Assembly: GCA_020848905.1 (NCBI GenBank) | Contig: JADLHG010000054.1 | Coordinates: 1-64,000 of the forward strand | Direction of reading: 5' to 3' | Source: Deltaproteobacteria bacterium | GTDB lineage: Bacteria > Myxococcota_A > Polyangia > GCA-2747355 > JADLHG01 | DNA length: 64,000 nucleotides | Shown: positions 1 to 64,000 of the stretch, piece by piece | Position numbering within the stretch: the stretch's first letter is position 1 | How the letters are laid out: the number at the start of each line of letters is the position of its first letter | Translations under genes and position numbers: made by a program | Notes under the pieces: generated by a model | What the model was told of the DNA's origin: nothing | Database searches by the model: none | What the model saw: only the letters and a program-made list of their open reading frames with translations

Positions 1-220
1 GCCGCGATCCATCCCGGCAGGCTGTGTCGCGCCTGCGCTCCGGTGCTCACAGCGCCACAAGGCTGCTCCGCTCCGGTGCTCGGCGCTCCTTGCCTGCCGG
101 GCGCCTCGCGGCCAATGCGACCATGTTTGATCACGCAACAACGCGTTTCTGTGTCGACGGGACCCCTGGGCCGCGCGCCTCGACCACCACAACCCGATCA
201 GCGCCTTCCGTGCCGGGCCT

Positions 221-943
221 TCACTCGGCGCGACCGGCTTCCATCTCCGGAAAGTATCGCTCGCGCATCCGGTGGGTGTAGGCCACCAGGTTCGCGTGCG
301 TTCGGGCGTGGTCCTTGAGCTCCGTCGGCACGGGGGACCAGAGGACGTTGGCGAGGAAGGCGAAGACCGTCGCATCCACGGACGAGGGAGCCGCTCCGAG
401 GAGGAACTCGGAGTCGCCCAGCGTCGCGGCGAGCGCGTCGAGGTCCAGCTTGCCGAGGTGGAGCAGCTCGGGGACGCTGTGGCGGCCGACTCCCTGGGCG
501 TGCAGCATCGAGCGCATCTTGCGCCGCACGATGGGCGCGCCGACCACGCGCAGGTAGGCGGGGAGCGAGGAGAAGAAGGCCTCCTTCACCAGCGCCCAGC
601 CCGCGTCGGCGATCCAGCGCTGGTGGACCGCGACGAAGTAGAAGTGCTCCTCGAGCAGGCGTCGCACCGCGTGCCCCTTCGCCCACGCCTCCCGGGAGAG
701 CGCCCCGTCGAGCGGGTCCCCGTAGCGCTCCTTCAGGTATTCGAGGATGAAGCCGCTGTCGGCGACGAGCCGCCCGGCGTCCTCGATGTACGGCATCTTC
801 CCCTTCGGCGCCTTGCGCATCTCGAGGCCGGCCACGACCCGGTAGGGCAGCTCGACCATGCGAAGGTAGGTCTCCACCTTCATGCAGAAGGGGCTCAGGT
901 TGGGAAGGCCCCACGCGGTGGGGAATTGATAGAGCGTGATCAC
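221..943 (-). CDS. glutathione S-transferase family protein
   Basis: 240-aa ORF with GST-like N-terminal thioredoxin fold and C-terminal helical domain. GTG start at 943 sits behind a GAGGAG Shine-Dalgarno sequence. Confidence 0.65.
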   Translation of the reverse strand: MITLYQFPTAWGLPNLSPFCMKVETYLRMVELPYRVVAGLEMRKAPKGKMPYIEDAGRLVADSGFILEYLKERYGDPLDGALSREAWAKGHAVRRLLEEHFYFVAVHQRWIADAGWALVKEAFFSSLPAYLRVVGAPIVRRKMRSMLHAQGVGRHSVPELLHLGKLDLDALAATLGDSEFLLGAAPSSVDATVFAFLANVLWSPVPTELKDHARTHANLVAYTHRMRERYFPEMEAGRAE

Positions 944-979
944 GAGGCGTCTCCTCGGGCCGCGAGTGGCGGAGGCCCG

Positions 980-2365
980 TCACTGACGGTTGAAGGCCAT
1001 GGGGTAACGAACCAGCGCCACGCGCGCGTCCGGGCCGTGATGCTCGCGGGCCTGCGCGAGCGCGTCGGCCAGCGTGGCCGTCGGTACGAAGCCGAGGTGA
1101 CGCACGAGCTCCGGCCGCTCGGCGTGGGCGACGAAGACGCGGGAGGCGTGCCGGAGGCGCTTCAGCGGAAAGGTGGCCATGATCCCGTGCACGGGGTGGA
1201 AGCCAAAGCTATGTCGGTATTTAGCGATATAGCCCGCGTGCTGCGCGTAGCGTGCCTCGTGCGCCGCGCGGATCGCGTAGGGGTCGCGCGAGCTCGAGAG
1301 GATGTCGTTCCAGACCTCGCGGTAGGTGGGGTGGTGCGCCTCGTCCCATTCGTCGGGGCACGGGGTGGCCAGGATCACCGAGCAGCCGGGCTTGCCGAGC
1401 GCCTCGATCACGCCGCCCAGGTAGCCGAGCCCCGTCGAGACCAGGGTGAGGAGCGGGTTCATGCCGGCGTAGGCCGCGTACGGGCTCCAGGCCGGCACTC
1501 CGTAGGCGACGATGTCGGCCTTCTCCGCGAGGAGGCTCCGCCGCGACTGGGTCTGCTCGCGCTGCAGGTCGAGCACCGCCTGCCGCGTGGCGCGCACGCT
1601 GCCGCCCCACATGCGACCCACCTGGAGCGGGTTCGCGAGCACCGTCTCCACCTTGAAGACGTGGTCTTCGCCGAGCCGCGCCACGACGAGCTCCCCCATC
1701 TCGTCGAGGATCTCGTGCATGCGGTTCTTCTCGGTGGACATGGACATCACGTCGGGGCTGTGGTGGTGCCGGATTGAGCGATAGGTCGCGAGACCGACGC
1801 AGATCGACTTCCACCCGCCGTTGAAGGCGCGAAAGACCGACGTGTTGAGATAGACGCATAGGTCGGTTTCGACGGCGAGGCGGTTCAGCTCCACCTCGTA
1901 GCCGTTCGAGGTAGTGCCGAGGTGCACCATGTTCGCCGCGTCCTCGGCGTCGTGGCAGAGGAGCCGTCCCCGGAAGCGCTCGGCGAGCGGCCGGCCGATG
2001 GTGCGCGCGAGCTCCTCGAAGGTGAACTGCCGGTGGAGCGCGTTGGCGCAGAGCAGGGTGATCTGCTCCTCGGCGACCCCGCCGGCGACGAGCGCCGACA
2101 CGATCTGGCCCAGCGCCTCTTCCCAGAGCGGGGCGTAGCAGGGGACCGTGGGGTCGTCGAAGGCCACGGTGACGCGCTTCGCGCGGCGGGCCAGCTCGCG
2201 CAGGGGCGGCCGATCGAGCGGCGTCTCGACGGTGGGTCGCACCGCGGCGGCGAGGTCGCTCTGGGCCGGGATGCCGAGCGAGGCGCCTTGCGAGACCTGC
2301 TCGACCCTCTCGTCGAGGGGAAAAGGCACCATCTGGGTGCCGCAGGGGACCATCACCTCGGGCAT
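980..2365 (-). CDS. LarA-family (lactate racemase-like, DUF2088) nickel-pincer-cofactor-dependent racemase/epimerase homolog
   Basis: About 460 aa with LarA-like N- and C-terminal domains. Start chosen at ATG 2365 (MPEVMVPCG) because GAAGGAG lies 7 nt upstream. The track ORF extends to 2416. Confidence 0.55.
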   Translation of the reverse strand: MPEVMVPCGTQMVPFPLDERVEQVSQGASLGIPAQSDLAAAVRPTVETPLDRPPLRELARRAKRVTVAFDDPTVPCYAPLWEEALGQIVSALVAGGVAEEQITLLCANALHRQFTFEELARTIGRPLAERFRGRLLCHDAEDAANMVHLGTTSNGYEVELNRLAVETDLCVYLNTSVFRAFNGGWKSICVGLATYRSIRHHHSPDVMSMSTEKNRMHEILDEMGELVVARLGEDHVFKVETVLANPLQVGRMWGGSVRATRQAVLDLQREQTQSRRSLLAEKADIVAYGVPAWSPYAAYAGMNPLLTLVSTGLGYLGGVIEALGKPGCSVILATPCPDEWDEAHHPTYREVWNDILSSSRDPYAIRAAHEARYAQHAGYIAKYRHSFGFHPVHGIMATFPLKRLRHASRVFVAHAERPELVRHLGFVPTATLADALAQAREHHGPDARVALVRYPMAFNRQ

Positions 2366-2754
2366 GGGCGCTCCTTCGCGGGGAAGGCGGCGATGGTACC
2401 TCAGGTGCACGGGCACCGGAAGACGCGGTGCGGCATGCAGCGCTGGGCGAGGCGCGTGCGGCCGATCCCCTGGAATTTCTGAGAGCTTGGGAAAGCGCGG
2501 GGCCTATGTAGGCACCTGTACTCTACTGTAATTTAACACCTTCTCGCGATCGTGGGCTAGCCTTTGCCGTTGCACCGCAGTATGCTGGAGCCTCTTCACA
2601 ACCATGGGCGGACACACCGCGGCAGCTCGGGCGAGGGCGCGAGGTCGGGGGATCTCCATGCGCGGGCCCTGACGTTCCTCGCCTGCGGCGGGAGGTCGGC
2701 CGACCGCGCCGGGGTCGTGGGCATCCTTCCGCCACTCTGCTATGTTCCGCCTCC

Positions 2755-3879
2755 ATGTGGTCTTCACGGCTGTTCGTCGTTCCCTTCACGCTCTTTCTTG
2801 CGGTGGCCTGTAGCGGCTCCTCGTCCTCGGAGGACGGGGGTGTGGCCGCCGACCAGGGGCAAGCCGTAGGTGATCGCGGGGCCGCCAAAGAGGGAGGGGC
2901 CACGCGCGACCGCGGGCTCACCGACGGCCGGCTCGGAGATCGGGGGAACCTCCCGCCGGCCGATGCCGGCCCAGAGGCCTGCGACCCCTACGGAGTGCGG
3001 AACCCGGGGGCGGAGGCGCTCATCGGTCCGACGCCGCTCGAGCCGAGGCTGGTCACGCTGCTGGGCGCCGCGAAGAGCGAGATCCTCTTGCTCCTCTACG
3101 AGCTCAGCAAGGACAACGTGCTCGACCAGCTCGAGGCGGCCAAGAAGCGCGGCGTCTCCGTGCGCGTGCTGCTCGACCCGAAGCAGGACGCGAACGACAC
3201 GGCCAAGAAGAGGCTCACGGCGGCGGGTATTACCTTCAAGGACACGCCGAGCCAGTTCACCTTCTCGCATTCGAAGGTGGCCATCGTGGACGGAGCGACC
3301 GCGATCGTGGCCTCGGCGAACTTCAGCTACACGGGGCTCACCTACCAGCGCAACTACGCCGCGTTCCTGAAGGACGCGGCCGACGTGGCGGACCTCAAGG
3401 CCATCTTCGAGGCGGACTGGGCGGGGACCGCGCGACCGGACCTGGCGTGCACGCGGCTGCTCGTCTCGCCGGTGAACGCGCGCCCGAGGCTGCAGAGCTT
3501 CGTGGGCTCGGCCAAGACGCGGCTCGACCTCGAGGTCATGTACTTCACCGACAAGGACCTGCTCGCGGCAGTGAAGCAGCGCGCCGCGGCCAAGGTCCCG
3601 GTGCGCGTGATCCTGGCCGACCCGGCCTGGCAGGACGGCAACCTGCAGACGGCGGCCGACCTGAAGGCGGCCGGCATTCTCGTGCGCTACCTCAAGAAGC
3701 CCGAGGTGCACGCGAAGCTCATCGTGGTGGACAGCGTGGTGTTCGTGGGCTCGCAGAACCTCTCCTACACGGCGATCAACAGCAACCGCGAGGTGGGGGT
3801 GCTGCTCACCGAGACGGCCGCGGCCGCGGCTATCCGGTCGCAGTTCGACACCGACTGGAACGCGAGCACGCCCTTCTGA
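2755..3879 (+). CDS. secreted phospholipase D-family lipoprotein (two HKD motifs)
   Basis: N-terminal signal peptide with lipobox (LAVAC). Two HxK(x4)D motifs are present: FSHSKVAIVDG and HAKLIVVDS. Confidence 0.75.
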   Translation: MWSSRLFVVPFTLFLAVACSGSSSSEDGGVAADQGQAVGDRGAAKEGGATRDRGLTDGRLGDRGNLPPADAGPEACDPYGVRNPGAEALIGPTPLEPRLVTLLGAAKSEILLLLYELSKDNVLDQLEAAKKRGVSVRVLLDPKQDANDTAKKRLTAAGITFKDTPSQFTFSHSKVAIVDGATAIVASANFSYTGLTYQRNYAAFLKDAADVADLKAIFEADWAGTARPDLACTRLLVSPVNARPRLQSFVGSAKTRLDLEVMYFTDKDLLAAVKQRAAAKVPVRVILADPAWQDGNLQTAADLKAAGILVRYLKKPEVHAKLIVVDSVVFVGSQNLSYTAINSNREVGVLLTETAAAAAIRSQFDTDWNASTPF

Positions 3880-4012
3880 CCGCGCGTCTCTGCCGACCGC
3901 TCCTTCCGCGCGACTCGGCCCGTCAAAAAGCAAATTTTTTGCCCCGCGCGCGGAGGCCCTCTAACGTGGGCGCCATCGCACGGAGCGGAGCTGTCCGCGG
4001 AAGGAGGGAGCG

Positions 4013-4273
4013 ATGCCGACCACGAAGAAGACCCGAACGTCGAGCGCCACCAAGGTTCCCGAGACCAGCGCGGTGACGGTCAAGAAAGTCCGCACGCGGA
4101 CGCGTACGCCGCGCCAAGGGGCCGTCGCGCCCCTCGTGGTGCGGGCGCCCGAGGAGCCGAGCTACGAGACGGTCGCCGTGCGAGCCTACGAGCTCTACCT
4201 GGGACGGGGCGGCGCTCACGGCTGCGACGTCGAGGACTGGCTGCAGGCCGAGCGCGAGCTGCGAGACGCGTAG
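4013..4273 (+). CDS. DUF2934-like small protein
   Basis: 86 aa, basic N-terminus, conserved YELYLxRGxxxGxxxxDWLxAEREL-type C-terminus. AAGGAGGG Shine-Dalgarno upstream. Confidence 0.5.
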   Translation: MPTTKKTRTSSATKVPETSAVTVKKVRTRTRTPRQGAVAPLVVRAPEEPSYETVAVRAYELYLGRGGAHGCDVEDWLQAERELRDA

Positions 4274-4281
4274 GGGGAAGA

Positions 4282-5508
4282 TCAATCTGCCGCCGGCGGC
4301 GCGGAGCGGCCGGGCAGCTCGATCCCCGCGGCCTGGCCCAGCGCCAGGAGCTGGCCGAGCGCCTCCGCGAGAAACGACAGCCCACGCCCTTCGCCCGAGG
4401 AGATCTGCGTGATCTGCACCGGGCCGAGGCTCCCCGCGAGGGCCTGCGCCAGCGCCGGGAGGGCGCGGGTCACGAGCTCGTAGCGAATGCGCGCGTCGGA
4501 GACCTCGTTGTCGAGCGCGCGGGTCTGCCGCTCGAGCGCGAGGCGTAGCTCTCCCTGGAGGCGCTCCGCGGCGGCCTGCGTCTCCGCCACGCGCGTGGCC
4601 GACGCGGCGGCTTGCTCGGCGAGCGCGAGGCGAGCCTCCTCCTGCAGCCGGTCGAGGGCGCACTGGGCCTGGGCGCGCTCGCGGGAGTGGGCGTGTTCCC
4701 TTTCGGCTGCGCGAGCGGCGAGCTCGGCGGCCTGCGCGGCGCGGTGCTCGTCGAGGGAGTGCTCGACGTCGGTGAGCTCGCGCGTCCGCGTGCGCTCGGC
4801 CAGGTCGGCGGCGAGCTGGGCCTGCCCCACGCGGGTACGCGCCCCCTCCTGGCTCAGGCGGACCTGCTCGTCGCGCGCTACCAGCGCCAGGCGCGCGCGC
4901 AGCTCGAGCTCGGCCCGGTAGGGGGCCTGGAGCTCGGAGAAGACCTTCTCGCTGAGGATGCGCACGTCCTGGATCGCGATCGTGTCGATCACCAGCCCCC
5001 AGCCCTGGTCAGCCGCATCGTCGGCGCGTCCGAGCCCCGAGACGACGGGGGCGATCTCCTGCAGCAGCTCGGCGGCCAGGCTCTCCTTGCGGCGGGTCAG
5101 GCAGGCCTCCACCGTGAGGCTCGCCACGAGGCGGCGCGCGGCGCCGACGAACATGTCCCGCAGCACGGCCTGGAGCTCGTCGAGTGCCGCCGTGCGCTCG
5201 GAGAAGTCCAGCATGCGCGAGGCGAGCAGGGGGTCGGCGATGCGATAGACGGCCACTCCGGTGACCGCGACGCCCACGCGCTCCGCCGTCACCTGGTCGG
5301 CGACGAAGGTCACGCGCTGGATCGTCGTCGGCAGCACGGTGTAGGTGTCCCCGGGCCAGAGAAAGCGACTCAGGCCCGGGCCGTGGGCGCGCAGGCGTCC
5401 GCGGCGCAGGACGATCAGGTACTCGCTCGGCTTGGCCGAGACGCGGCCCCAGCGCCGGGGACGCGTCGGGCGCGGGCTCGTCGCGGAGCTACGGCTCGGA
5501 TGCGACAT
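4282..5508 (-). CDS. SPFH/band-7 (flotillin-like) protein
   Basis: SPFH domain followed by a long Ala/Glu-rich coiled coil. ATG at 5508 is preceded by AGGAGG. Confidence 0.7.
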   Translation of the reverse strand: MSHPSRSSATSPRPTRPRRWGRVSAKPSEYLIVLRRGRLRAHGPGLSRFLWPGDTYTVLPTTIQRVTFVADQVTAERVGVAVTGVAVYRIADPLLASRMLDFSERTAALDELQAVLRDMFVGAARRLVASLTVEACLTRRKESLAAELLQEIAPVVSGLGRADDAADQGWGLVIDTIAIQDVRILSEKVFSELQAPYRAELELRARLALVARDEQVRLSQEGARTRVGQAQLAADLAERTRTRELTDVEHSLDEHRAAQAAELAARAAEREHAHSRERAQAQCALDRLQEEARLALAEQAAASATRVAETQAAAERLQGELRLALERQTRALDNEVSDARIRYELVTRALPALAQALAGSLGPVQITQISSGEGRGLSFLAEALGQLLALGQAAGIELPGRSAPPAAD

Positions 5509-5762
5509 GTGCAGTCCTCCTGCACAGGGCAAAGTGCACTGCGCGTGCCGCTCGCCGGGCGGGCGAGGGGGCCGAGATCACGCGGTGCGCGCCAGGCGGC
5601 CGCTCCAGGGCGGTGCGTTCGCCCGGGCGGTTGCGCCGAAATCGGGCGGGCGGCGCCGCGTCTCTCTGGCTCGCCGCCGCCGCGAATCCGAGGAGGACAG
5701 CCCGAGGGCGAAAGGCTTGACCGTCCCGAACGCCTTATGCATACTCACGCCGCGTTGTTCAT

Positions 5763-5836
5763 GCACCCATAGCTCAGCTGGATAGAGCATCGGTCTACGG
5801 AACCGAGGGTCGGAGGTTCGAATCCTTCTGGGTGCG
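5763..5836 (+). tRNA. tRNA-Arg (anticodon ACG)
   Basis: 74-nt cloverleaf read by hand: acceptor GCACCCA/TGGGTGC, D-arm GCTC..GAGC, anticodon stem TCGGT/ACCGA with loop CTACGGA, T-arm GGAGG-TTCGAAT-CCTTC, discriminator G. CCA is not encoded. Confidence 0.9.
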
Positions 5837-5849
5837 CGAAGAAGTCGAA

Positions 5850-5881
5850 GCCCCGCTGGCACCTAGCTAGCGGGGCTTTTT
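5850..5881 (+). terminator. rho-independent terminator after tRNA-Arg
   Basis: 8-bp GC-rich stem GCCCCGCT/AGCGGGGC followed by TTTTT. Confidence 0.7.
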
Positions 5882-6286
5882 GCTAGGACCCCTCTGCTCC
5901 CCCGACTTTGACCAAATCTTGACCAAACTCGTCGCCGGTCTCGAGCTTGGCTACCGCCGCCCGAAGGTCGTCCTCCTCGACCACGTTGTAGCGCTCGAAG
6001 ACGGCCCGCGTCCGGTGGCCGGACGCGGCCCCAGAGTCCGCATCGAGACTCCACCGTCAGGGTGGTCTGCCACGAGACGGCGCCACAGGCACCGTGCCGG
6101 AGTGCCATACACGCGGGGCGGAGGATCGAGAACGGACCCAGCGGCCAAGCCCTTGCGCAACGCAAGACTTGCGTCGTTAGGGCTCGGTGCCACTCGCTAG
6201 GTCGGGTCGGCCTCTCTGACGGTTGTCGGAGTCCGACGGCTATGCTATCCGATGTTCATGGGGCGCGTCGTGGGGGGTGGTTGGGC

Positions 6287-9112
6287 ATGACGGTGGACCG
6301 ACGCGGGCCCAAGCCTCCGGGGCCGCCAGACTTTCAATCCCTCTTCGAATCCGCGCCCGCGTTGCTCCTCGCGCTTGCACCCGATCTGTCGATCGTGGCG
6401 GCGAGTGATGCGTACCTCGCAGCCACCATGACCCGAAGGGAAGAGATCCTGGGCCGCGGGATTTTCGAGGTTTTCCCGGACAACCCGGACGACGCCAGCG
6501 CCGATGGGACTAGCAACCTCCGCGCCTCTCTCGAGCGGGTGCTGGCAACGCGCGCTGCGGACACCATGGCCGTCCAGAAGTACGACGTACGCGGTCCGGA
6601 CGGGAGCTTTCAGGTCAAGTACTGGAGCCCGAAGAACGTCCCCGTGCGCTCGGCCAGCGGCGAGCTGCTCTACATCCTGCACCGCGTAGAGGACGTCACC
6701 GAGCTCGTCCGGGCGAGCGAGATGGGCGAAGAGCTGCGCGATCGCACGCGCGAGATGGAGCAGGAGGTGCTTATCCGCAGCCGCGAACTGGCCGCCGCGA
6801 ACCGGGACCTGCGGGACGCGAACGCGCGGCTCGGCGAATTGGACGCGGTCAAGACCGCATTCTTCAGCAACGTGAGTCACGAGTTCCGTACGCCCCTGAC
6901 GCTGATGATCGGGCCCCTTGAGGACGCGCTCAGCGCATCGGAACCAGCGCTCGCGGGCGAGGCGCTGCAGATGGTCTGGCGTAACGCCTTGCGGCTCATG
7001 CGCCTCGTCAACGCGCTGCTCGACTTCTCACGCCTCGAGGCCGGCCGGCTTCAGGCGTCTTTCGAGCCAACCGATCTAGCGGTGACGACCACGTATCTGG
7101 CGAGCGCCTTTCGGTCGGCGGTCGAGCGCGTGGGTCTCGTCCTGGATGTCGCCTGCGACCCTCTGCCAGAGCCGGTCTACGTCGACCGTGGACTCTGGGA
7201 GAAGGTGGTGCTCAACCTTCTCTCGAACGCCCTGAAGTTCACCTTTGAGGGGTCGATCCGGGTGGCGCTCCGCTGGTGCGGCGACCACGTCGAGCTGGAG
7301 GTGCGGGATACGGGGACAGGGATCCCGGGCGAAGAGCTGCCGCACGTCTTCGAGCGCTTTCATCGCATTCAGGGCGCGCGGGCGCGCACGCATGAAGGCT
7401 CAGGGATCGGGCTCGCGCTGGTACACGATCTGATTGCGCTCCACGGTGGCACGGTTCGTGTCGCCAGCACGGTCGGCTCGGGCACGACCTTCACGGTATC
7501 GCTCCGACGAGGCTCTGCGCACCTGCCACCCGGGCGCATCCGCGAGCAGGGTCGCGACGAAGACGCATCAGCCGGCGCCAGGCCCTTCGTGCAAGAGGCG
7601 CTCCGGTGGGCGGGAGGCGCCCCCGTCTCGTTCACGAAGCCCACCACCCTCAATCCAGTTTCCGTCCCGCCGGCAGAGAGAGCGCGCATCCTTGTCGTAG
7701 ACGATAACGCCGATCTCCGCGACTACATGCGGTCCCTTCTCGGCGAGCTCTATGTCGTCGAGACCGCTATCGATGGCCTCGAAGGGATGAAGGCGGCCGA
7801 GCTCCACCGCCCCGACCTCATCCTGAGCGACGTGATGATGCCTCGGATGGACGGGTTCGCCCTGCTCCGGGCCCTCCGCGCGCACGCCACCTTGCGGAGC
7901 GTTCCCGTGATCCTGCTCTCCGCCCGCGCGGGTGACGACACCAACATAGCCGGGCTCGAGGCGGGTGCAGACGACTATCTCGTCAAGCCCTTTTCCGGCC
8001 GCGAGCTTCTCGCGCGGGTGCGCACGCACGTCGAGCTCCTTCACCATCGTGAGACGCTCGAGCGCTTCTTCGCGCTGTCCCTCGACATGCTCTGCGTCGC
8101 GAGTGTCGATGGGTATTTCAAGCGAGTGAACCCGGCCTTCGACGTGCTCGGATATACCGCCGAGGAGCTTACGGCGAGGCCGTTCCTAGAGTTCGTCCAC
8201 CCGGAGGATCGGGCGGCGACGGTTGCGGAGATCGACAAGCTCGCCCACAAGATCCCGACGCTCCACTTCGAGAACCGCTACCGGGGCAAGGACGGGTTGT
8301 ATCGGTGGCTTGCGTGGACCTGCGCTCCAGATCGAACCGGGACGATATTCGCCGTGGCCCGCGATGTGACCGAGGAGAAGCAATCGCGCGAGGCGCTCGA
8401 GCACGCCAAGGAGGCTGCAGACCGGGCAAACCGTGAGCTGGACGCGTTTTGCCACTCCGTGGCACACGATCTGCGCGCACCGCTGCGGAGCCTCGATGGC
8501 TTTAGCCTGGCGCTACTCGAGGACTTCGCCGACCGGCTCGACGACGAGGGGAAGAAGCATCTGTCGTTCATTCGCGAAGCGGCACAGCAGATGGCGCAGC
8601 TCATCGACGACCTGCTCGCCCTCTCGCGAGTGACGCGCAGCGAGCTGGAACGTGAGCCGGTGGACCTCACCGACTTGGCGCGAGCCACCGTATCCCGGCT
8701 TCAGTCCCGACATGCCGGCCGGCGGGTGCACGTGACCATCCAAGAGGGCCTCGCCGGTCTTGGTGACCCACGACTGCTCACCCTTGTGTTCGACAACCTC
8801 CTCGGCAATGCGTGGAAGTTCACGAGCAAGCGCGATCACGCACGCATCGAGTTCGGCGCGCGCGCGCAAGACGGTTGTCCGGTCTATTTCGTTGCCGACA
8901 ACGGAGCCGGGTTCGACATGACGTACGCGAATAAGCTCTTCGGCGTATTCCAGCGGCTGCACGCGGCCTCGGAGTTCGAGGGGAATGGCGTAGGACTCGC
9001 AACGGTGCAGCGAATCATCGGTCGGCACGGCGGACGTGTCTGGGCGGAGGCTGAGGTCGAGCGAGGCGCGACCTTCTACTTCACTCTTCCGGAAGAGATC
9101 CGCTCGTCATGA
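6287..9112 (+). CDS. hybrid sensor histidine kinase with two kinase cores (PAS-HisKA-HATPase-REC-PAS-HisKA-HATPase)
   Basis: First H-box SHEFRTPL with G1/G2 boxes (DTGTGIP, GSGIGLAL). Receiver with DD..D..K pattern. Second PAS, second H-box AHDLRAPL and second ATPase (DNGAGF, GNGVGL). Start could alternatively be ATG 6242. Confidence 0.85.
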   Translation: MTVDRRGPKPPGPPDFQSLFESAPALLLALAPDLSIVAASDAYLAATMTRREEILGRGIFEVFPDNPDDASADGTSNLRASLERVLATRAADTMAVQKYDVRGPDGSFQVKYWSPKNVPVRSASGELLYILHRVEDVTELVRASEMGEELRDRTREMEQEVLIRSRELAAANRDLRDANARLGELDAVKTAFFSNVSHEFRTPLTLMIGPLEDALSASEPALAGEALQMVWRNALRLMRLVNALLDFSRLEAGRLQASFEPTDLAVTTTYLASAFRSAVERVGLVLDVACDPLPEPVYVDRGLWEKVVLNLLSNALKFTFEGSIRVALRWCGDHVELEVRDTGTGIPGEELPHVFERFHRIQGARARTHEGSGIGLALVHDLIALHGGTVRVASTVGSGTTFTVSLRRGSAHLPPGRIREQGRDEDASAGARPFVQEALRWAGGAPVSFTKPTTLNPVSVPPAERARILVVDDNADLRDYMRSLLGELYVVETAIDGLEGMKAAELHRPDLILSDVMMPRMDGFALLRALRAHATLRSVPVILLSARAGDDTNIAGLEAGADDYLVKPFSGRELLARVRTHVELLHHRETLERFFALSLDMLCVASVDGYFKRVNPAFDVLGYTAEELTARPFLEFVHPEDRAATVAEIDKLAHKIPTLHFENRYRGKDGLYRWLAWTCAPDRTGTIFAVARDVTEEKQSREALEHAKEAADRANRELDAFCHSVAHDLRAPLRSLDGFSLALLEDFADRLDDEGKKHLSFIREAAQQMAQLIDDLLALSRVTRSELEREPVDLTDLARATVSRLQSRHAGRRVHVTIQEGLAGLGDPRLLTLVFDNLLGNAWKFTSKRDHARIEFGARAQDGCPVYFVADNGAGFDMTYANKLFGVFQRLHAASEFEGNGVGLATVQRIIGRHGGRVWAEAEVERGATFYFTLPEEIRSS

Positions 9113-9561
9113 CAACCGACAAGGTGATCTTGCTCGTGGAAGACAGCCCACGGGACGAAGCGTTGATCCTTCGGGCGCTGCGCAAGGGGAACATCCTCAA
9201 CCCCATCGTCGTAGCCCGCGACGGTGTCGAGGCGCTCGACTACTGCCTCGGCCGGGGGGCCTACAGCGAGCATCCTCCGCCCGTTCTGCCGCAGGTTGTG
9301 CTGCTCGACCTGAAACTTCCGAAGGTCGACGGACTCGAGGTGTTGAGGACCCTGCGCGCTACCGCGGCGACCAGGCTTCTTCCGGTCGTGGTGCTCACCT
9401 CCTCCGTCGAGGACCAGGATCTGGTCCAGAGTTACAGCCTCGGAGCGAATAGCTATGTCCGCAAGCCTGTAGATTTCGCGCAGTTCATCGATGCCGTTCG
9501 GCAGCTCGGGCTCTACTGGCTCGTCCTCAACCAGAACACACCCACCCTGAGGAGTCCGTAG
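9109..9561 (+). CDS. single-domain response regulator (receiver only)
   Basis: 150-aa REC domain (LLVEDSPRDE ... VLLDLKLP ... K). ATGA start/stop overlap with the upstream kinase. Confidence 0.85.
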   Translation: MTTDKVILLVEDSPRDEALILRALRKGNILNPIVVARDGVEALDYCLGRGAYSEHPPPVLPQVVLLDLKLPKVDGLEVLRTLRATAATRLLPVVVLTSSVEDQDLVQSYSLGANSYVRKPVDFAQFIDAVRQLGLYWLVLNQNTPTLRSP

Positions 9562-9564
9562 TCG

Positions 9565-12500
9565 ATGGGGAAGCCGCTCCGAGCCTTGATCGTCGAGGAT
9601 GTAGAGAAGGATGCGTTGCTCCTCGTCCGGGAACTCAAGCGCGGGGGCTACGATGTCACGTTCGAGCGTGTGGACACCGCCGACGCAATGGGGGACGCTC
9701 TGGCGCGCCGCACCTGGGATGTCGTGCTTTCGGATTACTCGATGCCCACCTTCAGCGCCCCGCAGGCTCTGGCGGTCGTCAAGGCGCACTCGCTCGACCT
9801 GCCCTTCATAATCGTTTCTGGCACGGTGAATGAAGACATCGCCGTGGCGGCCATCCATGCTGGAGCGCATGACTTCATGGCCAAGAACAAGCTCCAGCGC
9901 CTCATTCCGGCCATCGAACGGGAGCGGCGTAATGCCGCCATGCGAGCCGAGCAGGCCACCATGCAACAGCAGCTCCTCCAGTCCCAGAGGATGGAGGCCA
10001 TGGGTCAGCTCGCGGGTGGGATTGCCCACGACTTCAACAACATCCTCGCCGTGATCTTGTCGTACGCCACCTTCGTGCGGGACGCACTGCCCGAGGGGGA
10101 CGAGCGACGTGCGGATGTGGTCGAGGTGCTGAAGGGCGCCGACCGCGCGGCGGGACTCACGCGCCAGCTCCTCGCCTTCTGCCGGCAGCAGCCGGCGGCC
10201 GCGCGGCCCACGGACCTGAACGAGAGTCTCACGCAGCTTCACAAGCTCCTTGTCCGGACCCTTGGCGACGACATCGCACTGAGCGTGCTCCCTTCTGCGC
10301 GACCCGCCGTCGTGCGCATCGATCCGGTGCAATTCGATCAGATCGTCCTGAACCTGGCGGTCAACGCGCGAGACGCGATGCCTGGAGGCGGAGAGCTGCG
10401 CATCGTCGTGCGTAATGACCAGGACGAGGAGGCGAGGCCGGTTGTGCGTCTCAGCGTTTCGGACACGGGCACCGGGATGGACGAGGCGACGCAGCGACGC
10501 ATTTTCGAGCCCTTCTTCACGACCAAGGAGCGCGGCAAGGGAACAGGCCTTGGGCTCGCCACGTGCTTCGCGATCGTCGAGAAGGTGGGAGGGCGGATAC
10601 GCGTCGAGAGTGCACCGGGACGAGGTAGCCAGTTCACCGTGGATCTGCCTCTCTGCGACGAGCCAGCGCATGACCAGGGGCGGGACTGGGACATCCCACT
10701 ACCCGCGAGTGGGGAGGCGGTGCTCGTAGTGGAAGACGAGCCGTCACTTAGGCGCGCGACGGCGCGCGTCCTCGAGCGCGCAGGCTACCGGGTGCAGGTG
10801 GCCTCCGACAGCTTGGAGGCGATGCGGCGGATCGATGCCCTCGGGGATCGTTTGCGCGTCGTCGTCACCGATGTGGTGATGCCGGGGGCGAGCGGCGTCG
10901 ACGTGGCCGCATACGTGGCGCGCACGGCGCCGCATTGCCGCGTCATCTTGACCTCGGGATACTTGACGGACGCGGTACATCGGCGCCAGCCCGAGGAGCT
11001 GCCCATGCTCTGGAAGCCCGTCCCACCGCGTGACCTCCTGAGGGCCGTCGCTCAGGCAATCTCCGAAGGCACGGCATCCGAACGAACGCGGTCCACGGAG
11101 TCACCGGCGAGCCGCCCTGGCGAGCTCGTTCTCGTGATCGACTGCGACGCTCCGTCACGGCGCGCGATTGTGAGCGCTCTCAACACCGCAGGGTACCGTG
11201 CGCTCGAGGCAGAGGCTGTTGCTACTGCTCGGGCCCTGGTCGAGGGCGGCGCGGAGCCAATGTGGATTCTGTGCGAGCAGGGGCTCCTGCATGGCGACGG
11301 GGAGGCGCAGTTTCTCCGGTGGATCGAGGTAGACCGGCCAAACCTCATCGAGCGCGTACTGATCCTGTCCGACCGAGCGACGAACGACGGGTGCTCGCAC
11401 GGGGTCCGATGGCGAGAGGATCTTGTGATCTCCAAGCCCGTGGACGTGAGCGAGTTGCTTTGGCGGTTGGTGCGGACTTCGGCCGACGCGCCGTCGAGGA
11501 CGGAGATAGGCGTCCCATTCGGGAGCTCCGGTGACCTGGCGCAGCAAGCGCGCGCGGGTGGAACGCTACGGCGCAGCGATGCAACGGGAGACAACGAGGG
11601 GGGTCGGGGACACCTGCGCGAGTCCGTTCTCGTGGTGGAGGACGACGAGTCTCTTGCTGGCGCTGTATCTCGTCTCCTCGGTGGCGCGGGTTACGAAGTT
11701 CTCGTCGCCGGGTTGCTGGCCGATGCGCGTAGCGCGCTGGCGGCCAAAGAGTTCGACGTCCTAGTCGTTGATCTTGGGCTGCCGGACGGTGGCGGCCTCG
11801 ACCTGGTTCGTGAGTTGCGCGGCGGGCGGTCGGACGTCCCCATCGTGCTGATGACGGCATCGCCGTCGGTGGATTCGGCTGCTGAGGCAATCCGGTGGCG
11901 GGTCAGCGAGTACCTCCCCAAACCCTTTCCGCCGGACGATCTGCTTCGTGTGGTACGCACGACCGTGGACGGCGGACGCATGGCGCGCGTGCGGAACAAG
12001 CTTCTTGCGGCACGCTTTGGCGGCAACGAGTTCGTGGCGGACCTGCGCGGCACCGAGCAGGCTTTCTTGCGAGCCCTACCGAAGATCTGGATCGCCTACC
12101 AGCCCATCGTACGAGGAGGTGATGGGTCCCTCTTCGGCTACGAGGCGCTCCTCCGCTGCCACGAACCGGATCTGGCCTCTCCCTTGCGGCTGTTTGCAGC
12201 GGCCGAGGTGCTGGGACGGGTCCACGAGGTCGGGCGTGCCGTCCGTGCCGTCGTGGCCTCGACGATGCTCGAACACCGCGAACGCCTGGAGGCCATTTTT
12301 GTCAACGTGCATCCGTCGGAGCTGCGGGCGGACGTCCTGGCTGACAGCGCCGAGGCCCTCCTGCCCCTGGCACGCCGTGTGGTGCTCGAGGTGACCGAGC
12401 GAGCGTCGCTCGACCGGGGCGCGAAGCTCGACGAGGAGCTCGCCCACATCCGAGGTCGCGGTTACCGCCTGGCGGTGGACGACCTCGGCGAGGGCTACGC

Positions 12501-12798
12501 GGGCCTTTCCAGCGTGGCTACCCTCCGGCCGGACATGGTGAAGATCGACATGTCGCTCGTGCGAGACGTCCATCGCGCGGCTCTCAAGCGGGACATTATC
12601 GCTGGGCTCGTCGACACCGCGCGGCGGGCAGGGATCGTGGTGGTCGCCGAGGGCGTCGAGACCGTGGACGAGCGCGACACCCTCGTGACGCTCGGCTGTG
12701 ACCTCCTACAGGGGTATCTGTTCGCCAAGCCGGGGCCAGCATTTCCCGTTCCACGTACGAACTTCAGATCGGATCCTGCCGCGGCATCTGAAGGCTGA
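9565..12798 (+). CDS. multidomain REC-HisKA-HATPase-REC-pseudoREC-REC-EAL signalling protein (c-di-GMP phosphodiesterase output)
   Basis: N-terminal REC. H-box AHDFNN and ATPase boxes (DTGTGMD, GTGLGLA). Three further receiver-like domains, the middle one lacking the phospho-acceptor Asp. C-terminal EAL domain with QPIV, ExLxR, EVTE, DDLGEGYAG, KIDMS, EGVET and QGYLF motifs. GAGGAG Shine-Dalgarno upstream. Starts 4 nt after the response-regulator stop. Confidence 0.85.
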   Translation: MGKPLRALIVEDVEKDALLLVRELKRGGYDVTFERVDTADAMGDALARRTWDVVLSDYSMPTFSAPQALAVVKAHSLDLPFIIVSGTVNEDIAVAAIHAGAHDFMAKNKLQRLIPAIERERRNAAMRAEQATMQQQLLQSQRMEAMGQLAGGIAHDFNNILAVILSYATFVRDALPEGDERRADVVEVLKGADRAAGLTRQLLAFCRQQPAAARPTDLNESLTQLHKLLVRTLGDDIALSVLPSARPAVVRIDPVQFDQIVLNLAVNARDAMPGGGELRIVVRNDQDEEARPVVRLSVSDTGTGMDEATQRRIFEPFFTTKERGKGTGLGLATCFAIVEKVGGRIRVESAPGRGSQFTVDLPLCDEPAHDQGRDWDIPLPASGEAVLVVEDEPSLRRATARVLERAGYRVQVASDSLEAMRRIDALGDRLRVVVTDVVMPGASGVDVAAYVARTAPHCRVILTSGYLTDAVHRRQPEELPMLWKPVPPRDLLRAVAQAISEGTASERTRSTESPASRPGELVLVIDCDAPSRRAIVSALNTAGYRALEAEAVATARALVEGGAEPMWILCEQGLLHGDGEAQFLRWIEVDRPNLIERVLILSDRATNDGCSHGVRWREDLVISKPVDVSELLWRLVRTSADAPSRTEIGVPFGSSGDLAQQARAGGTLRRSDATGDNEGGRGHLRESVLVVEDDESLAGAVSRLLGGAGYEVLVAGLLADARSALAAKEFDVLVVDLGLPDGGGLDLVRELRGGRSDVPIVLMTASPSVDSAAEAIRWRVSEYLPKPFPPDDLLRVVRTTVDGGRMARVRNKLLAARFGGNEFVADLRGTEQAFLRALPKIWIAYQPIVRGGDGSLFGYEALLRCHEPDLASPLRLFAAAEVLGRVHEVGRAVRAVVASTMLEHRERLEAIFVNVHPSELRADVLADSAEALLPLARRVVLEVTERASLDRGAKLDEELAHIRGRGYRLAVDDLGEGYAGLSSVATLRPDMVKIDMSLVRDVHRAALKRDIIAGLVDTARRAGIVVVAEGVETVDERDTLVTLGCDLLQGYLFAKPGPAFPVPRTNFRSDPAAASEG

Positions 12799-13072
12799 GA
12801 GGCGCCGAAGCCGAGCGGCGTCCGTGAGGCTCCCGGAGGCGGATCTACTAGGTCATCCAGAGCCGAACTACCGGAAGCGCGCCCATTGCGTCGCCGCCGG
12901 TGTGGCCGTCAGGGTGAACGACGTAGGCTAGAATGACGTGGTGACATCGCGCCCGGCGCGAGGCGACCGGAGCAGGTCGCGAGGTCGCGCCGCAATAGGC
13001 GCTCCAACCCGGTCGGCGTTCTAGGTCCGGAGGAAGGGGAGGCTGGACTGGAGAGGGATCGAGGGACGGCGC

Positions 13073-16039
13073 CTACTTCTTCTCGCGCGGATAGGGCGGC
13101 TTGTACGGCCTGGAGATGGCGTGCACCTTGTCCGCCGCGAACTGCCGATCGACGCCGTGGCAGGAGGCGCAGGTCTCCTTCTCGTCACCGCTGTAGGGCT
13201 CCGCCGGCGTCGGATCGAAGGTGTTGAGCATGCCGTGCAAGATCGCGCTATCCCGGTCGTGGCAGGACAGGCACGCGAGGCGGCTCGGACGCTGCTTCCA
13301 GTAGTCGGCCTTGGCGTGGCAGGTGGTGCAGTTGCGGATGTCCTGAGGGAAGATGCGCGCGGCGAAGTTGACCGTCGGGTTGTAGGCGGGGGCCACCTCC
13401 AGCGGCTTGTCGAGGTAGTGTCCGTAGTGGACGCCGTGGACGCGGCGCGAGAGGGGCGCTGCGCCGAACCCGTTGTTCGAGTCGGAGTTCTTGGCCCACC
13501 CGGACCTGCCCTTGAGCTGCCGATCGTAGTCGTGGCAGGAGCGACACAAATCCGTGTCGAACTTCACGGCCCAGTAGTTCTCGTGGATCGCGGTGTTTGC
13601 GTGGCAGGAGGAGCAGTTCGTCGCGTTGTACTCATCGACGGCCTTTGTCCCCACCTGGAAGTTCAGCTTCGCCACACCGCCGCAGACGTGGCCGTCGGGG
13701 CAGGTGATGCCCGAGGGGACCATCTCCACGAAGGCGGTGTACGTGCCGGGGGCCAATCCCTTGACGTCATCGAGCTGGTACTCGACGAATCCGTTGGCAC
13801 CGGGGGTGCGCTTGACCTTGGGATCGTCGTCGCGCGGGTCGGCGGGGACGTTGAGATGGTTCGCCGGATAGGAGTCGGTCTCCACCGGCACCGCGATGCC
13901 CGCGGGAAACTCGAGCGCCGACCCCACGGTGCTGGCGAGGACCTCGACCGAGGAGGTCGCTCCTCTCGAGTTGCTCTTGATGGTCAGCGTCGGAGCGGCG
14001 CTGGACCCGGAGGCCGACGCCGTCGCCACGGCCTTGAACGTGGCGTTGGCGTTGAGCCAGGCCGCAGCCTCCGCCGCGGTCGCGGCCGCGAGGTTGGCAA
14101 AGGTCCCGGAGGAGATGGGGATGATGATGGCGGCCCCGCCGTCGATCTTTACCCGCAGGTCTGTCGTAGTGGAGAGACTCCAGGGGCCAGCCTTCTTGCA
14201 GGTGACCGCCGCGCGAATCATCGCCTCGCCTCGAGCCGCCGTGGTCAAGACCGGCATCGCCTGCTGCGAGCGTGGACCGCTGACGAAGAGGTTGAAGCGG
14301 AGCCAGGCGGGCGGCTTGATGGCGGTCGGGTCCGCGATCACTCCCTTGCTGTCCTTGAGCACGATCTTCACCGTCGGAGCCTCGCCCCCCACGTAATGCG
14401 TGCCGTTCGCCGGCGGCGTCATGCTGAGCTCGGCGGTAGGCTGGACGAGCGGCTCGATCTCGTGTGACTTCGCCACGGGCACGGTGCCGTTCGGGCCGTG
14501 GCAGTTCGCGCACGTGCCGTCGGTCTGCTTCCCGCCCAGGTGCACCGCGAGCTGGCACATCCCTGTCGTCGCGTTGCACGTGGATTCCTTGTTGAAGTCC
14601 GCGACGCAATCCGTGCTCTCCTTGCACTTGCCGGCCTTGGGACGTCCCTGTACGCGCGGTGGCGAGAGCACGCCGCTGGCTGCATCGAGGTTGTCGTGGC
14701 AGCTCGCGCAGGCCTGCGTCGAGGGCTTGGTCTTCCACGAGTCGTCGAGGTGGCACTTGGTGCAGTTGCGAGGATTGGCCGGAAAGCGGACGCCCGGGTT
14801 AGAGCCCACGCCGCCCTTGGCCTGGGAGGTGTAATCCCGGAAGTCACCCGTCACGGGATCGATGTTGAAGAGGCTGCTGAGGCCCCTCGTGGGCTCGCAC
14901 ACGTGGGCGGTTCCGGGTGCCCCGCAGCCCCCGCCCATGTGGACGCCGTGTACGCGCCGCACGATCGCGTCGGAGACTCGGTTTGTCGACTGGCAGGGGC
15001 TCTCACCCTGCTTGCCGCAGTAGGCGGCGTAGCCGTCCTGGTTGTGGCAGTTCTTGCAAGTGCGGACAGGATCGGAGTCGATGGCGTAGTTTCCGACGGC
15101 AGCGCCCTCGCGATCGATGTGGTGGAGGTAGGTCATGCCGCTGAGGGCGCCCTTGTGGCAATCGGCGCAGTTGCCGACGATCTCCTTCTCCACCGCGGCG
15201 GCGCCGAGCTGGAGCTCCTGAACCGGGAAGGCCTGGTCGATGGGAAAGTCCTTCGAGATCGCCCAGAAGCTCACCAGGTACGTCCCCGGCTCCTCGGTCG
15301 TGACGGGCTCGAGAGTGTAGGTCAGGACGTTCCCCTTCACCGCGAGGTTGGTCTTCACCGGCTTCTCGCAGGTGGTGGTGCCGCCCGCGGTGGCGCAGGT
15401 CCAGTCGGTTCCGCCCTTGGCGTCGGTCGCGGTCGAGGTGCACGTGTGCTTCGCCGCCGAAACGCTGCACTTCCAGGAATACGCGCCGCCCGGGGTGGGG
15501 AGTGCGGTGAGATCGACGAAGTGATGCTCGGTCGCGGTGCGCGCGGCGCTCACGTTGAGCAGCTTGGACGCCGTCTTCGCCTTCAGCGCGCTGTTCGGAC
15601 CCACCATCATGAGGCGGGCCTGGCTCAGGCCCTCGCGAGGAATCGGAGCGCCGGCCTCGTCGGTGACCGTGATGGTGATGACCGGCCTGTCACCGGGGAC
15701 GAAGTGCGTGCTGTTCGAGGGCTTGGAGACCTCGAGCTTGACCCGCAGCCCGGGGCTGAATCCGGCATTCATGCCATTGGTGCCGTTCGTCCCTGGCGCG
15801 CCGGCGGCGCCGGGGTCGCCCTTGGTCCCGGCGGCGCCGGGGTCACCCTTGGTCCCAGCGGCGCCGGGGTCGCCCTTTTCTCCGGACGTACCGGGCTCGC
15901 CCTTGGCGCCGGGCTCCCCCTTGCTACCGTCGCAGCTCCCGAGGAGACCGATCAACCCGGCCAGCAACACGACCCGGGCGGGCCCGGCCGCCGACCGCTT
16001 GTAGAACGCCAACAGTCCATCGGCCAAAGCTCTCGTCAT
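13073..16039 (-). CDS. lipoprotein decaheme c-type cytochrome with N-terminal collagen-like Gly-X-Y repeat
   Basis: Signal peptide with lipobox LLGSC. About 15 consecutive G-X-Y triplets (GEPGAKGEPGTSGEKGDPGAAGTKGDPGAAG...). Ten CXXCH heme-binding motifs: CADCH, CKNCH, CTKCH, CASCH, CANCH, CSSCH, CRSCH, CTTCH, CLSCH, CASCH. GGAGAG upstream of ATG 16039. Confidence 0.8.
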   Translation of the reverse strand: MTRALADGLLAFYKRSAAGPARVVLLAGLIGLLGSCDGSKGEPGAKGEPGTSGEKGDPGAAGTKGDPGAAGTKGDPGAAGAPGTNGTNGMNAGFSPGLRVKLEVSKPSNSTHFVPGDRPVITITVTDEAGAPIPREGLSQARLMMVGPNSALKAKTASKLLNVSAARTATEHHFVDLTALPTPGGAYSWKCSVSAAKHTCTSTATDAKGGTDWTCATAGGTTTCEKPVKTNLAVKGNVLTYTLEPVTTEEPGTYLVSFWAISKDFPIDQAFPVQELQLGAAAVEKEIVGNCADCHKGALSGMTYLHHIDREGAAVGNYAIDSDPVRTCKNCHNQDGYAAYCGKQGESPCQSTNRVSDAIVRRVHGVHMGGGCGAPGTAHVCEPTRGLSSLFNIDPVTGDFRDYTSQAKGGVGSNPGVRFPANPRNCTKCHLDDSWKTKPSTQACASCHDNLDAASGVLSPPRVQGRPKAGKCKESTDCVADFNKESTCNATTGMCQLAVHLGGKQTDGTCANCHGPNGTVPVAKSHEIEPLVQPTAELSMTPPANGTHYVGGEAPTVKIVLKDSKGVIADPTAIKPPAWLRFNLFVSGPRSQQAMPVLTTAARGEAMIRAAVTCKKAGPWSLSTTTDLRVKIDGGAAIIIPISSGTFANLAAATAAEAAAWLNANATFKAVATASASGSSAAPTLTIKSNSRGATSSVEVLASTVGSALEFPAGIAVPVETDSYPANHLNVPADPRDDDPKVKRTPGANGFVEYQLDDVKGLAPGTYTAFVEMVPSGITCPDGHVCGGVAKLNFQVGTKAVDEYNATNCSSCHANTAIHENYWAVKFDTDLCRSCHDYDRQLKGRSGWAKNSDSNNGFGAAPLSRRVHGVHYGHYLDKPLEVAPAYNPTVNFAARIFPQDIRNCTTCHAKADYWKQRPSRLACLSCHDRDSAILHGMLNTFDPTPAEPYSGDEKETCASCHGVDRQFAADKVHAISRPYKPPYPREKK
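15790..15930 (-). repeat. near-perfect tandem nucleotide repeats encoding the collagen-like G-X-Y tract
   Basis: Unit gcggcgccggggtc(a/g)cccttggtccc occurs three times in tandem on the plus strand. Confidence 0.6.
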
Positions 16040-16087
16040 CGTCAACTCTCCGGGGATAAGGGATGGGGTGGTGCGCGCCCGGCCTAA

Positions 16088-16103
16088 GCAGCTTGCGTGC
16101 CAA
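16088..16103 (-). promoter_or_regulatory. candidate sigma54 (-24/-12) promoter for the decaheme cytochrome gene
   Basis: Minus-strand TTGGCACGCAAGCTGC has GG and GC at the consensus spacing of TGGCACG-N4-TTGCW. It lies about 50 nt upstream of ATG 16039 and next to a sigma54 activator gene. Confidence 0.4.
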
Positions 16104-16271
16104 TGCCGCAGCCTGCGATATCGCTGAGGAACGAGCAGCCGCGGGGCCGAGATGTCGCACGGCACCGGCGTAGCCGGAGTAGGCGCGCCAAAAATATTAT
16201 TCTTTATCGCGGCGTTAACTTGCAGCCGAAATGTCGGCCGCCTCCGGGCGAAAGGTCGGCCCCCTGGCGGC

Positions 16272-17870
16272 CTACCGGGTCCGCTTTAACTTGCTCTGCA
16301 GGGTGCTGCGCGGCACGCCGAGGATCTTCGCGGCGCGATGCAAGTTGCCGCCGGCCTTCTCCTGCGCCCAGTCGAGCACCGCCTGCTGGAACTGCTCCGT
16401 GAGCTGCGGTAGCTCGACAGAGGCCGCCTGGTCGAGGTGGAGTGCAAACGGGAGGGGTTGCTCGTCGGGGGTCTCCCCCCGCAAGTACTCGGGGAGGAAG
16501 GTCGGCGTCACGTCCGGCCCCGGGCAAAGGACGAGGGCCGACTCCATGGCGCGGCGCAGCTCCCTCACGTTTCCAGGCCAGGGATGACGCTGGAGGAGGT
16601 CTGCGGCACCCACCGAGAGGCGCTTCTTCGGCTGCCCCTCGGTGGTCGCCAACAGCGCGAGGAAGTGCGTGGCCAGCAGCACGATGTCCTCGCCGCGCTC
16701 GCGTAGCGGCGGCATATGGAGCCTGAGCCCGTTGAGCCGGTAATACAGGTCGTCGCGGAACCGCTGAGTCCTCACGTGGCCCAGCGATAGATCCGCCTTG
16801 GTGGTCGCCAGCACCCGGACATCCACGGCGATCTCGTCGGTGCCGCCCACCCGAGCGAAGCGGCCCTCCTGAAGCACGCGCAACAGCTTCGCTTGCAGCT
16901 CGATCGGCAAGTCGTCGATGTCGTCGAGGAGCAGCGTTCCTCCGTGGGCTCGTTCGAAGCATCCACGGCGGGACTGCGTGGCGCCGGTGAAGGCGCCTTT
17001 CTCGTGCCCGAGCAACTCGCTCTCGGCGAGCTCTCTCGGGATGGCGCCGCACGCGACCACGACGAAGGGTTCCTGTCGCCGCGGTCCCTGAAGATGCAGG
17101 GCACGAGCCGCCATCTCCTTGCCCGTTCCGGTCTCGCCGACGATGAGGACTGGCGCGGACGCCTTGGCGAAGATGGCGAGGCGCTCATGGACCTTTTGCA
17201 TGGCGGCCGACCTGCCGATCAGCCCCGAGCCACCACCCTCCGCGCTACCCACCAGCGCCTTGAGCGAGGAGAGCTCGCGCCGTGCCGTCGATAGCTCGCG
17301 CAACTGTGCGAGCCGCACCTCGAGCTCCATCGTCCGTTCCGCCACCTTCCGCTCGAGACCGTCTTTGAGGGCTCGCAGCTCCACCTCGAGGCGTTTGCGC
17401 GCAGTGATGTCCCGGACGAAGTGAACGAAGACTGGACGTCCTTCTGCCGTGACGAGTTCGACGGGGTAGACCAGAGACTCCACCCAGCTCCCGGTTCGCG
17501 CGTCGAAGAACTCTCGCTCGGCAGGCCCGCCTTCGGCCACGGACGCCTCGAGGGGGCAGCCCGGAAAGGGCTCGTTGAGCCCGTGCACCTCCCTGGGGCA
17601 ATAGCAGCCGAGCAGCTCCCGGGAGCTGCGCTTGAGGTCTCTCTGCATGGCGCGGTTGCTGGCGAGCACCCTGTGGGCGGAGTCCAGGACCAGCACGTAG
17701 AAGGGCAACGCGTCCAGCAGCGGCTGCAGCAACTCGAGCGCCGCCGGCGGTAGCGGGAGCCCGGGACTCGGGTGTGCGCCGTCGTCGCCTGCTGCCGGCG
17801 CGCGCTGATCAGGTTTAGTCTGCACCGGGTTCGTGACGTTGAGTCTCGCATGAGGGGCCTCGTCCCGCAA
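16272..17870 (-). CDS. sigma54-dependent transcriptional activator (PAS - AAA+ sigma54-interaction - Fis-type HTH)
   Basis: Walker A GETGTGKE, GAFTGA motif, and C-terminal HTH (ILGVPRSTLQSKLK). Track ORF starts with TTG at 17870 and has no nearby in-frame ATG. Confidence 0.85.
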   Translation of the reverse strand: MRDEAPHARLNVTNPVQTKPDQRAPAAGDDGAHPSPGLPLPPAALELLQPLLDALPFYVLVLDSAHRVLASNRAMQRDLKRSSRELLGCYCPREVHGLNEPFPGCPLEASVAEGGPAEREFFDARTGSWVESLVYPVELVTAEGRPVFVHFVRDITARKRLEVELRALKDGLERKVAERTMELEVRLAQLRELSTARRELSSLKALVGSAEGGGSGLIGRSAAMQKVHERLAIFAKASAPVLIVGETGTGKEMAARALHLQGPRRQEPFVVVACGAIPRELAESELLGHEKGAFTGATQSRRGCFERAHGGTLLLDDIDDLPIELQAKLLRVLQEGRFARVGGTDEIAVDVRVLATTKADLSLGHVRTQRFRDDLYYRLNGLRLHMPPLRERGEDIVLLATHFLALLATTEGQPKKRLSVGAADLLQRHPWPGNVRELRRAMESALVLCPGPDVTPTFLPEYLRGETPDEQPLPFALHLDQAASVELPQLTEQFQQAVLDWAQEKAGGNLHRAAKILGVPRSTLQSKLKRTR

Positions 17871-18879
17871 TCGCGGCCCTGGCGCGCGTCGGGGCGGTCG
17901 ACAGCTTCTTCACTGGATCCTCCCGAGAGAGGTGCGGCCGTTCCTCGGGCCTCAGGTCGAGCTTGGCGAGCCGGCCCTCGCAGAAGGGGGACCGTGCCCC
18001 TGTCGTGGACCGCGCGCTGGAGGTCGTAGGCGCCGATGTAGTTGCTTGCCGAAGACCGCGCGCGGGTTCGTGTCGGTCAGCTCGACGGGCGTCCGGGTTA
18101 CGCCTACAGAGGACGCGTTCGGCAAGGCGTCCCGCAGGCGGCGAGCTCGTGAACCGAACGGCTCAAGTCCACGTCACAGGCCGCGAGTCGCGGGCTTGTT
18201 CGATGCCGAGCCGCGTGTCATGCTCCGGGCCTACAGGTGCTGGTGCTCACTCGCCTACCCAGAAGTCGTTCTCCGCGACGGTGTCACGAGGACTCCTGCG
18301 CGAGCCCCTTGCTCTTGGCGGGTTTGCTCGCCGCGCTGCAGGCCGGACTGGTGCCCGAGTCATTGCTGTCCGAGCTTCGCCCTGGACGGGGAGGCGCTGG
18401 TGCCGGGTCATCCTCGCCTGGCGACGCCCCGCAGCAGCTCGCGGGCGTGCTGCCTGGCCATGGTCTCTCCGCTCGAGTGACGAACTCCGTCGGCGTTCGA
18501 CAGCACTCCGCCGCAGCGGCGTGGGCCGTCCCGCATGCGGCCATCCATACGACGCTCAGGCATGCGGCGGCCTGTCTGCACTCGACCATCCACGTGGCGC
18601 GGAGGGGTGCCCCTCCGCGACCGAGAGTCGCCCATTCCGCAAGCACCCCTCGCGGCCCTCCCTGCCAGTCCTAGCCGCTGAAGCGAGGTCAGTGTCGGTT
18701 CGCTCGGCTTACTGACAATCGCCGACGGAGTAGTCGGCGCTACGTCTCCACAACGACGCTGACGCCGCTGCCGCACCGGACCGCGCGGCGCTTGAAGGAA
18801 CCGCCTCGTTCTTTCTTTGTTTCGTCTCGAAGCGGTGCTGTGCAAATGTGAGGCAGAGAACCCTCAAGGGAGTACCCAA

Positions 18880-19035
18880 ATGGCGATCGGGTTGCAGGCA
18901 CTAATCACCACCCTCTTGCTTCTCAAGCGAACGTGCCCAAAGTGCGGGCGGGAGCAGGTGGTGTCGGTAAGTAGGCGAAAGGCAACGATACCGTGCAGGG
19001 CCTGCGGCGGTCCCGTCCCGCCACCCAAGCGCTGA
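18880..19035 (+). CDS. small zinc-ribbon protein (CPKC...CRAC), speculative
   Basis: 51-aa ORF with two CxxC pairs and AAGGGAG 8 nt upstream. Sits in a lower-GC stretch with no other convincing ORF. Confidence 0.3.
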   Translation: MAIGLQALITTLLLLKRTCPKCGREQVVSVSRRKATIPCRACGGPVPPPKR

Positions 19036-19490
19036 GGCGGGAGGCGGGATTGCCAGAAGCATCCGACGCAGCGACCTCGAATCAGGGCGGTCGGCCCTCG
19101 CCACCCCCTTCGGACGAGAAGACACCGGGGCGAGCGTTCGGCGGGACCGGCCCCGGTCAGAGCACCGACCGGCGCGACGCCAACGGACCACGACGCCGAT
19201 GGCTGACGCTTCTCGTCTGGACGAGCACCCTTGCGTTCAGCGGCGCCGTCGCGTTCTCGCACCACTGGCTCGCCGACCTCATCTTGGCGCTGCTTCCCCT
19301 CGCTCTCATGTTGGTCCTCAGCGTCTTCGGTGTCGTCACGTTGTTGCGCGGGAGGTAGCGATGGGCCTTCTCGATCTCATGGTCCCCGGGCGAGACGACG
19401 TCACATCGCGCGCGTTGTCGGGTGAGACAGGGCCGCGCGACTGGGGCGACCAGGTCAGGATCTGAGCTCGGTCCCAGCAGGAGAGGGCGC

Positions 19491-21179
19491 ATGCACAACC
19501 TGCAGATCTTGATGACCTTCGCTGTCGGGCTCGCTGCGGCCCTCATCCTCGCCTATGTCGCGCACAGGCTGAAGCTCTCGCCCATCGTGGGCTATCTGCT
19601 CGCTGGCATCGCCGTGGGCCCCTTCACGCCGGGGTTCGTGGCCGATCGGCTCGCCACGGAGCAATTCGCCGAGATCGGCGTCATTCTGCTCTTGTTCGGG
19701 ACCGGGCTGCGTTTTCATCTGCGCGAGCTGATCGCGGTCTGGCGCGTGGCGGTGCCAGGGGCCTTGCTTCAGAGCGCCGCCTCGAGCATCGCCCTCGCGC
19801 TGCTCCTGTTGGCGCTGGGATGGAGCTGGAGCGCCGGGCTGCTGCTCGGGATGGCGATCTCGGTCGCCAGCACCGTCGTCATGGTTGTGGTGCTGGCCGA
19901 CCGTGGAGACCTCGACGGCCCCATCGGTCACCTCGCGGCAGGCTGGACCGTGGTTGAAGACCTCATCACGGTCGCGCTGCTGCTCGTGCTGCCCATCATC
20001 GTCTTGCGCGAGAGTGGAGGACAGGGTGTCTGGGTACCGCTCGGGCTGACGGCACTCAAAGTCATGGCACTGGTCGCGGCGGTCGTCGTGCTCGGCCGGT
20101 GGATCATCCCGTGGGCCCTGGAGCGCGTCGCACGGACCCGCTCGCGCGAGCTCTTCACGCTCGCCGTGCTCGTCGTCGCGGTCGGCATCGCGGTGGGCGC
20201 TGCACGAGTGTTCGGGGTCTCGGTCACGCTCGGCGCCTTCATGGCCGGACTGGCCGTTGGACGCTCCGAGTTCGCCGCCCGAGCGGCTGGCGACGCGGTA
20301 CCCATGCGCGACGCCTTTGCCGTCCTCTTCTTCGTCTCGGTCGGCATGCTCTGCGATCCACGCGCCCTCGTCGAGGCACCGCTGCTCACTTTGGCGGTGC
20401 TGGCAGTCGTGGTCGGGGGCAAGCCGCTCGCCGCGCTGGCAACGATGCGGCTCCTGAGACGGCCCATGACGATCGCCGTTCCGGTCGCAGCGGCGCTCGC
20501 CCAAGTCGGTGAGTTCAGCTTTATCCTCTGCTCCTTGGCCAGGGAGCTGGGATTGCTCGGCGGCGCCGGCTGGAACGCCATGGTGGCTGCGTCCATCATC
20601 TCCATCGCCGTCAATCCGTCCTTGTACCGTTGGGCCCGTCGGCTGGCGGGCAGAGCCGGAAACCTGATCGGCGACGACGTGCGACGAGGAGTCGTCGATC
20701 CGCGGAGCTGCATCCTGGTGGGCTACGGCCCGGTCGGCAGCACGGTCCATCGGCTCCTCGCTGAACGGGGCGCCGCCGTGACCGTCATCGAGCTCAACCT
20801 CGACACCGTCCGCCGGCTGAGAGAACAGGGGGTCGCCGCAATCTACGGCGACGTGCTTCGGCCGGGGGTCCTCGAAGCTGCGGGCATCGCCACCGCTGGA
20901 AGCTTGATCCTGAGCGCGGACGTCGAAGACGCTGAGGAGGTGATTCGTCAGACACGCAGCGCAAACCCCGGCCTGCGGGTGCTGGTGCGCTGTACCCACC
21001 TCCGTGACGTCGCGTCTCTACGACACGCTGGAGCGTCGGTTGTCGCTGCCGGGGAAGCGGAGGTCGCGGTGGCCTTGGCCGAGGCGGTGTCCGTCGTCAG
21101 TGGAACAGGCGAGGGTTGGCAGCGAGAGGACATCAGACGCCGCCTCTACGACGAGGGACCGCCCCTCGGTGGAGCATAG
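19491..21179 (+). CDS. Kef-type K+/H+ antiporter (CPA2 membrane domain plus C-terminal RCK/TrkA-N domain)
   Basis: About 12 TM helices, then Rossmann motif GYGPVGSTV. GGAGAG before ATG 19491. The track ORF begins upstream at 19422. Confidence 0.85.
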   Translation: MHNLQILMTFAVGLAAALILAYVAHRLKLSPIVGYLLAGIAVGPFTPGFVADRLATEQFAEIGVILLLFGTGLRFHLRELIAVWRVAVPGALLQSAASSIALALLLLALGWSWSAGLLLGMAISVASTVVMVVVLADRGDLDGPIGHLAAGWTVVEDLITVALLLVLPIIVLRESGGQGVWVPLGLTALKVMALVAAVVVLGRWIIPWALERVARTRSRELFTLAVLVVAVGIAVGAARVFGVSVTLGAFMAGLAVGRSEFAARAAGDAVPMRDAFAVLFFVSVGMLCDPRALVEAPLLTLAVLAVVVGGKPLAALATMRLLRRPMTIAVPVAAALAQVGEFSFILCSLARELGLLGGAGWNAMVAASIISIAVNPSLYRWARRLAGRAGNLIGDDVRRGVVDPRSCILVGYGPVGSTVHRLLAERGAAVTVIELNLDTVRRLREQGVAAIYGDVLRPGVLEAAGIATAGSLILSADVEDAEEVIRQTRSANPGLRVLVRCTHLRDVASLRHAGASVVAAGEAEVAVALAEAVSVVSGTGEGWQREDIRRRLYDEGPPLGGA

Positions 21180-21211
21180 AGGTCCCAGCTGCCTGGCACG
21201 GCGCTCGGGGG

Positions 21212-21586
21212 TCAGGCGAGCGGCACGCCCAGCTTGTCGAGCGCGTAGTAGCCGAGCTCTCCGAGGGTGGCCGAGACGGCGTTGGCGAAGAAGGCGAGGC
21301 CCAGGCACCAGAGCGCCGAGGTCCCCTCCCAGCGCTGTCGGCGCGCCAGGGCGTAGAGCAGGACTCCCTCCACGCTCACCGCCACGAGCTCGGCGAGGAG
21401 GCTGTAGTGCACGGGGTTCTGCATCCACTTGGGGAGCGCGAGGAAGATGAACGGGTGGGTCACGAGGTTGATGAGCAGCGTGAAGCCCACCAGGCGCGAG
21501 GCCGAGAGGAAGCGGCGCAGGAAGAGCGCGTAGACCGGTAGCTCGAGCAGATAGGTCGCGGCGAAGATGACGAGCCAGAGCTTCAC
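21212..21586 (-). CDS. small integral membrane protein (4 predicted TM)
   Basis: 124 aa, hydrophobic. GTG start 6 nt after the stop of the upstream lipoprotein gene. Confidence 0.45.
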   Translation of the reverse strand: MKLWLVIFAATYLLELPVYALFLRRFLSASRLVGFTLLINLVTHPFIFLALPKWMQNPVHYSLLAELVAVSVEGVLLYALARRQRWEGTSALWCLGLAFFANAVSATLGELGYYALDKLGVPLA

Positions 21587-21592
21587 GGGACC

Positions 21593-22465
21593 TTACTTCG
21601 CGCAGGTCCCCGAGCAGGCGACCTGGCCGGCCTGCGGGGCGCAGAACTGGCTGGGGTCGGGCGCCGTGGCCTTGGTCAGGAAGGCCACCGGGTCCTGCTC
21701 CAGGCTGGCCTGTCGCGCGAGCTGCCGCACCTGCCGGGTGAGCGTGCGCGCCTTGGCGGCGAAGTCCGCCACGCCGGTGGCCCGATGGGCGTAGGCCTTG
21801 AGCTGCGCCTGGCCGTAGGTGAGGAGCACGGTGGCCGCGTCGTCCTCGAGGTCCTCGAAGAGCGCTTCGTTCTCGGACATCATGTCGCTCTGCAGCACGA
21901 GCTCCCAGGCCACCTCCTTCGACAGCGTGCGCTCCACGCAGCGCAGCTTCGGCTGGCACTGCCGCGCGTTGCCGAAGAAGCCGCCGCACCCCTCGTTCTG
22001 CTCGGAGAGCGTGCCGGAGTGCATGGTGAAGGTGGAGGGCTCGTGCGCCGGGCGCAGCCGGAGCGTCTCTCCGTCCTTGGAGAAGGAGAAGGCGTCCATG
22101 GCCATATAGAAGCCCGTCGAGAGCGGCCCGCCGGTGCGCGGGGTCCAGAAGAGCAGCCACTCGCCGACGCGCGTGACCCAGCCCGCCTCGTAGGTGACCT
22201 CGGTGCAGTTGTTCGCCGTGCAGCGGGAGCGCGCGAAGCCGCCCCGCGGGTCGATGACCAGGCTGACGAGCTGGCCCCGGTAGGCGCGCGTGGTGACGAG
22301 CCCGTAGCTGCCCGCGAGGTTGACGCGGCTCGCGGCGGAGCGCACGGAGCCCTCGTCGGCGCTCTGGCCCACCTCGGCGGGCCCGTCGGCGCCGCAGGCG
22401 CCAAAGGCGGTCAGGCCGATGAGAGCGGCCGCGAGAAGAAGGGGCCTATTCCGGATCGAAGACAT
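21593..22465 (-). CDS. secreted lipoprotein, unknown function
   Basis: Signal peptide with lipobox LTAFGAC. 290 aa. Confidence 0.55.
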   Translation of the reverse strand: MSSIRNRPLLLAAALIGLTAFGACGADGPAEVGQSADEGSVRSAASRVNLAGSYGLVTTRAYRGQLVSLVIDPRGGFARSRCTANNCTEVTYEAGWVTRVGEWLLFWTPRTGGPLSTGFYMAMDAFSFSKDGETLRLRPAHEPSTFTMHSGTLSEQNEGCGGFFGNARQCQPKLRCVERTLSKEVAWELVLQSDMMSENEALFEDLEDDAATVLLTYGQAQLKAYAHRATGVADFAAKARTLTRQVRQLARQASLEQDPVAFLTKATAPDPSQFCAPQAGQVACSGTCAK

Positions 22466-22632
22466 GGTCGTGCTCCACGGGCTTGGCGGGCGCGACGGGC
22501 GCTCGCGTGACCTGATGGGTTCGAGAAAGCTCGCCTCCGTCGGCTTAGCAGGGACCGTGCCGGATCCTTCGCGAGCGACCTCACGATGTTCCGCGCGCGC
22601 GCGGCACCGAAAGTCGGGTACCCGGCGACGGG

Positions 22633-22668
22633 AGGGGTCAGGGAAGGGTCAGGGAAGGGTCAGGGAGG
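22633..22668. repeat. three tandem copies of GGTCAGGGAAG in the intergenic/promoter region
   Basis: Read as ggtcagggaag ggtcagggaag ggtcagggagg, upstream of the lipoprotein gene starting at 22465. Confidence 0.6.
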
Positions 22669-22705
22669 GGAGAACGCGGGGGGACTTGCGCCCCCTTGGG
22701 CCGGG

Positions 22706-23914
22706 CTATAGGCCGCAGACGTCCTTGATGGGATCCGCGCCCGCCGGGAAGTACTGACCCTGCGGCAGGCAGCGCTCCTTGCACCAGAAGAAGGCGCACT
22801 GGCCGGAGCAGGCGTTGATCCCTACGCCCGGCTGGGTCACGTCGATCGTCGCGCAGTGCCAGACCTGATTCCCGTCGGTCCCCCGCGGCAGGCACAGGTT
22901 GACGTTCGAGTAGTACGCGCAGCGGTGGGTCGAGGGGAGCGCCTTGCAGGTCTCGAGGGAGATGGTGCCGCACCAGGCGTTCGCCGCAGGCAGCGGAGCC
23001 GGCTGCACGGGCGTGGTGGGCCCGAGGGCCTCGAGCTCGCTGCTGCAGCAGTGATCGCACTCGGACCAGTTGTAGTTCCGCGTCGAGGGGCCCTTGCCCC
23101 GGCAGGCGCCATACGCGCCGTCATTCGCCCCGCGGTAGTTCTGCTCGCAGATGGCGCCCTTCCACCCCTGCTCGCGCGAGAGCTGGCCGCAGCTCTTGTT
23201 CACCCAGGCCGGCAGCGCCTTGCAGTTGCCGTCGGTGGCCGAGATCATCTGGCAGGTCTGGCCGCTCTCGCAGCGCACGATGCTCGTGTTCCCCGCGCAC
23301 CACTCGTCCTGCTTGCGGTGGGCCGTCCACTTCCAGGTCGAGCCGTACTGCAGGCAGGTCAGCGTATAGGTCTTGCCGTTCATCTGATTGAACCAGAGGA
23401 CGGCCTGACCGGCCTGGCAGGCCTTGCCCGGCTGATCATAGATCGGCGTCGTCGTCGGCGTGGTGGGCGACGTGGTGGACGGCGTCGTGTAGTACGCGGG
23501 GGCCTTGCAGGTCCCCTGGCCGGCCGCGTAAAGCTCGCACTTCGCGGGGGCCGTGCAGCGCACGATCGTGTCGTCTCCGGCGCACCAGTCGCTGACGTCG
23601 CGGTAGGCGACCCACTTCAGCGAGCCGCCCTGGTACTGGCAGGCCATGAGGTAGTTGCGCCCCTTCTTGTCGTTGTACCAGCAGGTGGCCGAGTTCTCGG
23701 TGTAGCAGCCGACGCCGGGCTTCGAGTAGCCGTACGAGGCGCACTGCTCGTTGGTCATGTCGGCCTTGCTGTCGGACATCACGGCCTGCTTGGCCGCCCA
23801 GTCCACCGGGCCGCTGCCCTGCCCCGTCTCCTGGCCGCAGCCGGGAAGCCACGCCGCGCTCCCCACGGTCCCTGTAAGCAGGGTGCAAAGAATTATCGTT
23901 CTGCGCGTTTTCAT
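22706..23914 (-). CDS. Cys-rich secreted lipoprotein with an internally duplicated about 60-aa domain
   Basis: Lipobox LPGC. Two homologous segments (CWYNDKKGRNYLMACQYQGGSLKWVAYRDVSDWCAGDDTIVRC and LWFNQMNGKTYTLTCLQYGSTWKWTAHRKQDEWCAGNTSIVRC). GGAGG Shine-Dalgarno. The track ORF is extended upstream to 24508. Confidence 0.65.
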   Translation of the reverse strand: MKTRRTIILCTLLTGTVGSAAWLPGCGQETGQGSGPVDWAAKQAVMSDSKADMTNEQCASYGYSKPGVGCYTENSATCWYNDKKGRNYLMACQYQGGSLKWVAYRDVSDWCAGDDTIVRCTAPAKCELYAAGQGTCKAPAYYTTPSTTSPTTPTTTPIYDQPGKACQAGQAVLWFNQMNGKTYTLTCLQYGSTWKWTAHRKQDEWCAGNTSIVRCESGQTCQMISATDGNCKALPAWVNKSCGQLSREQGWKGAICEQNYRGANDGAYGACRGKGPSTRNYNWSECDHCCSSELEALGPTTPVQPAPLPAANAWCGTISLETCKALPSTHRCAYYSNVNLCLPRGTDGNQVWHCATIDVTQPGVGINACSGQCAFFWCKERCLPQGQYFPAGADPIKDVCGL

Positions 23915-24431
23915 TGTTATACGCCTCCTACCTGTTACAGGGCACAGCTCCGCCAAGACCGTTCGGCGAAGACAAGCCGCGGTTGTTTGCTGGGCCAGCC
24001 AGCGGGCCACCAAGAGGTGGCCAGGGGTCGTTGGTCGAGCGCGCCCTGAGCACGTCCCGTACCAACCGATCGGGCGGCCAGACCCGCGCCGCGAAACGAT
24101 CTTTACGGCCAGTCGGCCAGCCGGGTCTCCGAATGTCGGACGGATCGACGGAGCCGATCCGCAGATCTGGAAACGCAACGACCGCTGGTCGGCTGCCCCC
24201 AAGTGACCGCAGTGATTGACTCGAGCGGCCACGCAAAAAGACCCGGATCCCCCTGGCGGCGGGAGGGGCCGCGGCGCACCGGTTTCCGGGCAGGGGCCTC
24301 TTTCCGCCGTGCTAGGGCGGCGTGGGCCACGGTTCTGGGCCTCGATCGCGGCCAGCGAAGGTCCCCTTGGCGGTCGGGCCGTTCGTGATGTCGCGGAGCC
24401 TGGCCTGTCGCGTGCAAAGCTGCGCCGTACG

Positions 24432-25109
24432 ATGGCCAACCGACTCGAGCAAGCCCGCAAGAACCCCGATTCGAAGAAAGCCACCATCTTGAAGGCCGCG
24501 CGTCGCATCTTCGCGCGCCGGGGCTACCACGCCACCGGCATTCGCGACGTGGCGGCCGAGGCGGGCGTGGATACGAAGACGCTCTATTACCATTGGAGCT
24601 CGAAGCAGACCCTCTTCGAGGCCGTGCTGGCGGACATCCAGCTCGACTTCGAGAACCTGCTCAAGTACTGGATCAACGCCACGCAGGAGATGGGCTTCGA
24701 GCAGAGCATCGAGATGCTCATCGACAAGGTCATCCCGGCCATCCTGGACGATCCCGACGCCGGCCGCATCGTGCTCCTCTCGATGGTGGACTACGGCATC
24801 GAGGACGCCCAGTGGGACATCCGGTACATGCCGACGCTGCTCGCGACCATGCGCCGCTACGTGGAACGCCGCCTGGGGATCGAGGCGCTGCCGCCGCAGT
24901 TCGACACGGTGGTCCTCGGGGTGGTGAACATGATGATCATGCTCTACGGCGCGAAGAACTATCAGATGAAGGTCCTCGGCGCCGAGACCCACGAGGCCTA
25001 CCGGGAGCGCATCAAGAGCATGGCCCGCTTTTCCATTGCCGCGGCGATGACGGTGATCGGGCAGGGGGTCGCGAGCGCACCGCAGCACGTGCCGGCCATC
25101 GCGCCGTAG
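24432..25109 (+). CDS. TetR/AcrR family transcriptional regulator
   Basis: N-terminal HTH (ILKAARRIFARRGYHATGIRDVAAEAGV) plus helical ligand domain. Divergent from the lipoprotein gene. Confidence 0.8.
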   Translation: MANRLEQARKNPDSKKATILKAARRIFARRGYHATGIRDVAAEAGVDTKTLYYHWSSKQTLFEAVLADIQLDFENLLKYWINATQEMGFEQSIEMLIDKVIPAILDDPDAGRIVLLSMVDYGIEDAQWDIRYMPTLLATMRRYVERRLGIEALPPQFDTVVLGVVNMMIMLYGAKNYQMKVLGAETHEAYRERIKSMARFSIAAAMTVIGQGVASAPQHVPAIAP

Positions 25110-25149
25110 CGCGGGGCTGCGGCCGAGGCGCCGGTCTCGCGACGATCGA

Positions 25150-27132
25150 TCAGTTGGAGCCGCCGTCGGCGCGCGCCGCGGGCCGGCTGTCGCGAGCGGC
25201 GCGAATCGCGGGCCACATCCCCTTTGGCGCGGCGTCCACCGCGGAACCGGCTCCGCGCACGCCGCCATCGCCGCGAGCGGAGAGCCCGGCCTTCGGAGGC
25301 GCGGGCTTCGGTGGAGTGATCCGCCGCGGCACAGCCCTCGAGGGACGAGCCTTCGCCGCCGGCTTCGACCGCGCTATGGCCGCGCCCTTGTCGCCGGCAC
25401 GCCCCGACTTCGCCTCCGGCTCCTCCTCGGACGCACCGTCGGCTCCCTTCGCGGCGTCGTCCTCCGCTGCGCCGCCGTCCGCTGCACCGGCCGCGGCGCT
25501 CGCTCCGTCGCTCGCAGGCTCCGCGCCATCGGAAGTGCGCGTCCCCGCATCCCCGCCGCGCACCACCCCGTCCCCGCTCCGCGCTCCTGCGTCGGGCGCG
25601 CTCGCGTGCCCCGCCGCGCCGGCGTCGTGCTTCGTCGCCAGCGGCGCGCCCACGCCGAGTCGCCCGCGGAGCTGCACGAGCCACGCGGGCCCGGGCTTCC
25701 AGAGATAGAGCGCCGCCGCCACTCCCCCGGCGAGGGCGAGGAGCACCACGAGCAGGCCTACGAAGGGCGAGCGTCCGCGGTGCCGGCCGAGGCCGTACCG
25801 CTCGGCCGTCTCTCCGCCGCGAGAGTGCGAGCGCAGCGGCACGTCGTGCTCGTCATCGAGGGGCAGGCGCGTCGCGGTGTCGTCACGGTCGCGCGGGGCG
25901 AGCTCGTCGTCGAGCCGGGGCAGCCGGGCCGGGGCGCTGTCTCCTCGCCGGGCCTGGGCCGGGATGCGTTCGTCGAGGGCGCGCAGGTCCTGAAGCGTGG
26001 CGTCGTCGGTGGGGCGAGAACGCCGCGCGGGCGGGGAGGGTGTGGGCTGGCGCGCGTCCTCCTGGCGCAGGGCGTGGATCGTGGCGTCGAAGGCCAGCCG
26101 CGGCCGCTGGCTCGGGGAGGCGCGCACCCCGCCGCGCGCGGTGTCGCGGCTGGAGGTCGTGCCCTGCTCCGTGTTGGCCACCGCCTCGTCGAAGGCCAGG
26201 CTCACGTCGTCGCTCAGCTGCGTGCGGTCGAGCTTCTGGAGCCACTCGCCTACGCGCCCGGCCGAGACGACGAGCCGGTGCTCGACCTGGAAGGCCAGCA
26301 GATCCTCCTGCAGCTCCTTCACGTGCTGGTAGCGATCGTCGGGGTCGAGCGTGGTGGCCTTGAGAAAGATGCCCTCGAGCTCGGGCGGGTAGTCGGGGAT
26401 GATGCTGCTCGGCGAGGGGAGGTCGCGTTTCGCGGCGGCGAAGATCATCGCCGTGTCGGTGTTGGCCGGATTGGCCCTGCGCCCGACGGTGACCTCGAAG
26501 AGCAGAAGCCCCATGGCGTAGATGTCCGAGCGGTAGTCCACCGCGTGGCCGCGCGCCTGCTCCGGCGAGAGGTAGGCGAACTTCCCCTTGAGCACGCCCG
26601 CCGCCGTCTGTTGATTCTGGCGCGCGACCTTGGCGATGCCGAAGTCGGAGATCTTCACCGTGCCCGCGTAACCGACGAGGATGTTCGGCGGACTGATGTC
26701 GCGGTGCACGAGGTGCAGCGGCTGGCCGTCGTGTCCGACGGCGTCGTGCGCGAAGGCCAGGCCCTCGCACGCGTTGAGCAGGATGTAGAGCGCGTAGGAG
26801 AGCTCGAGCGGGCCGCTGACCATCTCGAGCATCGTGCCCAAGTCGCGACCGGGCACGTACTCCATCGCGATGAAGTAGATGCCGTCCACCTCGTCGAGCT
26901 CGTAGATCTGGACGATGTTCGGGTGGTCGAGGAGCGCGGCGACGCGGCCCTCGTTCAGGAACATCTCGACGAAGTGCGGGTCGTCCACGAGCGCGGGGCG
27001 GATGCGCTTGACCACGACCTGCTTCGAGAAGCCGGCGATCCCCGGTTGCTGGGCGAGGAAGACCTCGCCCATGCCACCCACGGCGAGCCGTCGAAGAAGC
27101 GTGTAGCGGCCGAACGGCTCCACGACGGACAT
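25150..27132 (-). CDS. Ser/Thr protein kinase with Pro/Ala/Arg-rich linker and C-terminal TM segment
   Basis: GxGxxG loop LAVGGMGEV, VAVK-type lysine, HRDISPPN catalytic loop, DFG, APE. Confidence 0.85.
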   Translation of the reverse strand: MSVVEPFGRYTLLRRLAVGGMGEVFLAQQPGIAGFSKQVVVKRIRPALVDDPHFVEMFLNEGRVAALLDHPNIVQIYELDEVDGIYFIAMEYVPGRDLGTMLEMVSGPLELSYALYILLNACEGLAFAHDAVGHDGQPLHLVHRDISPPNILVGYAGTVKISDFGIAKVARQNQQTAAGVLKGKFAYLSPEQARGHAVDYRSDIYAMGLLLFEVTVGRRANPANTDTAMIFAAAKRDLPSPSSIIPDYPPELEGIFLKATTLDPDDRYQHVKELQEDLLAFQVEHRLVVSAGRVGEWLQKLDRTQLSDDVSLAFDEAVANTEQGTTSSRDTARGGVRASPSQRPRLAFDATIHALRQEDARQPTPSPPARRSRPTDDATLQDLRALDERIPAQARRGDSAPARLPRLDDELAPRDRDDTATRLPLDDEHDVPLRSHSRGGETAERYGLGRHRGRSPFVGLLVVLLALAGGVAAALYLWKPGPAWLVQLRGRLGVGAPLATKHDAGAAGHASAPDAGARSGDGVVRGGDAGTRTSDGAEPASDGASAAAGAADGGAAEDDAAKGADGASEEEPEAKSGRAGDKGAAIARSKPAAKARPSRAVPRRITPPKPAPPKAGLSARGDGGVRGAGSAVDAAPKGMWPAIRAARDSRPAARADGGSN

Positions 27133-27192
27133 GGTACGCCAGGACGGGGGACGCGGGGGAGGGATCCTGCGTGCGCAGCCTCGCACGCGACG

Positions 27193-27981
27193 CTAACGCA
27201 GGAGCGGCGGACCGACGACGAGATCCTGGTTCCCACGAGGCCCGCGCAGCGTCAGGCGATGACAGGGGGCGCGTCCGTCGACGAGCCCCTGGGCGCGGCC
27301 CGGGTCCACGAAGCTGCTCGCGGCGTGGGCGGACCGCTCCCAGCGGGCGAGGTGCGGTTCGGTGCGCTCGTCGGGCTGGCAGTAGCAGAGGTGGTCGAGC
27401 TCGGGCTCGGACGCGTCGTCGCCGTCGTGCACGGCGAGCGTCGGGAAGTAGAGGCGGTCGGACCATCGTCGCGGAAAGTGCAACGCCACCGGAAGGACGA
27501 GCCGCGCCTGCGGCCTACGGAAGTGCGCGAGCAGGCCGCCCCACGAGGTCAGGCGAAGCACGGCGAAGGCGAAGTCGGCGTACTCGGCGAGGCGCGCGAG
27601 GAGCCGGGGCGAGGGGGCGAAGCGCGCGTCCAGGCGCGCGAGGGAGGCCAGGTCGGGTGCGACCGAGAGCTCGAGTGGCGCGATCGCGTGCGCCCTGGGG
27701 GTGCCGCGGAGCGCGCGGGGGGGCGCAGCGGAGGCCGCGCGGGGCAGGGCCGTAAACCCGAGGCCGAGCTCGTCGAAGAAGGTCGGGTAGCTCTGCAGGT
27801 CCAGAAAGCGCACCGCGTCGGCGGCGGTCCCGGCAGGGGTGGGCAGCGGGACGAGCAGGGCCAGATCTTCGCGAGCGGCGACGGTCGCGCTGATCGCGAG
27901 GAGCTGCCCGCCGTCGTCGGCCGCGCGCGCGTAGAGCTGCGTTTGACCGACGGCCGCCACGGGGCGCGTGAAACAGGGCAT
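27193..27981 (-). CDS. hypothetical protein (immediately upstream of the kinase, same strand)
   Basis: 262-aa ORF with no recognisable motif. Placement suggests co-transcription with the kinase. Confidence 0.4.
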   Translation of the reverse strand: MPCFTRPVAAVGQTQLYARAADDGGQLLAISATVAAREDLALLVPLPTPAGTAADAVRFLDLQSYPTFFDELGLGFTALPRAASAAPPRALRGTPRAHAIAPLELSVAPDLASLARLDARFAPSPRLLARLAEYADFAFAVLRLTSWGGLLAHFRRPQARLVLPVALHFPRRWSDRLYFPTLAVHDGDDASEPELDHLCYCQPDERTEPHLARWERSAHAASSFVDPGRAQGLVDGRAPCHRLTLRGPRGNQDLVVGPPLLR

Positions 27982-28133
27982 CTCGTCCGACTATAACGCG
28001 GCCACGGGCCCCCAAGAACACCGACTACCGCCTCTCCGATTTCTCGCGTCCGGGAGAGGCGTTCGCCGGATTCCGCAGGCCCCGAAGAAGGAGGCCGCGC
28101 GCGGATCCGTGGCCCGGCCACGGCTTAGGCTCG

Positions 28134-28149
28134 TGGCACATGCGTTGCT
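28134..28149 (+). promoter_or_regulatory. sigma54 consensus element TGGCACATGCGTTGCT
   Basis: Matches TGGCAC-N5-TTGC. Its GC dinucleotide lies only about 15 nt before ATG 28163, implying a near-leaderless transcript if functional. Confidence 0.35.
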
Positions 28150-28162
28150 CACCTGCGTGGGC

Positions 28163-29578
28163 ATGCACGTGCTGCAGGGTCGCGCGGTATGGCTCGCGCT
28201 TGCGCTCGGGTGCGCCGGCGCGGCGGGCTGCCAGTCCGAGGGAGGCGCTCCTCCCACCGCGCTCGCCGTGGGCGTGGGAGGCAAGGCCGACGGCGTGGCC
28301 CAGGGGTGGGTCGAGTGCATCGCCGAAGCGTGCCCGGTCTACTGGTCCCGCAAGCCGAACCTCGGCCCCGACGAGGACGCGCCCGTGATGAGCGTGCCGC
28401 GCGGGCGACGCATGGGGGTCTACTCGGTGGCGCGCCCCTACGCGGTCGTGGCCTATCCCGACCCCGAGCAAGAGCATGCGGTTCAGCTCGCGGAGGTCTT
28501 CTCCGAGGAGGGGCAGCTCACCTGGCGGACGAGCGGTCTGCCGAGGCCGGGGGAGGCCGTGGTCTGCACCCGCGCGATCGGATGTCCGATCTACAGCACC
28601 GACCGCCCTCTCGGGTCGCCGTCGGGGATGCCCGCGACGACCGCCAGCCAGTGGACCGTGCAAGAGGCGCGGGCGGTGATGGGCGGCGCGACGGTCACGA
28701 CCTTTCCCTACTGGTTCGATGCGAACCGCGTACGCGTGGTCTACGCGACCGACGGCTGGGCTTCGCCCAGCCTGAAGGTCCCGTTCGTGACGCAGCAGCC
28801 GTACGGCGTGGCCTGCGCCGCGGCGGTGATGTCCATGGGCCTCGCGACCTACGGGCAGACGGTGAGTGTGAAGAAGGCCTACGACTGGTTCGCGACCCAC
28901 GGCGGGCTGAACGAGGCGGGCTACGTGGTGAGCGAGCTCATCCCCGATGCGGCCCGCTCTCTCTCGGGGGGCGCGGTGCGCGCGGTCGTCGACTGGTGGC
29001 AGGGCGAAGGGCTCGAGGGGCTCCGGCGGCGCCTGAACCTCGGCATGCCGGCCCACATCTTCGTGAACCACGCGAAGCTGCCGGGCTCGGGGATCACGAC
29101 CAACACGCCGCACAGCGTGCTCGTCACGGGCTACCGCGACGGCGTCTTCACCTACCACAACCCGTGGCGCTCCGTCGGCGGGCAGACGATCAAGGAGGCG
29201 GAGCTCGAGAAGGCCCTGCTCGCGAAGGTCAGCATCAATTACTTCGAGGCGGGGCCGTTCGGGGATTACGTGGAGGCGTTGACCCAGCGCGACCTGGCGC
29301 GGGCCCTCGGGCTCTACGCGCCGGAGCGGGTGGTGGTGAGTCCCTACGGCTTCTATCAGACTGACGCCGAGCTCACGACCTGGTTCAGCGAGCTCCTCGG
29401 CGAGCACCTGCCGGGAGCGGTCTTCACGCTCGAGGAGGTGCGGGGGCGCGGGACGCACAAGGTCCTGCGCTGGACCGCCACCACCGCGGGGGGCGAGGTG
29501 CGCGGCGAGGACACCTTCGGCCTCTTCGACGGGCGCATCCGCTATCAGAGCACCTCCTTCACCGCCGCGGCACCGTAG
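28163..29578 (+). CDS. lipoprotein with possible papain-like/C39-like Cys-His peptidase core, otherwise unknown
   Basis: Signal peptide with lipobox ALALGCAGAAGC. Candidate catalytic Cys (YGVACAAAVMSM) and His (HSVLVTGY). Start chosen at the signal-peptide Met. The track ORF starts at 27968. Confidence 0.55.
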   Translation: MHVLQGRAVWLALALGCAGAAGCQSEGGAPPTALAVGVGGKADGVAQGWVECIAEACPVYWSRKPNLGPDEDAPVMSVPRGRRMGVYSVARPYAVVAYPDPEQEHAVQLAEVFSEEGQLTWRTSGLPRPGEAVVCTRAIGCPIYSTDRPLGSPSGMPATTASQWTVQEARAVMGGATVTTFPYWFDANRVRVVYATDGWASPSLKVPFVTQQPYGVACAAAVMSMGLATYGQTVSVKKAYDWFATHGGLNEAGYVVSELIPDAARSLSGGAVRAVVDWWQGEGLEGLRRRLNLGMPAHIFVNHAKLPGSGITTNTPHSVLVTGYRDGVFTYHNPWRSVGGQTIKEAELEKALLAKVSINYFEAGPFGDYVEALTQRDLARALGLYAPERVVVSPYGFYQTDAELTTWFSELLGEHLPGAVFTLEEVRGRGTHKVLRWTATTAGGEVRGEDTFGLFDGRIRYQSTSFTAAAP

Positions 29579-29592
29579 TTATTGTTGACGCA

Positions 29593-30183
29593 CTAGCGGC
29601 GCCAGAGCGAGTCGGGCGGCGCGTACGGCCGAACGATGTGGGCCAGCGCGGCCGTGTCGCGCAGCGCGGCGTCGACCGCGGGGCCCAGCGGCGGGACCGA
29701 GAGCCGCCGCGCGAAGGCGCTCTGCGCGAGCGGGGTGGCCAGATCCCCGTCGGGGGCGAGGGGGTCTGCGGGGAGCGCGTCGTAGTAGGCGCGATGGTCC
29801 GTGGTGGCGGCGAGGAGCCGGCGCAGACCGTGCTGCTCCGCCCACGCGGCCTGCAGCCGGAGCGTCGCCTGCTCGCGCACCAGGTGCCGCTCGTCGGTGT
29901 TCACGAGACCCCAGTCGGGCAGCGCCCAGCTCGCGGGGCCCTCGACGACCGCGTGGCAGAGCTCGTGAAAGAGGAGCTGCGCCAGGCAATCGTCGGCGTC
30001 CAGCGTCTCGGAGGTGCCGATGGTCAAGAGGCCCGCACCGTCCCAGGCCACGTTCACCTCGGGGGAGCGCGCGACGCGCACGCCGAGCCCCGTGGCCAAG
30101 CCGAGCCAGAGCGTGTCGAGCGGGTCGGCGTAGATCGCCTCCACGCGGCGAGGCGTAGGTCCCGGCAACGGAGAGCGCAGCAT
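29593..30183 (-). CDS. hypothetical protein with HExxH zinc-metallopeptidase-like motif
   Basis: LFHELCHAV motif. 196 aa. Confidence 0.45.
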   Translation of the reverse strand: MLRSPLPGPTPRRVEAIYADPLDTLWLGLATGLGVRVARSPEVNVAWDGAGLLTIGTSETLDADDCLAQLLFHELCHAVVEGPASWALPDWGLVNTDERHLVREQATLRLQAAWAEQHGLRRLLAATTDHRAYYDALPADPLAPDGDLATPLAQSAFARRLSVPPLGPAVDAALRDTAALAHIVRPYAPPDSLWRR

Positions 30184-30272
30184 CGGCGGCCAGCATAACT
30201 GGCCCGCGCGCGAGCGGCCAGGGCCCTAGCCTGGTGCTATATCCTCGCCGGGCCTGTAAAGGAGCTTGGAAC

Positions 30273-30743
30273 ATGGCGCTGGCCACCTTCGGTGCGGGGT
30301 GCTTCTGGGGGGTGGAGGTCGCGTTCCGCGCCGTCGCGGGGGTGACCGGTGCCGCTGTGGGCTACATGGGGGGCGAGCTCGCGCACCCGAGCTACGAGGA
30401 CGTGTGCACCGACGCGACCGGGCACGCGGAGGTCGTGCAAGTCCGGTTCGAGCCCGAGCGGCTGAGCTACGACGAGCTGCTCGAGGTCTTCTTCGCCTGC
30501 CACGATCCGACCCAGCGGAATCGCCAGGGACCCGACGTGGGGCGGCAATACCGCTCGGCGATCTTCGTGCACGGCCCGGAGCAGGAGGCCGCCGCGCGCG
30601 CCATCATCGCGCGACTCACCGAGGCCAAGCGCTTTCCGCGTCCCATCGTCACGACCATCGAGCCCGCCGCGGTCTTCTGGCGGGCCGAGGAGTACCACCA
30701 GCGCTACCTCGAGAAGCGGGGACTCGCGCACTGCCACGTGTGA
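30273..30743 (+). CDS. msrA: peptide methionine sulfoxide reductase MsrA
   Basis: GCFWG active-site motif near the N-terminus. AAGGAG Shine-Dalgarno. 156 aa. Confidence 0.9.
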   Translation: MALATFGAGCFWGVEVAFRAVAGVTGAAVGYMGGELAHPSYEDVCTDATGHAEVVQVRFEPERLSYDELLEVFFACHDPTQRNRQGPDVGRQYRSAIFVHGPEQEAAARAIIARLTEAKRFPRPIVTTIEPAAVFWRAEEYHQRYLEKRGLAHCHV

Positions 30744-30984
30744 TCCGCGCGCGGCGACTCCCGCGGGTTGCCCCGTGATCGACCGTGGCCGCTCCGGTCC
30801 TGGCCCCGCGTGCGGCCGTTCGGGCGGCGGCTGACGCCAGGCGCACGGGCCGCGGCATCGGGCACGTGGCTCGGAAATTCACGCACTTGGCGGCGAGGCG
30901 GGCTCGCCCGGGGCTGGCACCCCCATTGCAATTCTGGCCACCAACGGCTGCCCCTCTTCGGGGCCCGACAGCGGAGGAACGACG

Positions 30985-31857
30985 ATGAGACGCCAACGCA
31001 TGGCTTCGTGCACCGCTCTGGCGGCCATCCTGCTCGTGATGGGCGGCGCGGCGCACGCAAGGGTGATGGAGAACCTATCTACCTCGGGCAACGCGCTGGC
31101 GCAGAAGCTGGCGCAGCGGGCGACGGCGGCGCGTGAGGCGCTCGGCGTCGTGAAAGCCGAAGCGGTCGGCTACCGGGACCGGATGGTCAAAGGGCAGGTA
31201 CCCGCCACGGCGAATCTGGTGACCTACGGTGGCTTCCTGTCGCTCTTCATCGGTCTCGGGGTGGACGTGGGTCTCGGGGTGGTCACCAAAGACGGAAAGA
31301 GCCAGCCAAACCTGCATATAAACTTCCACACGTCGACCTCGAACTACGGGGGGGCCGGAAGGGTCGGTGTCGGGGGACGCCTGTCGATGACGCGCATGGT
31401 GCGTGGCGCCAGCTCGACCGAGCCGGCCAACGTGGTCCCCGTGCTCGAGGATCGCACGCAGGCCCAGCGCCCGGGCTGGGCCTTCGGGCTGGGCGTCGAT
31501 CGCCACCCGTCGGACCAGAATCACTCGTCGGGAAGCGTTACGGACACTACGGTGATCTACCTGCCGGCGCTGGTCATTTCGGACAACGCGCGCGAGAGGC
31601 GGGCCGGCATCTCCATCCCCTTTTTCTTCGGGCTCCCCTCGGCGCCGCTGCGCCAAGCGAACGGCGTGGTGAAGCAGACGGGCCAGATGCTGGCGGAGCT
31701 GGACCGCGCGGAGGCCTCGGGCGATCTGAACAAGCTCCTCAAGGCCGTGAACAAGGCCGAGGGCCACCTCGAGGGCTACCGCACCACGAACGCGGGCATC
31801 TCCCGCCAGCTCACGGCGGTCAGCAACCTGGCGCACTCGCTCGGCGCCGTGGATTGA
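30985..31857 (+). CDS. secreted hypothetical protein
   Basis: Signal peptide (LAAILLVMGGAAHA). GGAGGA Shine-Dalgarno. 290 aa. Confidence 0.5.
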   Translation: MRRQRMASCTALAAILLVMGGAAHARVMENLSTSGNALAQKLAQRATAAREALGVVKAEAVGYRDRMVKGQVPATANLVTYGGFLSLFIGLGVDVGLGVVTKDGKSQPNLHINFHTSTSNYGGAGRVGVGGRLSMTRMVRGASSTEPANVVPVLEDRTQAQRPGWAFGLGVDRHPSDQNHSSGSVTDTTVIYLPALVISDNARERRAGISIPFFFGLPSAPLRQANGVVKQTGQMLAELDRAEASGDLNKLLKAVNKAEGHLEGYRTTNAGISRQLTAVSNLAHSLGAVD

Positions 31858-31921
31858 AGCTGGGCCCCTTGATCGCGAGACGACGAGTCTTCATACAGGC
31901 TCTGCCGCTCGTTCTGGTCCG

Positions 31922-33205
31922 TCACCGCTCCGCCACCCGCACCCCATCGGCCACCCGATCGCTCGGGTAGACCACCACCCGCTCGCCGAGGCGTAGGCCC
32001 GAGAGCACCTGCACCTCGAGGCCACTGCGCGCGCCGACGCGCACCGGGCGCAGGTGCGCGCGCCCCGCATCGAGGACGAAGGCCATCCACTCGCCGCTTC
32101 TGCGAAAGACCGCGCCCGCGGGGGCCACGAGCGCGTCCGCGAGGCGCTGGATGCGGATGCGCGCCTCGACGCGGTAGCCGTCCCCGAGGGGGGCGAGCGT
32201 GGCGAGCGGCTCGTCGAAGTCGATCACCGCGTTCACCCGCTGCGCCTCGACGCCGAGGGCCGAGAGGCGCGTGAAGGCCGAGGGCTCGATGAGCCGGAGG
32301 TGCGCTCGGAGCGCGGCCTCTCCCCCCCAGCGCTCGATCCGCACCGCGGCGCCCGGCGGGATGCGCACGGCGTCGCTCGTGAGGAGCGCGGCCACGACCT
32401 CGAGCCCCGACGCGTCGCCGAGCTCGAGGACCGGGGTGCCGAGCTGCACCACCCCGCCCCCCTGCTGGAAGACGCGCAGCACGCGACCGTCGCTCGGCGA
32501 GGTCACGCCGAGCTGCTCCTCGGCCGGGGCGCCGCCCCGCAGCCGCGTGAGGGCCACGCGCGCCATCTGGACCTGGTGCTCGGCGACGTGGAAGCCGAAC
32601 TGCGCCGAGGTGAGCTCCTCGGCGCGCGCTCGGAGCTCGAGCTCGGCTCGCTCCACGGCCTGCGCGACCGTCGCGCCGCGGGCGGCGAGCTGGCGCTGTC
32701 GCTCGGCCTCGCGGCGGGCGTCGTGCAGTGCGAGCTGCGCGCGCGAGACGGCGGAGAGCGCCTGGCGCTGACTGGCGTGCGCCGCGCCGAAGCGCGCCTG
32801 CGCCTCGGCCCGCGTGCGGGCGTCGAGGAGCGGCGGAGGGAGCGGCACCATGCGGGCCAGGATCTGCCCCTTCTTCACGCGGTCGCCCACGCGCAGCTCG
32901 AGGCGCATCAGGTTGCCGGTCAGCGGCGCGGTGACCGCGTAGCGGTCCTTGACCCGCGTCTGTCCTTCCTCCTCGACCACGAGCTCGAGCACGCCGCGCC
33001 GGAGCCCCGCGAGGTCCACCGGGACGGGCGCCGGCCGCCACGCCACGGCCAGAGCCGCCGCGAGCCCGCCCACGAGCGCGGCGAGCAGCACCAGCCGTAC
33101 CGCGCGCTGCAGCTTCCGGCGGTGTCCCCGGCGGTGCTGCTCGATGGTCTCGGCGCGCGGGAGCGACCCCGCTGGTTCCACCTGAGGTTCGGCTCGTGTG
33201 GTCAT
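31922..33205 (-). CDS. efflux periplasmic adaptor (HlyD/MacA family)
   Basis: N-terminal TM, coiled-coil hairpin, lipoyl/beta-barrel segments. Start is 3 nt after the permease stop. Confidence 0.8.
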   Translation of the reverse strand: MTTRAEPQVEPAGSLPRAETIEQHRRGHRRKLQRAVRLVLLAALVGGLAAALAVAWRPAPVPVDLAGLRRGVLELVVEEEGQTRVKDRYAVTAPLTGNLMRLELRVGDRVKKGQILARMVPLPPPLLDARTRAEAQARFGAAHASQRQALSAVSRAQLALHDARREAERQRQLAARGATVAQAVERAELELRARAEELTSAQFGFHVAEHQVQMARVALTRLRGGAPAEEQLGVTSPSDGRVLRVFQQGGGVVQLGTPVLELGDASGLEVVAALLTSDAVRIPPGAAVRIERWGGEAALRAHLRLIEPSAFTRLSALGVEAQRVNAVIDFDEPLATLAPLGDGYRVEARIRIQRLADALVAPAGAVFRRSGEWMAFVLDAGRAHLRPVRVGARSGLEVQVLSGLRLGERVVVYPSDRVADGVRVAER

Positions 33206-33208
33206 GAC

Positions 33209-35575
33209 TCACTCCCTCGTCTTGAGGACCGCGACCAGGTCCAGCTGGTCCAGCATGCGCCGGACGAGCAGCGCGCTCACCACCCCCGCCCCGATCACCA
33301 CGGCCACCGCGAAGGCGTAGGTGCGCGCGCTGATCACTGTCGGGAAGCGATACTGCTCGGGGTCCACGGTGCTCATCATCCCGTGCGCGAGGGCGGTGCC
33401 GATGAGGAGCCCCGGCCCGAGCGCGAGGAGCAGCTCCGTCGCGAGCTGGCCGAGCAGCAGCGCCGAGACCTCCGCGCGCGAGAAGCCGAGTACCCGCAGA
33501 CTGCCGAGGTCGCGACTCCGCACCGAGAGCGCCACGCGCGCGTTGTTGTAGACCACGCCGACCGCGATGGTGACCGCGAAGAAGGTCAGGATCGCGGTGG
33601 TGAGGCCCATGTTCTCGGCCATCTGCTGGCGCACGCGATCGATCAGCGCCTGCCGCCGCAGCACCGAGCCGACCGCCGGGAAGCGCTTCAGGCGTTCGTC
33701 CACCGCGCGCACGCGCTCCGGGTCCACGGTCAGGAGCGCGGCCGATAGCTGCCCCTGCTCGCCGAGGAGGCGCTCGAGGGCCGCCAGGCGCAGGTGTCCC
33801 TGCAGCCCGAGCGGCTCCTCGGTGAGGCCGGACACGATGAGCGGTTTCGTGCGGCGGTCCCCCTCGCGGAGCTCGGCCAGCACCGTGCCTCCGACCCCGA
33901 CGCCGAGGACGGCGGCCAGCTTGCGCGTGAGCACCACTCCCTCGTTAGGGAGAGGCACGACGCGGGCGGGAAACTCGACCACCTGGCGGAGCGTCACCTC
34001 CGGGCCGTAGCCGAGGAGCACGCTCTCGCGGTGGCGGTGTCCGACGTGGAAGCGCACGGGCACCGCGCGCAGGCCCTCGACGCGCTGGACGCCGGGGAGC
34101 TGGGCCAGCTCGCCGAGCGAGCGTCTCGGCTGCGGGCGAAGGAAGGTGACCGTCAGATCGTCGCGCTGCGCGAGGCTGAACTGGAGGTCCATGAAGTCCT
34201 CGACCGCGTCGTACATGAAGCGCCCTACGACCAGGATGCCGATGGCCAGCGCGATGCCGAGAGCCGAGAGCGCGGTGCGGAGCGGGCGGCGCGTGAGCTC
34301 GCGCAGGATCATCTTCCCCGCCGGTCCGAGCCACGAGAAGAGCCCCGCGCGTTCCAGCCAGGAGGTGCGGTAGCTCGCGGGGGCCGGCGGCTGCATCGCC
34401 TCGGCGGGAGGGAGGCGCATCACCCGCCGGGCGGTGCCGAGCCCGCCGAGCAGCGCCGCGGCGAACGCGGCCAGCGCCGCGGTGGCCACGAGGCCGCCGT
34501 CGAGCGCGAAGGAGAGGTTCGGGAAGCGGAAGTACCGCTGATAGAGGTCCGTCATCCCCTGCCCGAGGTACGCGCCGAGGCCGATGCCGAGGAGCGTGCC
34601 GCCGGCGACGACGAGGACCACGAGCTTCAGGTAGTGCAAGCCGACCTGGCGGCCCCCGTAGCCGATGGCCTTCAGCGTGGCGATCTGCGTGCGCTGGAGC
34701 GAGACGAGCCGGGCCAGCACCAGGTTCAGGAGGAACGCGGCGACGCCGAGGAAGATCACGGGGGTCACGGTGGCGAAGGTGCGGAGCTGGGTGAGCTCGC
34801 CGGTGACGAAGCGGTGCGAGAGCTGTTGCTCGCGGGCGTAGGCGCCGCGGCCGCCGTAGGGCTCGAGCTGGCGGTCCAGCGCGGCGACCACCGCGCGCGG
34901 CGAGGCGCCGGGCTGGAGGCGCACGACGAGGTCGTTGAAGGCCCCTTCCATGCGGAAGGCCGGGCCGAGCTGGGCCCGGTCCATCCAGAGCACGGCGAAG
35001 CGCTTGTCGTCGGGGAAGGCGTCGCCGCCGGAGAGCGCGAAGACGTACTCGGGCGAGAGCGCCACGCCCACCACGCGGAGGCTCCGGCGCTTGCCGTTCA
35101 GGATCGCGGGAAGGCGATCGCCGGGCCCGAGCGCGTGGGCCTTCGCGAAGGACTCGTGCACCAGCACCTCGTCGGGCTGACCGGGCTCGGGGAGGCGGCC
35201 GCGGCGCAGGTAGATGCCGCAGAGCGGGGCGGGGCCGCTCGCGGGGAGCGAGATGAGGCGCGCGCTCGCGAGCTCGGTCGGGGCGGGGAGGGGCAAGCTG
35301 ACGCTCTGCACGATCCGCGGATAGACCTCCGCCACGCCGGGGATGGACTCGATGCGGCGGGCCTCGGCCTCGGGGACGCGCTCGGCGCTCGCGAAGAGAT
35401 CGGCGAAGCGGTAGCGCTCGTAGTAGGTCGTCTGGGCGGTTTCGATCGACGCGTAGGTGCCGCGGGTCGTGATGTACGAGGCCACGCCGCAGGCCACGAC
35501 GAGCGCGATGGTCAGGACCTGCCCCTTGAGCGCGAGCAGGTCGCGCAGGAGCTTGCGGTCGAGCGCGCTCACCAT
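33209..35575 (-). CDS. ABC transporter permease with two FtsX-type domains (MacB-like)
   Basis: Starts [13 protein letters not shown]. Start and ATPase stop overlap in ATGGTGA. The listed 1210-aa track ORF is an artefact that runs on upstream in the permease frame across the ATPase gene, which is read in another frame. Confidence 0.8.
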
Positions 35576-36327
35576 CGCAGCTCCTCCGGGCGCGCGCGGG
35601 CCAGGTTGCGTTCCTCGCGCTGGAGTCGGCCGTCGGCCATGGTCAGCACGCGATGCGCCATGGCGGCGATGGGCACGTTGTGCGTGATCACCGCGGTGGT
35701 GGTGCCGAGCTCGCGGTTCACCTGGTCGATGGCGGCGAGCACGAGCCGGCCGGTCTGGAAGTCGAGCGCCCCCGTGGGCTCGTCGCAGAGCAAGAGGTCG
35801 GGACGCTTGGCGACGGCGCGGGCGATGGCCACTCGCTGCTGTTCGCCGCCCGAGAGCTGCGACGGGAAATGATCGAGGCGGTCGGCGAGTCCGACGAGCG
35901 CGAGCGCCTCCTCGGGGGCGAGCGGGTCGGGCGCGATCTCCGTGACCAGCGCCACGTTCTCGCAGGCCGTGAGGCTCGGGATGAGGTTGTAGAACTGAAA
36001 GACGAAGCCCACGTGCTCGCGGCGATAGCGCGTGAGCTCGGCCTCGCTCGCGGCCGAAAGATCGTGGTCGCGATAGATCACCGTGCCGCTCGTCGGCACG
36101 TCGAGGCCGCCGAGGATGTTGAGCAGCGTGGATTTCCCGCTGCCGGAGACACCGACGAGCGCCACGAGCTCGCCGGCGTAGAGCTCGAGGTCCACGCCGC
36201 GCAGCGCCAGCACGGACACCTCGCCCATGACGTAGGTCTTCGTGAGGGCTCGCGCCTCGAGGACGGCGTGCGGCGGCGCGGCTACCGCGTCGTCGCTGCG
36301 GATGGAGGCGCGAAGAGGGCCGTCCAT
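35569..36327 (-). CDS. ABC transporter ATP-binding protein (MacB-type ATPase)
   Basis: Walker [10 protein letters not shown], signature LSGGEQQR, Walker [10 protein letters not shown]-loop. Confidence 0.85.
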
Positions 36328-36752
36328 GCTGCCAGGTAGAGCAAGCGGAGTGCCACCGTGTGCGAGACGGAGGCCTCGATCCGCGGGGGGAGGGCTGGGG
36401 CGGTGAGAGGCCGAAGACAAGGATCTCGCGGGCCTCGACGCGTGGGGAGGCGCCCGCGCACAAGGGGGGTGCGCCGCGGGCGGCGCGGCCTGGGCCAGCT
36501 TGCGGAGGGTGCGAAGCGCTGCGAGGCGAGGTCCGGTGCGAGCTGACCCACCCCTTGCGCCAGTCGCACGGCCCCGTGGCCAGGCTGGCCCGTACCAGGG
36601 CGCAGCCGGGCCCGCGCCGGCCCGTCGTCGTGGTTCGTCGCCCGGGGGCCGGGGAAGCCGCGGAGGCGCGTTCGGCCGTTGCTCTCCGTCGGGGCGCGCG
36701 AAGATCCTTGACCTGGGGCCCGTGGCACGCGAGATGCTCCCTCTCACGGCAC

Positions 36753-37787
36753 ATGCGGTTCCTCGGCATTGCACTCGGCTTGGCGGTCGTCGCGCAGGGC
36801 TCCCTGGAGCTCTCTGCGCGGGCGGAAGGCTCGTGCGGCAAGGGCGGCGCCTCGGGCGAGAGCCAGCAGAACCTCGGGCAGAGCTACTACAAGGTCAGCA
36901 CCCCGCCCGGCTACGACGGGACGAAGGCCGTCCCGCTCTGGCTCGTGCTCCACGGCGACGAAGGCTCGCCGAGCACCGTCTATCCGAAGTTCTTCGCCCT
37001 GCAGCAGCAGCGCGGCGGCGACTTCCTGCTCGTCACGCCGAAGGCCTATCTCGACGGCGGGAGCTGGTGGCACACGCCGGACCCGCACATCGCCTTTCTC
37101 GATCAGGTGCTGGCCAAGGTGCTGGCCGACTACAACGTGGACAAGGACCGCATCTACCTGGCCGGCTTTTCGGGTGGCGGAAGCCTCTCCACGCGCTACG
37201 GCGTCGAGCGCCAGGACCAGTTCGCGGGGATGCTGCTGCTCGCCGGGGGCTCTCTCGGCACGAGCTACAAGCCGCCCGCCGGCTCGTGCAAGATCCCCGC
37301 GCGCTACGTGATGGGAGACGTGGACAGCCTGCGCTCGATCAACAAGGCGCACTACACGCTCCTGCAGGGCAAGGGGCACGACGTGGTCTGGGTGACGCTG
37401 CCGGGCACGGGCCACGAATGGCAGAAGCTGCTCGCGGAGACGGTGCTCGACGAGGCCTGGGCCTGGATGAAGAGCAAGACGATGTGCGGCACGACGAAGG
37501 CCGGACCGTGCGGCGGCGGTGGCACCGCGGACAGCGGGGTTCCTCCCGTGCGCGTGGACAGCGGCTCGCCTCCGACGAAGAGCGACGCCGGTATCGGACG
37601 CGCCGACCTCGGTCCGGTCGGGTTTTCCGACGGCGCGCCGACCGGAAAGCCCGCCGCGGCCTCTCCTCGCGCCATGCTCGGAGGGTGCGAGGTGGGTCGT
37701 GCCGAGGCGCTGCCCGCACCGACCGCGGCCGCGCTTCTCCTCGCGGTCGGGATCCTGCTACGCAGGTCGCGCCGTCGCCGCCGATAG
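36753..37787 (+). CDS. secreted alpha/beta-hydrolase (esterase/depolymerase-like) with MYXO-CTERM-type C-terminal sorting tail
   Basis: Signal peptide. GFSGGG nucleophile elbow. C-terminus [35 protein letters not shown]. Confidence 0.7.
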
Positions 37788-37994
37788 CCCGCGTTTCTCG
37801 CTCCCCGCCGATTTTTCGACATGCACCGGGGAGGCCACACTGGCCGCTTTCAGTAACGTTCCTCGAGGGATCGCGTCGCCGCGTCGCACGGTGGGGCCTG
37901 CGGGGCCGCCTGGAAATCGGTCAGCCGTCGTTACTGGCTTGAACCCTCGTCTCGCTAACCCGTGGCCATCGTGCGAGATCCGCGGTCGTGGGCG

Positions 37995-38010
37995 TGGCAC
38001 GTCCGTTGCT
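37995..38010 (+). promoter_or_regulatory. sigma54 promoter TGGCACGTCCGTTGCT
   Basis: Perfect match to TGGCACG-N4-TTGCW, about 50 nt upstream of ATG 38061. Confidence 0.5.
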
Positions 38011-38060
38011 CCTCCTACGCTTCCGGCGGGGATTGCCCGTCCGATTTGTAGAGGAGTGAC

Positions 38061-38843
38061 ATGCAGACCCATCGAGCGACGTGTCGTCGCGCGGCGTGGT
38101 GTATCGCCGCCCTGACGGCGAGCCTCGTCCTGGTTTCCGCGCGCGGTGCGTTCGCGCAGAACCTCCAGCAGCAGTGGCGCGCGAAGGCGCAGGCCTATTG
38201 CCAGCAGTTCGGCCTGCCGATGCGGGAGGTGCCGCTCGCGGCGCGCCCCGGCATGTGTCGCATCGTGGTGCCGATCCTCGCCAACACGTATCAGGCCTTC
38301 GAGCAGACCTTCAGCATGGCGAACGGCGCGTTCATCTATCGCGCGGCGAACGACAAGGTCCACGTCACGCTGAACCTGGGGCCGAACGACTTCATGTCCT
38401 ACGGCTACGGCAACGGCGTGAACGGCTACTTCGCGCTCCGCAATCGCGCGGCGAACGGGAACATGAGCCCGCAGCTCGGCGGGGAGTACCAGGTGCTCGG
38501 TCTGCCGGCGCCGGAGTTCAACCACCTGACGAACTTCTGGGCCCAGGACGGCGCGAGCTGGCAGAACTACGCCGCGCGGCGCCCGGGAGCCCAGCAGCGC
38601 GCCGGCTGCATGTGGTGGCTCGTCTCGGCCGAGAGCGGCCCGAACCAGAGCCTCTGGCACCGCTTCGGCGTCAGCCGCTCCGCCACGCCGGCGAACCTCT
38701 TGCCCAAGCTCATTCATGCAGGGAACGAGTGGGTCGGCCCGCTCGGTATCCCGGTAAATAGCATTCAAGAGTTCAACGCCATGAACGATGCGCAGCTGCT
38801 GCGCCCCCCGCCGGGTGGTGGGGCAGCCGACGCGGTTCGCTGA
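38061..38843 (+). CDS. secreted protein of unknown family, paralog A
   Basis: Signal peptide. 260 aa. GAGGAG Shine-Dalgarno. Shares three conserved Cys with paralog B. Confidence 0.7.
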   Translation: MQTHRATCRRAAWCIAALTASLVLVSARGAFAQNLQQQWRAKAQAYCQQFGLPMREVPLAARPGMCRIVVPILANTYQAFEQTFSMANGAFIYRAANDKVHVTLNLGPNDFMSYGYGNGVNGYFALRNRAANGNMSPQLGGEYQVLGLPAPEFNHLTNFWAQDGASWQNYAARRPGAQQRAGCMWWLVSAESGPNQSLWHRFGVSRSATPANLLPKLIHAGNEWVGPLGIPVNSIQEFNAMNDAQLLRPPPGGGAADAVR

Positions 38844-38902
38844 GCGCGACACCCCGTCGTCAGCGCCGGTCGCTCGACTGGCCCGAACGTGGAGAGCCTG
38901 TC

Positions 38903-39685
38903 ATGACCTCACTCGGGGCGAGAGCCCTTCGCGCTGCCTGGTTCCTCGGTCTGCTCGGCGCTGTGACGCTCGTGGGCGGCGCGAGGGTCGCTTCCGCGCA
39001 GAACCTCCAGCAGCAGTGGCGCGCGAAGGCGCAGGCCTACTGCCAGCAGTTCGGGCTGCCCATGAAGGAGGTGCCGCTCGCCGCGCGCCCCGGCCTGTGC
39101 CGGATCGTGGTACCCGTGCTGGCGAACACCTACCAGGCCTTCGAGCAGGCCTTCAACGTGACGAACGGCGCGATGATCTATCGCGCCGCACAGGACAAGA
39201 TCCACGTCACGGTCAATATCGCGCCCGGGGACTACGCGCATTACGGCTACGGCGCGGGCGGGAACGGCTATGCGGCTGGGCGGACGCGTGCCGCCAATCC
39301 CAACATGGCGCCGAACGGTACCGGTCAGTATCAGGTCTTCGGGCTGCCGCAGCAGGAGCTCCAGCACCTCCTGAACTTCTGGGCCGCCGACGGTGCGAGC
39401 TGGAACACGTACGTCGCGCGGCATCCGAACCAGCAGCAGCGGGCCGGGTGCATGTGGTGGCTCGTGCAGGCCGAGGTCGGGCCCAACCAGAGCCTCTGGC
39501 ACCGTCTGGGCGTGAGTCGCTCGGCCTCGCCGGCGAATCTGCTGCCCAAGGTGATCCACGCCGGGAACGAGTGGGTCGGCCCGCTCGGCATCGCGGTGAA
39601 CAGCATCGAGCAATTCAACGCGATGACGGCCGATCAGCTGCTCGGACCTCCGCCGGGGGGCGGGGCCGCGGACGCGGCGCGATAG
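38903..39685 (+). CDS. secreted protein of unknown family, paralog B (tandem duplicate)
   Basis: 260 aa, about 70% identical to paralog A, with an identical AQNLQQQWRAKAQAYCQQFGLPM block. GGAGAG Shine-Dalgarno. Confidence 0.7.
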   Translation: MTSLGARALRAAWFLGLLGAVTLVGGARVASAQNLQQQWRAKAQAYCQQFGLPMKEVPLAARPGLCRIVVPVLANTYQAFEQAFNVTNGAMIYRAAQDKIHVTVNIAPGDYAHYGYGAGGNGYAAGRTRAANPNMAPNGTGQYQVFGLPQQELQHLLNFWAADGASWNTYVARHPNQQQRAGCMWWLVQAEVGPNQSLWHRLGVSRSASPANLLPKVIHAGNEWVGPLGIAVNSIEQFNAMTADQLLGPPPGGGAADAAR

Positions 39686-39734
39686 CACGCTATCGCGGAG
39701 GCGCGTCCTAGCGCGATACGATCCTCGGTAAGCT

Positions 39735-40745
39735 CTACCAGTCCCCGAAGTCGAAGCCCCCGCCGCCGTCTCCGCCGAAGAAGTCCCCCGCCGAGCGTTC
39801 GAAGTCCCCGCCGTCGAGGCCGCCCATCTCGCCGCTCAGGTCGCCGCCCAGGTCGCCGTCGTAGGCCGAGCTCAGCTCCTGGCCGCTCGCGGCCGCCTGC
39901 AGCGAGTCGACGCTCATCGTGTCCGTCGCGCCGAGCGGGAAGCCGGCGTAGTTCACGACCGTGTAGTGCGGCATGAAGGCCCAGGAGAGCATGGAGCTGA
40001 ACATCATCATCGAGAGCAGCCCGGAGAAGGGGCTCGGGTAGTAGCTGTCGTAGGGGTCGTAGCGGTGGTCGGTGGGCGCCACGGCCGGGGGCCGCTGGCC
40101 CTGGCTCGGCTGCTCGACCTTCGCCTCGGCCTCGCGGACGCTGATCTCGGCATCCGCCAGGGTGCCCCGCAGGGCGTCGGCCACGCGGCTCACGAAGGCC
40201 TCGAACTGCGCGCGGTGGGCCTCGAAGATGGCCGGGGTCTTCGTGAGCGGTTCGACCCGCGCGCGGTAGGCCTCGGCCGTCTCGCCGGGGCGGGGCTCGA
40301 AGTCCTTGATGCGGCCGCCGATCACCACGCGGGCCGCGGTCTCGTTGGCGGCGTGCTCGCTGCGCGCCATCACTTCGATGACCGTGTGCAGGCCCGCTTC
40401 CTCGTGCTCCACCACCAGGCGGAGGAGGTCGAAGTTCGTGCCGAAGACGGGCGCGTTGTCGCGGAAGGCGGCCATCAGGTCCGCGAGGTCGTCCGGGTGG
40501 CCCTCCTTGTCCTCGAAGAGCACCTGCTTGTCGATGACCAGCGAGATGGCGTTGGTCGCGCCGAGGCGGGTGAGCGCCTGCCGCGAGCCCTCGACCAGCG
40601 TGGCCGCCTCGAGCGAGGTGCGGACCCGATCCGTGCGCAGGTCGGGCGAGCCGCCGAAGGCCTTCTTCACCTTGTCCCAGAAGCCGGGGTCGCGAAGCAC
40701 CTGCTCGCCGTGAACGCGAATGTCGATCATGCCGTGGAGTTTCAT
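39735..40745 (-). CDS. hypothetical protein with hydrophobic segment and Asp/Gly-rich C-terminal tail
   Basis: 336 aa. C-terminus ...GDLGGDLSGEMGGLDGGDFERSAGDFFGGDGGGGFDFGDW. Confidence 0.45.
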   Translation of the reverse strand: MKLHGMIDIRVHGEQVLRDPGFWDKVKKAFGGSPDLRTDRVRTSLEAATLVEGSRQALTRLGATNAISLVIDKQVLFEDKEGHPDDLADLMAAFRDNAPVFGTNFDLLRLVVEHEEAGLHTVIEVMARSEHAANETAARVVIGGRIKDFEPRPGETAEAYRARVEPLTKTPAIFEAHRAQFEAFVSRVADALRGTLADAEISVREAEAKVEQPSQGQRPPAVAPTDHRYDPYDSYYPSPFSGLLSMMMFSSMLSWAFMPHYTVVNYAGFPLGATDTMSVDSLQAAASGQELSSAYDGDLGGDLSGEMGGLDGGDFERSAGDFFGGDGGGGFDFGDW

Positions 40746-40821
40746 GCTGGAAACTTAGGCTGGATCGGTCGGCGGTGCAACGGGCCGGAAAAAGCGGGCG
40801 AGGGAGGGCCGCGGCGGCGCG

Positions 40822-41640
40822 CTATCGAGACGGCCGCAGGGCGACCGCCGAGAGAGCCCAGGGCTGCGGGGTTCCGGTCTGGCTCCAGCGGAGCTTCAGG
40901 TCGGCAGCTCCCGGCGCGCTGCTCGAGGCGCCTTCGTTGTGCTCCGACTTGACCGACCAGCGGCGGGACTGGCCAGCGCCCGGGGCGAGCTCGGCGTCCT
41001 TGAACTGCGCCGTCACGACGTCCACCGCGAGCTGGCCGGTCTCCGACGGGAGCGGCAGCTCGAGGTCCTTCGCGTCCCCGGTGGCGCCCGCGCCCGTGCC
41101 CACGAAAGGGGTGGCGGGGTCCACGCCGGCCCAGCTCGTCACGCCGATGACGAAGTGCTGCACGCGATCGACCTCGACGCGCAGGGGTTGCTTGCCGCTC
41201 GGTGGCGCGACGAGATACCAGAGCTCCGTGCGCGCATCGGCGCCGGCGCCGTCGTGGCGAAGCTTCTTGAGGGGCGTCCCGGCGTAGGTGACCGAGACGA
41301 CCGTCGCATCTCCCCGGGCCGCGAGACCGAGGAGCAGGAGGCGATTTCCGTCGGTTCCGGTGGTGTGCTCGACGCTGAGCTCCTTCGCCCCGCCCCCCCC
41401 CGGCGGCACCGCGGCCGTGCTCGCGCTGTCGAAGACGATGCCCGTGGGGGGCGTCGGCCCGCGCTGGTCGCCGGAGACGACCTGGCCGTCGGAGGTGGGA
41501 CCCGGGAGCTGGCCGTCGTGGCGCAGGGGGGAGATCGCGCCGTCGAGGGGGCGCGACTTCTTGTTCCCCGCGCACGCGGCGCACAGGAGGCCGCAGACGA
41601 GGACGGGGAGCAGCGGCCGAGAGCGACGAGCCAGCGTCAT
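40822..41640 (-). CDS. lipoprotein, unknown function
   Basis: Lipobox LLCAACAG. ATG overlaps the upstream stop (ATGA). Track ORF extended to 41877. Confidence 0.5.
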   Translation of the reverse strand: MTLARRSRPLLPVLVCGLLCAACAGNKKSRPLDGAISPLRHDGQLPGPTSDGQVVSGDQRGPTPPTGIVFDSASTAAVPPGGGGAKELSVEHTTGTDGNRLLLLGLAARGDATVVSVTYAGTPLKKLRHDGAGADARTELWYLVAPPSGKQPLRVEVDRVQHFVIGVTSWAGVDPATPFVGTGAGATGDAKDLELPLPSETGQLAVDVVTAQFKDAELAPGAGQSRRWSVKSEHNEGASSSAPGAADLKLRWSQTGTPQPWALSAVALRPSR

Positions 41641-41999
41641 CGCCGCCGGCGGAGCCAGAGCGCGAGGGCGAGGAGCGCCGCGGCCGGAAGGAGCGTGCCG
41701 TATGGCGCCCAGTCGTCTCCTGCGCCGCCGTCTCCTGCGCCGCGGCCGAGCGTGCAGCCGCCGCGTTTGCCCGAGCTTTCGCAGGAGAGGCAGGTGCCGA
41801 CGGCGTTCCTCGGCCTGGAGCACAGCTCCGCCGGCTGCCTGACGCATCGGCCGTTCGGGTAGTAGCTCGAGGCGCACGAGTCGCCCTCTCGCTTGCCATC
41901 ACAGACGGCCCAGGGTGCCGGGGCGTTGGCCCGGGCCTCCGAGAAGGCCAGCGCGACCAGACAGATCGGCAGGAGCAACGGGGAAAGCTTCGATCCCAT
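41637..41999 (-). CDS. small Cys-rich secreted protein with MYXO-CTERM-type tail
   Basis: Signal peptide. Ten Cys. C-terminus GGCTLGRGAG...LLPAAALLALALWLRRRR. GGAGAG Shine-Dalgarno. Confidence 0.55.
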   Translation of the reverse strand: MGSKLSPLLLPICLVALAFSEARANAPAPWAVCDGKREGDSCASSYYPNGRCVRQPAELCSRPRNAVGTCLSCESSGKRGGCTLGRGAGDGGAGDDWAPYGTLLPAAALLALALWLRRRR

Positions 42000-42141
42000 G
42001 CGGACTCTCCGGAAGAGCGCGGCGATCATACCAGAGCGCCGCCGGCAGTTGGATTGCAGGATTGACCCGTCCATGGCTTCACAGTTCAGGGTAAGGGAAG
42101 TGGCCGTCGCGGTGGCGACCGGCACCGGAAGGAGACGAACG

Positions 42142-42336
42142 ATGACGAGCGCGAACTTCGGCAAGGAGGCCTGGGTGGAGCTGTTTCACGAGGTAGGCCT
42201 CGACGACGAGGCGATGCACCGCTGGCACGTGGCCTTCGAGAAGAGGTGGCCCGAGGCCCACGGGAGTTTTCTCGCCTGGCTCGGGCTCGGGGAGCCGGAG
42301 GTGGAGCGGATTCGCACCTGGTCCCGGGCGGGGTAA
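42142..42336 (+). CDS. stand-alone 64-aa protein homologous to the C-terminal domain of the adjacent MerR regulator
   Basis: KEAWVELFHEVGLDDEAMHRWHVAFEKRW...EVERIRTWSRAG aligns with residues about 117-175 of the next gene. AAGGAG Shine-Dalgarno. Confidence 0.45.
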   Translation: MTSANFGKEAWVELFHEVGLDDEAMHRWHVAFEKRWPEAHGSFLAWLGLGEPEVERIRTWSRAG

Positions 42337-42351
42337 GCTCGTCGGCGGCGC

Positions 42352-42888
42352 ATGCAGACCATCAGCCAGCTCGCGCGGCGCTTCGGCCTCTCCCGGAGCA
42401 CCCTGCTCCATTATAGCCGCATAGGCCTCCTGCGTCCGGCGCGACGCACCGCCGCGGGTTATCGGCTCTACGGAGAGGCCGATATGCGGCGGCTGGAGGC
42501 GATATGCCGCTATCGGGAGGCGGGGCTCGGGCTGCGCGAAATCCAGCAACTGCTCGACGGCGGAAGCGGCCGCACCGTCGAGCTCCTGGAGCGGCGGCTG
42601 GAGGAGCTGAACGGCGAGATCGCCGCGCTTCGCGAGCAGCAGCGGCTCGTCGTGGCGCTGCTGAAGAACCCGAGCCGGCTCGGGAGCGCGCGGGCCCTGG
42701 ACAAGGCGGCGTGGGTCGCGCTCCTGCGCTCTACCGGCCTCTCCGAGGAGGATATGCGGCGCTGGCACGTCGAGTTCGAGCGCCTCTCCCCCCTCGGACA
42801 CCAGGACTTCCTCGAGTCGCTGGGCATCCCCGCCCCGGAGATCGACGCCATTCGAGGCTGGTCGCGGGCGGCGCGGGCTGGCGGGTAG
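42352..42888 (+). CDS. MerR-family transcriptional regulator
   Basis: N-terminal HTH_MerR (ISQLARRFGLSRSTLLHYSRIGLLRP...GYRLY), coiled-coil dimerisation helix, and C-terminal effector domain. Confidence 0.75.
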   Translation: MQTISQLARRFGLSRSTLLHYSRIGLLRPARRTAAGYRLYGEADMRRLEAICRYREAGLGLREIQQLLDGGSGRTVELLERRLEELNGEIAALREQQRLVVALLKNPSRLGSARALDKAAWVALLRSTGLSEEDMRRWHVEFERLSPLGHQDFLESLGIPAPEIDAIRGWSRAARAGG

Positions 42889-43044
42889 ATCTGCCTCCGG
42901 AGGGGTCGGTGGACGCCAGTTCCGCAGCCCGGCGCCCACGCGGGCCTCGGCCGGACGCGGGGTTGCGTGCGGCACGCCGGGCCCACCTCCTGGCACGGCC
43001 GCTGCACACTCCTCGCCCATCGACCGTCGTCGACCGAGCGTGTC

Positions 43045-44010
43045 ATGCCCCTCAGCCCCGGTCGGCTCCTCCCCTGGCGGGCGCTCGCCGCCTGCTCGGC
43101 CCTCGCCCTGGGCTTGGCCCTGGTCCTGGCCGCCCCGCGGCTCGAGGCGCGGCGCGAGCTCGCAGCTCCGACGGTAGCCTCGCTCGCCGCGCACGCCCTC
43201 GGCTCGGAGGAGTCGCGGCGCCCCGAGAACGCCCGGCGGCTCGCCGATTACAAGAACGCGCTCGGTAGCACGAGCTCTCTCTGGGTCTTCGAGGCGCGCG
43301 ACCATCGGCGGCCGGCGAGCTCCGGTGCGGGCCTTCACAAGGGAGGGCTTTCCCGGTTCGACGAGCAGGTGCTGCTCATGCGCCGCGGGGACCGGCTGCG
43401 CTTCCGTTCCGCCGCGGGGACCACCCGCGAGGTCGTGCTCGGTCGCTTCCTCGGCGCGGGGAACGCCTCGCAGATCTACGCGCTCGAAGGCCAGCCGGAC
43501 CGCGTGCTGCGCGTGCCCCTCGTCGCGGGCGACGCACGCACACGTCTGGCCGATCCCATCGCCTTCGGCCTCGAGCGCCTGGCGCAGTTCACGTCGCCGC
43601 CGAAGGCCCGAGGCGTGCGTCACGCCCGGGTCTTCGAGGCGGGAGAGGGCTACGTGATCCAGGAGCGCATCCCCGGCACCCTCAACGGCCGCACCTTCCT
43701 CGAGGGCCACGCGAAACTCTTCGCGCAGTTCGACGCCGCTCCGCCCACGAAACGCGAGGCGACCGGCCTTTCGCGCTTCTTGCTGTTCACCGAGCTCGGC
43801 TGGCGCTTCCGCATGCTCCCCGGTCGGGTGGGGCAGCTCCTCGCTCGCCGCGAGGCCCTGCAGCGCGCGGTGCTGGCCTCGGAGAGCGTCGAGGTCTATG
43901 CGCATCGCGAGGGCGAGAGTCCGTCCCGACGCGCGGCCAAGCTTCGGCTCGCCGCGCGGCAGTTCCTCTTCGACGAGCGCGCGAAGGAGTGGGTGCTCGT
44001 GGACTGGTAG
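43045..44010 (+). CDS. secreted hypothetical protein (possible atypical kinase-like fold)
   Basis: Signal peptide. Gly-rich loop-like LGRFLGAGNASQIYAL followed by RVLRVPL. Confidence 0.5.
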   Translation: MPLSPGRLLPWRALAACSALALGLALVLAAPRLEARRELAAPTVASLAAHALGSEESRRPENARRLADYKNALGSTSSLWVFEARDHRRPASSGAGLHKGGLSRFDEQVLLMRRGDRLRFRSAAGTTREVVLGRFLGAGNASQIYALEGQPDRVLRVPLVAGDARTRLADPIAFGLERLAQFTSPPKARGVRHARVFEAGEGYVIQERIPGTLNGRTFLEGHAKLFAQFDAAPPTKREATGLSRFLLFTELGWRFRMLPGRVGQLLARREALQRAVLASESVEVYAHREGESPSRRAAKLRLAARQFLFDERAKEWVLVDW

Positions 44011-44061
44011 GGGCGTGCGCGCAGCCCGCGTAGGCCGCGGGAGCGCGGGCGGGCCGAGCCC

Positions 44062-45003
44062 CTAGTCCACGATGCGGTAGCCGCGTCGCGACGGATAGTC
44101 GAAGCGCAGGTAGAGCAGGTCGAGCCGCGGCACGCGCACCTCCTCCTGCGTCTTCTCGATGAGGAGCGAGTAGGGGTCGTGGAGCTGGGTCACCCGTAGC
44201 CCGCCCACGGAGCCGATCCACTCCGCCACCGGCACCTTCCGGCCCCGGGCGTCCTCGAGGCGGGTGTCCGCATCGAAGGTCACGTAGGCGCGGCCCCCCA
44301 CCTTGAGCATCGAGGCGTAGGTCGCGAGCACGCGGTCCAGTCGATCCGAGTAGGCGAAGGCGCCGAAGACGTCGGTGATCACGTCCACCCGGCCGAAGAG
44401 CGCGCGCCGCTTCTGCTCGGGGAGCTGCTCGATGGGCCCTTGCCCGACGTAGCGGAAGCGATGGTGGGGGAGCGCCTGGTAGGCGAGCAGGGAGAGGGCC
44501 TTGAAGAGGTTCCGCGTGGGCAGCGAGAGGCCGACGGCGACGAGGCGGGCCTCGCCCCCGAGCTCGCGGTAGTCGCGCTGCGCGCGAGCGTACCCGGCCC
44601 CCGCGTCGACCCAGACCGCGTCGCGACCGAGCCCGAAGAGATGGGCGCCGAGCGCGGAGCCCTGCTTCACGAGGGCGTTGTTGGCCTTCGAGAGCGGGCC
44701 GCGGAGGCGCCGCGGCGTGCTGCCGTCGAAGGGCCGGAGCCCCGGGATCCCCGCCGGGCTCGAGAACTCGCTCGCGTAGTGGTGGAACCGCCGCTCGAGC
44801 TCCATGTAGCGGTCCTTGCGGGTCCGCTTCAGAACCTGCGCTACCTCCTCGCGGGGCACCTCGGCGGAGGCGACCCCGACGGAGAGGCAGAGCAGCAGGG
44901 TGGCGGCGGCCCAGGGGCTCCCGCGGCGCGCGCACCAGCCGCGCGCGCACCAGCCGCGAGCACCGGGATGGGCCCCGGCACGCGTCGAGACGACGGAGTG
45001 CAT
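44062..45003 (-). CDS. secreted protein with class-I SAM-methyltransferase-like motifs
   Basis: Signal peptide (AAATLLLCLSVGVASA). Motif I-like VWVDAGAGYA. Motif II-like VDVITDVFGAFAY. Track ORF extended to 45813 through a region covered by a better plus-strand gene. Confidence 0.4.
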   Translation of the reverse strand: MHSVVSTRAGAHPGARGWCARGWCARRGSPWAAATLLLCLSVGVASAEVPREEVAQVLKRTRKDRYMELERRFHHYASEFSSPAGIPGLRPFDGSTPRRLRGPLSKANNALVKQGSALGAHLFGLGRDAVWVDAGAGYARAQRDYRELGGEARLVAVGLSLPTRNLFKALSLLAYQALPHHRFRYVGQGPIEQLPEQKRRALFGRVDVITDVFGAFAYSDRLDRVLATYASMLKVGGRAYVTFDADTRLEDARGRKVPVAEWIGSVGGLRVTQLHDPYSLLIEKTQEEVRVPRLDLLYLRFDYPSRRGYRIVD

Positions 45004-45318
45004 GCCGTGCGCCGTTGCAAGGGCCAAACCGCAGGGCAGCGGAGTGCGAGCTCGAGTCCTTTCGGTAGGCTGCGCGTCGGTGGGGGCCGTGCTCCCCCTG
45101 CGGTGTGCTCCGAAAACGCGCGGAGGGTGTGAGATGCGCCGCCAGCCTACGCGGCCCCTCGGGACGTCGGGCGCCCGTCCTGGGAGGCTCCACCCCGATC
45201 GAGGCCCCAAGCCCCAGGGCGGTCCGCGATCCCGCACGCCTTTCCCTCGAAGGATCACCGCCGCGCGTGCCCGGCACGCAACCTGCTCACTGACGGGGTC
45301 CGAACGAGGAGGTGCCTT

Positions 45319-46080
45319 ATGCATTCGCTTGCCCGAGCTGGATTGGCCATCGCCCTGGGCTTCGGTCTTTCGGCGACCCCGTGGCTCGAGAGAGAGGCCC
45401 GCGCCTGCTCCCAGCCCGACACGAACACGAGCGCGGACGGCGTCGCGCCGGGGAAGCCCGGGCAGCAGCCGCCCCTCGAGCCGGCTCCCGGCGGGACGAC
45501 GGGCGACGAGAGCGCGGTCCCGGCCGACGAGCCGGTGGTCTTCAGCTTCAAGACGGGCTACGACACCGACGCCGACCCGAACAAGAGCGCCTACTACGGC
45601 CACCCGCACCGCGCCTACACGCTGGTTACGGTGACCGACCAGACGACGGGCAAGGTCGTCGTCTCGCAGCGCGTGGCGGTCTGGGACTACGACGCGCTGG
45701 CCGCCGGGACCAAGCAGCGCGGGGACGCCTTCGAGCGCGTGGGTCAGCTCACGGTGGCCAAGCTGCCGGCGGGCAAGTACGAGTTCCGCACGCAGGCCGT
45801 CTTTGCCATGCACGACAAGGAGACGGTGGGGCCGGCCTCGACGCGCCTCTTCTCGGCGACGAGCGTGGAGCCCGCGGGCTCGACCGCCACCGGAAGCTCA
45901 GGGCTCGTGCAGGCGCCGACGCCGTCGGGCTCGACGCCGGAGACCCTGCCGTCGCGCGGCGATCACCAGCTCGCGGGCGGCTGCTCCGTCGGCAGCGACG
46001 CGCGCGGCTCGAGCGGCCTGGTCGCGCTCCTCGCTCTGCTCGCGCTGGTCGTGATGCGTCGACGCCGCGCGCCGCGCTAA
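45319..46080 (+). CDS. secreted protein with MYXO-CTERM-type tail
   Basis: Signal peptide. C-terminus GGCSVGSDARGSSGLVALLALLALVVMRRRRAPR. Confidence 0.65.
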   Translation: MHSLARAGLAIALGFGLSATPWLEREARACSQPDTNTSADGVAPGKPGQQPPLEPAPGGTTGDESAVPADEPVVFSFKTGYDTDADPNKSAYYGHPHRAYTLVTVTDQTTGKVVVSQRVAVWDYDALAAGTKQRGDAFERVGQLTVAKLPAGKYEFRTQAVFAMHDKETVGPASTRLFSATSVEPAGSTATGSSGLVQAPTPSGSTPETLPSRGDHQLAGGCSVGSDARGSSGLVALLALLALVVMRRRRAPR

Positions 46081-46121
46081 GGGCTCGCGCCCGAGGCTCG
46101 GGACTGCGCTATGCTGGGAAG

Positions 46122-47423
46122 GTGCGGCGTGGCCACGGGCATCGCGGGAGCTACGGAGCGTCGTTGGCGGCGGCCCTGGCGATCGTCGCGTGTGCCGGGT
46201 GCTCGCGCCTGGGATTCGACCGGACGCGTGGCGCGGCGGACGCCGGCGTGGCAGAGGACGGCCCGGGGTTCGTGACCGACGGATGGAGCCGGGATGGCCT
46301 GGCACTGCATGACGCGACGGCCGGGGCGCGCGACGGGGCGCGCGGGGATGGGGCGGCGGGCGACGGAGCCGGGACCGACGGGAGCCCCTACGGCGGCACG
46401 GCCTGGTGGGACGCGAGACATCCGTACCGCAAACTCCTCACGGTGCCCGCCGGCGCGGTCACCGCGGACCTCCTCGACTTCCCCGTGCTCGTCTCGCTCG
46501 CCGGAGATCCGGACCTTCGCGCGCAGGTCACGGGGCCGAACGATCTGCGCTTCGTCTCCGTGGATGGCGCGGTGGTCTACGAGCACGAGGTCGAGTCCTG
46601 GTCGGCGTCGAGCGGGGCGCTCGTGGCCTGGGTCAAGCTCCCTCGACTGGCCTCTGCTACGGGTGCGCGTTTCTACCTCTACTTCGGTCGCGCCGCGGCG
46701 CCGGCCCCACCCGCGGGCCGCTCCGTCTGGTCAGCGTATCGGCTCGTCTATCACCTCGCCGACCCGATGGGAGGGGCGGTGCGGAACGCCGCGTCCGAGA
46801 TCTTCGACGGGACGGCCACCGGGACCGTCAGCGTCGTGGGGCGCGTCGGGAGCGCGCGCCGCTTCACCAGTCTGGCCGACGGCGTGAGCGTCGCGGGGGC
46901 GAGCGCGCTGGTCTCGGGAGCTCCGCGCTTCAGCCTCTCCTTCTGGCTCTTTCCGGACTACGCAACAGACGGTGCCGTGAGCCCGGCCATGGAGCCGCGC
47001 GTGTTCGAGCAGCTCGGTCCGTGGACGGCGGGCCGGCTGATCCGGTTCGGCTCGACGCCGCCGGGGTGGTTCCTGCTGCAGGTCGACCTCGAGCTCGTGG
47101 GCGGGACCGAGTACGCGCAGGTGCCCGTGCGGCGGGCCGGCTGGACGCACGTGGCGCTCGTATTCGATGGAAACACCGTCCGGACCTATTCGGACGGACA
47201 GCTCGCGAACACCTACGCCGCGGCGGGTAAGCAGGTGCCGGTCGCTCGCGACGAGCACTTGACCCTCGGGCACACCACGTTCGGTCGGCCATCCTTCATC
47301 GGCAGCCTGGACGAGTTCCGTCTCACCCTCGACGCCCGCAGCAGCGCGTGGCTCTCGGCGGAACGCGCGAACGCGAGCGCGCCGCAGACTTTCGTCACGG
47401 TAGGAGCGCTCGAGCAAAAATAG
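46122..47423 (+). CDS. lipoprotein with DUF2341-like and LamG/concanavalin-like domains
   Basis: GTG start giving MRRGHGHRGSYGASLAAALAIVACAGCS (lipobox). Conserved YRKLLTV...LDFPVLVSL...DLRF...WVKLP...FYLYFG pattern, then a Laminin-G-like segment. Start assignment uncertain. Confidence 0.5.
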   Translation: MRRGHGHRGSYGASLAAALAIVACAGCSRLGFDRTRGAADAGVAEDGPGFVTDGWSRDGLALHDATAGARDGARGDGAAGDGAGTDGSPYGGTAWWDARHPYRKLLTVPAGAVTADLLDFPVLVSLAGDPDLRAQVTGPNDLRFVSVDGAVVYEHEVESWSASSGALVAWVKLPRLASATGARFYLYFGRAAAPAPPAGRSVWSAYRLVYHLADPMGGAVRNAASEIFDGTATGTVSVVGRVGSARRFTSLADGVSVAGASALVSGAPRFSLSFWLFPDYATDGAVSPAMEPRVFEQLGPWTAGRLIRFGSTPPGWFLLQVDLELVGGTEYAQVPVRRAGWTHVALVFDGNTVRTYSDGQLANTYAAAGKQVPVARDEHLTLGHTTFGRPSFIGSLDEFRLTLDARSSAWLSAERANASAPQTFVTVGALEQK

Positions 47424-47498
47424 GCTGCGACCCGAGCCTTCGAGCTGGCCCTCCGTGGAAGAGCGGCGTGCAACGCGCCGCGAAGGAGGGTCACCATC

Positions 47499-48728
47499 AT
47501 GCGATCGATTGCCAGCTCCACGCTGCTCTGCGCGCTGCTCCTGACCGGCTGCAGCGACGACTCGTCCGTCGGGTCTTCGGGTGGGGGCGACGCAGGCTCC
47601 GGCGGTGACCAGCGCGTCCGGCGCGAGGACCCGCTCGGGACCTCCGACGCCGGACCCTCACGGGACGGGGGGAGGGGGCGTGCGGACGCTCGCGGGAGGG
47701 CCCTCGACGGCGCCGCACCGGACGGTCGCGCGGCGGCCGGCGATGGCGCGCTTTCAACGGTCACCAACTCGGGCAAGACCTGCACGACGCCGAGCGCCTG
47801 TTCCGGCAGCGAGCAATGCACGAGCCTGCCCGACTGGACGGGAGGGCTCTGCCTCGGGCGCTGCCAGAAGGCGGGCGAGAGCTGCCCTACCGCGGGGCTT
47901 GGTCAGCTCTCGGCCTGCCTCTTCTCCGATGCGGCCGAGACCGACTGGCGCTGCGCGTACGTGTGCGAGCTGAACGGGCAGAAGTACGCCTGCCCCGAGC
48001 CCGCCACGCAGGACTGCGCCGCGTCCTCGCAAGCGGGGCTCAAGCTCTGCCGGCCGAAGGGTGGCGGGAGCTGCACGCCGAGCTGCACGGGCAAGCGCTG
48101 TGGCCCCGACGGCTGCGGCGGCACCTGCGCGCCGGGGTGCGGGAGCGCCGAGACCTGCCAGCCCGAGGGGACCTGCAAGGCGGGGACGGTGGGCGGTGAC
48201 CCGGCCGGGGTGGACCGCACGAGCTGCATGGGCGTCGCGTCGTCGAGCGGCTCGGTGCTCAGCGCCACGCCCAAGGTCACGAGCGGGACCGTGCTCACCG
48301 ATCCGAGCGGAGCGCTGCGCCTCGTGCTGCTCCCCGTGCCCCTCGCCACGGGGAGCCTGACGATAGGCCTCTATTTCTTCCCGATCGCGGGGCAGCTCAG
48401 CTATCCGCCGAACGGAGCCGTGGGGTGCGCCCTGCTGCGCAAGACGGCGAGCGGCTGGTCCACCGTCGACAAGACGCAGCTCTGCGAGCTCACCTTTTCG
48501 GTGCTCAAGCACGCCTCGGCGCCGAAGAGCTGCGACGGCACGCTAGCCGGCGTCTATCGCGGTATATTTACCGGTAATCAGGTTCTGGCCGGAACCTTCT
48601 ATCTGCCGTCCGACGTCGCGGCGAGCCAGATCAAGCAGCCCTCGTGTCGGCCCATGAACAGCATTTGCAAGCAGCATAGCGACTGCTGCAGTCAGTCCTG
48701 CTCTCCGGTGCTGGGGGTCTGTCAGTAG
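47499..48728 (+). CDS. Cys-rich secreted lipoprotein
   Basis: Lipobox LLTGCSDD. Gly/Asp-rich linker. About 30 Cys. GAAGGAGGG Shine-Dalgarno. Confidence 0.65.
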   Translation: MRSIASSTLLCALLLTGCSDDSSVGSSGGGDAGSGGDQRVRREDPLGTSDAGPSRDGGRGRADARGRALDGAAPDGRAAAGDGALSTVTNSGKTCTTPSACSGSEQCTSLPDWTGGLCLGRCQKAGESCPTAGLGQLSACLFSDAAETDWRCAYVCELNGQKYACPEPATQDCAASSQAGLKLCRPKGGGSCTPSCTGKRCGPDGCGGTCAPGCGSAETCQPEGTCKAGTVGGDPAGVDRTSCMGVASSSGSVLSATPKVTSGTVLTDPSGALRLVLLPVPLATGSLTIGLYFFPIAGQLSYPPNGAVGCALLRKTASGWSTVDKTQLCELTFSVLKHASAPKSCDGTLAGVYRGIFTGNQVLAGTFYLPSDVAASQIKQPSCRPMNSICKQHSDCCSQSCSPVLGVCQ

Positions 48729-48737
48729 CGGGCTAAC

Positions 48738-50468
48738 TCAGGGCTGCAGCTTCAGCACGTCCACGCGGTGGATGATCTCCTTGTTGGTGATCCAGAGCGC
48801 GTGGCGGACGGTCTTGCCCTCGCGACCGTAGTCCATCCAATTCTCCCCGCCGAACAGCCCGGAGGATGGAGCGCGCGAGGAGTCCCAGGTCAGGACCACC
48901 GGCCGCTCCTGGCTGGCGCCGATCGGCGCGATGAGATCCTCGATCCCGCTGCGGCTAATCGTCTGCGAGTAGCGGATCTCGCTCCACACGGACTTCGGGC
49001 TCCAGCGGTCGCCGGCGGTGTAGAAGTAGTAGTCGCGCTCCGCGACGTCCGCGGGCAGCGCCTCGTTCCGTCGCGCGGCCGACTGCACCGCCACCCGCAC
49101 GTCCCGGTCCTTGCGTCCCGCCGTCACGATCAGCTCGCCGATCACCCGGTCTCGGGTGTTGCGCGCCGTCGGGAGCGGCTCGAAGTAGCGCACGCCCCCC
49201 TTCTCGCGCATCCAGCCCACCTGCTGGCTGCCGCCGCGCTGCTTGTCCCAGAACGCCGCGACCTCGCCGTCGATCTTCTTCAGGCGCAGCGCGCCGCGCC
49301 CGAAGACGAAGGACATCCAGTGGCTCGGCGTCTTGAACTTGGCCCAGTACCCATCGAGCCCCTTGAGCGAATCCACGCGGACCGGCTGGCCCTGGTGGTC
49401 CACGAGCTCGGTGCGGCGGAAGAAATCGTCGGCGACCTGCCAGGCCGCCTCGGGCACGGTCTTGCGCTTGAGCGCACGCTTCTGGGTGCGCACCCAGGTG
49501 TTCCGCTCGTGGCGGGCCTGCACCGCGTTCTTCAGGCCCGGGCCGAAGACGGCCACGCTGTACTTGGCAATGCCACCATCGACGAGCAGCCGATGCTGCG
49601 CCCACTGTCCCTCGGGGAGCGGGTTGCCCTTGGCGTCCTTGCGTGACCGCCAGGAGACGGGCAGCGGTCGCTCGTTTTCGTTCGCGCGGTTGAACTCGGG
49701 CCGCTCGAGCGCCAGGGCCACCTCGGCGTCGGAGGGCGCGTAGGGGCTCCCCGCGCGCCCCTTTCGACCCTTCGCCGGGCGCAGCACGCGCCGCAGGACC
49801 TCGGGCAGTCCGGCGTCGACCGACTCGAGCATGCCGGAGGAGGGCGGAATCGAGTTGTAGACGCGTTCGCCGGTCTTCCAGTGGTAGGTGGCGGTCTCGA
49901 AGGCCGTGCGATAGAGCCCGTCCTCGGTGGTTTCCCACGACCGCGCCGGGTCGGGTCGCCGGTAGTCGCTGGCCTCGAGATTTAGCTGCTTGATCAGCGC
50001 CTCCCCGATCGACTGGTTGCGCAGCTGGACGGCCTCCGTCGTCGGCACGAACTGCGCGCGCCGGCCGCGGCCGAGGATCACGCCCAGTGGGCGCGCCTGC
50101 TCGAGGCTCGCCCCCCAGAGGACCTGCGTGCCGCCGGCGACGGACCGATAGTGCGCCTCGCCCGGCCCGAACATGGCGGCCAGGACGCCCGCGGGAGTGA
50201 CGCCCTTCGCGTAGTAGGGCTCGAGACCCGAGAGCCCGACAGTCAGCGGGTTCTTGGCCACCAGCCGCCCGTTCTCCTGCCGGTAGCCCGAGAACTGGGC
50301 CAGGTGATCGGCCACGAGATAGATGCGGCGCTCGGCGGTCTTGCCCGTGCGCCGGAGCTCCGTCCCGGCGGGGCCTTTGGGCTGGGCCGCCTGGGCGCTG
50401 CCGCCCGAGGCGAGCAGGGCCAGAAGGAACGCCTGAAACAACCTGGGTGCGTGTCGCGTAGGCCGCAT
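48738..50468 (-). CDS. secreted hypothetical protein (576 aa)
   Basis: Signal peptide LLALLASGGSAQA. AGGAGAA Shine-Dalgarno. Confidence 0.55.
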   Translation of the reverse strand: MRPTRHAPRLFQAFLLALLASGGSAQAAQPKGPAGTELRRTGKTAERRIYLVADHLAQFSGYRQENGRLVAKNPLTVGLSGLEPYYAKGVTPAGVLAAMFGPGEAHYRSVAGGTQVLWGASLEQARPLGVILGRGRRAQFVPTTEAVQLRNQSIGEALIKQLNLEASDYRRPDPARSWETTEDGLYRTAFETATYHWKTGERVYNSIPPSSGMLESVDAGLPEVLRRVLRPAKGRKGRAGSPYAPSDAEVALALERPEFNRANENERPLPVSWRSRKDAKGNPLPEGQWAQHRLLVDGGIAKYSVAVFGPGLKNAVQARHERNTWVRTQKRALKRKTVPEAAWQVADDFFRRTELVDHQGQPVRVDSLKGLDGYWAKFKTPSHWMSFVFGRGALRLKKIDGEVAAFWDKQRGGSQQVGWMREKGGVRYFEPLPTARNTRDRVIGELIVTAGRKDRDVRVAVQSAARRNEALPADVAERDYYFYTAGDRWSPKSVWSEIRYSQTISRSGIEDLIAPIGASQERPVVLTWDSSRAPSSGLFGGENWMDYGREGKTVRHALWITNKEIIHRVDVLKLQP

Positions 50469-50665
50469 GGTGTTCTCCTGGGCGGCGAGAGAGCACGGCT
50501 CGTGCCAAGCGACAGAAGCAAAAACGCGTTATGTCATAGTTGTTTGAGCGCTGTGCAGACAGACGTTGGCGGCCCCCGTCCCCTGCCCTCCTGGCCGCTC
50601 TCCTGGCCAGGGGCGCCCCTGCCAGGCTATGCTACGGGCCGAACCCGTACCTGGAGCGATTTCCG

Positions 50666-50860
50666 ATGCTGAAGAAGATGATCATCTCGCTGGCCGCCGG
50701 TCTGACCCTCAGCCTGGCTGCGATGCCGGCCGCCGACGCCTGCCCCTGCAAGGGGGACAAGAAGGCCGACTGCGCCTGCAAGGGCAAGGGCGCGAACGGC
50801 GCGTGTGAGTGCGCGAAGGGGGGCAAGGGGGCCAAGGGCGGCGCCGAGAAGGGCAAGTAG
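50666..50860 (+). CDS. small secreted Cys-rich peptide (CxC repeats, Lys/Gly-rich)
   Basis: 64 aa. Signal peptide MLKKMIISLAAGLTLSLAAMPAADA, then CPCKGDKKADCACKGKGANGACECAKGGKGAKGG. Confidence 0.45.
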   Translation: MLKKMIISLAAGLTLSLAAMPAADACPCKGDKKADCACKGKGANGACECAKGGKGAKGGAEKGK

Positions 50861-50982
50861 CGCCCCTCCGATTCTCGACGGGCCTGCCTGGCGAGGGGGA
50901 CCAAGCAGGGCCTGGCTGAGCACTCCTTTCCAAGCGATAAAACGCGATCTTAGCCGACCCGCGGGTTGGCCCTCGCCGTGCA

Positions 50983-51657
50983 ATGCGCCAGGGCGGGATG
51001 CAGCTCCGTCGCGCCATCGTGCTCGCGTTCGTGCTGGTCGGCTGGGCCGGCCCGGCGCTGGCTCGCCAGGTCGAGAACCTCGAGACACGCTACCCGCGTG
51101 GCGAGTCGATCGGCGTGGGCGCGGGCAAGGAGGTCTTCGCCGTGGTGGGGCGGCCGGAGCTCGCGCTCGTCGTGGCGCGCATGCACCCCTGGGCGCTCGA
51201 CCACTGGAAGCAGGAGCTACGGCTGCAGAAGGTCTTCGCGCGGCTCGGCTTCCCCGTGGTGGAGGTGCTGGAACTCGGGAAGAGCGGCGACGGCCGTCCG
51301 GCGATGGTCCAGCCCCGCTACGCGATGGGGACCAAGGACTACTGCGTGCGCGGAGGACGGCGTCTGGTCAGCGCGCGCACGGCGAGTGACTGGGCCCGAC
51401 TGCTCGAGCTCGGCGAGCGCCACGGGATCTGGCCGCAAGACCCGCAGGGGCTGCTCGGCTTCGACGGCTCGCTCGTGCTGGCCGACTTCGGCTACGGGCT
51501 GAACATCTGGGGACGCGGTTCCCCGGAGCGGGAGGCGGCGCTGCAGGAACTTCGTTCGTCGGGCTCCCAGCCGCCACGGATCGACGGAGGCCGTCCGTAC
51601 GTGCTCCAGCTCTACGGCCTCATGCTGGCGGACGTCACTCCGCCGGCTCCACGCTGA
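50983..51657 (+). CDS. secreted hypothetical protein with kinase-like motifs
   Basis: Signal peptide. IGVGAGKEVFAV ... HGIWPQDPQ ... LADFGYG. Confidence 0.45.
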   Translation: MRQGGMQLRRAIVLAFVLVGWAGPALARQVENLETRYPRGESIGVGAGKEVFAVVGRPELALVVARMHPWALDHWKQELRLQKVFARLGFPVVEVLELGKSGDGRPAMVQPRYAMGTKDYCVRGGRRLVSARTASDWARLLELGERHGIWPQDPQGLLGFDGSLVLADFGYGLNIWGRGSPEREAALQELRSSGSQPPRIDGGRPYVLQLYGLMLADVTPPAPR

Positions 51658-51672
51658 CCGTCGGGGCGACCC

Positions 51673-53256
51673 ATGCAGAAAGAACTTCTCCTCGGAGATG
51701 AGGCGGTGGCCCAGGCCGCGCTGCACGCGGGGATTGGCGGCGCCTTCGCCTACCCCGGTACTCCGGCCACGGAGATCTTCGAACACGTCGAGCGGGTCGT
51801 GCGCCGGCACGCGCTGCCCGTGGCTACCGTCTGGTCCACGAACGAGAAGGTGGCCTACGAAGAGGCCCTCGGCATGTCCTACGCGGGACGCCGCGCGCTG
51901 GTCTCGATGAAGCACGTCGGGCTGAACGTGGCCGCGGACCCGTTTCTCAACTCGGCCCTGAGCGGTGTGAACAGTGGATTGGTCCTGGCGGTGGCCGACG
52001 ACCCCGGCATGCACTCCTCGCAGAACGAGCAGGACAGTCGGGTCTACGGAGATTTCGCCCAGGTGCCGATCTTCGAGCCCGCCACGCAGCAAGAGGCCTA
52101 CGACCTGACGCTCAAGGCCTTCGCCGCGTCGGAGGCGCTCGGGCTGCCGGTGATGCTCCGTCTCGTGACGCGGCTCGCGCACAGCCGGGCCGGGGTCGCG
52201 CCGCACGGAGCGCCCGTCGAAGGCGCGGCGCTGCCGCAGCGACCGCTCCCCGACCCGAGCAACTGGACCCTCGTCCCGGCCAACGCGCGGCGGCGCTTCG
52301 CCGAGCTGACGCGCCTGCAGGCGCGTCTCGTGGCCGAGTCGGAGTGCGCGCCGGAAAACGAGCTCATCCTGGCGGGGCGGCGCGGGGTGATCGCCGCGGG
52401 GCACGCGGTGACCTACGTGCGCGAGGCGCTGGGTGGCGCGACCGATCGCTCGCTGCTCAAGGTCGGCCGCTACCCGCTCCCCGTGGCGCGGATCCGCGAG
52501 CTCGTGGACCACTGCGACGAGCTCCTCGTCGTCGAGGAGAGCTACCCCTTCATCGAGCGCCGGCTGACGGGGCTCCTCGGCCTGCCGGGGAAGGCCGTGC
52601 GCGGCAAGCTCACCGGGGACCTCCCCCCGACGGGCGAGCTGACTCCCGAGCTCGTGGCGCGAGCGCTCGGCCTCGAGACGCGCGCGACGGGTACGGCGCT
52701 TTCGGACCTCGCGAACCGCCCGCCCCAGCTCTGCCGGGGTTGTCCGCACGCCGACTCCTTCAAGGCCCTCGTCGAGGCGGTGGCCACCTTCGCGAACCCG
52801 CTCCTCTTCAGCGACATCGGCTGCTACACCCTCGGCGTGATGCCGCCGTATCGCGCGGTCCACGCCTGCGTGGACATGGGCGCCTCGATTGCCATGGCCC
52901 ACGGCGCGGCGCGGGCCGGGGCCTACCCCGTCCTCTGCACCATCGGCGATTCCACCTTCGGGCACTCCGGCATGACGGCGCTGCTGAGCGCGCTGCACGA
53001 TAACGCCGATTGCACGGTGCTCCTCCTCGATAACTCGGCCGTGGCCATGACCGGCGTGCAGCCGAGCCACACCACGGGGGAGCGACTCCTCGCCATCCTG
53101 CGCGGGCTCGGCGTTCCCGAGGCCCACTTGCACGTGATCGAGCCGCACCCGAAGCACCACGCGGAGAACGTGGCGCTGCTCAAGCAGGCCATCGCCCACC
53201 GCGGGCTGAGCGTGGTGGTGGCCGAGCGCGCCTGCATCCACCTGAAGACCCACTGA
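51673..53256 (+). CDS. indolepyruvate/2-oxoacid:ferredoxin oxidoreductase alpha-subunit-like (TPP-binding)
   Basis: N-terminus MQKELLLGDEAVAQAALHAGIGGAFAYPGTPATEI is typical of IorA-type enzymes. CRGCPH motif. GDSTFGHSG TPP-binding region. Confidence 0.75.
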   Translation: MQKELLLGDEAVAQAALHAGIGGAFAYPGTPATEIFEHVERVVRRHALPVATVWSTNEKVAYEEALGMSYAGRRALVSMKHVGLNVAADPFLNSALSGVNSGLVLAVADDPGMHSSQNEQDSRVYGDFAQVPIFEPATQQEAYDLTLKAFAASEALGLPVMLRLVTRLAHSRAGVAPHGAPVEGAALPQRPLPDPSNWTLVPANARRRFAELTRLQARLVAESECAPENELILAGRRGVIAAGHAVTYVREALGGATDRSLLKVGRYPLPVARIRELVDHCDELLVVEESYPFIERRLTGLLGLPGKAVRGKLTGDLPPTGELTPELVARALGLETRATGTALSDLANRPPQLCRGCPHADSFKALVEAVATFANPLLFSDIGCYTLGVMPPYRAVHACVDMGASIAMAHGAARAGAYPVLCTIGDSTFGHSGMTALLSALHDNADCTVLLLDNSAVAMTGVQPSHTTGERLLAILRGLGVPEAHLHVIEPHPKHHAENVALLKQAIAHRGLSVVVAERACIHLKTH

Positions 53257-53269
53257 GAGAGACGACGCC

Positions 53270-56248
53270 GTGGAGCACAACATCCTTCTCGCGGGCGTGG
53301 GGGGGCAGGGCATTCTCTCGATCGCGCAGGCCATCTCGGGGGCAGCGCTCCGGCGCGGGCTCGAGGTGCGCCAGGCCGAGCTGCACGGCATGAGCCAGCG
53401 CGGCGGCGTGGTGCAGGCGCACCTCCGCATCGCCGACCACGTGCTGCACAGCGACCTCATCCCCGCGGGGCGCGCCGACCTCCTCATCTCCGTCGAGCCG
53501 CTCGAGGCGCTGCGCTACGTGCACCTGCTCGCCGACGGGGCGTCGCTCGTCTCGAGCGTCAACGCCTTCGTCAACCTCACGGGCTATCCGGCCGTCGAGG
53601 GGCTGCTCGCGCGACTCGCGGCGCATCCGCGCCACGTGCTCATCGACGCCGAGCGCCTCGCGCGGGCGGCCGGCTCGGGGCGCGCGGCCAACGTCGTGCT
53701 CCTTGGCGCGGCCTCGCTCTTCGTCGAGCTCGCCGCGGACGAGCTCGAGGCGGCGGTGGCCGGGCTCTTCGCCGAAAAGGGGGGCGCGCTGGCTGAGGCC
53801 AACCGGCGGGCCTTTCGCTTCGGCCGCCACGCGGCGCGCACCTACCTCGACGGCGTGGCCCGCGGCGCGAGCTCGGCCGCGGTGCGCCACTTCATCGAGA
53901 CCCTCTCCCCCGAGCACCTCGCCGCGGCCGAGCGCCCCGACGAACCGGTCTTCCCCGTCGAGCCCTTCGAGGAGCGGCTCTCGGGGGCCGAGGAGCACGC
54001 GGTGGCCCTGTCGCTCAAGGCCGCGCTGGCGGAGGGCCGCACGCAGCTCTTCGAGCACGAGGTCTACACCATCGTGCAGCTCGTGGGGGCCATCGCGCCG
54101 CCCGAGCACCTCTTCGTCAGCCACCACGAGCTCCCCACCGACGAGGCGCTGGCGCAGCTCCCGGGCGACCAGGTGGTGCTGAAGGTCGTCTCTCCGGAGG
54201 TGGTGCACAAGAGCGACGCCGGCGGAGTCGTCTTCGTGCGCAAGGACGGCGACGTCGTACGCGCCGCGCTCGACCGACTCTTCGCGCGTCACGCCGAGGC
54301 GGACGTGAGGGGGGTGCTGATCGTCGAGCGCGTGCCCCAGGCTGCCGCGGGTCTCGGGAGCGAGCTCTTCGTCGGACTGCGGGCCACGCGCGAGTTCGGC
54401 CCCGTGCTCGCGGCGGGGCTCGGCGGGCTCGATACCGAGTACCTGGCGCAGAAGATGCGCCCCGGGCTGGCGGTGGCCAAGGCCCTGGCGAGCGAGGTCA
54501 CGGCCGAGGAGTTTCTGACCCTCTTTCAGCGGACGGCGGCCTACGAGCTGCTGGCGGGGCGCGTGCGCGGGCACGAGCGGTTGGTCGGCGACGGAGAGCT
54601 CGTGCGCTGCTTCCGCGCCTTCCTGCTCCTCGCCCGCCACTTCGCCACCGCGCGCGACGAGGGGCCGTCGCTCGTCGAGCTCGAGGTGAACCCCTTCGCC
54701 TTTCGCCACGCGCGGCTCGTACCGCTCGACGGGCGGGGACGCCTCGGGACCGCGGCGCGCGCCAAAACGCCCAGGCCGCGGCAGAAGCTCCGCGCGCTCC
54801 TCGAGCCCGGGCGCGTCGGAGTGATAGGCGTCTCGAGCTCCGCCGCGAGCTTCGGCCACATCATCCTCTCCAACGTGCAGCGGGCGGGTTTTCCGCGCGA
54901 GCGGCTCACGGTGATCAAGCCGGGGGTCACCGAGCTCGACGGCGTGGCCTGCGTACCGAGCCTGACGGCTCTCGAGGAGCCCGTCGATCTCCTGGTGGTC
55001 GCGGTGGGAGCCGAGCAGCTCCCGGCGATCGCGAAGGAGGTGGTGGAGAGCGGCAAGGTCCAGTCGGCGATTCTCATCCCGGGGGGGGCCGGCGAGACGA
55101 AGGGGAGCGAGGCGCTGGCCGAGGAGCTGCGGCGGATCGTGGCCTCAGGTCGCGCGCGTCCCGACGGGGGCCCGCTCTTCCTCGGGCCGAACAGCCTGGG
55201 GGTCGTCTCGCGCCCCGGCCGCTACGATACGTTCTTCGTGCCCGAGAGCCGCATGGACAAGCGCTTCGAGGCGCGGGCGCGTCCCGTCGCACTCGTCTCG
55301 CAGAGCGGGGCCTTCATCGTCAGCCGCCTGAGCAACCTGGAGACGCTCGACCCGGCCTTCGCCATCTCGATCGGCAACCAGCTCGACCTGACGCCGGCCG
55401 ACCTGCTCTCGGCTCTCGCGGAGCGCAGCGACGTGAAGGTCGTGGCGATCTACGCCGAGGGCTTCGGCGACGAAGAGGGGCTAGAGCTGGTGCGGGAGAT
55501 CGACGCCGCCACGCGGCGGGGCACGCAGGTGCTCTTCTACAAGGCCGGGCGCACGGCCGAGGGGCGCAGCGCGGCCGCGGGGCACACGGCGTCGGTGGCC
55601 GGCGACTACGACGTCTGCACCGCCGCCGCGACCGAAGCGGGGGCGCTCGTCACGGACACCTTTCGCGAGCTCGAGCAGCTCCTCGAGCTCTGCGCGTTCC
55701 TCTGTGACAAGCGGCCCGCGGGGACGGCGCTCGGTGCGATCTCGAACGCCGGCTTCGAGGCGGTGGGGATCGCCGACGCGCTCGTCGGACCGCGGTGGCA
55801 GCTCACCTTGCCCACGCTAGCGGCCGGGACGATGGAGGCGCTGCGCGCGGCCCTCGAGCTACACGGCCTGACGCGGCTCGTGACGCCCAGGAATCCGCTG
55901 GACCTCACCCCGATGGCCACCGACGCCGCGTACGAGGCGGCGGCGCGCGCCTTCCTCGCCGACCCCGGTCTCGACGCGCTGGTGGTCGGGATCGTGCCGC
56001 TCACGGCCACCCTGAAGAGCGTGCCCGGAGAGCTCGCCTCCGAGGAGAGTCTGGCCCGCCGCCTGCCCGCGCTGCTCGCCGGCTCGGACAAACCGCTCGT
56101 GGCGGTGGTGGACGCGGGGCCCCGCTACGAGCCGCTCGTCTCGGCGCTACGCGCGGGAGGCGTCCCGGTCTGTCGCTCGGCGGATCAGGCGATCCGTTCG
56201 GTGGGCCGCTACCTCACGCAGCATCAGACCGTCTGGAGCCGGCGCTGA
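53270..56248 (+). CDS. fusion of an IorB-like gamma/beta subunit with NDP-forming acyl-CoA synthetase domains (ATP-grasp plus CoA-binding/ligase-CoA)
   Basis: N-terminal about 190 aa MEHNILLAGVGGQGILS (pyruvate/ketoisovalerate-OR gamma-like). Middle ATP-grasp segment (VVLKVVSPEVVHKSDAGGVVF). C-terminal CoA-binding Rossmann segment (RVGVIGVSSS...PGGAGET). GTG start. Confidence 0.75.
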   Translation: MEHNILLAGVGGQGILSIAQAISGAALRRGLEVRQAELHGMSQRGGVVQAHLRIADHVLHSDLIPAGRADLLISVEPLEALRYVHLLADGASLVSSVNAFVNLTGYPAVEGLLARLAAHPRHVLIDAERLARAAGSGRAANVVLLGAASLFVELAADELEAAVAGLFAEKGGALAEANRRAFRFGRHAARTYLDGVARGASSAAVRHFIETLSPEHLAAAERPDEPVFPVEPFEERLSGAEEHAVALSLKAALAEGRTQLFEHEVYTIVQLVGAIAPPEHLFVSHHELPTDEALAQLPGDQVVLKVVSPEVVHKSDAGGVVFVRKDGDVVRAALDRLFARHAEADVRGVLIVERVPQAAAGLGSELFVGLRATREFGPVLAAGLGGLDTEYLAQKMRPGLAVAKALASEVTAEEFLTLFQRTAAYELLAGRVRGHERLVGDGELVRCFRAFLLLARHFATARDEGPSLVELEVNPFAFRHARLVPLDGRGRLGTAARAKTPRPRQKLRALLEPGRVGVIGVSSSAASFGHIILSNVQRAGFPRERLTVIKPGVTELDGVACVPSLTALEEPVDLLVVAVGAEQLPAIAKEVVESGKVQSAILIPGGAGETKGSEALAEELRRIVASGRARPDGGPLFLGPNSLGVVSRPGRYDTFFVPESRMDKRFEARARPVALVSQSGAFIVSRLSNLETLDPAFAISIGNQLDLTPADLLSALAERSDVKVVAIYAEGFGDEEGLELVREIDAATRRGTQVLFYKAGRTAEGRSAAAGHTASVAGDYDVCTAAATEAGALVTDTFRELEQLLELCAFLCDKRPAGTALGAISNAGFEAVGIADALVGPRWQLTLPTLAAGTMEALRAALELHGLTRLVTPRNPLDLTPMATDAAYEAAARAFLADPGLDALVVGIVPLTATLKSVPGELASEESLARRLPALLAGSDKPLVAVVDAGPRYEPLVSALRAGGVPVCRSADQAIRSVGRYLTQHQTVWSRR

Positions 56249-56371
56249 CCGCGCGCCTCGGCCTTCACAAGACGATCGGCTCGTTCCGTGCCGGGCCCTA
56301 CACGGTCGTTCACGCCGGTCGATGAAGGGTACGGTCCTCGTTTCGTCCGTTACCTCTCGAGGAGGCCGCCC

Positions 56372-56983
56372 GTGCACGTCGATCCGGACTTCTTGCCCCT
56401 CATCGTGGGATTCTCACCCGACGCGCTAGAACGCCAGGAGGGCGCGATCTACGGGCTGTGGGGTGATCTGCGCCTGGCCTACTTCAACGGCAGCTACGAA
56501 CGCTTCGCCGCGGCGAACGAGGGACGCCGGATGCTCGACGCCTGGCCGCTCGGTCGCTCGGTGCTGGACGCGGTGGCCGAGCCCCTCGTGTCCTTCTACC
56601 GCGAGCTCTTCGGGCAGACGCTCGTCTCGGGCCAGCCGCGCTCCCACGAGTACGAGTGTCCGAGCCCGACGCTGCGGCGGACCTTCCGCATGGACGTGTA
56701 CCCGGTGACGCGGAAGGAAGGCCTGCTCGTGGTGAACAGCCTCCTCGTCGAGGCGCCGCACGCCGGGGACGGAGAGCCGGCGGGTCCGCGCGAAACCTAC
56801 CGCACCGCGGACGGACTCATCGTGCAGTGCGCCCACTGCCGGCGCACCCGGCTCGGGCGAAACGACGACGTCTGGCACTGGGTCCCGGCCTTCGTGCGGA
56901 CCCCGCCCGAGGAGACGAGTCACGGGCTCTGCTACCCGTGTTTCGCCCACCACTACCCTGAGCCCGAGGAGGGCGACGCGTAG
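56372..56983 (+). CDS. hypothetical protein with C-terminal Cys/His cluster
   Basis: GTG start with GAGGAGG 5 nt upstream. CAHC...CYPC motif. Its 3' end overlaps the convergent methyltransferase gene by about 30 nt. Confidence 0.4.
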   Translation: MHVDPDFLPLIVGFSPDALERQEGAIYGLWGDLRLAYFNGSYERFAAANEGRRMLDAWPLGRSVLDAVAEPLVSFYRELFGQTLVSGQPRSHEYECPSPTLRRTFRMDVYPVTRKEGLLVVNSLLVEAPHAGDGEPAGPRETYRTADGLIVQCAHCRRTRLGRNDDVWHWVPAFVRTPPEETSHGLCYPCFAHHYPEPEEGDA

Positions 56984-58557
56984 GGCCTGAAGTCGCGCCC
57001 GAGCAGCGCGACGAGCGACGGGACCGGCACGCGTCCGAGCTCGCGCGGCTCGAGCTTCTGCAGGCCGCCGCCGTAGACGCGCCCCTCCCCTTGTAGCGCC
57101 TGTGGGTCGAGGGCGCGGAGCGCGCTCCAGAGCTCTCGACCGAGGCCGGGTCGGCGGGCGAGCTCCGCGGCCAGCGCGGGTCGGGGGTAGAGGAGCAGGT
57201 AGACGTTCGGCACCGTGGCGAGCGAATGGTTGAGCAAGAAGCGGAACGGTCGGCGCTCGCCGTGTCGCACGGCCGCGCCGCGGCCCATGTACGTGCACAC
57301 GATGGGGGCGGGGAGGCGCTGCTCTTGCGCGTACCAGGGGCGGCGGTGCCGGCAGAGGTAGCGTGACGCCGCGCGGGCCTTGCCCTCCTCGAGGTAGCGG
57401 TAGAGCGCGCGCGAACGGCGCCTCACCTCCTCGAGCGACCACGCGCAGTCGAGGAGCACGAGCCGCGGCGTGACGAGGGGTGCGCCCGTCGCGTCCGCGG
57501 CGATCTCGTCCAGCTCGCCGAGAAAGCGGGGGCCCGGCAGGATCGGGCGCAACACTTCCGGGGGCAGGCCCAGCGCGCGCGCGCGTTCCGCCTCCAGGAT
57601 GAAGTAGCGGTTGTCGCCCGTGGCGATTCCCCGACGGACCTCGAAGAGCTCCGCGAGCCGCGGGGTGTGGTCGGCGACGCTCGATCGAGGCGCCTGCCCG
57701 AGGCGCGGCCACTTGTCCGCGCGCGCGAGCTCCTCCGCCGACGCGTCCAGCCGCGCGGAGGGCCGGGCGAGCGAGTCCCCTTCGGTGAGCTCCACCCGAT
57801 GCCCCGCGCCCGGCGGCTCCTTGCGGTAGGCCAGCACGGCCGAGGTCACCAGCGCATCGCCGAACTGTTCTTCGTCCGGGCGGAAGCGATGCAGGCGGAG
57901 CAGCGTGACGCGCTCGGCCAGGTACCGCCTGAGCGGCGCCCCCCAGGCCACCTCGCAGACCTCCGCGGGCAGAAGCCACACGGCGACTCCGCCGTCGCGC
58001 AGCCATGGATCGGCCAGCCCCACGAAGTAGCCGTAGAGCCCCGCGAGCCCGCCGAGCCGCATCCCCGAGGCCGCCTCGCACCGTCGCCGGAGCCGCGTCT
58101 TGTCCGCTGCGGACAGGTGGTGGTGGCGCGAGTAGGGCGGGTTGCAGACGAGGAGGTTCGCGCGCTCGGCCTCTCGCGTCGGCGCGGTACGCCGCGTGAA
58201 GTCTCCCTGCACGAGCTCGAGCGCGCTCCGTCGCCACAGCCGTGCCGCGGGCCCGGCGTAGTGCGCGTCGCGCTCCACCCCGCGGGCCCAGGCGATGCGC
58301 GGCGGCTCGAGCTGCGCGCGCAGCGCCTCGTAGAAGGCCCCCGTGCCGAAGGCCGGGTCGAGAAAGCGCACGCGCGGCCCAGGCGGCAGCCACGCGAGCC
58401 CGAGTCGCACCACCTCGCGCGCCAGGCCGGGCGGCGTGGCGAACTGCCCGAGCCGGTTACGCTCGGTCGCGCTCTTACGCCCGTCGAGCTCGGCCTGCAG
58501 CGCGAGCCGTCCCCCGTCGACGCCGCTCCCCTCCCTTCTCGGCGTGCCTGTCCGCAT
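56953..58557 (-). CDS. Eco57I-family N6-adenine DNA methyltransferase
   Basis: FATPPGLAREVV, DPAFGTGAF (SAM motif I), NPPY (motif IV), and a C-terminal TaqI-C-like region. 534 aa. No adjacent nuclease or restriction partner recognised. Confidence 0.75.
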   Translation of the reverse strand: MRTGTPRREGSGVDGGRLALQAELDGRKSATERNRLGQFATPPGLAREVVRLGLAWLPPGPRVRFLDPAFGTGAFYEALRAQLEPPRIAWARGVERDAHYAGPAARLWRRSALELVQGDFTRRTAPTREAERANLLVCNPPYSRHHHLSAADKTRLRRRCEAASGMRLGGLAGLYGYFVGLADPWLRDGGVAVWLLPAEVCEVAWGAPLRRYLAERVTLLRLHRFRPDEEQFGDALVTSAVLAYRKEPPGAGHRVELTEGDSLARPSARLDASAEELARADKWPRLGQAPRSSVADHTPRLAELFEVRRGIATGDNRYFILEAERARALGLPPEVLRPILPGPRFLGELDEIAADATGAPLVTPRLVLLDCAWSLEEVRRRSRALYRYLEEGKARAASRYLCRHRRPWYAQEQRLPAPIVCTYMGRGAAVRHGERRPFRFLLNHSLATVPNVYLLLYPRPALAAELARRPGLGRELWSALRALDPQALQGEGRVYGGGLQKLEPRELGRVPVPSLVALLGRDFRPYASPSSGSG

Positions 58558-58613
58558 CGCCGCCCGACTCTAGGTGTTCGCCGCGAAATAACCAGCGCAT
58601 TCCGCGGTGGGCC

Positions 58614-59093
58614 CTACGTGCGAGCGCTCTTCACCTCTACCACGCGCAGCCTCGGCGTTCCGGCTGCGTCTTCGGGTGCGGCCCCCGCGGCCGCGAGCAA
58701 CGTTCCTTGATCGGTCTCGGCCTCGGGACGTCGGCGCCGGGACCGCGTCCCCGGCTGGGGGCTCGCCTCGCTCCGCGGCCCTCTATCGGAGGGGCGCAGC
58801 GCCAGGGCGGCCACCTTCTCGGCCAGGGCCGGGTCTCCCTCGGCGTACACCCGCGCGTAGGCCAGGGCGCGCGCGGCGTGCTGCTCGAGCGCGGCCTGCG
58901 CGGCGGCCACGGCTTCGGTCGCCGCGGCGAGATGCGTCTCGAGCTCGCGCTGCTCCCCGGTCGCTCGCTGCAGCGCCTCCTCGGCGCGCTGCAGGCTGGC
59001 CTGGCTCACGTCGGGGAAGGCGACGGCCGACAGCTCCTCGTCGAAGAGTGTCAGCACCCTTCGCACTCCCTTGGGGACGGGGTCTTCGAGCAT
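58614..59093 (-). CDS. hypothetical coiled-coil protein upstream of the methyltransferase
   Basis: 159 aa from ATG 59093, with GAGAGGG upstream. Ala/Glu-rich. Confidence 0.35.
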   Translation of the reverse strand: MLEDPVPKGVRRVLTLFDEELSAVAFPDVSQASLQRAEEALQRATGEQRELETHLAAATEAVAAAQAALEQHAARALAYARVYAEGDPALAEKVAALALRPSDRGPRSEASPQPGTRSRRRRPEAETDQGTLLAAAGAAPEDAAGTPRLRVVEVKSART

Positions 59094-59265
59094 CACGGGC
59101 CCTCTCGGTTGCGGCAACGAAACGGTCTTGGAGACTGCTTGTCCGTATCGTTATGAACAAGTGTTCAGTATCCGTCAAGCCCGCATTCGCGATCGAACGC
59201 AGGTTGCGTCGAGGCCGGCCGGGCTCCGGGGCAACGGGGCGGGCGGCCGGGCGGTCGATCCTGGC

Positions 59266-60432
59266 GTGCGGTGCATCCCTCGCGGTGCCGTCTGCCTGGC
59301 CGTGTCGATCGGAGCGCATGCTCTGGTGCTGCCGGTGCTCGCCTGGACCGACTGGAGCGCGCGCAGCGCGGTGGGATCTTCCGGCCGGTCGCTTTCCTCG
59401 GTGGTGGAGCTCGAGCGCGTTCCGGCGCAGACGGTACCGGGAGAGGTGCGCCCCGTCACGTCGCAGCGGCTCCCGACGCCGAGGCGCCCCGTCACGCGGC
59501 GGGGTCTCGACCTCCGGAGCCGCGTTTCCTCGGGCGCGCGCGGTGCGGGGCCACGCACGCGCGACCAGGTCGAGCCTGCCGGGGTTACGCCCTCCCCCGC
59601 CGAGGGTACGCCCGCCGCCCTCCCGGCTCCTTCCGGCCTGTTGCGGATGCGGTCGCGGCTCGAGCTCGCTCCGTCGCTCGAGGCGCTTGCCGAGCTGCCC
59701 CGTCGGGCCCACCCGGCGCAGGCCGATCCTCTGTCGGGCCGGAGCGCGTCCGGGTCGGCCACCTCGTCTGCCGCGACGCGCGCCGCGCTAGCCGAGCGGG
59801 TCAGGCGCCTCCTCGCGACGGATCTGGCGCAGCATCACGCGCGGTCCGGGCGCGTGTCGCCGCGCCTCTTCGAGGTAGCTCGTCGCGCGGACCAGCTCTT
59901 CACCGTCGACTGGGAGCTCGTCCGGGGAGATCGCGCGCACCTCGGGTCGATCAAGCGTGGGCTCGCCTCCTTCGTCTACGGCATCTGGGACGGCTGGCAG
60001 AAGGCGCTGGGCGCGCAGTCCAGGTCGCACCGCGAGGCCAGGGGTGCGGTCGAGGCGCCGCAGCGGCTCGAGGCCTACGCGGCGGCGGCGGAGGCCGCGG
60101 CCGAGCGCGCCGACGAGCTCCGGGCTACCTACTGCATCGAGACCGACGGGCGGGAGGTCCGGCTGACCCTGGCCTCGCGCTCCGGGCGGCGTCCCTTCGA
60201 CCGCATCGCCGAGCGGGCCCTGCGCACCGCGCTGCGGCTCGAACCGGAGGGGAGCCCCCCGCTGCCCGCTGCCTGCTATCGCTTCACGGCGCGCTTCCAC
60301 CGCGTGCCGCCGTTGCCGTACGTCGGCTGCAGCTTCGACGAGGTGCTGCTGAAGGCGGCCTGCTTCTACCCGTTGAAGCGGATCCTGCGGACGAACGTCG
60401 AGCTGGTGAGCGCAGCGCCGTCCACCGAATGA
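59266..60432 (+). CDS. hypothetical membrane-anchored protein
   Basis: GTG start chosen to avoid overlap with the divergent upstream gene. Single N-terminal TM (AVCLAVSIGAHALVLPVLAW), then Pro/Arg-rich linker. Start uncertain. Confidence 0.35.
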   Translation: MRCIPRGAVCLAVSIGAHALVLPVLAWTDWSARSAVGSSGRSLSSVVELERVPAQTVPGEVRPVTSQRLPTPRRPVTRRGLDLRSRVSSGARGAGPRTRDQVEPAGVTPSPAEGTPAALPAPSGLLRMRSRLELAPSLEALAELPRRAHPAQADPLSGRSASGSATSSAATRAALAERVRRLLATDLAQHHARSGRVSPRLFEVARRADQLFTVDWELVRGDRAHLGSIKRGLASFVYGIWDGWQKALGAQSRSHREARGAVEAPQRLEAYAAAAEAAAERADELRATYCIETDGREVRLTLASRSGRRPFDRIAERALRTALRLEPEGSPPLPAACYRFTARFHRVPPLPYVGCSFDEVLLKAACFYPLKRILRTNVELVSAAPSTE

Positions 60433-60464
60433 GCTCGGTCGGCATTCGCTCGGGTGGGATGAGG

Positions 60465-60556
60465 CGGAGAGAGAGGGATTCGAACCCTCGGTGGGGATTT
60501 AAAGGCCCCACACTCGCTTAGCAGGCGAGCACCTTCGGCCTCTCGGTCATCTCTCC
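60465..60556 (-). tRNA. tRNA-Ser (anticodon GCT)
   Basis: 92-nt minus-strand cloverleaf: acceptor GGAGAGA/TCTCTCC, anticodon loop CTGCTAA, long variable arm (TGGGG-CCTTTAAAT-CCCCA), T-arm GAGGG-TTCGAAT-CCCTC, discriminator G, then CC. Confidence 0.85.
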
Positions 60557-60673
60557 ATTCAAGTCCGGGGGCCCGTGCGCGCGGCCCGAAAACCTCTATC
60601 GCGCGAGCCAAACCCCCCGACATCTAGCCGACCCGGCCCCAAAAAACAAGACCTCACTCGGATCCGCCTTGCG

Positions 60674-62194
60674 TCAGTCCAGCTTGATCCGCGCGTAGTC
60701 GAGCGTCGTGCGCCGTTCGTGAATCTCGCGTCGCCCTGTCCGGCGCTCCACCTGCTGCCGCAGCTTGGGAAAGAAGCGGAGCAGGTCGTCGGCCCGGAGT
60801 ACCGCGGGCAACGGCTTCGTCTCCTCGGTCAGGACGACCCCCATCGAGGCCCCGGCGTCCAGGTTGCCGTGGAAGCCGTGCCGGGCCGACTCGTCCACCC
60901 CAGTGATCGTGCGAAACCCGCGCGAGGCGTACGGGCGCTTGAAGGCGAAGACGACGTCCGCGGGGTACTTGATGCCCACCGGCAGGAGCGCCGTGCGTGC
61001 CCGGTAGATGACGTCAGGGAACGGGCTCCGGGCGCCCGCGGAGTAGAGCGCCTCGTCCGTGACCTCGAGGTATTTCCTGCCGTCCGCGACATGCTCCCGG
61101 CCGGTCACGTTCTTGATCCCCAGCGCTGCGAGGTCGTGCCCCTCGGGCAGGTAGTAGGCGTTGGTCCCCGCGTGGTGCGCGCCGTGCAGCGGGCGCTTCC
61201 CCGCCACCCACACGCTGAACCACTGCAGCTCTCCTGCCGGATCGAACTCCCGATCGGGGCGCGAGCGCGACACGACCGCCTCGGCGTAGGGGCTCTGCGA
61301 GAGCCGCTCCGCGACGTCGTCGGCGAGCGCCAGCTCCGTGTGCAGTGAGACGTAGCTGACGGGGGTGTGCAGGATGGGGACCGCGTACGGGCCCGCCTCC
61401 CGTCGCCCCTCCGCGAAGGAGTCCACCACGCGCACCTGCGCTTGCTCCATGACGTGCCGGATGTCGATGAAGTCCCCCGGCGCGGCGGGCACGAAGTCCA
61501 TTCCGTGATCCGACACGAGCGTGAAGACGAACCGCTGCGCGGGGTGGTCGCGGCGAAACTTCTCGATACGACGCCAGAGCTCGAGGAAGGCGACCTTCAC
61601 GTGCGCAGCCGGCCGCATGTGGCCCATCACGTCGATGTCGAGGACGTAGCCCACGAAGACGGGGTTGTGTCGCACGCGCCCGCCCAGCACGTAGAAGAGG
61701 TTGTCGAGCGACTCCATCAGACTGAGCTCGAGCGAGCCGTAGCTCCACACGGCGTCGAAGTACCCATCTGCGTGGTAGTCGAAGACCTTCAGGTAAGGTG
61801 GCCCCTCCCAGGGGGTGCCGCGGAGCGGGGGGATGCCGTGCGAGATGAGACCCGTGTAGCCCACGTTCTGCAGCGCGTCCTTCTCCGGGTTGAAGTAGTG
61901 CAGCTCGTAGCCGTTCATGCGCTCGGTGCGCAGGATGCGGCTCCAGGCGATGTCGGAGGTGCTGGGGAAGGTGGAGACGAACTGCACCGCCTGCCAGCCC
62001 TGCGAGGGGATCTGCCCCGCGGCCATCGACTCGGTGACGGTCTTGAAGGCCAGGCCATCCACGGCCAGGTAGACGTGGACCACGGGGTTCTTCTTCGGGT
62101 CGCCGTCGACCGGAAGGCTGTTCATGAAGGCGTAGTGCTCCCAATCGCAGGCCCCGAGGAGCAGCAGGGCGCCCGCGAGCGCGACGCCGCGCAT
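60674..62194 (-). CDS. alkaline-phosphatase-superfamily lipoprotein (type I phosphodiesterase/nucleotide pyrophosphatase-like)
   Basis: Lipobox LLLGACD. Metal-ligand-like DxH and HG motifs (VSDHGMDF). GGAGGCG Shine-Dalgarno. Start is 15 nt after the OMP stop. Confidence 0.6.
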   Translation of the reverse strand: MRGVALAGALLLLGACDWEHYAFMNSLPVDGDPKKNPVVHVYLAVDGLAFKTVTESMAAGQIPSQGWQAVQFVSTFPSTSDIAWSRILRTERMNGYELHYFNPEKDALQNVGYTGLISHGIPPLRGTPWEGPPYLKVFDYHADGYFDAVWSYGSLELSLMESLDNLFYVLGGRVRHNPVFVGYVLDIDVMGHMRPAAHVKVAFLELWRRIEKFRRDHPAQRFVFTLVSDHGMDFVPAAPGDFIDIRHVMEQAQVRVVDSFAEGRREAGPYAVPILHTPVSYVSLHTELALADDVAERLSQSPYAEAVVSRSRPDREFDPAGELQWFSVWVAGKRPLHGAHHAGTNAYYLPEGHDLAALGIKNVTGREHVADGRKYLEVTDEALYSAGARSPFPDVIYRARTALLPVGIKYPADVVFAFKRPYASRGFRTITGVDESARHGFHGNLDAGASMGVVLTEETKPLPAVLRADDLLRFFPKLRQQVERRTGRREIHERRTTLDYARIKLD

Positions 62195-62208
62195 CTTCGC
62201 CTCCGCGG

Positions 62209-62976
62209 TCAAAAGAGCAGCCCGACGTCGAAGAGCGGCTGCCCTTGCAGGCCGTCCACGCTCGCCCGGTACACGTAGCCGATGCGCGCCTCGAACCAGC
62301 GGTAGTGGAAGCGGTACGACGCGCCGAAGACGCCGAAGTTGTGGTCCCAGAACCCGACCTCGCCGCCGTGCAGGAAGAAGCCGTGGTACTTGAAGGCCAA
62401 AAACTCGAGGGAGAGGTAGTTCCCGACGGTGACGCCCCCCTGCACCGGTGCGTCGCCCATCGTGTTGAGCACGGTGAGGGTGTTGTGCGCCGCGAGCCAC
62501 TTGGTCACCTTCCAGGTCGCGGAGAGCGAGAGGGGGAGGGCGAAGACCGTGAAGTTCGGGTTGTGGAGCCAGGAGGTGTAGCTCGACGAGACGAAGGCCT
62601 CGCTGGCCCCGGGGAGCACGACGAAGAGGGCCACCTGCGCGGTCAGGCTGAGCGTGCGGCGACGATAGAGCGACACCTTGGCGTGCACGTTGGGGACGCG
62701 GAAGATCAGCTCCGAGGGCTTCACGCCGACCTGGATGGCGTCGAGGATGCCGAACTGCGCCTGCCGATAGCTGAGCACGAAGTGACGGTGGCCGAGCAAC
62801 AGGCCGTTGTCTTCCCAGATGGGGTAGAGCCCGTTCGGCGCGTGGAGGTAGTCGGAGGAGAGAAGTCCCGGCGCGTCCACCGGGGGGCCGTCGGCCTCGA
62901 CGCGCGGCGAGGCCAGCAGGGTCGCCAAGGCCAGGCCGCAAGCGAGCGGTATGAGCGCGCAGTGTCGTGAGGTCAT
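62209..62976 (-). CDS. outer-membrane beta-barrel protein
   Basis: Signal peptide. Alternating amphipathic strands. C-terminal ...DVGLLF, an aromatic terminal residue. Confidence 0.5.
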   Translation of the reverse strand: MTSRHCALIPLACGLALATLLASPRVEADGPPVDAPGLLSSDYLHAPNGLYPIWEDNGLLLGHRHFVLSYRQAQFGILDAIQVGVKPSELIFRVPNVHAKVSLYRRRTLSLTAQVALFVVLPGASEAFVSSSYTSWLHNPNFTVFALPLSLSATWKVTKWLAAHNTLTVLNTMGDAPVQGGVTVGNYLSLEFLAFKYHGFFLHGGEVGFWDHNFGVFGASYRFHYRWFEARIGYVYRASVDGLQGQPLFDVGLLF

Positions 62977-63066
62977 GGGATCGCGGGCGAGCCGCTTCGT
63001 CTCCTGGCGAGCGGGACCGACAGAGCATGATAGGGAGAAAGCCTCGCACCGCAAGGGCCAACTACC

Positions 63067-63480
63067 TCATGAGCGCGTTGCCCCCTGCGTGAGCCCGAAG
63101 ACGTAGGTCCCGGCGAGCAGCCCCGCCAGCGTGAAGAGCGAGCCGAGCTTCCCCTCGCCGAGCATCGCGAGCGCGGTCCCCGGGCACGCGCCGGCCACGC
63201 CCCACCCCGCGCCGAAGAGGATCGCCCCCGGAACGAGCGTCCTCCGGTAGGCCTTGCCCTTGGGAGGGAGCGCCTCCCCGCCGAGGAGAGAGCGCGCCCC
63301 GAGGCGCTTCAAGAGCTGCACGCCGACGAGGCCCACCGCCCCCGCCACGGCGATGACCCAGAGGAGCTGCAGATGGCTGAAGAGAAAGAGCTGCGGGTAG
63401 AAGTCGTAGGTCGTGGCGCCCGCCCGACTGAGCAGGAAGCCGAAGACGACGCCGAGCGGCAGGAAGACGAGCTTCTGCAT
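63067..63480 (-). CDS. YeeE/YedE-family (sulfur-compound transporter) half
   Basis: GWGVAGACPG motif. 4 TM. Confidence 0.7.
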   Translation of the reverse strand: MQKLVFLPLGVVFGFLLSRAGATTYDFYPQLFLFSHLQLLWVIAVAGAVGLVGVQLLKRLGARSLLGGEALPPKGKAYRRTLVPGAILFGAGWGVAGACPGTALAMLGEGKLGSLFTLAGLLAGTYVFGLTQGATRS

Positions 63481-63484
63481 GGGG

Positions 63485-63991
63485 CTACCCTCCGTGTCCG
63501 GTCAGACGAAAGAGCGCTTGCACGGCCGCCGTTCCTCCGACGAAGAAGCCGGCCGCGGCGAGGAGGCTCGGTGGGTTGAGCAGCGACACTCCCGCGATGG
63601 CGTGCCCGCTCGTGCACCCGTCGGCCATCCGCGCGCCGAGACCCATCAGCGCGCCACCCGCGAAGAGCACCGCGCCCTTGGCCCACACCGCCGACGGCAG
63701 CACCTGGTCGTAGAGGCGGCCGAGGGAGAAGCTGGCCACCAGGGGCCCCGGTGAGCTCAGCGCCGCGAGCAGACCTCCGAGCGGAATGCCGAGCAAGAAC
63801 CAGAGGCGCCAGTTGAACGGGTCGGCGTAGGGGCCCGTGCGGAAGAAGCTCCGCCTCGACGCGAGGGCGCACACGTTGCCGAACCCCGTCGACACGCCGA
63901 GCGGCTGCCCCGAGAGCCAGAGCTGCGCGAGTCCGTAGAGCCCGATGCCGATCCCTCCGATCCATCCGCTCCAGACCACCACCTCAGTCAT
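63485..63991 (-). CDS. YeeE/YedE-family half
   Basis: ADGCTSGH motif. 4-5 TM. Adjacent to its partner half, 4-nt gap. Confidence 0.7.
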   Translation of the reverse strand: MTEVVVWSGWIGGIGIGLYGLAQLWLSGQPLGVSTGFGNVCALASRRSFFRTGPYADPFNWRLWFLLGIPLGGLLAALSSPGPLVASFSLGRLYDQVLPSAVWAKGAVLFAGGALMGLGARMADGCTSGHAIAGVSLLNPPSLLAAAGFFVGGTAAVQALFRLTGHGG

Positions 63992-64000
63992 CGTGACCCT

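Follow-up and report, generated by a model that had tools for sequence, protein, structure and literature searches.

Within the window (the whole stretch of 64,000 nucleotides that was analysed), which belongs to the metagenome-assembled genome of an uncultured Myxococcota (Polyangiales-like) bacterium, three packed plus-strand genes encode a soluble double sensor kinase, a lone receiver, and a fusion protein that ends in an EAL domain (Table 1). An earlier note on this DNA had placed the three reading frames correctly. The gene 1 frame is open from 6062; the database holds a protein identical to its product (P0121), and this copy begins 15 codons earlier, at the ATG at 6242, giving 956 aa. 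The gene 3 product is identical to P0001, listed at NCBI as 'MAG: response regulator [Deltaproteobacteria bacterium]'.

The start of gene 2 overlaps the end of gene 1 by 4 nt, the ATGA already seen in the earlier note. The gene 2 stop codon (TAG, 9559-9561) is followed by a 3-nt spacer, not by a start 4 nt later as had been stated, and then by the gene 3 ATG, with GAGGAG 10 nt upstream of this ATG. A sequence scan revealed no terminator-like site within the three genes and no promoter-like site upstream of gene 1. The same junction geometry (4-nt overlap, 3-nt spacer) occurs in three other loci (L005, L006, and L008), whose proteins are only 64-77% identical to those described here. Together with the lack of an internal terminator-like site, this bears out the proposal that the genes form an operon, and judged by its sequence the locus is a real bacterial signalling operon. 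In L001, which has the same gene order, genes 2 and 3 lie ~330 nt apart; thus, their coupling is not universal.

Table 1. Genes and domains of the operon, with positions in the window
Feature	Position	Strand	Description
Gene 1	6287..9112	+	ORF; soluble double sensor kinase, 941 aa; PAS1-DHp1-CA1-REC-PAS2-DHp2-CA2
Gene 1 PAS1 sensor domain	6344..6712	+	aa 20-142; Pfam PAS_4, 2e-20
Gene 1 kinase core 1	6851..7507	+	HisKA aa 189-253, His198 (SHEFRTPL); HATPase_c aa 305-407; Pfam
Gene 1 internal receiver	7688..8023	+	aa 468-579, acceptor Asp515; Pfam Response_reg, 3e-27
Gene 1 PAS2	8087..8374	+	aa 601-696; Pfam PAS_3 and PAS_9
Gene 1 kinase core 2	8438..9094	+	~aa 718-936; His727 in AHDLRAPL; N, G1, G2 boxes aa 838, 869, 899; Pfam
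Gene 2	9109..9561	+	ORF; lone receiver, 150 aa, acceptor Asp67; phytochrome-response-regulator (Rcp1) type
Gene 3	9565..12798	+	ORF; 1077-aa fusion REC1-alphaS-DHp-CA-REC2-REC3(decayed)-REC4-EAL
Gene 3 REC1	9586..9915	+	aa 8-117, Asp57; LvrB-type input receiver; Pfam 51.5 bits
Gene 3 signalling helix and kinase core 3	9883..10653	+	helix aa 107-174 (AF2), His155 (AHDFNN); CA aa 253-363; Pfam HisKA 28.7, HATPase_c 92.6 bits
Gene 3 REC2	10714..11043	+	aa 384-493, Asp436; CckA-Rec/CpdR-like; Pfam 61.6 bits
Gene 3 REC3	11128..11463	+	aa 522-633; decayed receiver; Pfam 22.3 bits
Gene 3 REC3-REC4 linker	11485..11616	+	aa 641-684; disordered, AF2 pLDDT 24-35
Gene 3 REC4	11626..11955	+	aa 688-797, Asp736; NtrC/FixJ-like; Pfam 77.8 bits
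Gene 3 EAL	12085..12732	+	aa 841-1056; complete catalytic set; Pfam 167.4 bits

The Pfam domain scores for the three genes are far above chance. In gene 1, the Pfam order is PAS_4, HisKA, HATPase_c, Response_reg, PAS_3/PAS_9, and a second HisKA and HATPase_c, and the predicted product has the "double kinase" architecture of TodS and LvrA. The NCBIfam LvrA model spans residues 14-593. Receiver quintets were read by alignment to CheY D12/D13/D57/T87/K109; that of the internal receiver is D-D-D-S-K, with Tyr at the switch position. This quintet and the H, N, G1, F, and G2 boxes of both cores are kept in 14 full-length homologues, so the tandem kinase cores first pointed out in the earlier note are intact. 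The best solved relatives are SrrB and HK853 for kinase core 1 and bacteriophytochrome kinase modules (8uph, 9ys3, and 8f71) for kinase core 2. Because the longest apolar run is only 15 residues, gene 1 has no evident membrane helix.

The gene 2 receiver (Response_reg, 1e-17; quintet E-D-D-T-K) is 73-77% identical across four related loci and matches 5brj (1.8e-43), RcpA (1k68), Rcp1 (1i3c), and RcpB (1k66) in the PDB. Together with the bacteriophytochrome relatives of kinase core 2, these matches suggest that kinase core 2 and gene 2 are a phytochrome-type pair and may be natural partners.

Domains of the gene 3 fusion protein

Gene 3 contains seven Pfam-type domains, where five had been counted, and its AF2 model has a mean pLDDT of 79. 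REC1 (quintet E-D-D-S-K), whose best solved relative is LvrB (8vc9), runs into an unbroken AF2 helix that contains His155. Kinase core 3 matches the DHp-CA structure of CckA (5idj, 1.8e-41), and its H, N, G1, and G2 boxes are kept in 41 homologues. REC2 (E-D-D-S-K) matches the NCBIfam CpdR and CckA models. It carries LTSGY, which resembles the FATGUY-type receiver motif described in PMC9981736, has Met at the switch position instead of an aromatic residue, and is of low AF2 confidence in the alpha4 region.

REC3 scores below the Pfam receiver cut-off of 30.2 bits, and its quintet is D-C-E-S-K, compared to D-D-D-T-K in receivers. The earlier reading that it lacks the acceptor Asp held when the quintet was aligned, as the acceptor position in 'WILCEQ' is Glu571 (codon GAG, 11275-11277). 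Cys527 stands in place of the second acidic residue, and the loop between beta3 and alpha3 has been remodelled. In the AF2 model, strands and helices still follow in the usual order and the fold is largely retained, with alpha4 unmodelled. All three kinase cores and the other five of the six receivers encoded in the operon are intact.

In the output module, REC4 has the quintet E-D-D-T-K and the switch residues Thr and Tyr, and its alpha5 extends into a long helix that leads to the EAL domain (AF2 helix 790-817). The EAL domain aligns to DosP and BlrP1, both active enzymes (1.3e-25), and its catalytic residues coincide with theirs; all catalytic and metal-binding residues are present (E860-A-L-x-R864, N914, E942/E945, D972-D973, K993, E1029, and Q1049), most of the 41 homologues keeping the catalytic ones. 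The domain, described earlier as apparently intact, looks catalytically competent.

Comparison with related loci indicates how gene 3 is built. In L005 and L008, the operon runs on as a REC-HK-REC gene (512 or 517 aa) that aligns to gene 3 residues 1-470. REC-EAL is there a gene of its own (393 or 394 aa), which comes next and aligns to residues 688-1064 with 42-43% identity; the REC3-REC4 linker has no counterpart in these split loci. Read against these loci, gene 3 combines REC-HK-REC and REC-EAL in one fused gene. Conservation is uneven along the operon: identity across loci is 64-77% for gene 1, gene 2, and REC1, and REC1 is 65-74% identical to REC1 of the split type, while the remainder of gene 3, including the kinase and REC2 behind REC1 in L005, L006, and L008, reaches only 33-41%. 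The downstream kinase has been swapped while gene 1, gene 2, and REC1 were co-conserved, which suggests that REC1 is the entry point to gene 3. Relatives fronted by REC1 always lie directly downstream of a sensor kinase gene; in L091, a different upstream kinase stands in the layout HK, overlapping REC, 3 nt, gene 3.

A candidate signalling route and its alternatives

The earlier note proposed a multi-step phosphorelay gating c-di-GMP hydrolysis. A multi-kinase operon with a competent-looking EAL domain fits this idea, but Pfam detected no Hpt domain in the products of genes 1, 2, and 3, so the receiver array shows no evident classical His-Asp-His-Asp relay. The explanation we favour, at somewhat better than even chance, is that an upstream kinase phosphorylates REC1, phospho-REC1 activates kinase core 3, and phosphorylation of REC4 follows and controls c-di-GMP hydrolysis. 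What is observed are the genes and their domains, the state of each active site (intact or defective), the homologies, the conserved order of the genes, and the fusion/fission pattern; every transfer of a phosphoryl group, the direction it takes, and what it does to the EAL domain are inferred.

In this cascade, a cytoplasmic operon would link two PAS-sensed inputs to c-di-GMP breakdown via a series of receiver-controlled histidine kinases. PAS1 would govern kinase core 1, which would phosphorylate the internal receiver of gene 1; this receiver and PAS2 would control or feed kinase core 2, the bacteriophytochrome-type partner of the gene 2 receiver. Gene 1 would phosphorylate REC1 directly or through the gene 2 receiver, as LvrA does LvrB. 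Phospho-REC1 would make the signalling helix zip up as a coiled coil and free the catalytic domain, and kinase core 3 would therefore autophosphorylate on His155. The phosphoryl group would pass to REC4, which has a full allosteric switch and is connected to EAL through a helix, and would thereby change the c-di-GMP phosphodiesterase activity. REC2, CckA-Rec-like and non-allosteric, would be a competing phosphoryl sink or intermediary, and REC3, no longer phosphorylatable, would persist as a spacer or adaptor between kinase and output module. Hybrid kinases that carry a CckA-Rec-like receiver usually pass their signal to an Hpt or ChpT-like protein. As none is encoded in the three-gene operon, the route from His155 to REC4 is uncertain.

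Phosphoryl groups could instead travel along an extended relay that dispenses with Hpt, in the form used by TodS: His198 to Asp515 to His727 to the Asp of gene 2 or REC1, then to His155 and Asp436 or Asp736, with DHp2 and DHp3 as phosphotransferases rather than allosterically switched autokinases. Gene 1 has the exact seven-domain order of TodS, which has been shown to run a His1-Asp1-His2-Asp2 relay of the T-R-T-R type (PMC4321377, and PMC3018481 citing Busch 2009). The alternating T and R domains at our locus fit the 'TRTR' class of Williams and Whitworth, and REC2 and the gene 2 protein could shuttle as FATGUY-type receivers do (PMC9981736). However, the ATP-binding boxes are complete in all three CA domains, so none looks reduced to a pure transferase; REC1-DHp3 matches LvrB, in which receiver phosphorylation acts allosterically (PMC13269768); and comparison of the gene 1 cores with solved structures yielded no relationship to TodS at the sequence level. 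We regard such a relay as a credible but unlikely alternative.

Control of the EAL domain by REC4 is not settled by precedent. For PvrR, the closest known REC-EAL regulator, a D57N mutant kept activity in vivo, leaving the gating of EAL by receiver phosphorylation undecided even there (PMC3842833). The gene 3 EAL domain might likewise be constitutively active or otherwise controlled, with the gene 3 kinase signalling mainly to unlinked regulators and the fusion serving only to co-localise. The L006 operon has no EAL gene, P0036 is a REC1-PAS-HK-REC-REC protein that ends without EAL, and LvrC, the partner of LvrB, is encoded elsewhere in the genome (PMC13269768). Against this, REC4 retains the acceptor Asp, Thr, Lys, and aromatic switch residue, which most homologues also keep, and REC-EAL is fused to or directly follows the kinase in L001, L005, L008, and about 40 protein clusters. 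Such uncoupling of the EAL domain from REC4 is improbable.

REC3 might still work as a regulatory pseudo-receiver, with Glu571 as a phosphomimetic locking the 'on' surface or with c-di-GMP binding as in ShkA; binding would let the EAL substrate feed back on the kinase. Glu is the commonest acceptor replacement in pseudo-receivers and can be phosphomimetic (PMC12632262), the Thr/Ser and Lys positions are still filled, the predicted fold is mostly retained, and ShkA (DHp-CA-pseudoREC-REC) has a pseudo-receiver that binds c-di-GMP (PMC6969517). However, REC3 is canonical (E-D-D-T/S-K) in 20 of the 24 homologues and decays differently in P0019, P0021, and P0026. Its identity to orthologous REC3 is 0.59 of the REC2/REC4 identity, compared to 0.84 for other pairs, which, with the varied decay, looks like relaxed constraint; the unmodelled alpha4 also counts against function. 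We consider a regulatory role for REC3 quite unlikely. The built-in pseudo-receiver of the earlier note was thus not upheld: REC3 diverges fastest among the domains in this lineage, where it appears to have decayed, and is not a conserved family element.

It is very improbable that independent two-component genes lie side by side here by chance, functionally unconnected. In favour of this reading, such genes crowd Myxococcota genomes, L007 has the double kinase alone, and L002 has a gene 3 homologue beside a different, convergent HK and REC. Against it, several loci share both the order of the genes and the exact junction geometry at protein identities of 64-77%, conservation of REC1 goes with that of genes 1 and 2, and fusion and fission involve REC-EAL.

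Comparison with known systems

Every part of the locus is of a known kind, and the whole is an uncharacterised variant of known systems whose fused arrangement is unstudied. Since its scores lie well under the LvrA, LvrB, CckA, and PvrR cut-offs, we regard these systems as architectural relatives, not orthologues.

CckA-type hybrid kinases share the HDFNN DHp and FATGUY-type receiver of kinase core 3 and REC2, and both CckA models and 5idj were matched. Gene 3 lacks a membrane or PAS input, and a ChpT-like transferase is absent from its surroundings. The positions aligned to Y514, K518, and W523, which we take to be the CckA c-di-GMP site, read F, E, and R. The LTSGY motif and poorly ordered alpha4 of REC2 are as in CckA-Rec (PMC9981736).

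ShkA and PleD likewise have a receiver fold that cannot be phosphorylated, placed after a kinase or receiver and ahead of the next receiver (PMC6969517, PMC12632262). Their pseudo-receivers are conserved and functional, whereas REC3 keeps the canonical set in most relatives and has degenerated in only some lineages. The two-domain layout and full catalytic residue set of PvrR, RocR, and VieA recur in REC4-helix-EAL; NCBIfam PvrR matches residues 687-1055 (score 118, far under the cut-off of 580), and RocR (3sy8) is among the PDB matches. Unlike these proteins, the REC-EAL of gene 3 shares one polypeptide with its presumed kinase.

Two precedents match best: the TodS-type T-R-T relay (PMC3018481, PMC4321377) and the receiver-controlled kinase cascade from LvrA to LvrB, for which transfer and activation mechanism are experimentally established (PMC5863495, PMC13269768). 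TodS (with TmoS and StyS; Pseudomonas) shares with gene 1 the PAS-DHp-CA-REC-PAS-DHp-CA order, solubility, and two intact autokinase cores (PMC4321377, PMC3018481), and TodS/TodT, like genes 1 and 2, is T-R-T followed by a receiver gene. However, the TodS partner is a NarL-type DNA-binding regulator rather than a lone Rcp1-type receiver, and our locus continues into a third kinase. In the Lvr system of Leptospira, as here, a hybrid double kinase precedes a receiver-controlled kinase in the same operon, and LvrB is the prototype of such receiver-controlled kinases. LvrA is the top NCBIfam match of gene 1 (668 versus a curated cut-off of 1200), and gene 3 residues 4-363 span the entire LvrB model (211 versus 500). 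Residues 7-366 align full-length to the LvrB structure 8vc9 (E 1.4e-48) with acceptor Asp and His conserved and a linker shorter by exactly 7 residues, one heptad. Compared to LvrA (PAS-HK-REC-HK), gene 1 contains one more PAS, and its second core is of the phytochrome type; compared to LvrB (REC-DHp-CA), gene 3 has two extra receivers. The kinase genes are separated by a lone receiver gene, and the output is a fused REC-EAL, in contrast to LvrC, an unlinked REC-anti-sigma factor.

Operon layout and sequence setting

Three consecutive plus-strand genes (Table) encode signalling proteins whose reading frames and domain anatomy the earlier note had described correctly. In Pfam searches, gene 1 showed the order PAS-HisKA-HATPase-REC-PAS-HisKA-HATPase and gene 2 a lone receiver. 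Gene 3, whose receivers we call REC1 to REC4, has the order REC-HisKA-HATPase-REC-REC-REC-EAL. Genes 1 and 2 overlap by ATGA, and gene 3, with GAGGAG ahead of it, starts 3 nt after the TAG that ends gene 2. Gene 1 has an open frame as far back as 6062, and in the database a near-identical protein (P0121) begins at an ATG at 6242, 15 codons before the start used here. A terminator scan found none within the operon, and a promoter scan upstream of gene 1 found only a tRNA promoter (5717-5745). The exact gene 3 product is held at NCBI as 'MAG: response regulator [Deltaproteobacteria bacterium]', and its closest relatives come from metagenome bins of Polyangiales and Myxococcales.

Genes of the operon and their receivers. 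Quintets were read at CheY positions D12/D13/D57/T87/K109 after alignment to CheY.
Feature	Position	Strand	Type	Quintet	Switch position
Gene 1	6287-9112	+	ORF		
Gene 1 REC			receiver	D D D S K	Tyr
Gene 2	9109-9561	+	ORF		
Gene 2 receiver			receiver	E D D T K	Tyr
Gene 3	9565-12798	+	ORF		
REC1			receiver	E D D S K	Phe
REC2			receiver	E D D S K	Met
REC3			receiver	D C E S K	Val
REC4			receiver	E D D T K	Tyr

The window has a G+C content of about 68%. Third-codon-position G+C was 0.79-0.81 in genes 1-3 versus 0.88-0.92 in flanking genes (4282-5532 and 13073-16165), a difference that could stem from another origin of 6287-12798 or from its being expressed less. Directly upstream of the operon lies a tRNA-Arg(ACG) gene (5763-5837, plus strand; ARAGORN; Rfam 65.8 bits), and the stretch behind it (5838-6286) contains a GC-rich hairpin that bears a T run, then about 400 nt holding no convincing gene. 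Placement of the operon in an integrated island is unsupported. A minus-strand peptide at 5866-6036 (…SGHRTRAVFERYNVVEEDDLRAAVAKLE…), by appearance the C-terminus of a tyrosine recombinase, gave no match in Pfam, PHROGs, tblastn against plasmids or HMMER searches of 1.8 billion proteins, and no direct att-like repeat of the tRNA end was found. With these searches negative, all that is left of the island idea is that the three genes are lower in third-position GC.

Downstream, the convergent minus-strand gene at 13073-16165 encodes a protein of about 1030 aa with MtrC/MtrF-like multihaem cytochrome domains, which combines repeated CXXCH-type motifs with an N-terminal collagen-like Gly-X-Y repeat, an unusual combination. 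The Gly-X-Y repeat corresponds to 27-nt periodic DNA repeats at 15774-15933. Adjoining this gene is a PAS-containing sigma-54 activator with AAA+ and Fis-type HTH domains (16272-17870, minus strand).

Domains of the three proteins

Gene 1 has the TodS-type organization, PAS-DHp-CA-REC-PAS-DHp-CA, within a single soluble protein lacking any long apolar segment. Both of its kinase cores (DHp plus CA) conserve the H, N, G1, F and G2 boxes across 14 homologues and keep the phospho-His; the H, N, G1 and G2 boxes are kept by all three kinase cores of genes 1 and 3. Gene 2, directly after gene 1, is a 150-aa Rcp1-type lone receiver; a NarL-type DNA-binding partner resembling TodT does not adjoin gene 1, and gene 2 stands there instead. 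Since kinase core 2, the second core of gene 1, is nearest to bacteriophytochrome kinase modules and gene 2 is nearest to the phytochrome response regulators Rcp1, RcpA and RcpB, their similarities suggest that the two form a pair. We also observed a widespread sister architecture: hundreds of proteins of about 820 aa (P0139-P0240) correspond to gene 1 over its first 61% only (PAS-HK-REC), end in an RsbW-like HATPase_c_2 domain in place of PAS-HK, and are nearer in length to the LvrA model than gene 1 is.

The N-terminal part of gene 3 is organized as in LvrB, with a REC-signalling helix-DHp-CA order and conserved Asp57 and His155. Over residues 7-366, gene 3 can be aligned with the LvrB structure 8vc9 (E 1.4e-48), with a linker shorter than that of LvrB by exactly 7 residues, or one heptad, and residues 4-363 span the whole LvrB model NF047466 (210.9 bits versus a cut-off of 500). 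In an AlphaFold2 model of gene 3 (mean pLDDT 79), there are five well-formed globular units in addition to REC3. Residues 107-174 are modelled as a single helix that leaves REC1 and enters the DHp domain, a 44-residue disordered linker follows REC3, and a long helix joins REC4 to the EAL barrel. By both model and structure matches, kinase core 3 (the core of gene 3) and REC2 are CckA-like. A CckA-like c-di-GMP site in CA3, the CA domain of this core, was rejected, as what we take to be the residues of the CckA site are not conserved in the alignment. An aromatic switch residue is present in the gene 1 REC, gene 2, REC1 and REC4 and absent from REC2 and REC3. REC2 carries an LTSGY motif, which is typical of non-allosteric "intermediary" receivers (PMC9981736).

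Scanning the three proteins with Pfam, whole and by segment, revealed no Hpt or ChpT-like domain. The nearest thing to one was a sub-threshold HPTransfase match within CA3, and in the AlphaFold2 model the linkers are too short to hold an extra domain.

The EAL domain retains the complete set of residues (E860, R864, N914, E942, E945, D972, D973, K993, E1029 and Q1049) and can be aligned position by position with DosP and BlrP1, both of them active enzymes. With all catalytic and metal-binding residues kept, it is predicted to be catalytically competent. The REC4-EAL layout is that of PvrR and RocR, and aa 687-1055 match the PvrR model NF052596 (118 bits versus a cut-off of 580). A 92-nt tRNA-Arg(CCT) called by ARAGORN inside the EAL coding region (12488-12579, plus strand) has no Rfam match at the gathering threshold and is most likely a false positive.

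REC3 has a receiver fold minus the residues needed for phosphotransfer, as Glu571 (codon GAG) stands in place of the acceptor Asp and Cys527 in place of one metal-binding acid. In a Pfam scan of its own it scored 22.3 bits (E 1.6e-4), under the Pfam cut-off of 30.2 bits; in the AlphaFold2 model, its strand-helix order is kept and alpha4 is not modelled. Among 24 aligned homologues, 20 have the full canonical quintet (E-D-D-T/S-K), with LCDLSLPDGSG as the usual loop versus LCEQGLLHGDG in the window protein. The substitutions are thus not conserved across the family in these 24 homologues, as they would be in a dedicated pseudo-receiver, and REC3 does not look like the conserved pseudo-receivers of ShkA and PleD (PMC6969517, PMC12632262). 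Three other relatives (P0019, P0021 and P0026) have REC3 domains that are degenerate too, but differently. The window REC3 shares only 24-34% identity with most orthologous REC3 domains, and its identity relative to that of REC2 and REC4 gives a ratio of 0.59 versus 0.84 for other pairs. From these comparisons, REC3 looks like the lineage-specific decay of a once-functional receiver. A rival reading gives REC3 a regulatory role. Because Glu is the commonest replacement at the acceptor position and can be phosphomimetic (PMC12632262), REC3 could conceivably have retained a role. Separately, the DNA for the first strands of REC3 (11120-11149) and REC4 (11618-11647) is 77% identical over 30 nt, which could be a trace of internal receiver duplication or chance.

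Gene order and identity in related loci

An HK-REC-REC-REC-EAL core is common to about 40 protein clusters, preceded at the N-terminus by a REC1-type receiver in some and by PAS modules in others. Conservation is higher for the double kinase of gene 1, which has more than a dozen full-length relatives at 61-73% identity. A locus from a Polyangiales bin (L001) has the same three genes in the same order. In two others (L005 and L008), the double kinase is followed by a 150-aa receiver (ATGA overlap), a 3-nt gap, a REC-HK-REC gene (512 or 517 aa) and a separate REC-EAL gene (393 or 394 aa). L006 has the first three of these genes and no EAL, and L007 has the double kinase by itself. In BLAST searches, residues 1-470 of gene 3 matched REC-HK-REC genes and residues 688-1064 matched REC-EAL genes; nothing in the split loci corresponds to REC3 and its linker. 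This division shows gene 3 to be a fusion, a kinase joined to the response regulator that adjoins it elsewhere.

Identity differed by domain. Across loci, identity is 64-77% for gene 1, gene 2 and REC1, whereas for the kinase and REC2 behind REC1 it drops to 33-41% against L005, L006 and L008; this part is closest (55-77%) to PAS-fronted HK-REC-REC-REC-EAL proteins. Thus, the double kinase, lone receiver and REC1 form a conserved input cassette that has been joined to differing kinase modules, with the join, as placed by these identities, at the boundary between REC1 and the helix. Other REC-fronted relatives lie directly downstream of a sensor kinase gene, and those at L091 follow a kinase and a lone receiver that overlaps it, again after a spacer of 3 nt. 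Searching species-representative genomes with the generic motifs G[IV]AHDFNN and NARDAMPxG yielded only unspecific HDFNN kinases, at no more than 46% identity.

Additional c-di-GMP parts stand beside the same cascade at three loci: a Ser/Thr-kinase-PilZ fusion that precedes the sensor kinase (L090, 4088-5371), a REC-GGDEF protein and a second REC-EAL (L008, 13052-15726), and a PAS-GGDEF protein (L091, 10023-11318).

A proposed cascade of receiver-controlled kinases and its known relatives

The best-supported reading of the locus is a cascade of receiver-controlled kinases, in which we infer each transfer step from the observed anatomy, homologies and gene order. PAS-sensed signals would set the activity of gene 1, which would phosphorylate REC1, possibly through the gene 2 receiver. 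Kinase core 3 would then be switched on as in LvrB, and its phosphoryl group would pass to REC4 and so control the EAL domain. REC2 may serve as a sink or intermediary, and REC3 would be inert.

Chief among the competing readings is an unbroken relay passing through the DHp domains, as in TodS, which runs a His-Asp-His-Asp relay that uses its second kinase core (PMC4321377); the seven-domain order of TodS is exactly that of gene 1. Alternatively, the EAL domain may not depend on phosphorylation, for which PvrR D57N provides a precedent (PMC3842833); the fusion in gene 3 is good evidence that the kinase and REC-EAL work together. We consider highly improbable a three-tier autokinase series (core 1 to receiver to core 2 to receiver to core 3 to receiver-EAL) with the decayed REC3 re-used as a regulatory pseudo-receiver, either through a phosphomimetic Glu571 or as a ShkA-like c-di-GMP binder. 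If true, the substrate of the fused EAL would feed back on the kinase controlling it, and a self-contained kinase/second-messenger feedback module of this kind would be previously undescribed.

The interpretation in the earlier note, a phosphorelay operon gating c-di-GMP hydrolysis with a built-in pseudo-receiver, holds in outline. Its relay type does not, as a classical phosphorelay is at odds with three proteins devoid of Hpt; its pseudo-receiver looks instead like recent decay, given the canonical homologues; and the fusion of kinase with REC-EAL, visible from the split genes of L005 and L008, had been missed.

Receiver-controlled histidine kinases gained a mechanistic prototype, LvrB, only recently (2026), and the downstream partners of such kinases, being encoded at other genomic sites, have in most cases not been identified. 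In the gene 3 family, the REC-EAL partner is the next gene or is fused, so that the wiring can be read from the genome, and the conserved input cassette is seen plugged onto different kinase modules. The family is therefore convenient for studying how receiver-controlled kinases choose targets, what extra receivers do in hybrid kinases and how two-component cascades set c-di-GMP levels. The locus reveals no new kind of biochemistry and is useful as a readable example of receiver-controlled kinases wired to c-di-GMP turnover.

Literature searches for described histidine kinase-EAL fusions, and for tandem-kinase terms beyond TodS and Lvr, returned nothing specific. Two-transmitter proteins have been described but are uncommon, at 51 among 4650 hybrid kinases (PMC3018481). 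The best NCBIfam match of gene 1 is the PAS-HK-REC-HK protein LvrA of Leptospira (NF047465; profile positions 3-595 of 819), but at 668 bits it is under the cut-off of 1200. In Leptospira, LvrA phosphorylates its own receiver or Asp56 of LvrB (PMC5863495), whose phosphorylated REC drives coiled-coil formation, freeing the catalytic domain (PMC13269768). REC4-EAL shares the architecture of PvrR and falls short of orthology. Since all scores against curated models are under their cut-offs, these systems are architectural relatives rather than orthologues. The locus itself, put together from modules of known kinds, is a variant that has yet to be characterised and does not represent a new type of system.

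Follow-up and report, generated by a model that had tools for sequence, protein, structure and literature searches.

The window analysed here, a 64-kb stretch of DNA, carries on its minus strand a gene for a sigma-54 enhancer-binding protein, immediately followed by a gene whose 988-amino-acid product is predicted to be a lipoprotein with ten haem-binding motifs. A -24/-12 promoter element sits between the two genes. The features are as follows, in the direction of transcription.

16272-17870, minus strand: sigma-54 enhancer-binding protein, 532 aa (Pfam Sigma54_activat, 212 bits; AAA_lid_14, HTH_8, PAS_4)
about 17391-17717, minus strand: PAS_4 sensor
about 16719-17222, minus strand: AAA+ domain with GAFTGA
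about 16281-16397, minus strand: HTH_8
16212-16223, 16283-16294, and 16340-16351 (the last inverted), minus strand: GCAAGTT(A/G)N(A/C)GC repeats, candidate activator sites (pattern match)
16190-16201, minus strand: AT-rich palindrome
16087-16102, minus strand: sigma-54-type -24/-12 promoter element TGGCACGCAAGCTGCT (TGGCAC-N5-CTGC), 47 nt before the cytochrome ATG
16051-16046, minus strand: ribosome-binding site GGAGAG, 6 nt 5' of the ATG (direct sequence reading)
13073-16039, minus strand: decahaem cytochrome ORF, 988 aa, ATG start at 16039
15932-16039, minus strand: signal peptide and lipobox (residues 1-36, L-L-G-S-C; pattern match), Cys36 being the predicted lipid anchor
15767-15928, minus strand: collagen-like stalk, 18 uninterrupted Gly-X-Y triplets (residues 38-91; Pfam Collagen match)
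15185-15751, minus strand: domain I, beta-sandwich/barrel (residues ~97-285), behind the junction GMNAGFSPG, with a lineage-specific four-Cys insert
14450-15184, minus strand: domain II, first pentahaem module (residues ~286-530; CXXCH at 291, 328, 426, 444, and 510)
13640-14449, minus strand: domain III, enlarged beta domain with a helical insert (residues ~531-800)
13073-13639, minus strand: domain IV, second pentahaem module (residues ~801-988; CXXCH at 809, 832, 904, 923, and 957) and stop codon

The cytochrome gene encodes an MtrC/OmcA-type head

The open reading frame bears out the original prediction of a 988-aa product with a lipoprotein signal, since the lipobox is preceded by a charged n-region and then a hydrophobic core, and the predicted mature N terminus is C-D-G-S-K. 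In the alignment of homologues, the column of the anchor residue holds Cys in 30 of 71 sequences. The original prediction had also allowed that the Gly-X-Y run might be a sequencing or assembly artefact. A 27-nt tandem repeat (3.9 copies) overlaps the run and makes up part of it, and the copy number of such repeats can be mis-assembled, so that either the run or the gene model could in principle reflect an assembly error or a frameshift. Against this, an identical 988-aa protein is present on a separately named ENA metagenome contig, GC3 is 0.88 over the entire reading frame, and diverged homologues carry Gly-X-Y runs by the dozen, at the same position in 31 of the 120 best homologues. We reject an artefact as very improbable.

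All ten predicted CXXCH motifs are present; instead of being spread evenly over about 900 residues, as had been proposed, they fall into two groups of five, one in each pentahaem module. The ten motifs are invariant in the 71 aligned sequences, as are ten further His residues (172, 307, 364, 367, 526, 819, 868, 871, 935, and 973), which are candidate distal ligands. Compared with multihaem families, the protein matched PF22113 at 85.3 bits (cut-off, 30; best stretch, residues 807 to 973). The score for TIGR03507 was 155, below the cut-off of 209.3 (best stretch, residues 807 to 974), a result that we count against our main account. By sequence, the family profile finds MtrF and MtrC among PDB entries, and Foldseek aligned the protein with MtrC over its full length (E value, 1e-15). 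The head has the four-domain fold of MtrC, with beta domain I, pentahaem module II, beta domain III, and pentahaem module IV in that order, and would transfer electrons. These data support the assignment of the predicted gene product to the lipoprotein-type decahaem proteins of the MtrC/OmcA kind.

In the respiration of minerals and electrodes by bacteria, MtrC/OmcA proteins are the textbook terminal components, and work on them has been almost confined to Shewanella. The protein described here shares with Shewanella MtrC, OmcA, MtrF, and UndA the lipobox, the ten CXXCH motifs in two pentahaem modules that alternate with two beta domains, the bis-His pattern, and the match to PF22113. It differs from them in having only 12 to 22% identity in structural alignments, about 300 extra residues in enlarged domains I to III, and no mtrA or mtrB neighbours. 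In addition, and this counts against our main account, it has neither the CX8C pair of MtrC-type domain III (Cys614, Cys780, and Cys786 are not conserved in the family alignment) nor the S/T-P-S/T motif of the MtrC type.

A collagen-like segment separates the predicted lipid anchor from the head

The original prediction placed about 15 uninterrupted Gly-X-Y triplets right after the lipid-anchor Cys; the run is indeed there, and the count is 18. As had been suggested, we compared it with collagen profiles; its score for Pfam Collagen (PF01391) was 37.5 bits, exceeding the cut-off of 27.2. It contains five KGE/KGD motifs and has 11% Pro and 20% charged residues, compared with about 12% Pro and 30% charged residues in Scl2 and about 15% charged residues in animal collagens (PMC10765305). 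These findings support its being a genuine collagen-repeat segment. The NCBIfam models SclA, SclB, and Lcl gave 31, 26, and 19 bits over the repeat, compared with cut-offs of 400, 325, and 500, so it does not belong to those families. A search of the protein collection with the stalk by itself returned only short generic collagen-repeat proteins of 82 to 153 aa, which say nothing about other heads that lipid-anchored stalks may carry.

To place the run in context, we used a family of 282 clusters at 50% identity (E ≤ 1e-30) from Myxococcota, Chloroflexota, and other phyla. About one-third of this uncharacterised decahaem family has 6 to 30 Gly-X-Y triplets right behind the lipid-anchor Cys, and 13 of the 21 long runs begin at Cys+2. 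Other members have Cys-bracketed repeats, a 20-residue linker, or a small beta domain at the same position, and a conserved PGLNAGETP-type junction comes after the spacer; the spacer position is modular across the family. Many members have only 5 to 8 triplets, and Shewanella oneidensis MtrC itself starts with a short Gly-X-Y-like tether of five (C-G-GSD-GNN-GND-GSD-GGE), in contrast to the 18 triplets of collagen composition found here. Because other family members have different spacers at this position, we interpret the stalk as, most probably, a tether that has been enlarged. The original prediction held the architecture to be non-standard, which is true in that no solved Shewanella protein has so long a run; it is not a one-off, however, given its recurrence in the family. 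We found no description of a collagen-stalked multihaem architecture in the literature searched (full text, subscription journals lying outside the search).

The residues of the run bear on whether three identical chains could form a collagen triple helix, nucleated at their lipid anchors, that would hold three heads with 30 haems on a rigid rod of about 15 nm with a hinge at the conserved NAG break. In the long-stalk members, the Gly register is unbroken over about 90% of the linker, and in the 21 long runs basic residues prefer position Y (35, compared with 10 in X) and acidic residues prefer X (73, compared with 54 in Y), with a Fisher P value of 5e-5 that is approximate since the runs are related. 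KGE/KGD-type pairs outnumber reversed pairs 20 to 4. Such pairs make triple helices more stable, and lipid tails do the same for collagen-model peptides. The Pfam match and a composition lying between those of Scl2 and animal collagens also speak for a triple helix. Other observations do not: there is no recognisable trimerisation domain next to the run, with neither a coiled coil nor a C1q-like domain seen by Pfam or in AF2 secondary structure, and runs of 5 to 8 triplets, as in many members and MtrC, are too short for a stable helix. Part of the register could have come from the 27-nt tandem duplication, and to our knowledge MtrC-type heads are monomers in solved structures. Scl-type collagens need a trimerisation domain (PMC10765305). 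We regard the triple helix as a tentative possibility, at less than even odds. Its fullest form, a lipid-nucleated homotrimer (or possibly a heterotrimer in Chloroflexota, where two stalked paralogues lie in tandem) bearing a bouquet of three heads on the 15-nm rod, seems rather unlikely.

The same run could instead be a disordered lipoprotein linker that serves sorting or reach through peptidoglycan, its collagen-like look being a by-product of repeat expansion. The monomer prediction for residues 34 to 86 has an AF2 pLDDT below 50, the spacer is interchangeable across the family, and the run is of tandem-repeat origin. A disordered N-terminal linker is also reported for about half of the outer-membrane lipoproteins of Escherichia coli (bioRxiv 10.1101/2021.01.05.425367). 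A merely disordered linker would not, however, be expected to show the X/Y charge asymmetry or to keep a strict three-residue register in runs that have diverged, are not repetitive, and extend to as many as 30 triplets, and low pLDDT is the usual monomer prediction for any collagen segment. We consider this explanation doubtful.

Surroundings of the locus and placement of the protein

Within the 64-kb window we found no gene for an electron donor, a porin, an MtrA-like protein, or a further cytochrome, which counts against our main account, and no other CXXCH protein; there is no porin among the annotated neighbours and there are no type II secretion genes nearby. In Chloroflexota and Polyangiales, stalked decahaem genes lie beside NrfC/NrfD-like quinol modules and genes for other multihaem proteins, and the Verrucomicrobiota relatives adjoin a porin-like protein and a 7-haem protein; clustering of the neighbourhoods of 80 loci revealed no partner common to all. 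A PPIC-type prolyl isomerase gene lies directly downstream in seven to eight Polyangiaceae loci and was considered as a collagen-folding helper. We dismissed it, as it also lies beside members without long runs; it is absent from the 64-kb window.

The c-di-GMP-linked phosphorelay operon that had been predicted to converge on the 3' end of the cytochrome gene is a histidine-kinase/receiver/EAL operon on the plus strand (6062-12798), whose end is separated by 274 nt from the stop codon of the cytochrome gene. We discarded the idea that this phosphorelay is linked to the cytochrome: the operon is convergent, the activator has no receiver domain, and nothing links the two. A third tRNA, a tRNA-Arg(CCT) called by ARAGORN at 12488-12579, is inside the kinase gene, lacks Rfam support, and is probably false. 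For the 1.3-kb gap, Rfam gave just a sub-threshold match to the Pseudomonas sRNA P4.

The mature N terminus bears on where the protein ends up. With Asp at position +2, no porin or type II secretion genes nearby, and Chloroflexota relatives beside membrane NrfCD-like modules, the protein might stay in the envelope, anchored in the inner membrane, with stalk and head (about 15 plus 9 nm) bridging the periplasm to carry electrons there instead of at the cell surface. Asp+2 is the inner-membrane retention signal of E. coli (PMC3222651). In Myxococcus xanthus the corresponding signal is Lys+2, not Asp, and the outer-membrane lipoproteins of that species have no conserved signal (PMC3222651). The +2 residue also varies among stalked homologues (D, T, S, E, and A). 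Retention in the envelope is improbable in our judgement. As far as we know, the MtrC/OmcA-type proteins characterised to date are found on the cell surface.

A PAS-type activator and a sigma-54-type promoter element precede the cytochrome gene

The activator upstream of the cytochrome gene, on the same strand, has the PAS input that the original prediction gave it and no receiver domain (Pfam). It is the sole GAFTGA protein in the 64-kb window, and an identical protein, named sigma-54-interacting regulator, is present in an NCBI 'Deltaproteobacteria bacterium' MAG. It resembles NtrC-family sigma-54 activators with PAS domains in its AAA+ domain with GAFTGA, its HTH_8 domain, and a -24/-12 target immediately downstream, while scoring under every NCBIfam equivalog cut-off. 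All of its near homologues have a receiver domain where it has PAS, and its PAS type is otherwise known from kinases encoded beside decahaem genes. At locus L008, for example, a two-component pair whose kinase carries this PAS type is encoded immediately upstream of a decahaem homologue, and the two PAS domains are 38% identical. The PAS region of the activator contains the motif GCYCPREVHG..PGCPLE, whose Cys and His residues hint at a redox or metal signal.

The -24/-12 element lies where it had been predicted, close to 50 nt before the ATG. Matches to TGGCAC-N5-YTGCW number 6 in the window, compared with 0.08 expected by chance. Scans of the region between the activator and cytochrome genes found neither a sigma-70-type promoter nor a convincing terminator. 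The GCAAGTT-type repeats have only three matches in 64 kb, all 110 to 250 nt upstream of the -24/-12 element; they are a lead and not a demonstration, because the pattern was defined after the copies had been seen. Upstream of homologues, we found 18 sigma-54-like elements in 66 kb, compared with 3.4 expected, an approximately five-fold enrichment, and at loci L010, L013, and L039 an adjacent GAFTGA activator and a sigma-54 element are both present. The closest homologue, at locus L002 (53% identity), counts against this pattern, having no adjacent activator and no canonical -24/-12 element. We found no orthologue of the PAS-activator fusion, the matches being receiver-type NtrC proteins that align with its AAA+ and HTH part, so the pairing of this activator with this promoter is argued from position only. 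The element, the only GAFTGA activator of the window, the enrichment upstream of homologues, and the three loci with both activator and element give good support to sigma-54 control, in line with the conditional expression originally proposed; the cytochrome gene is probably switched on through sigma-54.

Discussion

We read the locus as a module of two genes, for a PAS-sensing sigma-54 activator and its probable target, an MtrC/OmcA-type decahaem lipoprotein with a stalk that would act as a spacer, and we give this account as a whole a probability of roughly 0.6. Once its signal is present, the activator would bind upstream, with the three GCAAGTT repeats as candidate sites, and open sigma-54 RNA polymerase at TGGCAC-N5-CTGC. 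Judging from its sequence, the product would leave the cytoplasm through Sec, receive its lipid on Cys36, and acquire ten bis-His haems. The 54-residue Gly-X-Y segment would be an enlarged version of the short Gly-rich tether of Shewanella MtrC, either as an extended monomeric tether or as a homotrimeric triple helix; with it the head could rest or swing as far as about 15 nm away from the anchoring membrane, perhaps across wall, periplasm, or surface polymer layers. There the head may relay electrons between a partner that is not encoded next to it and an acceptor or donor that is external or insoluble. We count against this account that a rigid stalk would place the head at a distance from donors bound to the membrane. 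Because a stalk would insulate the haem chain from those donors, the wire held away from the membrane that was originally envisaged needs a partner.

Stalks of this type are known from Streptococcus Scl1 and Scl2, Bacillus BclA, and Legionella Lcl, in which an uninterrupted, charge-rich Gly-X-Y repeat without hydroxyproline and of variable repeat number links a cell anchor to a globular head. Scl2 has 79 triplets, so the run described here is shorter. It also differs in having an N-terminal lipid anchor instead of LPXTG or exosporium attachment, no V-domain or C1q-like trimerisation domain, and a redox protein, not an adhesin, as its head. A second likeness is to PgcA of Geobacter sulfurreducens, a trihaem cytochrome of extracellular electron transfer and predicted lipoprotein with long proline-rich tandem repeats that are thought to tether or space its haem domains (PMC5732950). 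In PgcA, the repeats are PTx units between three single-haem domains, not Gly-X-Y triplets before a decahaem head; its fold is unrelated, and it is cleaved and released.

The design recurs in many uncultured bacteria, and the locus points to a large uncharacterised branch of MtrC/OmcA proteins in soil, groundwater, and sediment lineages (Myxococcota, Chloroflexota, Verrucomicrobiota, Nitrospirota, and Planctomycetota), in which the tether from anchor to head is a variable, sometimes very long, collagen-like module. Recurrent sigma-54 control and a shared PAS sensor offer a handle on when such proteins are made. If the triple helix is genuine, the stalk would bring together bacterial collagens and extracellular electron transfer, fields without contact so far, and would provide a natural scaffold on which to display redox proteins at set distances. 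If the trimer is real as well, it would mark the first redox head on a collagen-type protein and a third structural way of moving electrons through the cell envelope or past it, beside porin-cytochrome complexes and polymerised cytochrome filaments. Should the stalk determine how far the haem head stands from the anchor, this would offer a simple account of how a cell with a thick wall, a wide periplasm, or a slime layer brings a cytochrome up against solids.

Decahaem cytochrome with an MtrC/OmcA-type head

The original prediction described a lipoprotein decahaem cytochrome with a collagen-like stalk, a neighboring sigma-54 activator, a promoter element, and a convergent operon, and we found the observation to be correct as a whole, with the lipobox, Gly-X-Y run, ten CXXCH sites, activator, promoter element, and operon all present.

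Features of the cytochrome locus
13073-16039, minus strand: decahaem cytochrome ORF, 988 aa from the ATG, with GGAGAG ahead of the ATG
Cytochrome N terminus, minus strand: lipobox L-L-G-S-C closing the signal peptide, Cys36 (sequence pattern)
Residues 38-91, minus strand: Gly-X-Y run of 18 uninterrupted triplets (sequence)
Residues 291-514 and 809-961, minus strand: ten CXXCH in two groups of five (sequence)
16102-16087, minus strand: sigma-54-type -24/-12 element TGGCACGCAAGCTGCT, 47 nt before the cytochrome ATG
16272-17870, minus strand: activator, PAS_4, sigma-54 AAA+ (GAFTGA), and HTH_8 (domain matches)
5763-5837: tRNA-Arg(ACG) gene, directly before a stretch of lower G+C

The Gly-X-Y run is uninterrupted and near the anchor Cys, as described, but comprises 18 triplets rather than about 15, and the CXXCH sites, taken to be spread along the protein, are clustered rather than evenly spaced. 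The stalk repeat, which is partly a 27-nt tandem repeat, passes the Pfam Collagen profile (37.5 bits; threshold, 27.2). An identical 988-aa protein is encoded on a separately named ENA contig.

The head had been set beside multihaem cytochromes of the OmcA/MtrC type, and it does match the Pfam profile for MtrC/MtrF domains II/IV, the pentahaem modules (85 bits); its NCBIfam score for the OmcA/MtrC decahaem family, 155 bits, does not reach the cut-off of 209. When compared with solved structures, a profile of 71 members of the decahaem family matched MtrF and MtrC, and the AF2 model of the cytochrome (pLDDT 80, pTM 0.76) gave a whole-length Foldseek match to MtrC (E 1e-15). Ten CXXCH and ten other His residues are invariant throughout the alignment of these 71 members, the pattern expected for ten bis-His haems. 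This alignment shows no conservation of the CX8C pair found in domain III of the Shewanella proteins, and the S/T-P-S/T motif is absent from the cytochrome. At the level of the predicted fold, the head groups with MtrC and OmcA and would work like them, yet it fails one curated threshold and does not have two Shewanella-specific features. It is a separate, uncharacterised branch of MtrC/OmcA-type proteins.

Distribution and nature of the stalk

A homologue search returned 239 relatives; ten CXXCH are present in all of the best 120, and 31 of those 120 have at least six N-terminal Gly-X-Y triplets, mostly a few residues from the lipobox Cys. Automatic annotation has given one JGI record the name [quoted passage not shown] Species-representative genomes yielded at least 567 relatives when scanned, in Myxococcota, Verrucomicrobiota, Chloroflexota, Nitrospirota, Planctomycetota, and Gemmatimonadaceae. 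With a limit of E<=1e-30, an exhaustive profile search counted 282 clusters at 50% identity. The best genome match in the scan was only 41-45% identical, so the source organism lies outside the species-representative set. Among 80 loci listed, Anaeromyxobacter sp. PSR-1 was the only cultured source noticed, with a run of nine triplets in its homologue (L078), and about one-third of the multihaem ORFs had Gly-X-Y runs, mainly in Myxococcota and Chloroflexota and not in Verrucomicrobiota.

The tether joining the anchor Cys to domain I, a beta domain, is modular across the family. It consists of 14-30 Gly-X-Y triplets filling about 90% of the linker, of a short Gly-X-Y run with one or two Cys-bracketed "CTVTDNGDGTKTITCDDGTSVTV" repeats, of a linker about 20 residues long, or, in Verrucomicrobiota, of a small beta domain without a lipobox. 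In long and composite tethers, the Gly register is ended by a junction motif, PGLNAGETP (GMNAGFSPG in the cytochrome). The N terminus of Shewanella oneidensis MtrC, C-G-GSD-GNN-GND-GSD-GGE (checked against PDB 7o7g), already has five triplets. Since the type member has this short run, the stalk of the cytochrome is, from sequence, best seen as an expanded version of an existing tether.

The tethers of many Myxococcota homologues contain a Cys-bracketed motif of about 25 residues (C-T-V-T-D-N-G-D-G-T-K-T-I-T-C-D-D-G-T-S-V-T-V), in one or two copies between short Gly-X-Y runs (homologue proteins P0009, P0018, P0019, P0022, P0023, P0029, and P0077 and locus L078); no family was matched to it in this analysis.

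Whether a Gly-X-Y tether forms a true collagen triple helix, and thus a trimer, or acts as a monomer was judged from residue positions and composition. Across the 399 triplets of 21 long runs, basic residues occur 35 times in Y and 10 times in X, and acidic residues 73 times in X and 54 times in Y (p = 5e-5), while KGE/KGD-type pairs outnumber reversed pairs 20 to 4; five such pairs lie within the 18 triplets of the cytochrome. With 11% Pro and 20% charged residues, the stalk is also intermediate between Scl2 and animal collagens (composition values from PMC10765305). These properties favor the triple helix, to which we give roughly one chance in three. Against it, no trimerisation domain is recognisable, a stable helix is out of reach for members with short runs, and the monomer AF2 prediction has low confidence over the stalk. 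In addition, MtrC-type heads are, to our knowledge, monomers. The rise of a collagen helix is about 0.29 nm per residue, so the 54-residue stalk would be about 15 nm long if triple-helical.

The stalk is similar to bacterial collagens of the Scl/Bcl/Lcl type, yet it lies outside those adhesin families. A functional precedent for proline-rich repeats on a lipoprotein cytochrome is Geobacter PgcA (PMC5732950). In the literature searched, which omits most subscription journals, we found no report of a multihaem cytochrome with a collagen-like segment.

Sigma-54 control

A sigma-54 activator had been placed immediately upstream of the cytochrome and a -24/-12 element about 50 nt before its ATG, and both placements held. 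No other protein in the window carries GAFTGA besides the activator (PAS_4, GAFTGA AAA+, and HTH_8), whose sequence is identical to that of a protein from an NCBI "Deltaproteobacteria bacterium" MAG; the -24/-12 pattern occurs 6 times in the window, where 0.08 would be expected. Three GCAAGTT-type repeats, a pattern set after the copies were seen, lie 110-250 nt upstream of the element, with no other copies in the window.

Windows around the gene start in family loci contain about five times as many sigma-54-like elements as expected (18 versus 3.4). Over all loci, 5 of the 11 strictest matches are upstream of the decahaem gene, four of them within about 100 nt of the gene start; the site in L063 is further off and less certain. 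Homologue loci L010, L013, and L039 have an adjacent GAFTGA activator together with a sigma-54 element, and the gene order of L039 is the same as that of the window. The nearest homologue locus, L002, has no activator and no canonical sigma-54 element. Activator input domains vary, with PAS in the window and a receiver or a probable FHA-type N terminus in other loci. The activator PAS (GCYCPREVHG..PGCPLE, with Cys89, Cys91, His96, and Cys105) is 38% identical to that of a HisKA_3 kinase in a Polyangiaceae MAG, where this kinase and a LuxR-type regulator are directly upstream of a decahaem homologue; related PAS domains on both proteins point to one sensor type wired to the gene via two outputs.

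For each of the five other exact sigma-54-type elements in the window (28134, 30915, 36355 on the minus strand, 37995, and 42991), a gene for a secreted or membrane protein has a plausible ATG about 15-70 nt downstream; these proteins are a C39-like peptidase lipoprotein, a MacB-like ABC permease, and unknown secreted proteins. One of the elements precedes the first of two tandem genes (38061-38843 and 38903-39685) for closely similar 260-aa secreted proteins, which had no Pfam match.

Genomic context and electron transfer

As predicted, a c-di-GMP-linked phosphorelay operon (PAS-kinase, receiver, and hybrid kinase-4xREC-EAL genes) converges on the 3' end of the cytochrome gene. ARAGORN placed a tRNA-Arg(CCT) at 12488-12579, within the hybrid kinase/EAL coding region; Rfam did not call it, and it is probably a false positive. 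Positions 6000-21000 have a G+C content of 0.64-0.69, compared to 0.69-0.75 over most of the remainder, and contain the kinase/EAL operon (GC3 0.77-0.79), cytochrome, activator, and a Kef-type antiporter; this stretch may be an acquired island.

No coding signal is seen in any frame over about 1.3 kb ahead of the activator gene (17871-19150); so long an intergenic region is unusual in bacteria, and the only Rfam match, to Pseudomonas sRNA P4 (19148-19215), fell below threshold. Shortly before the antiporter gene (19422-21179) is a small ORF (18993-19358) with a C-terminal half resembling a pair of transmembrane helices; another gene caller gives only a 34-aa ORF in this region. Elsewhere, a 2-oxoacid:ferredoxin oxidoreductase-like gene followed by a POR gamma/ATP-grasp/CoA-binding/succinyl-CoA-ligase-like fusion of the ADP-forming acyl-CoA synthetase type (51673-56248) hints at anaerobic or facultative metabolism.

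The cytochrome has Asp at position +2, which retains lipoproteins in the inner membrane in Escherichia coli; in Myxococcus xanthus the inner-membrane signal is Lys+2 and outer-membrane lipoproteins have no conserved signal (PMC3222651); the membrane location of the cytochrome cannot be read from its sequence.

In Polyangiaceae-type loci (L044, L050, L052, L070, L071, L073, and L080; also L063 and L082), a PPIC-type peptidyl-prolyl isomerase gene is directly downstream of the decahaem gene. The isomerase, which could be a folding helper, accompanies decahaems with or without long Gly-X-Y runs and is absent from the window.

Apart from this cytochrome, the 64-kb window encodes no c-type cytochrome, and porin and secretion genes are likewise absent from it. 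In Chloroflexota (L014, L029, L033, L035, L047, and L048), two different stalked decahaems of about 900 and 750 aa, with 12-24 triplets apiece, occur in tandem, which raises the question of mixed assemblies; these pairs are preceded by PAS-kinase/LuxR pairs and NrfC/NrfD-like genes. A Polyangiales locus has consecutive genes for a decahaem, a PPIase, a decahaem, a 3-haem protein, NrfC, NrfD, and a 10-haem protein, and Verrucomicrobiota relatives adjoin a porin-like protein and a 7-haem protein. These NrfCD-like, porin-like, and multihaem neighbors of its relatives support a probable role for the family in carrying electrons across the envelope or beyond it.

What the first reader, a model, noticed from the sequence alone, without database searches (positions are those of the whole stretch)
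37995..39685. Sigma54-promoted tandem pair of secreted paralogs of an unrecognised family, with a gene-conversion tract
Two 260-aa secreted proteins lie head to tail and are about 70% identical. They share three conserved Cys and a W-rich C-terminal half (CMWWLV, WHR.GVSRS). A roughly 70-nt stretch encoding AQNLQQQWRAKAQAYCQQFGLPM is almost identical at the DNA level, suggesting recent conversion. A textbook sigma54 element, TGGCACGTCCGTTGCT, sits about 50 nt upstream of the first gene, and no promoter-like element precedes the second. I cannot assign a known domain.
Basis: partly seen in the sequence, partly recalled or inferred. Interest (0 to 1): 0.55.

Follow-up and report, generated by a model that had tools for sequence, protein, structure and literature searches.

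The report
Sigma54-driven pair of unknown exported proteins
Two neighbouring genes behind a sigma-54 promoter encode exported proteins of a small, unnamed family from Myxococcota-like bacteria; the predicted fold is confident but has no close known relative, there is one near-invariant cysteine, the function is untested, and the proposed gene-conversion tract is not statistically convincing.

Summary
ORFs 38061-38843 and 38903-39685 both encode 260 aa and are 72% identical. Both have Sec-type signal peptides and three shared mature cysteines. An exact sigma-54 consensus lies 50 nt upstream of the first gene.

Only Cys183, in the CMWW motif at a helix N-cap, is conserved family-wide. Residues ~96-178 are hypervariable between tandem copies.

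I add two findings. A sigma-54 -24/-12 element precedes the first gene of the family operon in ten loci, and in four of the six metagenome loci scanned afterwards. In half of the loci with long flanks the family is adjacent or fused to an exported 4-hydroxybutyrate-CoA-transferase-like enzyme. That enzyme is absent from this window.

The conversion claim is weak. The run of identical codons gives P of about 0.01-0.04, and the 70-nt window gives P of about 0.14-0.28.

Best guess, at low confidence: an exported thiol-dependent acyl hydrolase or transferase. Interest is moderate.

The parts
37995..38010 (+). Sigma-54 promoter consensus, -24 TGGCAC and -12 TTGCT
   Evidence: Exact match to TGGCAC-N5-TTGCW. 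There are 4 matches in the window against 0.02 expected. An equivalent element lies upstream of the family operon in the other loci.
38051..38056 (+). Ribosome-binding site GAGGAG of gene A
   Evidence: Read from the sequence; it ends 4 nt before the ATG.
38061..38843 (+). Gene A, 260 aa exported protein (NCBI: MAG hypothetical protein IT371_23190)
   Evidence: ORF. GC3 is 0.89. It is 100% identical to P0001. AlphaFold model: pLDDT 95.3, pTM 0.89.
38061..38156 (+). Signal peptide of A (residues 1-32, predicted cleavage AFA|QN)
   Evidence: By inspection of the translation. Relatives have equivalent N-termini. No signal-peptide predictor was available.
38153..38225 (+). Near-identical tract in A (partner copy in B at 38995-39067)
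   Evidence: 45-nt exact run, and 3 differences in the 69 nt encoding AQNLQQ...GLPM. Significance is weak.
38346..38594 (+). Variable central module of A (residues 96-178)
   Evidence: pN is 0.30 here against 0.07-0.09 in the flanks for A versus B. The same pattern holds in the tandem arrays of L003 and L009.
38607..38621 (+). Codons for the CMWWL motif of A, including the family-wide conserved Cys183
   Evidence: C183 is kept in 54 of 57 sequences, M184 in 53 and W186 in 53. Cys183 sits at the N-terminus of predicted helix 182-188.
38844..38902 (+). 59-nt spacer with ribosome-binding site GGAGAG (38891-38896); no promoter or terminator match
38903..39685 (+). Gene B, 260 aa paralog (IT371_23195), 72% identical to A
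38995..39067 (+). Near-identical tract in B (partner of 38153-38225)

Best explanation
This is a sigma-54-dependent two-gene operon. It encodes two diverged paralogs of a small, uncharacterised family of Sec-exported proteins of about 230 mature residues, found in Myxococcota-like bacteria. It is not a member of any described family.

Architecture. Each protein has a conserved frame made of residues ~33-95 and ~179-260. The frame carries one near-invariant cysteine at a helix N-terminus (CMWW) and a cluster of conserved basic and polar residues: R55, R67, R94, R206, S207, N212, K216, H219 and N222. A hypervariable central beta-meander and helix module (~96-178) is inserted into this frame.

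Proposed mechanism (inferred, not shown). The protein is an exported thiol-dependent enzyme. Cys183 forms an acyl-thioester intermediate, making it a hydrolase or acyl-transferase that acts on an anionic, carboxylate-type substrate in the envelope or outside the cell. The variable centre sets target specificity, which would explain why genomes keep several diverged copies in tandem.

In related genomes the same chemistry is coupled to an exported 4-hydroxybutyrate-CoA-transferase-like enzyme. In this genome the pair stands alone, next to a PHB-depolymerase-like esterase.

Shown here: the gene structure, the paralogy, the promoter consensus and its conservation, the family's existence and limits, the conservation pattern, the predicted fold, and the gene linkage.

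Inferred: export, co-transcription of A and B, catalysis by Cys183, and the role of the variable centre.
For: - Operon and promoter. The sigma-54 element is conserved upstream of family operons. Seven of 16 matches with at most 1 mismatch in 179 kb fall 8-67 nt before the first gene, against about 0.06 expected. A sigma-54 activator gene is in the window at 16272-17870.
- Family: 115 relatives at E<=1e-3 among 1.84 billion representatives, and at least six paralogs in this MAG.
- Export: signal peptides occur throughout the family.
- Conservation: C183, M184, W186, R67, R206 and G203 are kept in at least 90% of sequences, and H219, K216, N222, N212 and S207 in 75-90%.
- Fold: confident model with Cys183 at a helix N-cap that follows a beta-sheet and two helices.
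- Acyl-thioester context: the family is adjacent or fused to an exported CoA-transferase-like enzyme in 5 loci. That enzyme keeps its catalytic Glu and its GGQxDF motif.
- Variable centre: pN about equals pS in the centre, against pN 0.05-0.18 in the frame.
Against: - No biochemical or expression data exist.
- The profile comparison with the YiiX/C92 family gives probability 0.4%, and Pfam gives nothing.
- The candidate catalytic partners are less conserved than a triad should be: H101 at 74% and D/E110 at about 53%.
- I could not inspect model coordinates, so I do not know whether Cys183 lies next to any conserved His.
- A single conserved Cys could instead be structural, redox-active or ligand-binding.
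- The CoA-transferase partner is absent from this 64-kb window.
Confidence: 0.3

Rival explanations
1. The proteins are non-catalytic exported binding or adaptor proteins. Examples would be specificity subunits, inhibitors or immunity-like partners, or thiol carriers for the exported CoA-transferase-like enzyme. The variable centre would be a recognition surface, and the conserved frame would dock to a partner.
For: - The hypervariable centre within a conserved frame, and the multi-copy tandem arrays, are typical of recognition modules.
- Fusion and adjacency to one specific enzyme suggest physical partnership.
- No complete catalytic triad is conserved.
- Some members carry long coiled-coil insertions between the body and the C-terminal tail, which is more typical of scaffolds.
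Against: - A near-invariant free Cys at a helix N-cap in an exported protein, surrounded by conserved Arg, Lys, His, Asn and Ser, looks more like an active site.
- Half of the loci, including this window, lack the proposed partner.
Confidence: 0.25
2. The proteins are exported nucleotidyltransferase-fold proteins, related to RelA/SpoT-like or MenT-like toxins such as Tas1 or secreted small alarmone synthetases, and act on nucleotides.
For: - More than half of the top 60 hits have the nucleotidyltransferase fold, including MenT1, an exported small alarmone synthetase, ANT(2''), RsfS, CCA-adding enzymes and CD-NTases.
- The many conserved Arg and Lys residues could bind phosphates.
Against: - No Asp or Glu in residues 31-180 reaches 60% conservation; the best are D79 at 54% and D98 at 47%. 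The metal-binding carboxylates and the G[SG] motif that define active members of this fold are therefore missing.
- There is no Pfam RelA_SpoT or NTP_transf hit, even at E<=1.
- Nucleotide triphosphates are not available outside the cytoplasm, unless the protein is delivered into another cell.
Confidence: 0.08
3. Evolutionary claim only. The near-identical 5' tract of the mature coding region was produced by recent gene conversion between A and B.
For: - A 45-nt exact run, and 3 differences in 69 nt.
- dS is 0.28 in the tract, against 0.73 for the mature genes.
- pS is 0.31 for residues 31-95, against 0.58 for residues 179-260.
- The identical-codon run has P = 0.013-0.036.
- Contig L002 is a three-part mosaic of B, A and paralog IT371_22460. 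Its junctions lie exactly in the shared tracts.
- In L003, copies 2 and 3 have identical first 30 codons.
Against: - The tract is rich in Gln, Trp and Lys codons, which have little or no synonymous freedom in this 70% GC genome. The 24-codon window test gives P = 0.14-0.28.
- The tract starts exactly at the signal-peptide cleavage site, as expected from selection on the mature protein.
- L002 is a 1.1-kb MEGAHIT contig. It could be an assembly chimera across 38-45-nt repeats.
- In the arrays, the conserved ends have high pS (0.3-0.6), which points to purifying selection rather than homogenisation.
Confidence: 0.3

Closest known systems
Permuted papain-like cysteine hydrolases of the NlpC/P60 superfamily (Pfam PF05708 Peptidase_C92: YiiX/YaeF, PDB 2if6 and 3kw0; T6SS effector TseH, 6v98)
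   Same: - Both are exported or periplasmic proteins of similar size.
- The nucleophile-type Cys sits at the N-terminus of a helix that follows a beta-sheet and two helices, which is the permuted order.
- A His precedes the sheet (H101, 74% conserved).
   Different: - There is no sequence-profile relationship: hhalign probability is 0.4% and Pfam gives no hit.
- The His and acid partners are poorly conserved.
- This family has an extra conserved N-terminal alpha/beta unit and a 70-residue conserved C-terminal extension ending in LLGPPPxGGxxDAxR.
- Its centre is hypervariable.
Nucleotidyltransferase-fold proteins of the RelA/SpoT-like kind (Tas1 6ox6, MenT1 8an4, exported small alarmone synthetase 8vx3, RsfS)
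   Different: The catalytic carboxylates and the G[SG] motif are absent. There is no sequence similarity. A conserved Cys is not a feature of that fold.
Sigma-54 (RpoN) dependent promoters of exported and cell-exterior functions
   Same: The -24 GG and -12 GC elements have canonical spacing and lie 8-67 nt before the first gene of the operon in the seven loci with at most one mismatch. Francke et al. 2011 (PMC3162934) argue that sigma-54 regulons centre on the bacterial exterior, which fits exported products.
   Different: No enhancer-binding protein or upstream activator site can be assigned to this promoter. The nearest activator gene is 20 kb away. No inverted repeat lies upstream.
Class I CoA-transferases of the 4-hydroxybutyrate CoA-transferase type (PF02550 and PF13336; PDB 3d3u). 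This is the partner enzyme, not the family itself.
   Same: The partner found next to or fused with the family in other genomes matches 3d3u at E 2e-48. It keeps the catalytic Glu (SEM) and the GGQxDF motif.
   Different: The partner carries a signal peptide, which is unusual for a CoA-dependent enzyme. It is not encoded in this window.

Membership tests
Peptidase_C92 / YiiX permuted papain-like (NlpC/P60 superfamily) | Detectable sequence or profile similarity to PF05708 | tested here: not met
   Pfam finds no hit for A, for B or for any of 57 relatives. hhalign of the family profile against a 23-sequence YiiX profile gives probability 0.4%.
Peptidase_C92 / YiiX permuted papain-like (NlpC/P60 superfamily) | Papain-like fold in permuted order, with the Cys helix after the His-bearing sheet | tested here: inconclusive
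Peptidase_C92 / YiiX permuted papain-like (NlpC/P60 superfamily) | Invariant Cys-His-(Glu/Asp) catalytic residues | tested here: inconclusive
   C183 is kept in 95% of sequences, H101 in 74% and D/E110 in about 53%. The alignment is least reliable in this variable region.
Nucleotidyltransferase fold / RelA-SpoT-like (Tas1, MenT, small alarmone synthetases) | Conserved metal-binding carboxylates and the G[SG] motif | tested here: not met
   No Asp or Glu in residues 31-180 reaches 60% conservation.
Nucleotidyltransferase fold / RelA-SpoT-like (Tas1, MenT, small alarmone synthetases) | Fold similarity | tested here: inconclusive
Sigma-54-dependent promoter | -24 TGGCAC and -12 TTGCW with 5-nt spacer, upstream of the coding start | tested here: met
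   Exact match at 37995-38010, 50 nt before the ATG.
Sigma-54-dependent promoter | Conservation of the element at homologous loci | tested here: met
   - 0 mismatches: L001, L005, L012.
- 1 mismatch: L006, L008, L009, L010, L011.
- 2 mismatches: L003, L004, L014/L015.
All lie just before the first gene of the operon.
Sigma-54-dependent promoter | Cognate enhancer-binding protein and upstream activator sequence; RpoN-dependent transcript start | not testable with these tools
   An activator gene exists in the window at 16272-17870, but nothing links it to this promoter. No upstream inverted repeat was found. No expression data are available.
Sec (type I signal peptidase) exported protein | Basic N-region, hydrophobic core, AxA cleavage motif, no lipobox Cys | tested here: met
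   By inspection of A and B and of the N-termini of the relatives. No dedicated predictor was available.
Ubiquitin-like / SUMO beta-grasp | Beta-grasp fold and significant sequence similarity | tested here: not met
Gene-conversion tract | Identity tract significantly longer than expected from synonymous divergence | tested here: inconclusive
   The run test gives P = 0.013-0.036 and the 24-codon window test gives P = 0.14-0.28. dS is 0.28 in the tract against 0.73.

The most novel reading that the evidence does not exclude
The family is the protein-thiol partner of an exported class I CoA-transferase. Together they would form a cofactor-independent acyl-thioester relay outside the cytoplasm, where neither CoA nor ATP is available. 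Cys183 of these proteins would replace the CoA thiol. The hypervariable centre would direct the acyl group to different envelope or prey targets. The whole system would be under a dedicated sigma-54 activator. The pair in this window would be stand-alone members of that system.
Probability: 0.08. Interest if true: 0.85.

Novelty: new variant of a known kind. Interest (0 to 1): 0.5.

Why it matters
If the thiol-enzyme reading is right, this adds a previously unnamed family of exported cysteine-dependent enzymes to the envelope or predation toolkit of Myxococcota. The family would have a built-in variable specificity module and a conserved sigma-54 control.

The linkage to a signal-peptide-bearing CoA-transferase-like enzyme is the most unusual point. 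CoA-dependent chemistry is not expected outside the cytoplasm, so the pair may point to new extracytoplasmic acyl-transfer chemistry.

Practically, the family is well defined and ready for curation and for a simple C183 mutagenesis or activity-probe test. It has 115 clusters, a confident model and clear motifs: CMWW, GVxRS, KLIHAGN and the C-terminal LLGPPPxGGxxDAxR.

If the proteins are only binding modules, this is one more family of unknown function.

Tried and rejected
- Direct Pfam, NCBIfam and PDB sequence searches with A, B, the 57-member alignment and each member separately gave nothing meaningful.
- The first AlphaFold run, with 6 sequences, was unusable at pLDDT 49. It was superseded by the 57-sequence run.
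- Foldseek against the PDB and BFVD found no match with E<=0.001. The AlphaFold database libraries were not available.
- I tested YiiX/C92 membership by building a YiiX profile and running hhalign. The result was negative.
- The idea that the conserved C-terminal tail (LLGPPPxGG...) is a detachable sorting signal is unlikely. The tail is modelled with pLDDT 97-99 as part of the domain. The long forms simply insert coiled coil before it.
- The unknown secreted gene upstream of the L008 fusion carries an HNCASF motif, but it is not detectably related to the family (hhalign 5%).
- The alpha/beta hydrolases next to the window pair and next to the L009 operon are not orthologs.
- No inverted repeat that could act as an activator site was found upstream of the promoter. 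No terminator hairpin follows B.
- Literature searches for the motif and for exported CoA-transferases in myxobacteria found nothing relevant.
The narrow alignment returned only six loci.

Full report
**What is there**

The window has 70% GC. On the + strand two ORFs lie head to tail, A at 38061-38843 and B at 38903-39685. Each encodes 260 aa, and their GC3 of 0.89 is typical of real genes here. They are 72% identical in protein without gaps and 73% identical in DNA.

TGGCACGTCCGTTGCT lies at 37995-38010, 50 nt before the ATG, and a GAGGAG ribosome-binding site follows it. The 59-nt spacer has a ribosome-binding site but no promoter or terminator match. Co-transcription is therefore the simplest reading, though it is inferred.

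**The promoter**

The exact pattern TGGCAC-N5-TTGCW occurs four times in the window, against 0.02 expected. Each copy sits just before an ORF start. A PAS/AAA+/HTH_8 sigma-54 activator is encoded at 16272-17870.

The element is also conserved with the gene family.
- The second paralog pair of the same organism has TGGCACGGCGGTTGCT 33 nt before its first ATG (L001).
- In nine further loci from other organisms, a -24/-12 element with 0-2 mismatches and the GG and GC kept lies just before the first gene of the family operon.
- Across 179 kb of window plus loci there are 16 matches with at most one mismatch. Seven of them lie 8-67 nt upstream of a family operon, where about 0.06 would be expected.

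I regard the sigma-54 assignment as well supported at sequence level. The transcript start and the activator remain untested.

**The family**

Pfam, NCBIfam and PDB sequence searches are empty. The word-indexed search of 5.8 billion proteins found only six proteins. All were unnamed or 'hypothetical', and they included a second tandem pair in the same MAG, named 'Deltaproteobacteria bacterium' with locus tags IT371_....

A profile search of 1.84 billion representatives found 115 relatives, 47 of them at E<1e-30. Two more belong to the same MAG, which gives at least six paralogs. The named genomes are Myxococcales MAGs. Other loci come from soil-type and TARA ocean metagenomes.

Nearly all full-length members start with a signal peptide and end with LLGPPPxGGxxDAxR. 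Some members carry a long coiled-coil insertion between the body and this tail.

**Conservation and fold**

In a 57-sequence alignment the residues kept in at least 90% of sequences are R67, V70, P71, F80, C183, M184, W186, G203, R206, G229, F238, L246, G248 and P251. H219, K216, N222, N212 and S207 are kept in 75-90%. H101 is kept in 74% and H200 in 65%. C47 and C66 are not conserved.

With this alignment AlphaFold gives pLDDT 95.3 and pTM 0.89. Cys183 sits at the N-terminus of helix 182-188, after a beta-sheet and two helices.

Structure searches gave the following.
- Foldseek finds no PDB or viral neighbour.

Neither membership holds up. The nucleotidyltransferase carboxylates are absent, and a profile comparison with YiiX gives 0.4% probability. 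The fold is therefore without a confident relative in the libraries I could search. The AlphaFold database was unavailable.

**Tandem copies and the 'conversion tract'**

Tandem repetition is a family habit. There are six copies in L003 (the last is frameshifted), three in L009 and two in L013.

In all arrays the frame is conserved and the centre is highly variable.
- Frame (residues ~31-95 and ~179-260): pN 0.05-0.18.
- Centre (~96-178): pN 0.30-0.58, about equal to pS.
- In L003 the frame keeps a high pS of mostly 0.3-0.6. In L009 frame pS is lower, at 0.17-0.28.

In L003 the ends are thus held mainly by purifying selection, not homogenisation. In L009 some homogenisation cannot be excluded.

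It is rich in Gln, Trp and Lys codons, which do not vary in this genome. It begins exactly at the cleavage site. Simulations conditioned on the protein alignment give P = 0.013-0.036 for the identical-codon run and P = 0.14-0.28 for the 24-codon window.

Contig L002 is a clean mosaic of B, A and paralog IT371_22460, with junctions in the shared tracts. This could be real recombination or a MEGAHIT chimera. Conversion is possible but not shown.

**Functional clue from relatives**

In five of the ten loci with long flanks, the family is adjacent or fused to one subfamily of acetyl-CoA hydrolase/transferase proteins.
- Adjacent: L003, L009 and L010.
- Fused: P0012 in L006 and P0061 in L008.

These partners are 47-71% identical to each other and all carry signal peptides. 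They match 4-hydroxybutyrate CoA-transferase structures at E 2e-48, with the catalytic Glu and the GGQxDF motif intact.

The window has no such gene. Its upstream neighbour is a weak PHB-depolymerase-family esterase.

**Interpretation**

I commit, with low confidence (0.3), to an exported thiol-dependent acyl hydrolase or transferase. Cys183 would be the nucleophile and the variable centre would give specificity. This reading works like permuted papain-like enzymes, but the family is not a demonstrated member of them.

The rivals are a non-catalytic recognition or carrier protein (0.25) and a nucleotidyltransferase-fold protein (0.08). The rest of the probability is 'something else'.

The most novel reading that the evidence does not exclude is an extracytoplasmic acyl-thioester relay with the exported CoA-transferase (about 0.08).

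**Verdict**

This is a real, well-delimited, uncharacterised family under conserved sigma-54 control. Interest is moderate at 0.5. The exported CoA-transferase linkage and the hypervariable module are the features worth an experiment.

Noticed in passing
window 28134-28149 (+), 30915-30930 (+), 36340-36355 (-): Three further exact sigma-54 consensus sites, each just upstream of an ORF start. The ORFs are an unknown 391-aa protein, an unknown 290-aa protein, and the ATPase gene of a MacAB-like ABC exporter operon (35569-36327, 33209-35500, 31922-33205, all on the minus strand).
   Followed up: partly
window 16272-17870 (-): A sigma-54 enhancer-binding protein with PAS, Sigma54_activat, AAA lid and HTH_8 domains. 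It is the only activator found among the ORFs I scanned. Nothing links it to the promoter at 37995.
   Followed up: partly
window 36723-37787 (+): An exported alpha/beta hydrolase with weak matches to the PHB-depolymerase esterase family. Its C-terminus (GGCEVG..., a hydrophobic stretch, then RRSRRRRR) resembles a MYXO-CTERM-type sorting tail, but no NCBIfam model confirmed this. It ends 207 nt before the sigma-54 site.
   Followed up: partly
window 13073-16165 (-): A 1030-aa protein that combines collagen triple-helix repeats with MtrC/MtrF-like multihaem cytochrome domains. This is an unusual combination.
   Followed up: no
window 51673-56248 (+): Adjacent genes. The first encodes a TPP-dependent 2-oxoacid:ferredoxin oxidoreductase-like protein. 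The second encodes a 992-aa fusion of POR gamma, ATP-grasp, CoA-binding and succinyl-CoA-ligase-like domains, which is ADP-forming acyl-CoA synthetase-like.
   Followed up: no
L003 8370-14221; L009 7708-11499; L010 8001-12319; L006 6033-8282; L008 8001-10151: A signal-peptide-bearing 4-hydroxybutyrate-CoA-transferase-like enzyme is adjacent or fused to the family in five loci from different organisms. An exported CoA-transferase is unexpected in itself.
   Followed up: partly
L003 9914-14221: Six head-to-tail family copies with 4-nt overlapping stop and start codons. The last copy is split by a frameshift (ORFs 13506-14162 and 13520-14221). Copies 2 and 3 have identical first 30 codons.
   Followed up: partly
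L002 1-1097: This 1.1-kb ENA contig is a three-part mosaic. Positions 1-116 match gene B and its upstream spacer, 162-552 match gene A (7 mismatches), and 591-1097 match paralog IT371_22460 and its downstream gene (7 mismatches). The junctions lie in 45-nt and 38-nt shared tracts. It is either a real recombinant or an assembly chimera.
   Followed up: partly
family profile positions 28-91 (A residues ~40-95): There is local sequence resemblance to the helix and following strand of SUMO2 (KAYCERQGLSMRQIRF against QAYCQQFGLPMREVPL; PDB E 0.022). A poly-ubiquitin-like protein (P0118) was also picked up by the profile. There is no fold-level support.
   Followed up: partly
L008 7120-7899 (+): An unknown exported 259-aa protein with an HNCASF motif lies between the sigma-54 element and the fusion gene. 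It has no Pfam match and no detectable relation to the family.
   Followed up: partly
window 39735-40745 (-): A convergent 336-aa ORF with GC3 of 0.97, no Pfam or NCBIfam match, and a Gly/Asp-rich C-terminus (GGDGGGGFDFGDW). It ends 49 nt after the stop of gene B.
   Followed up: no
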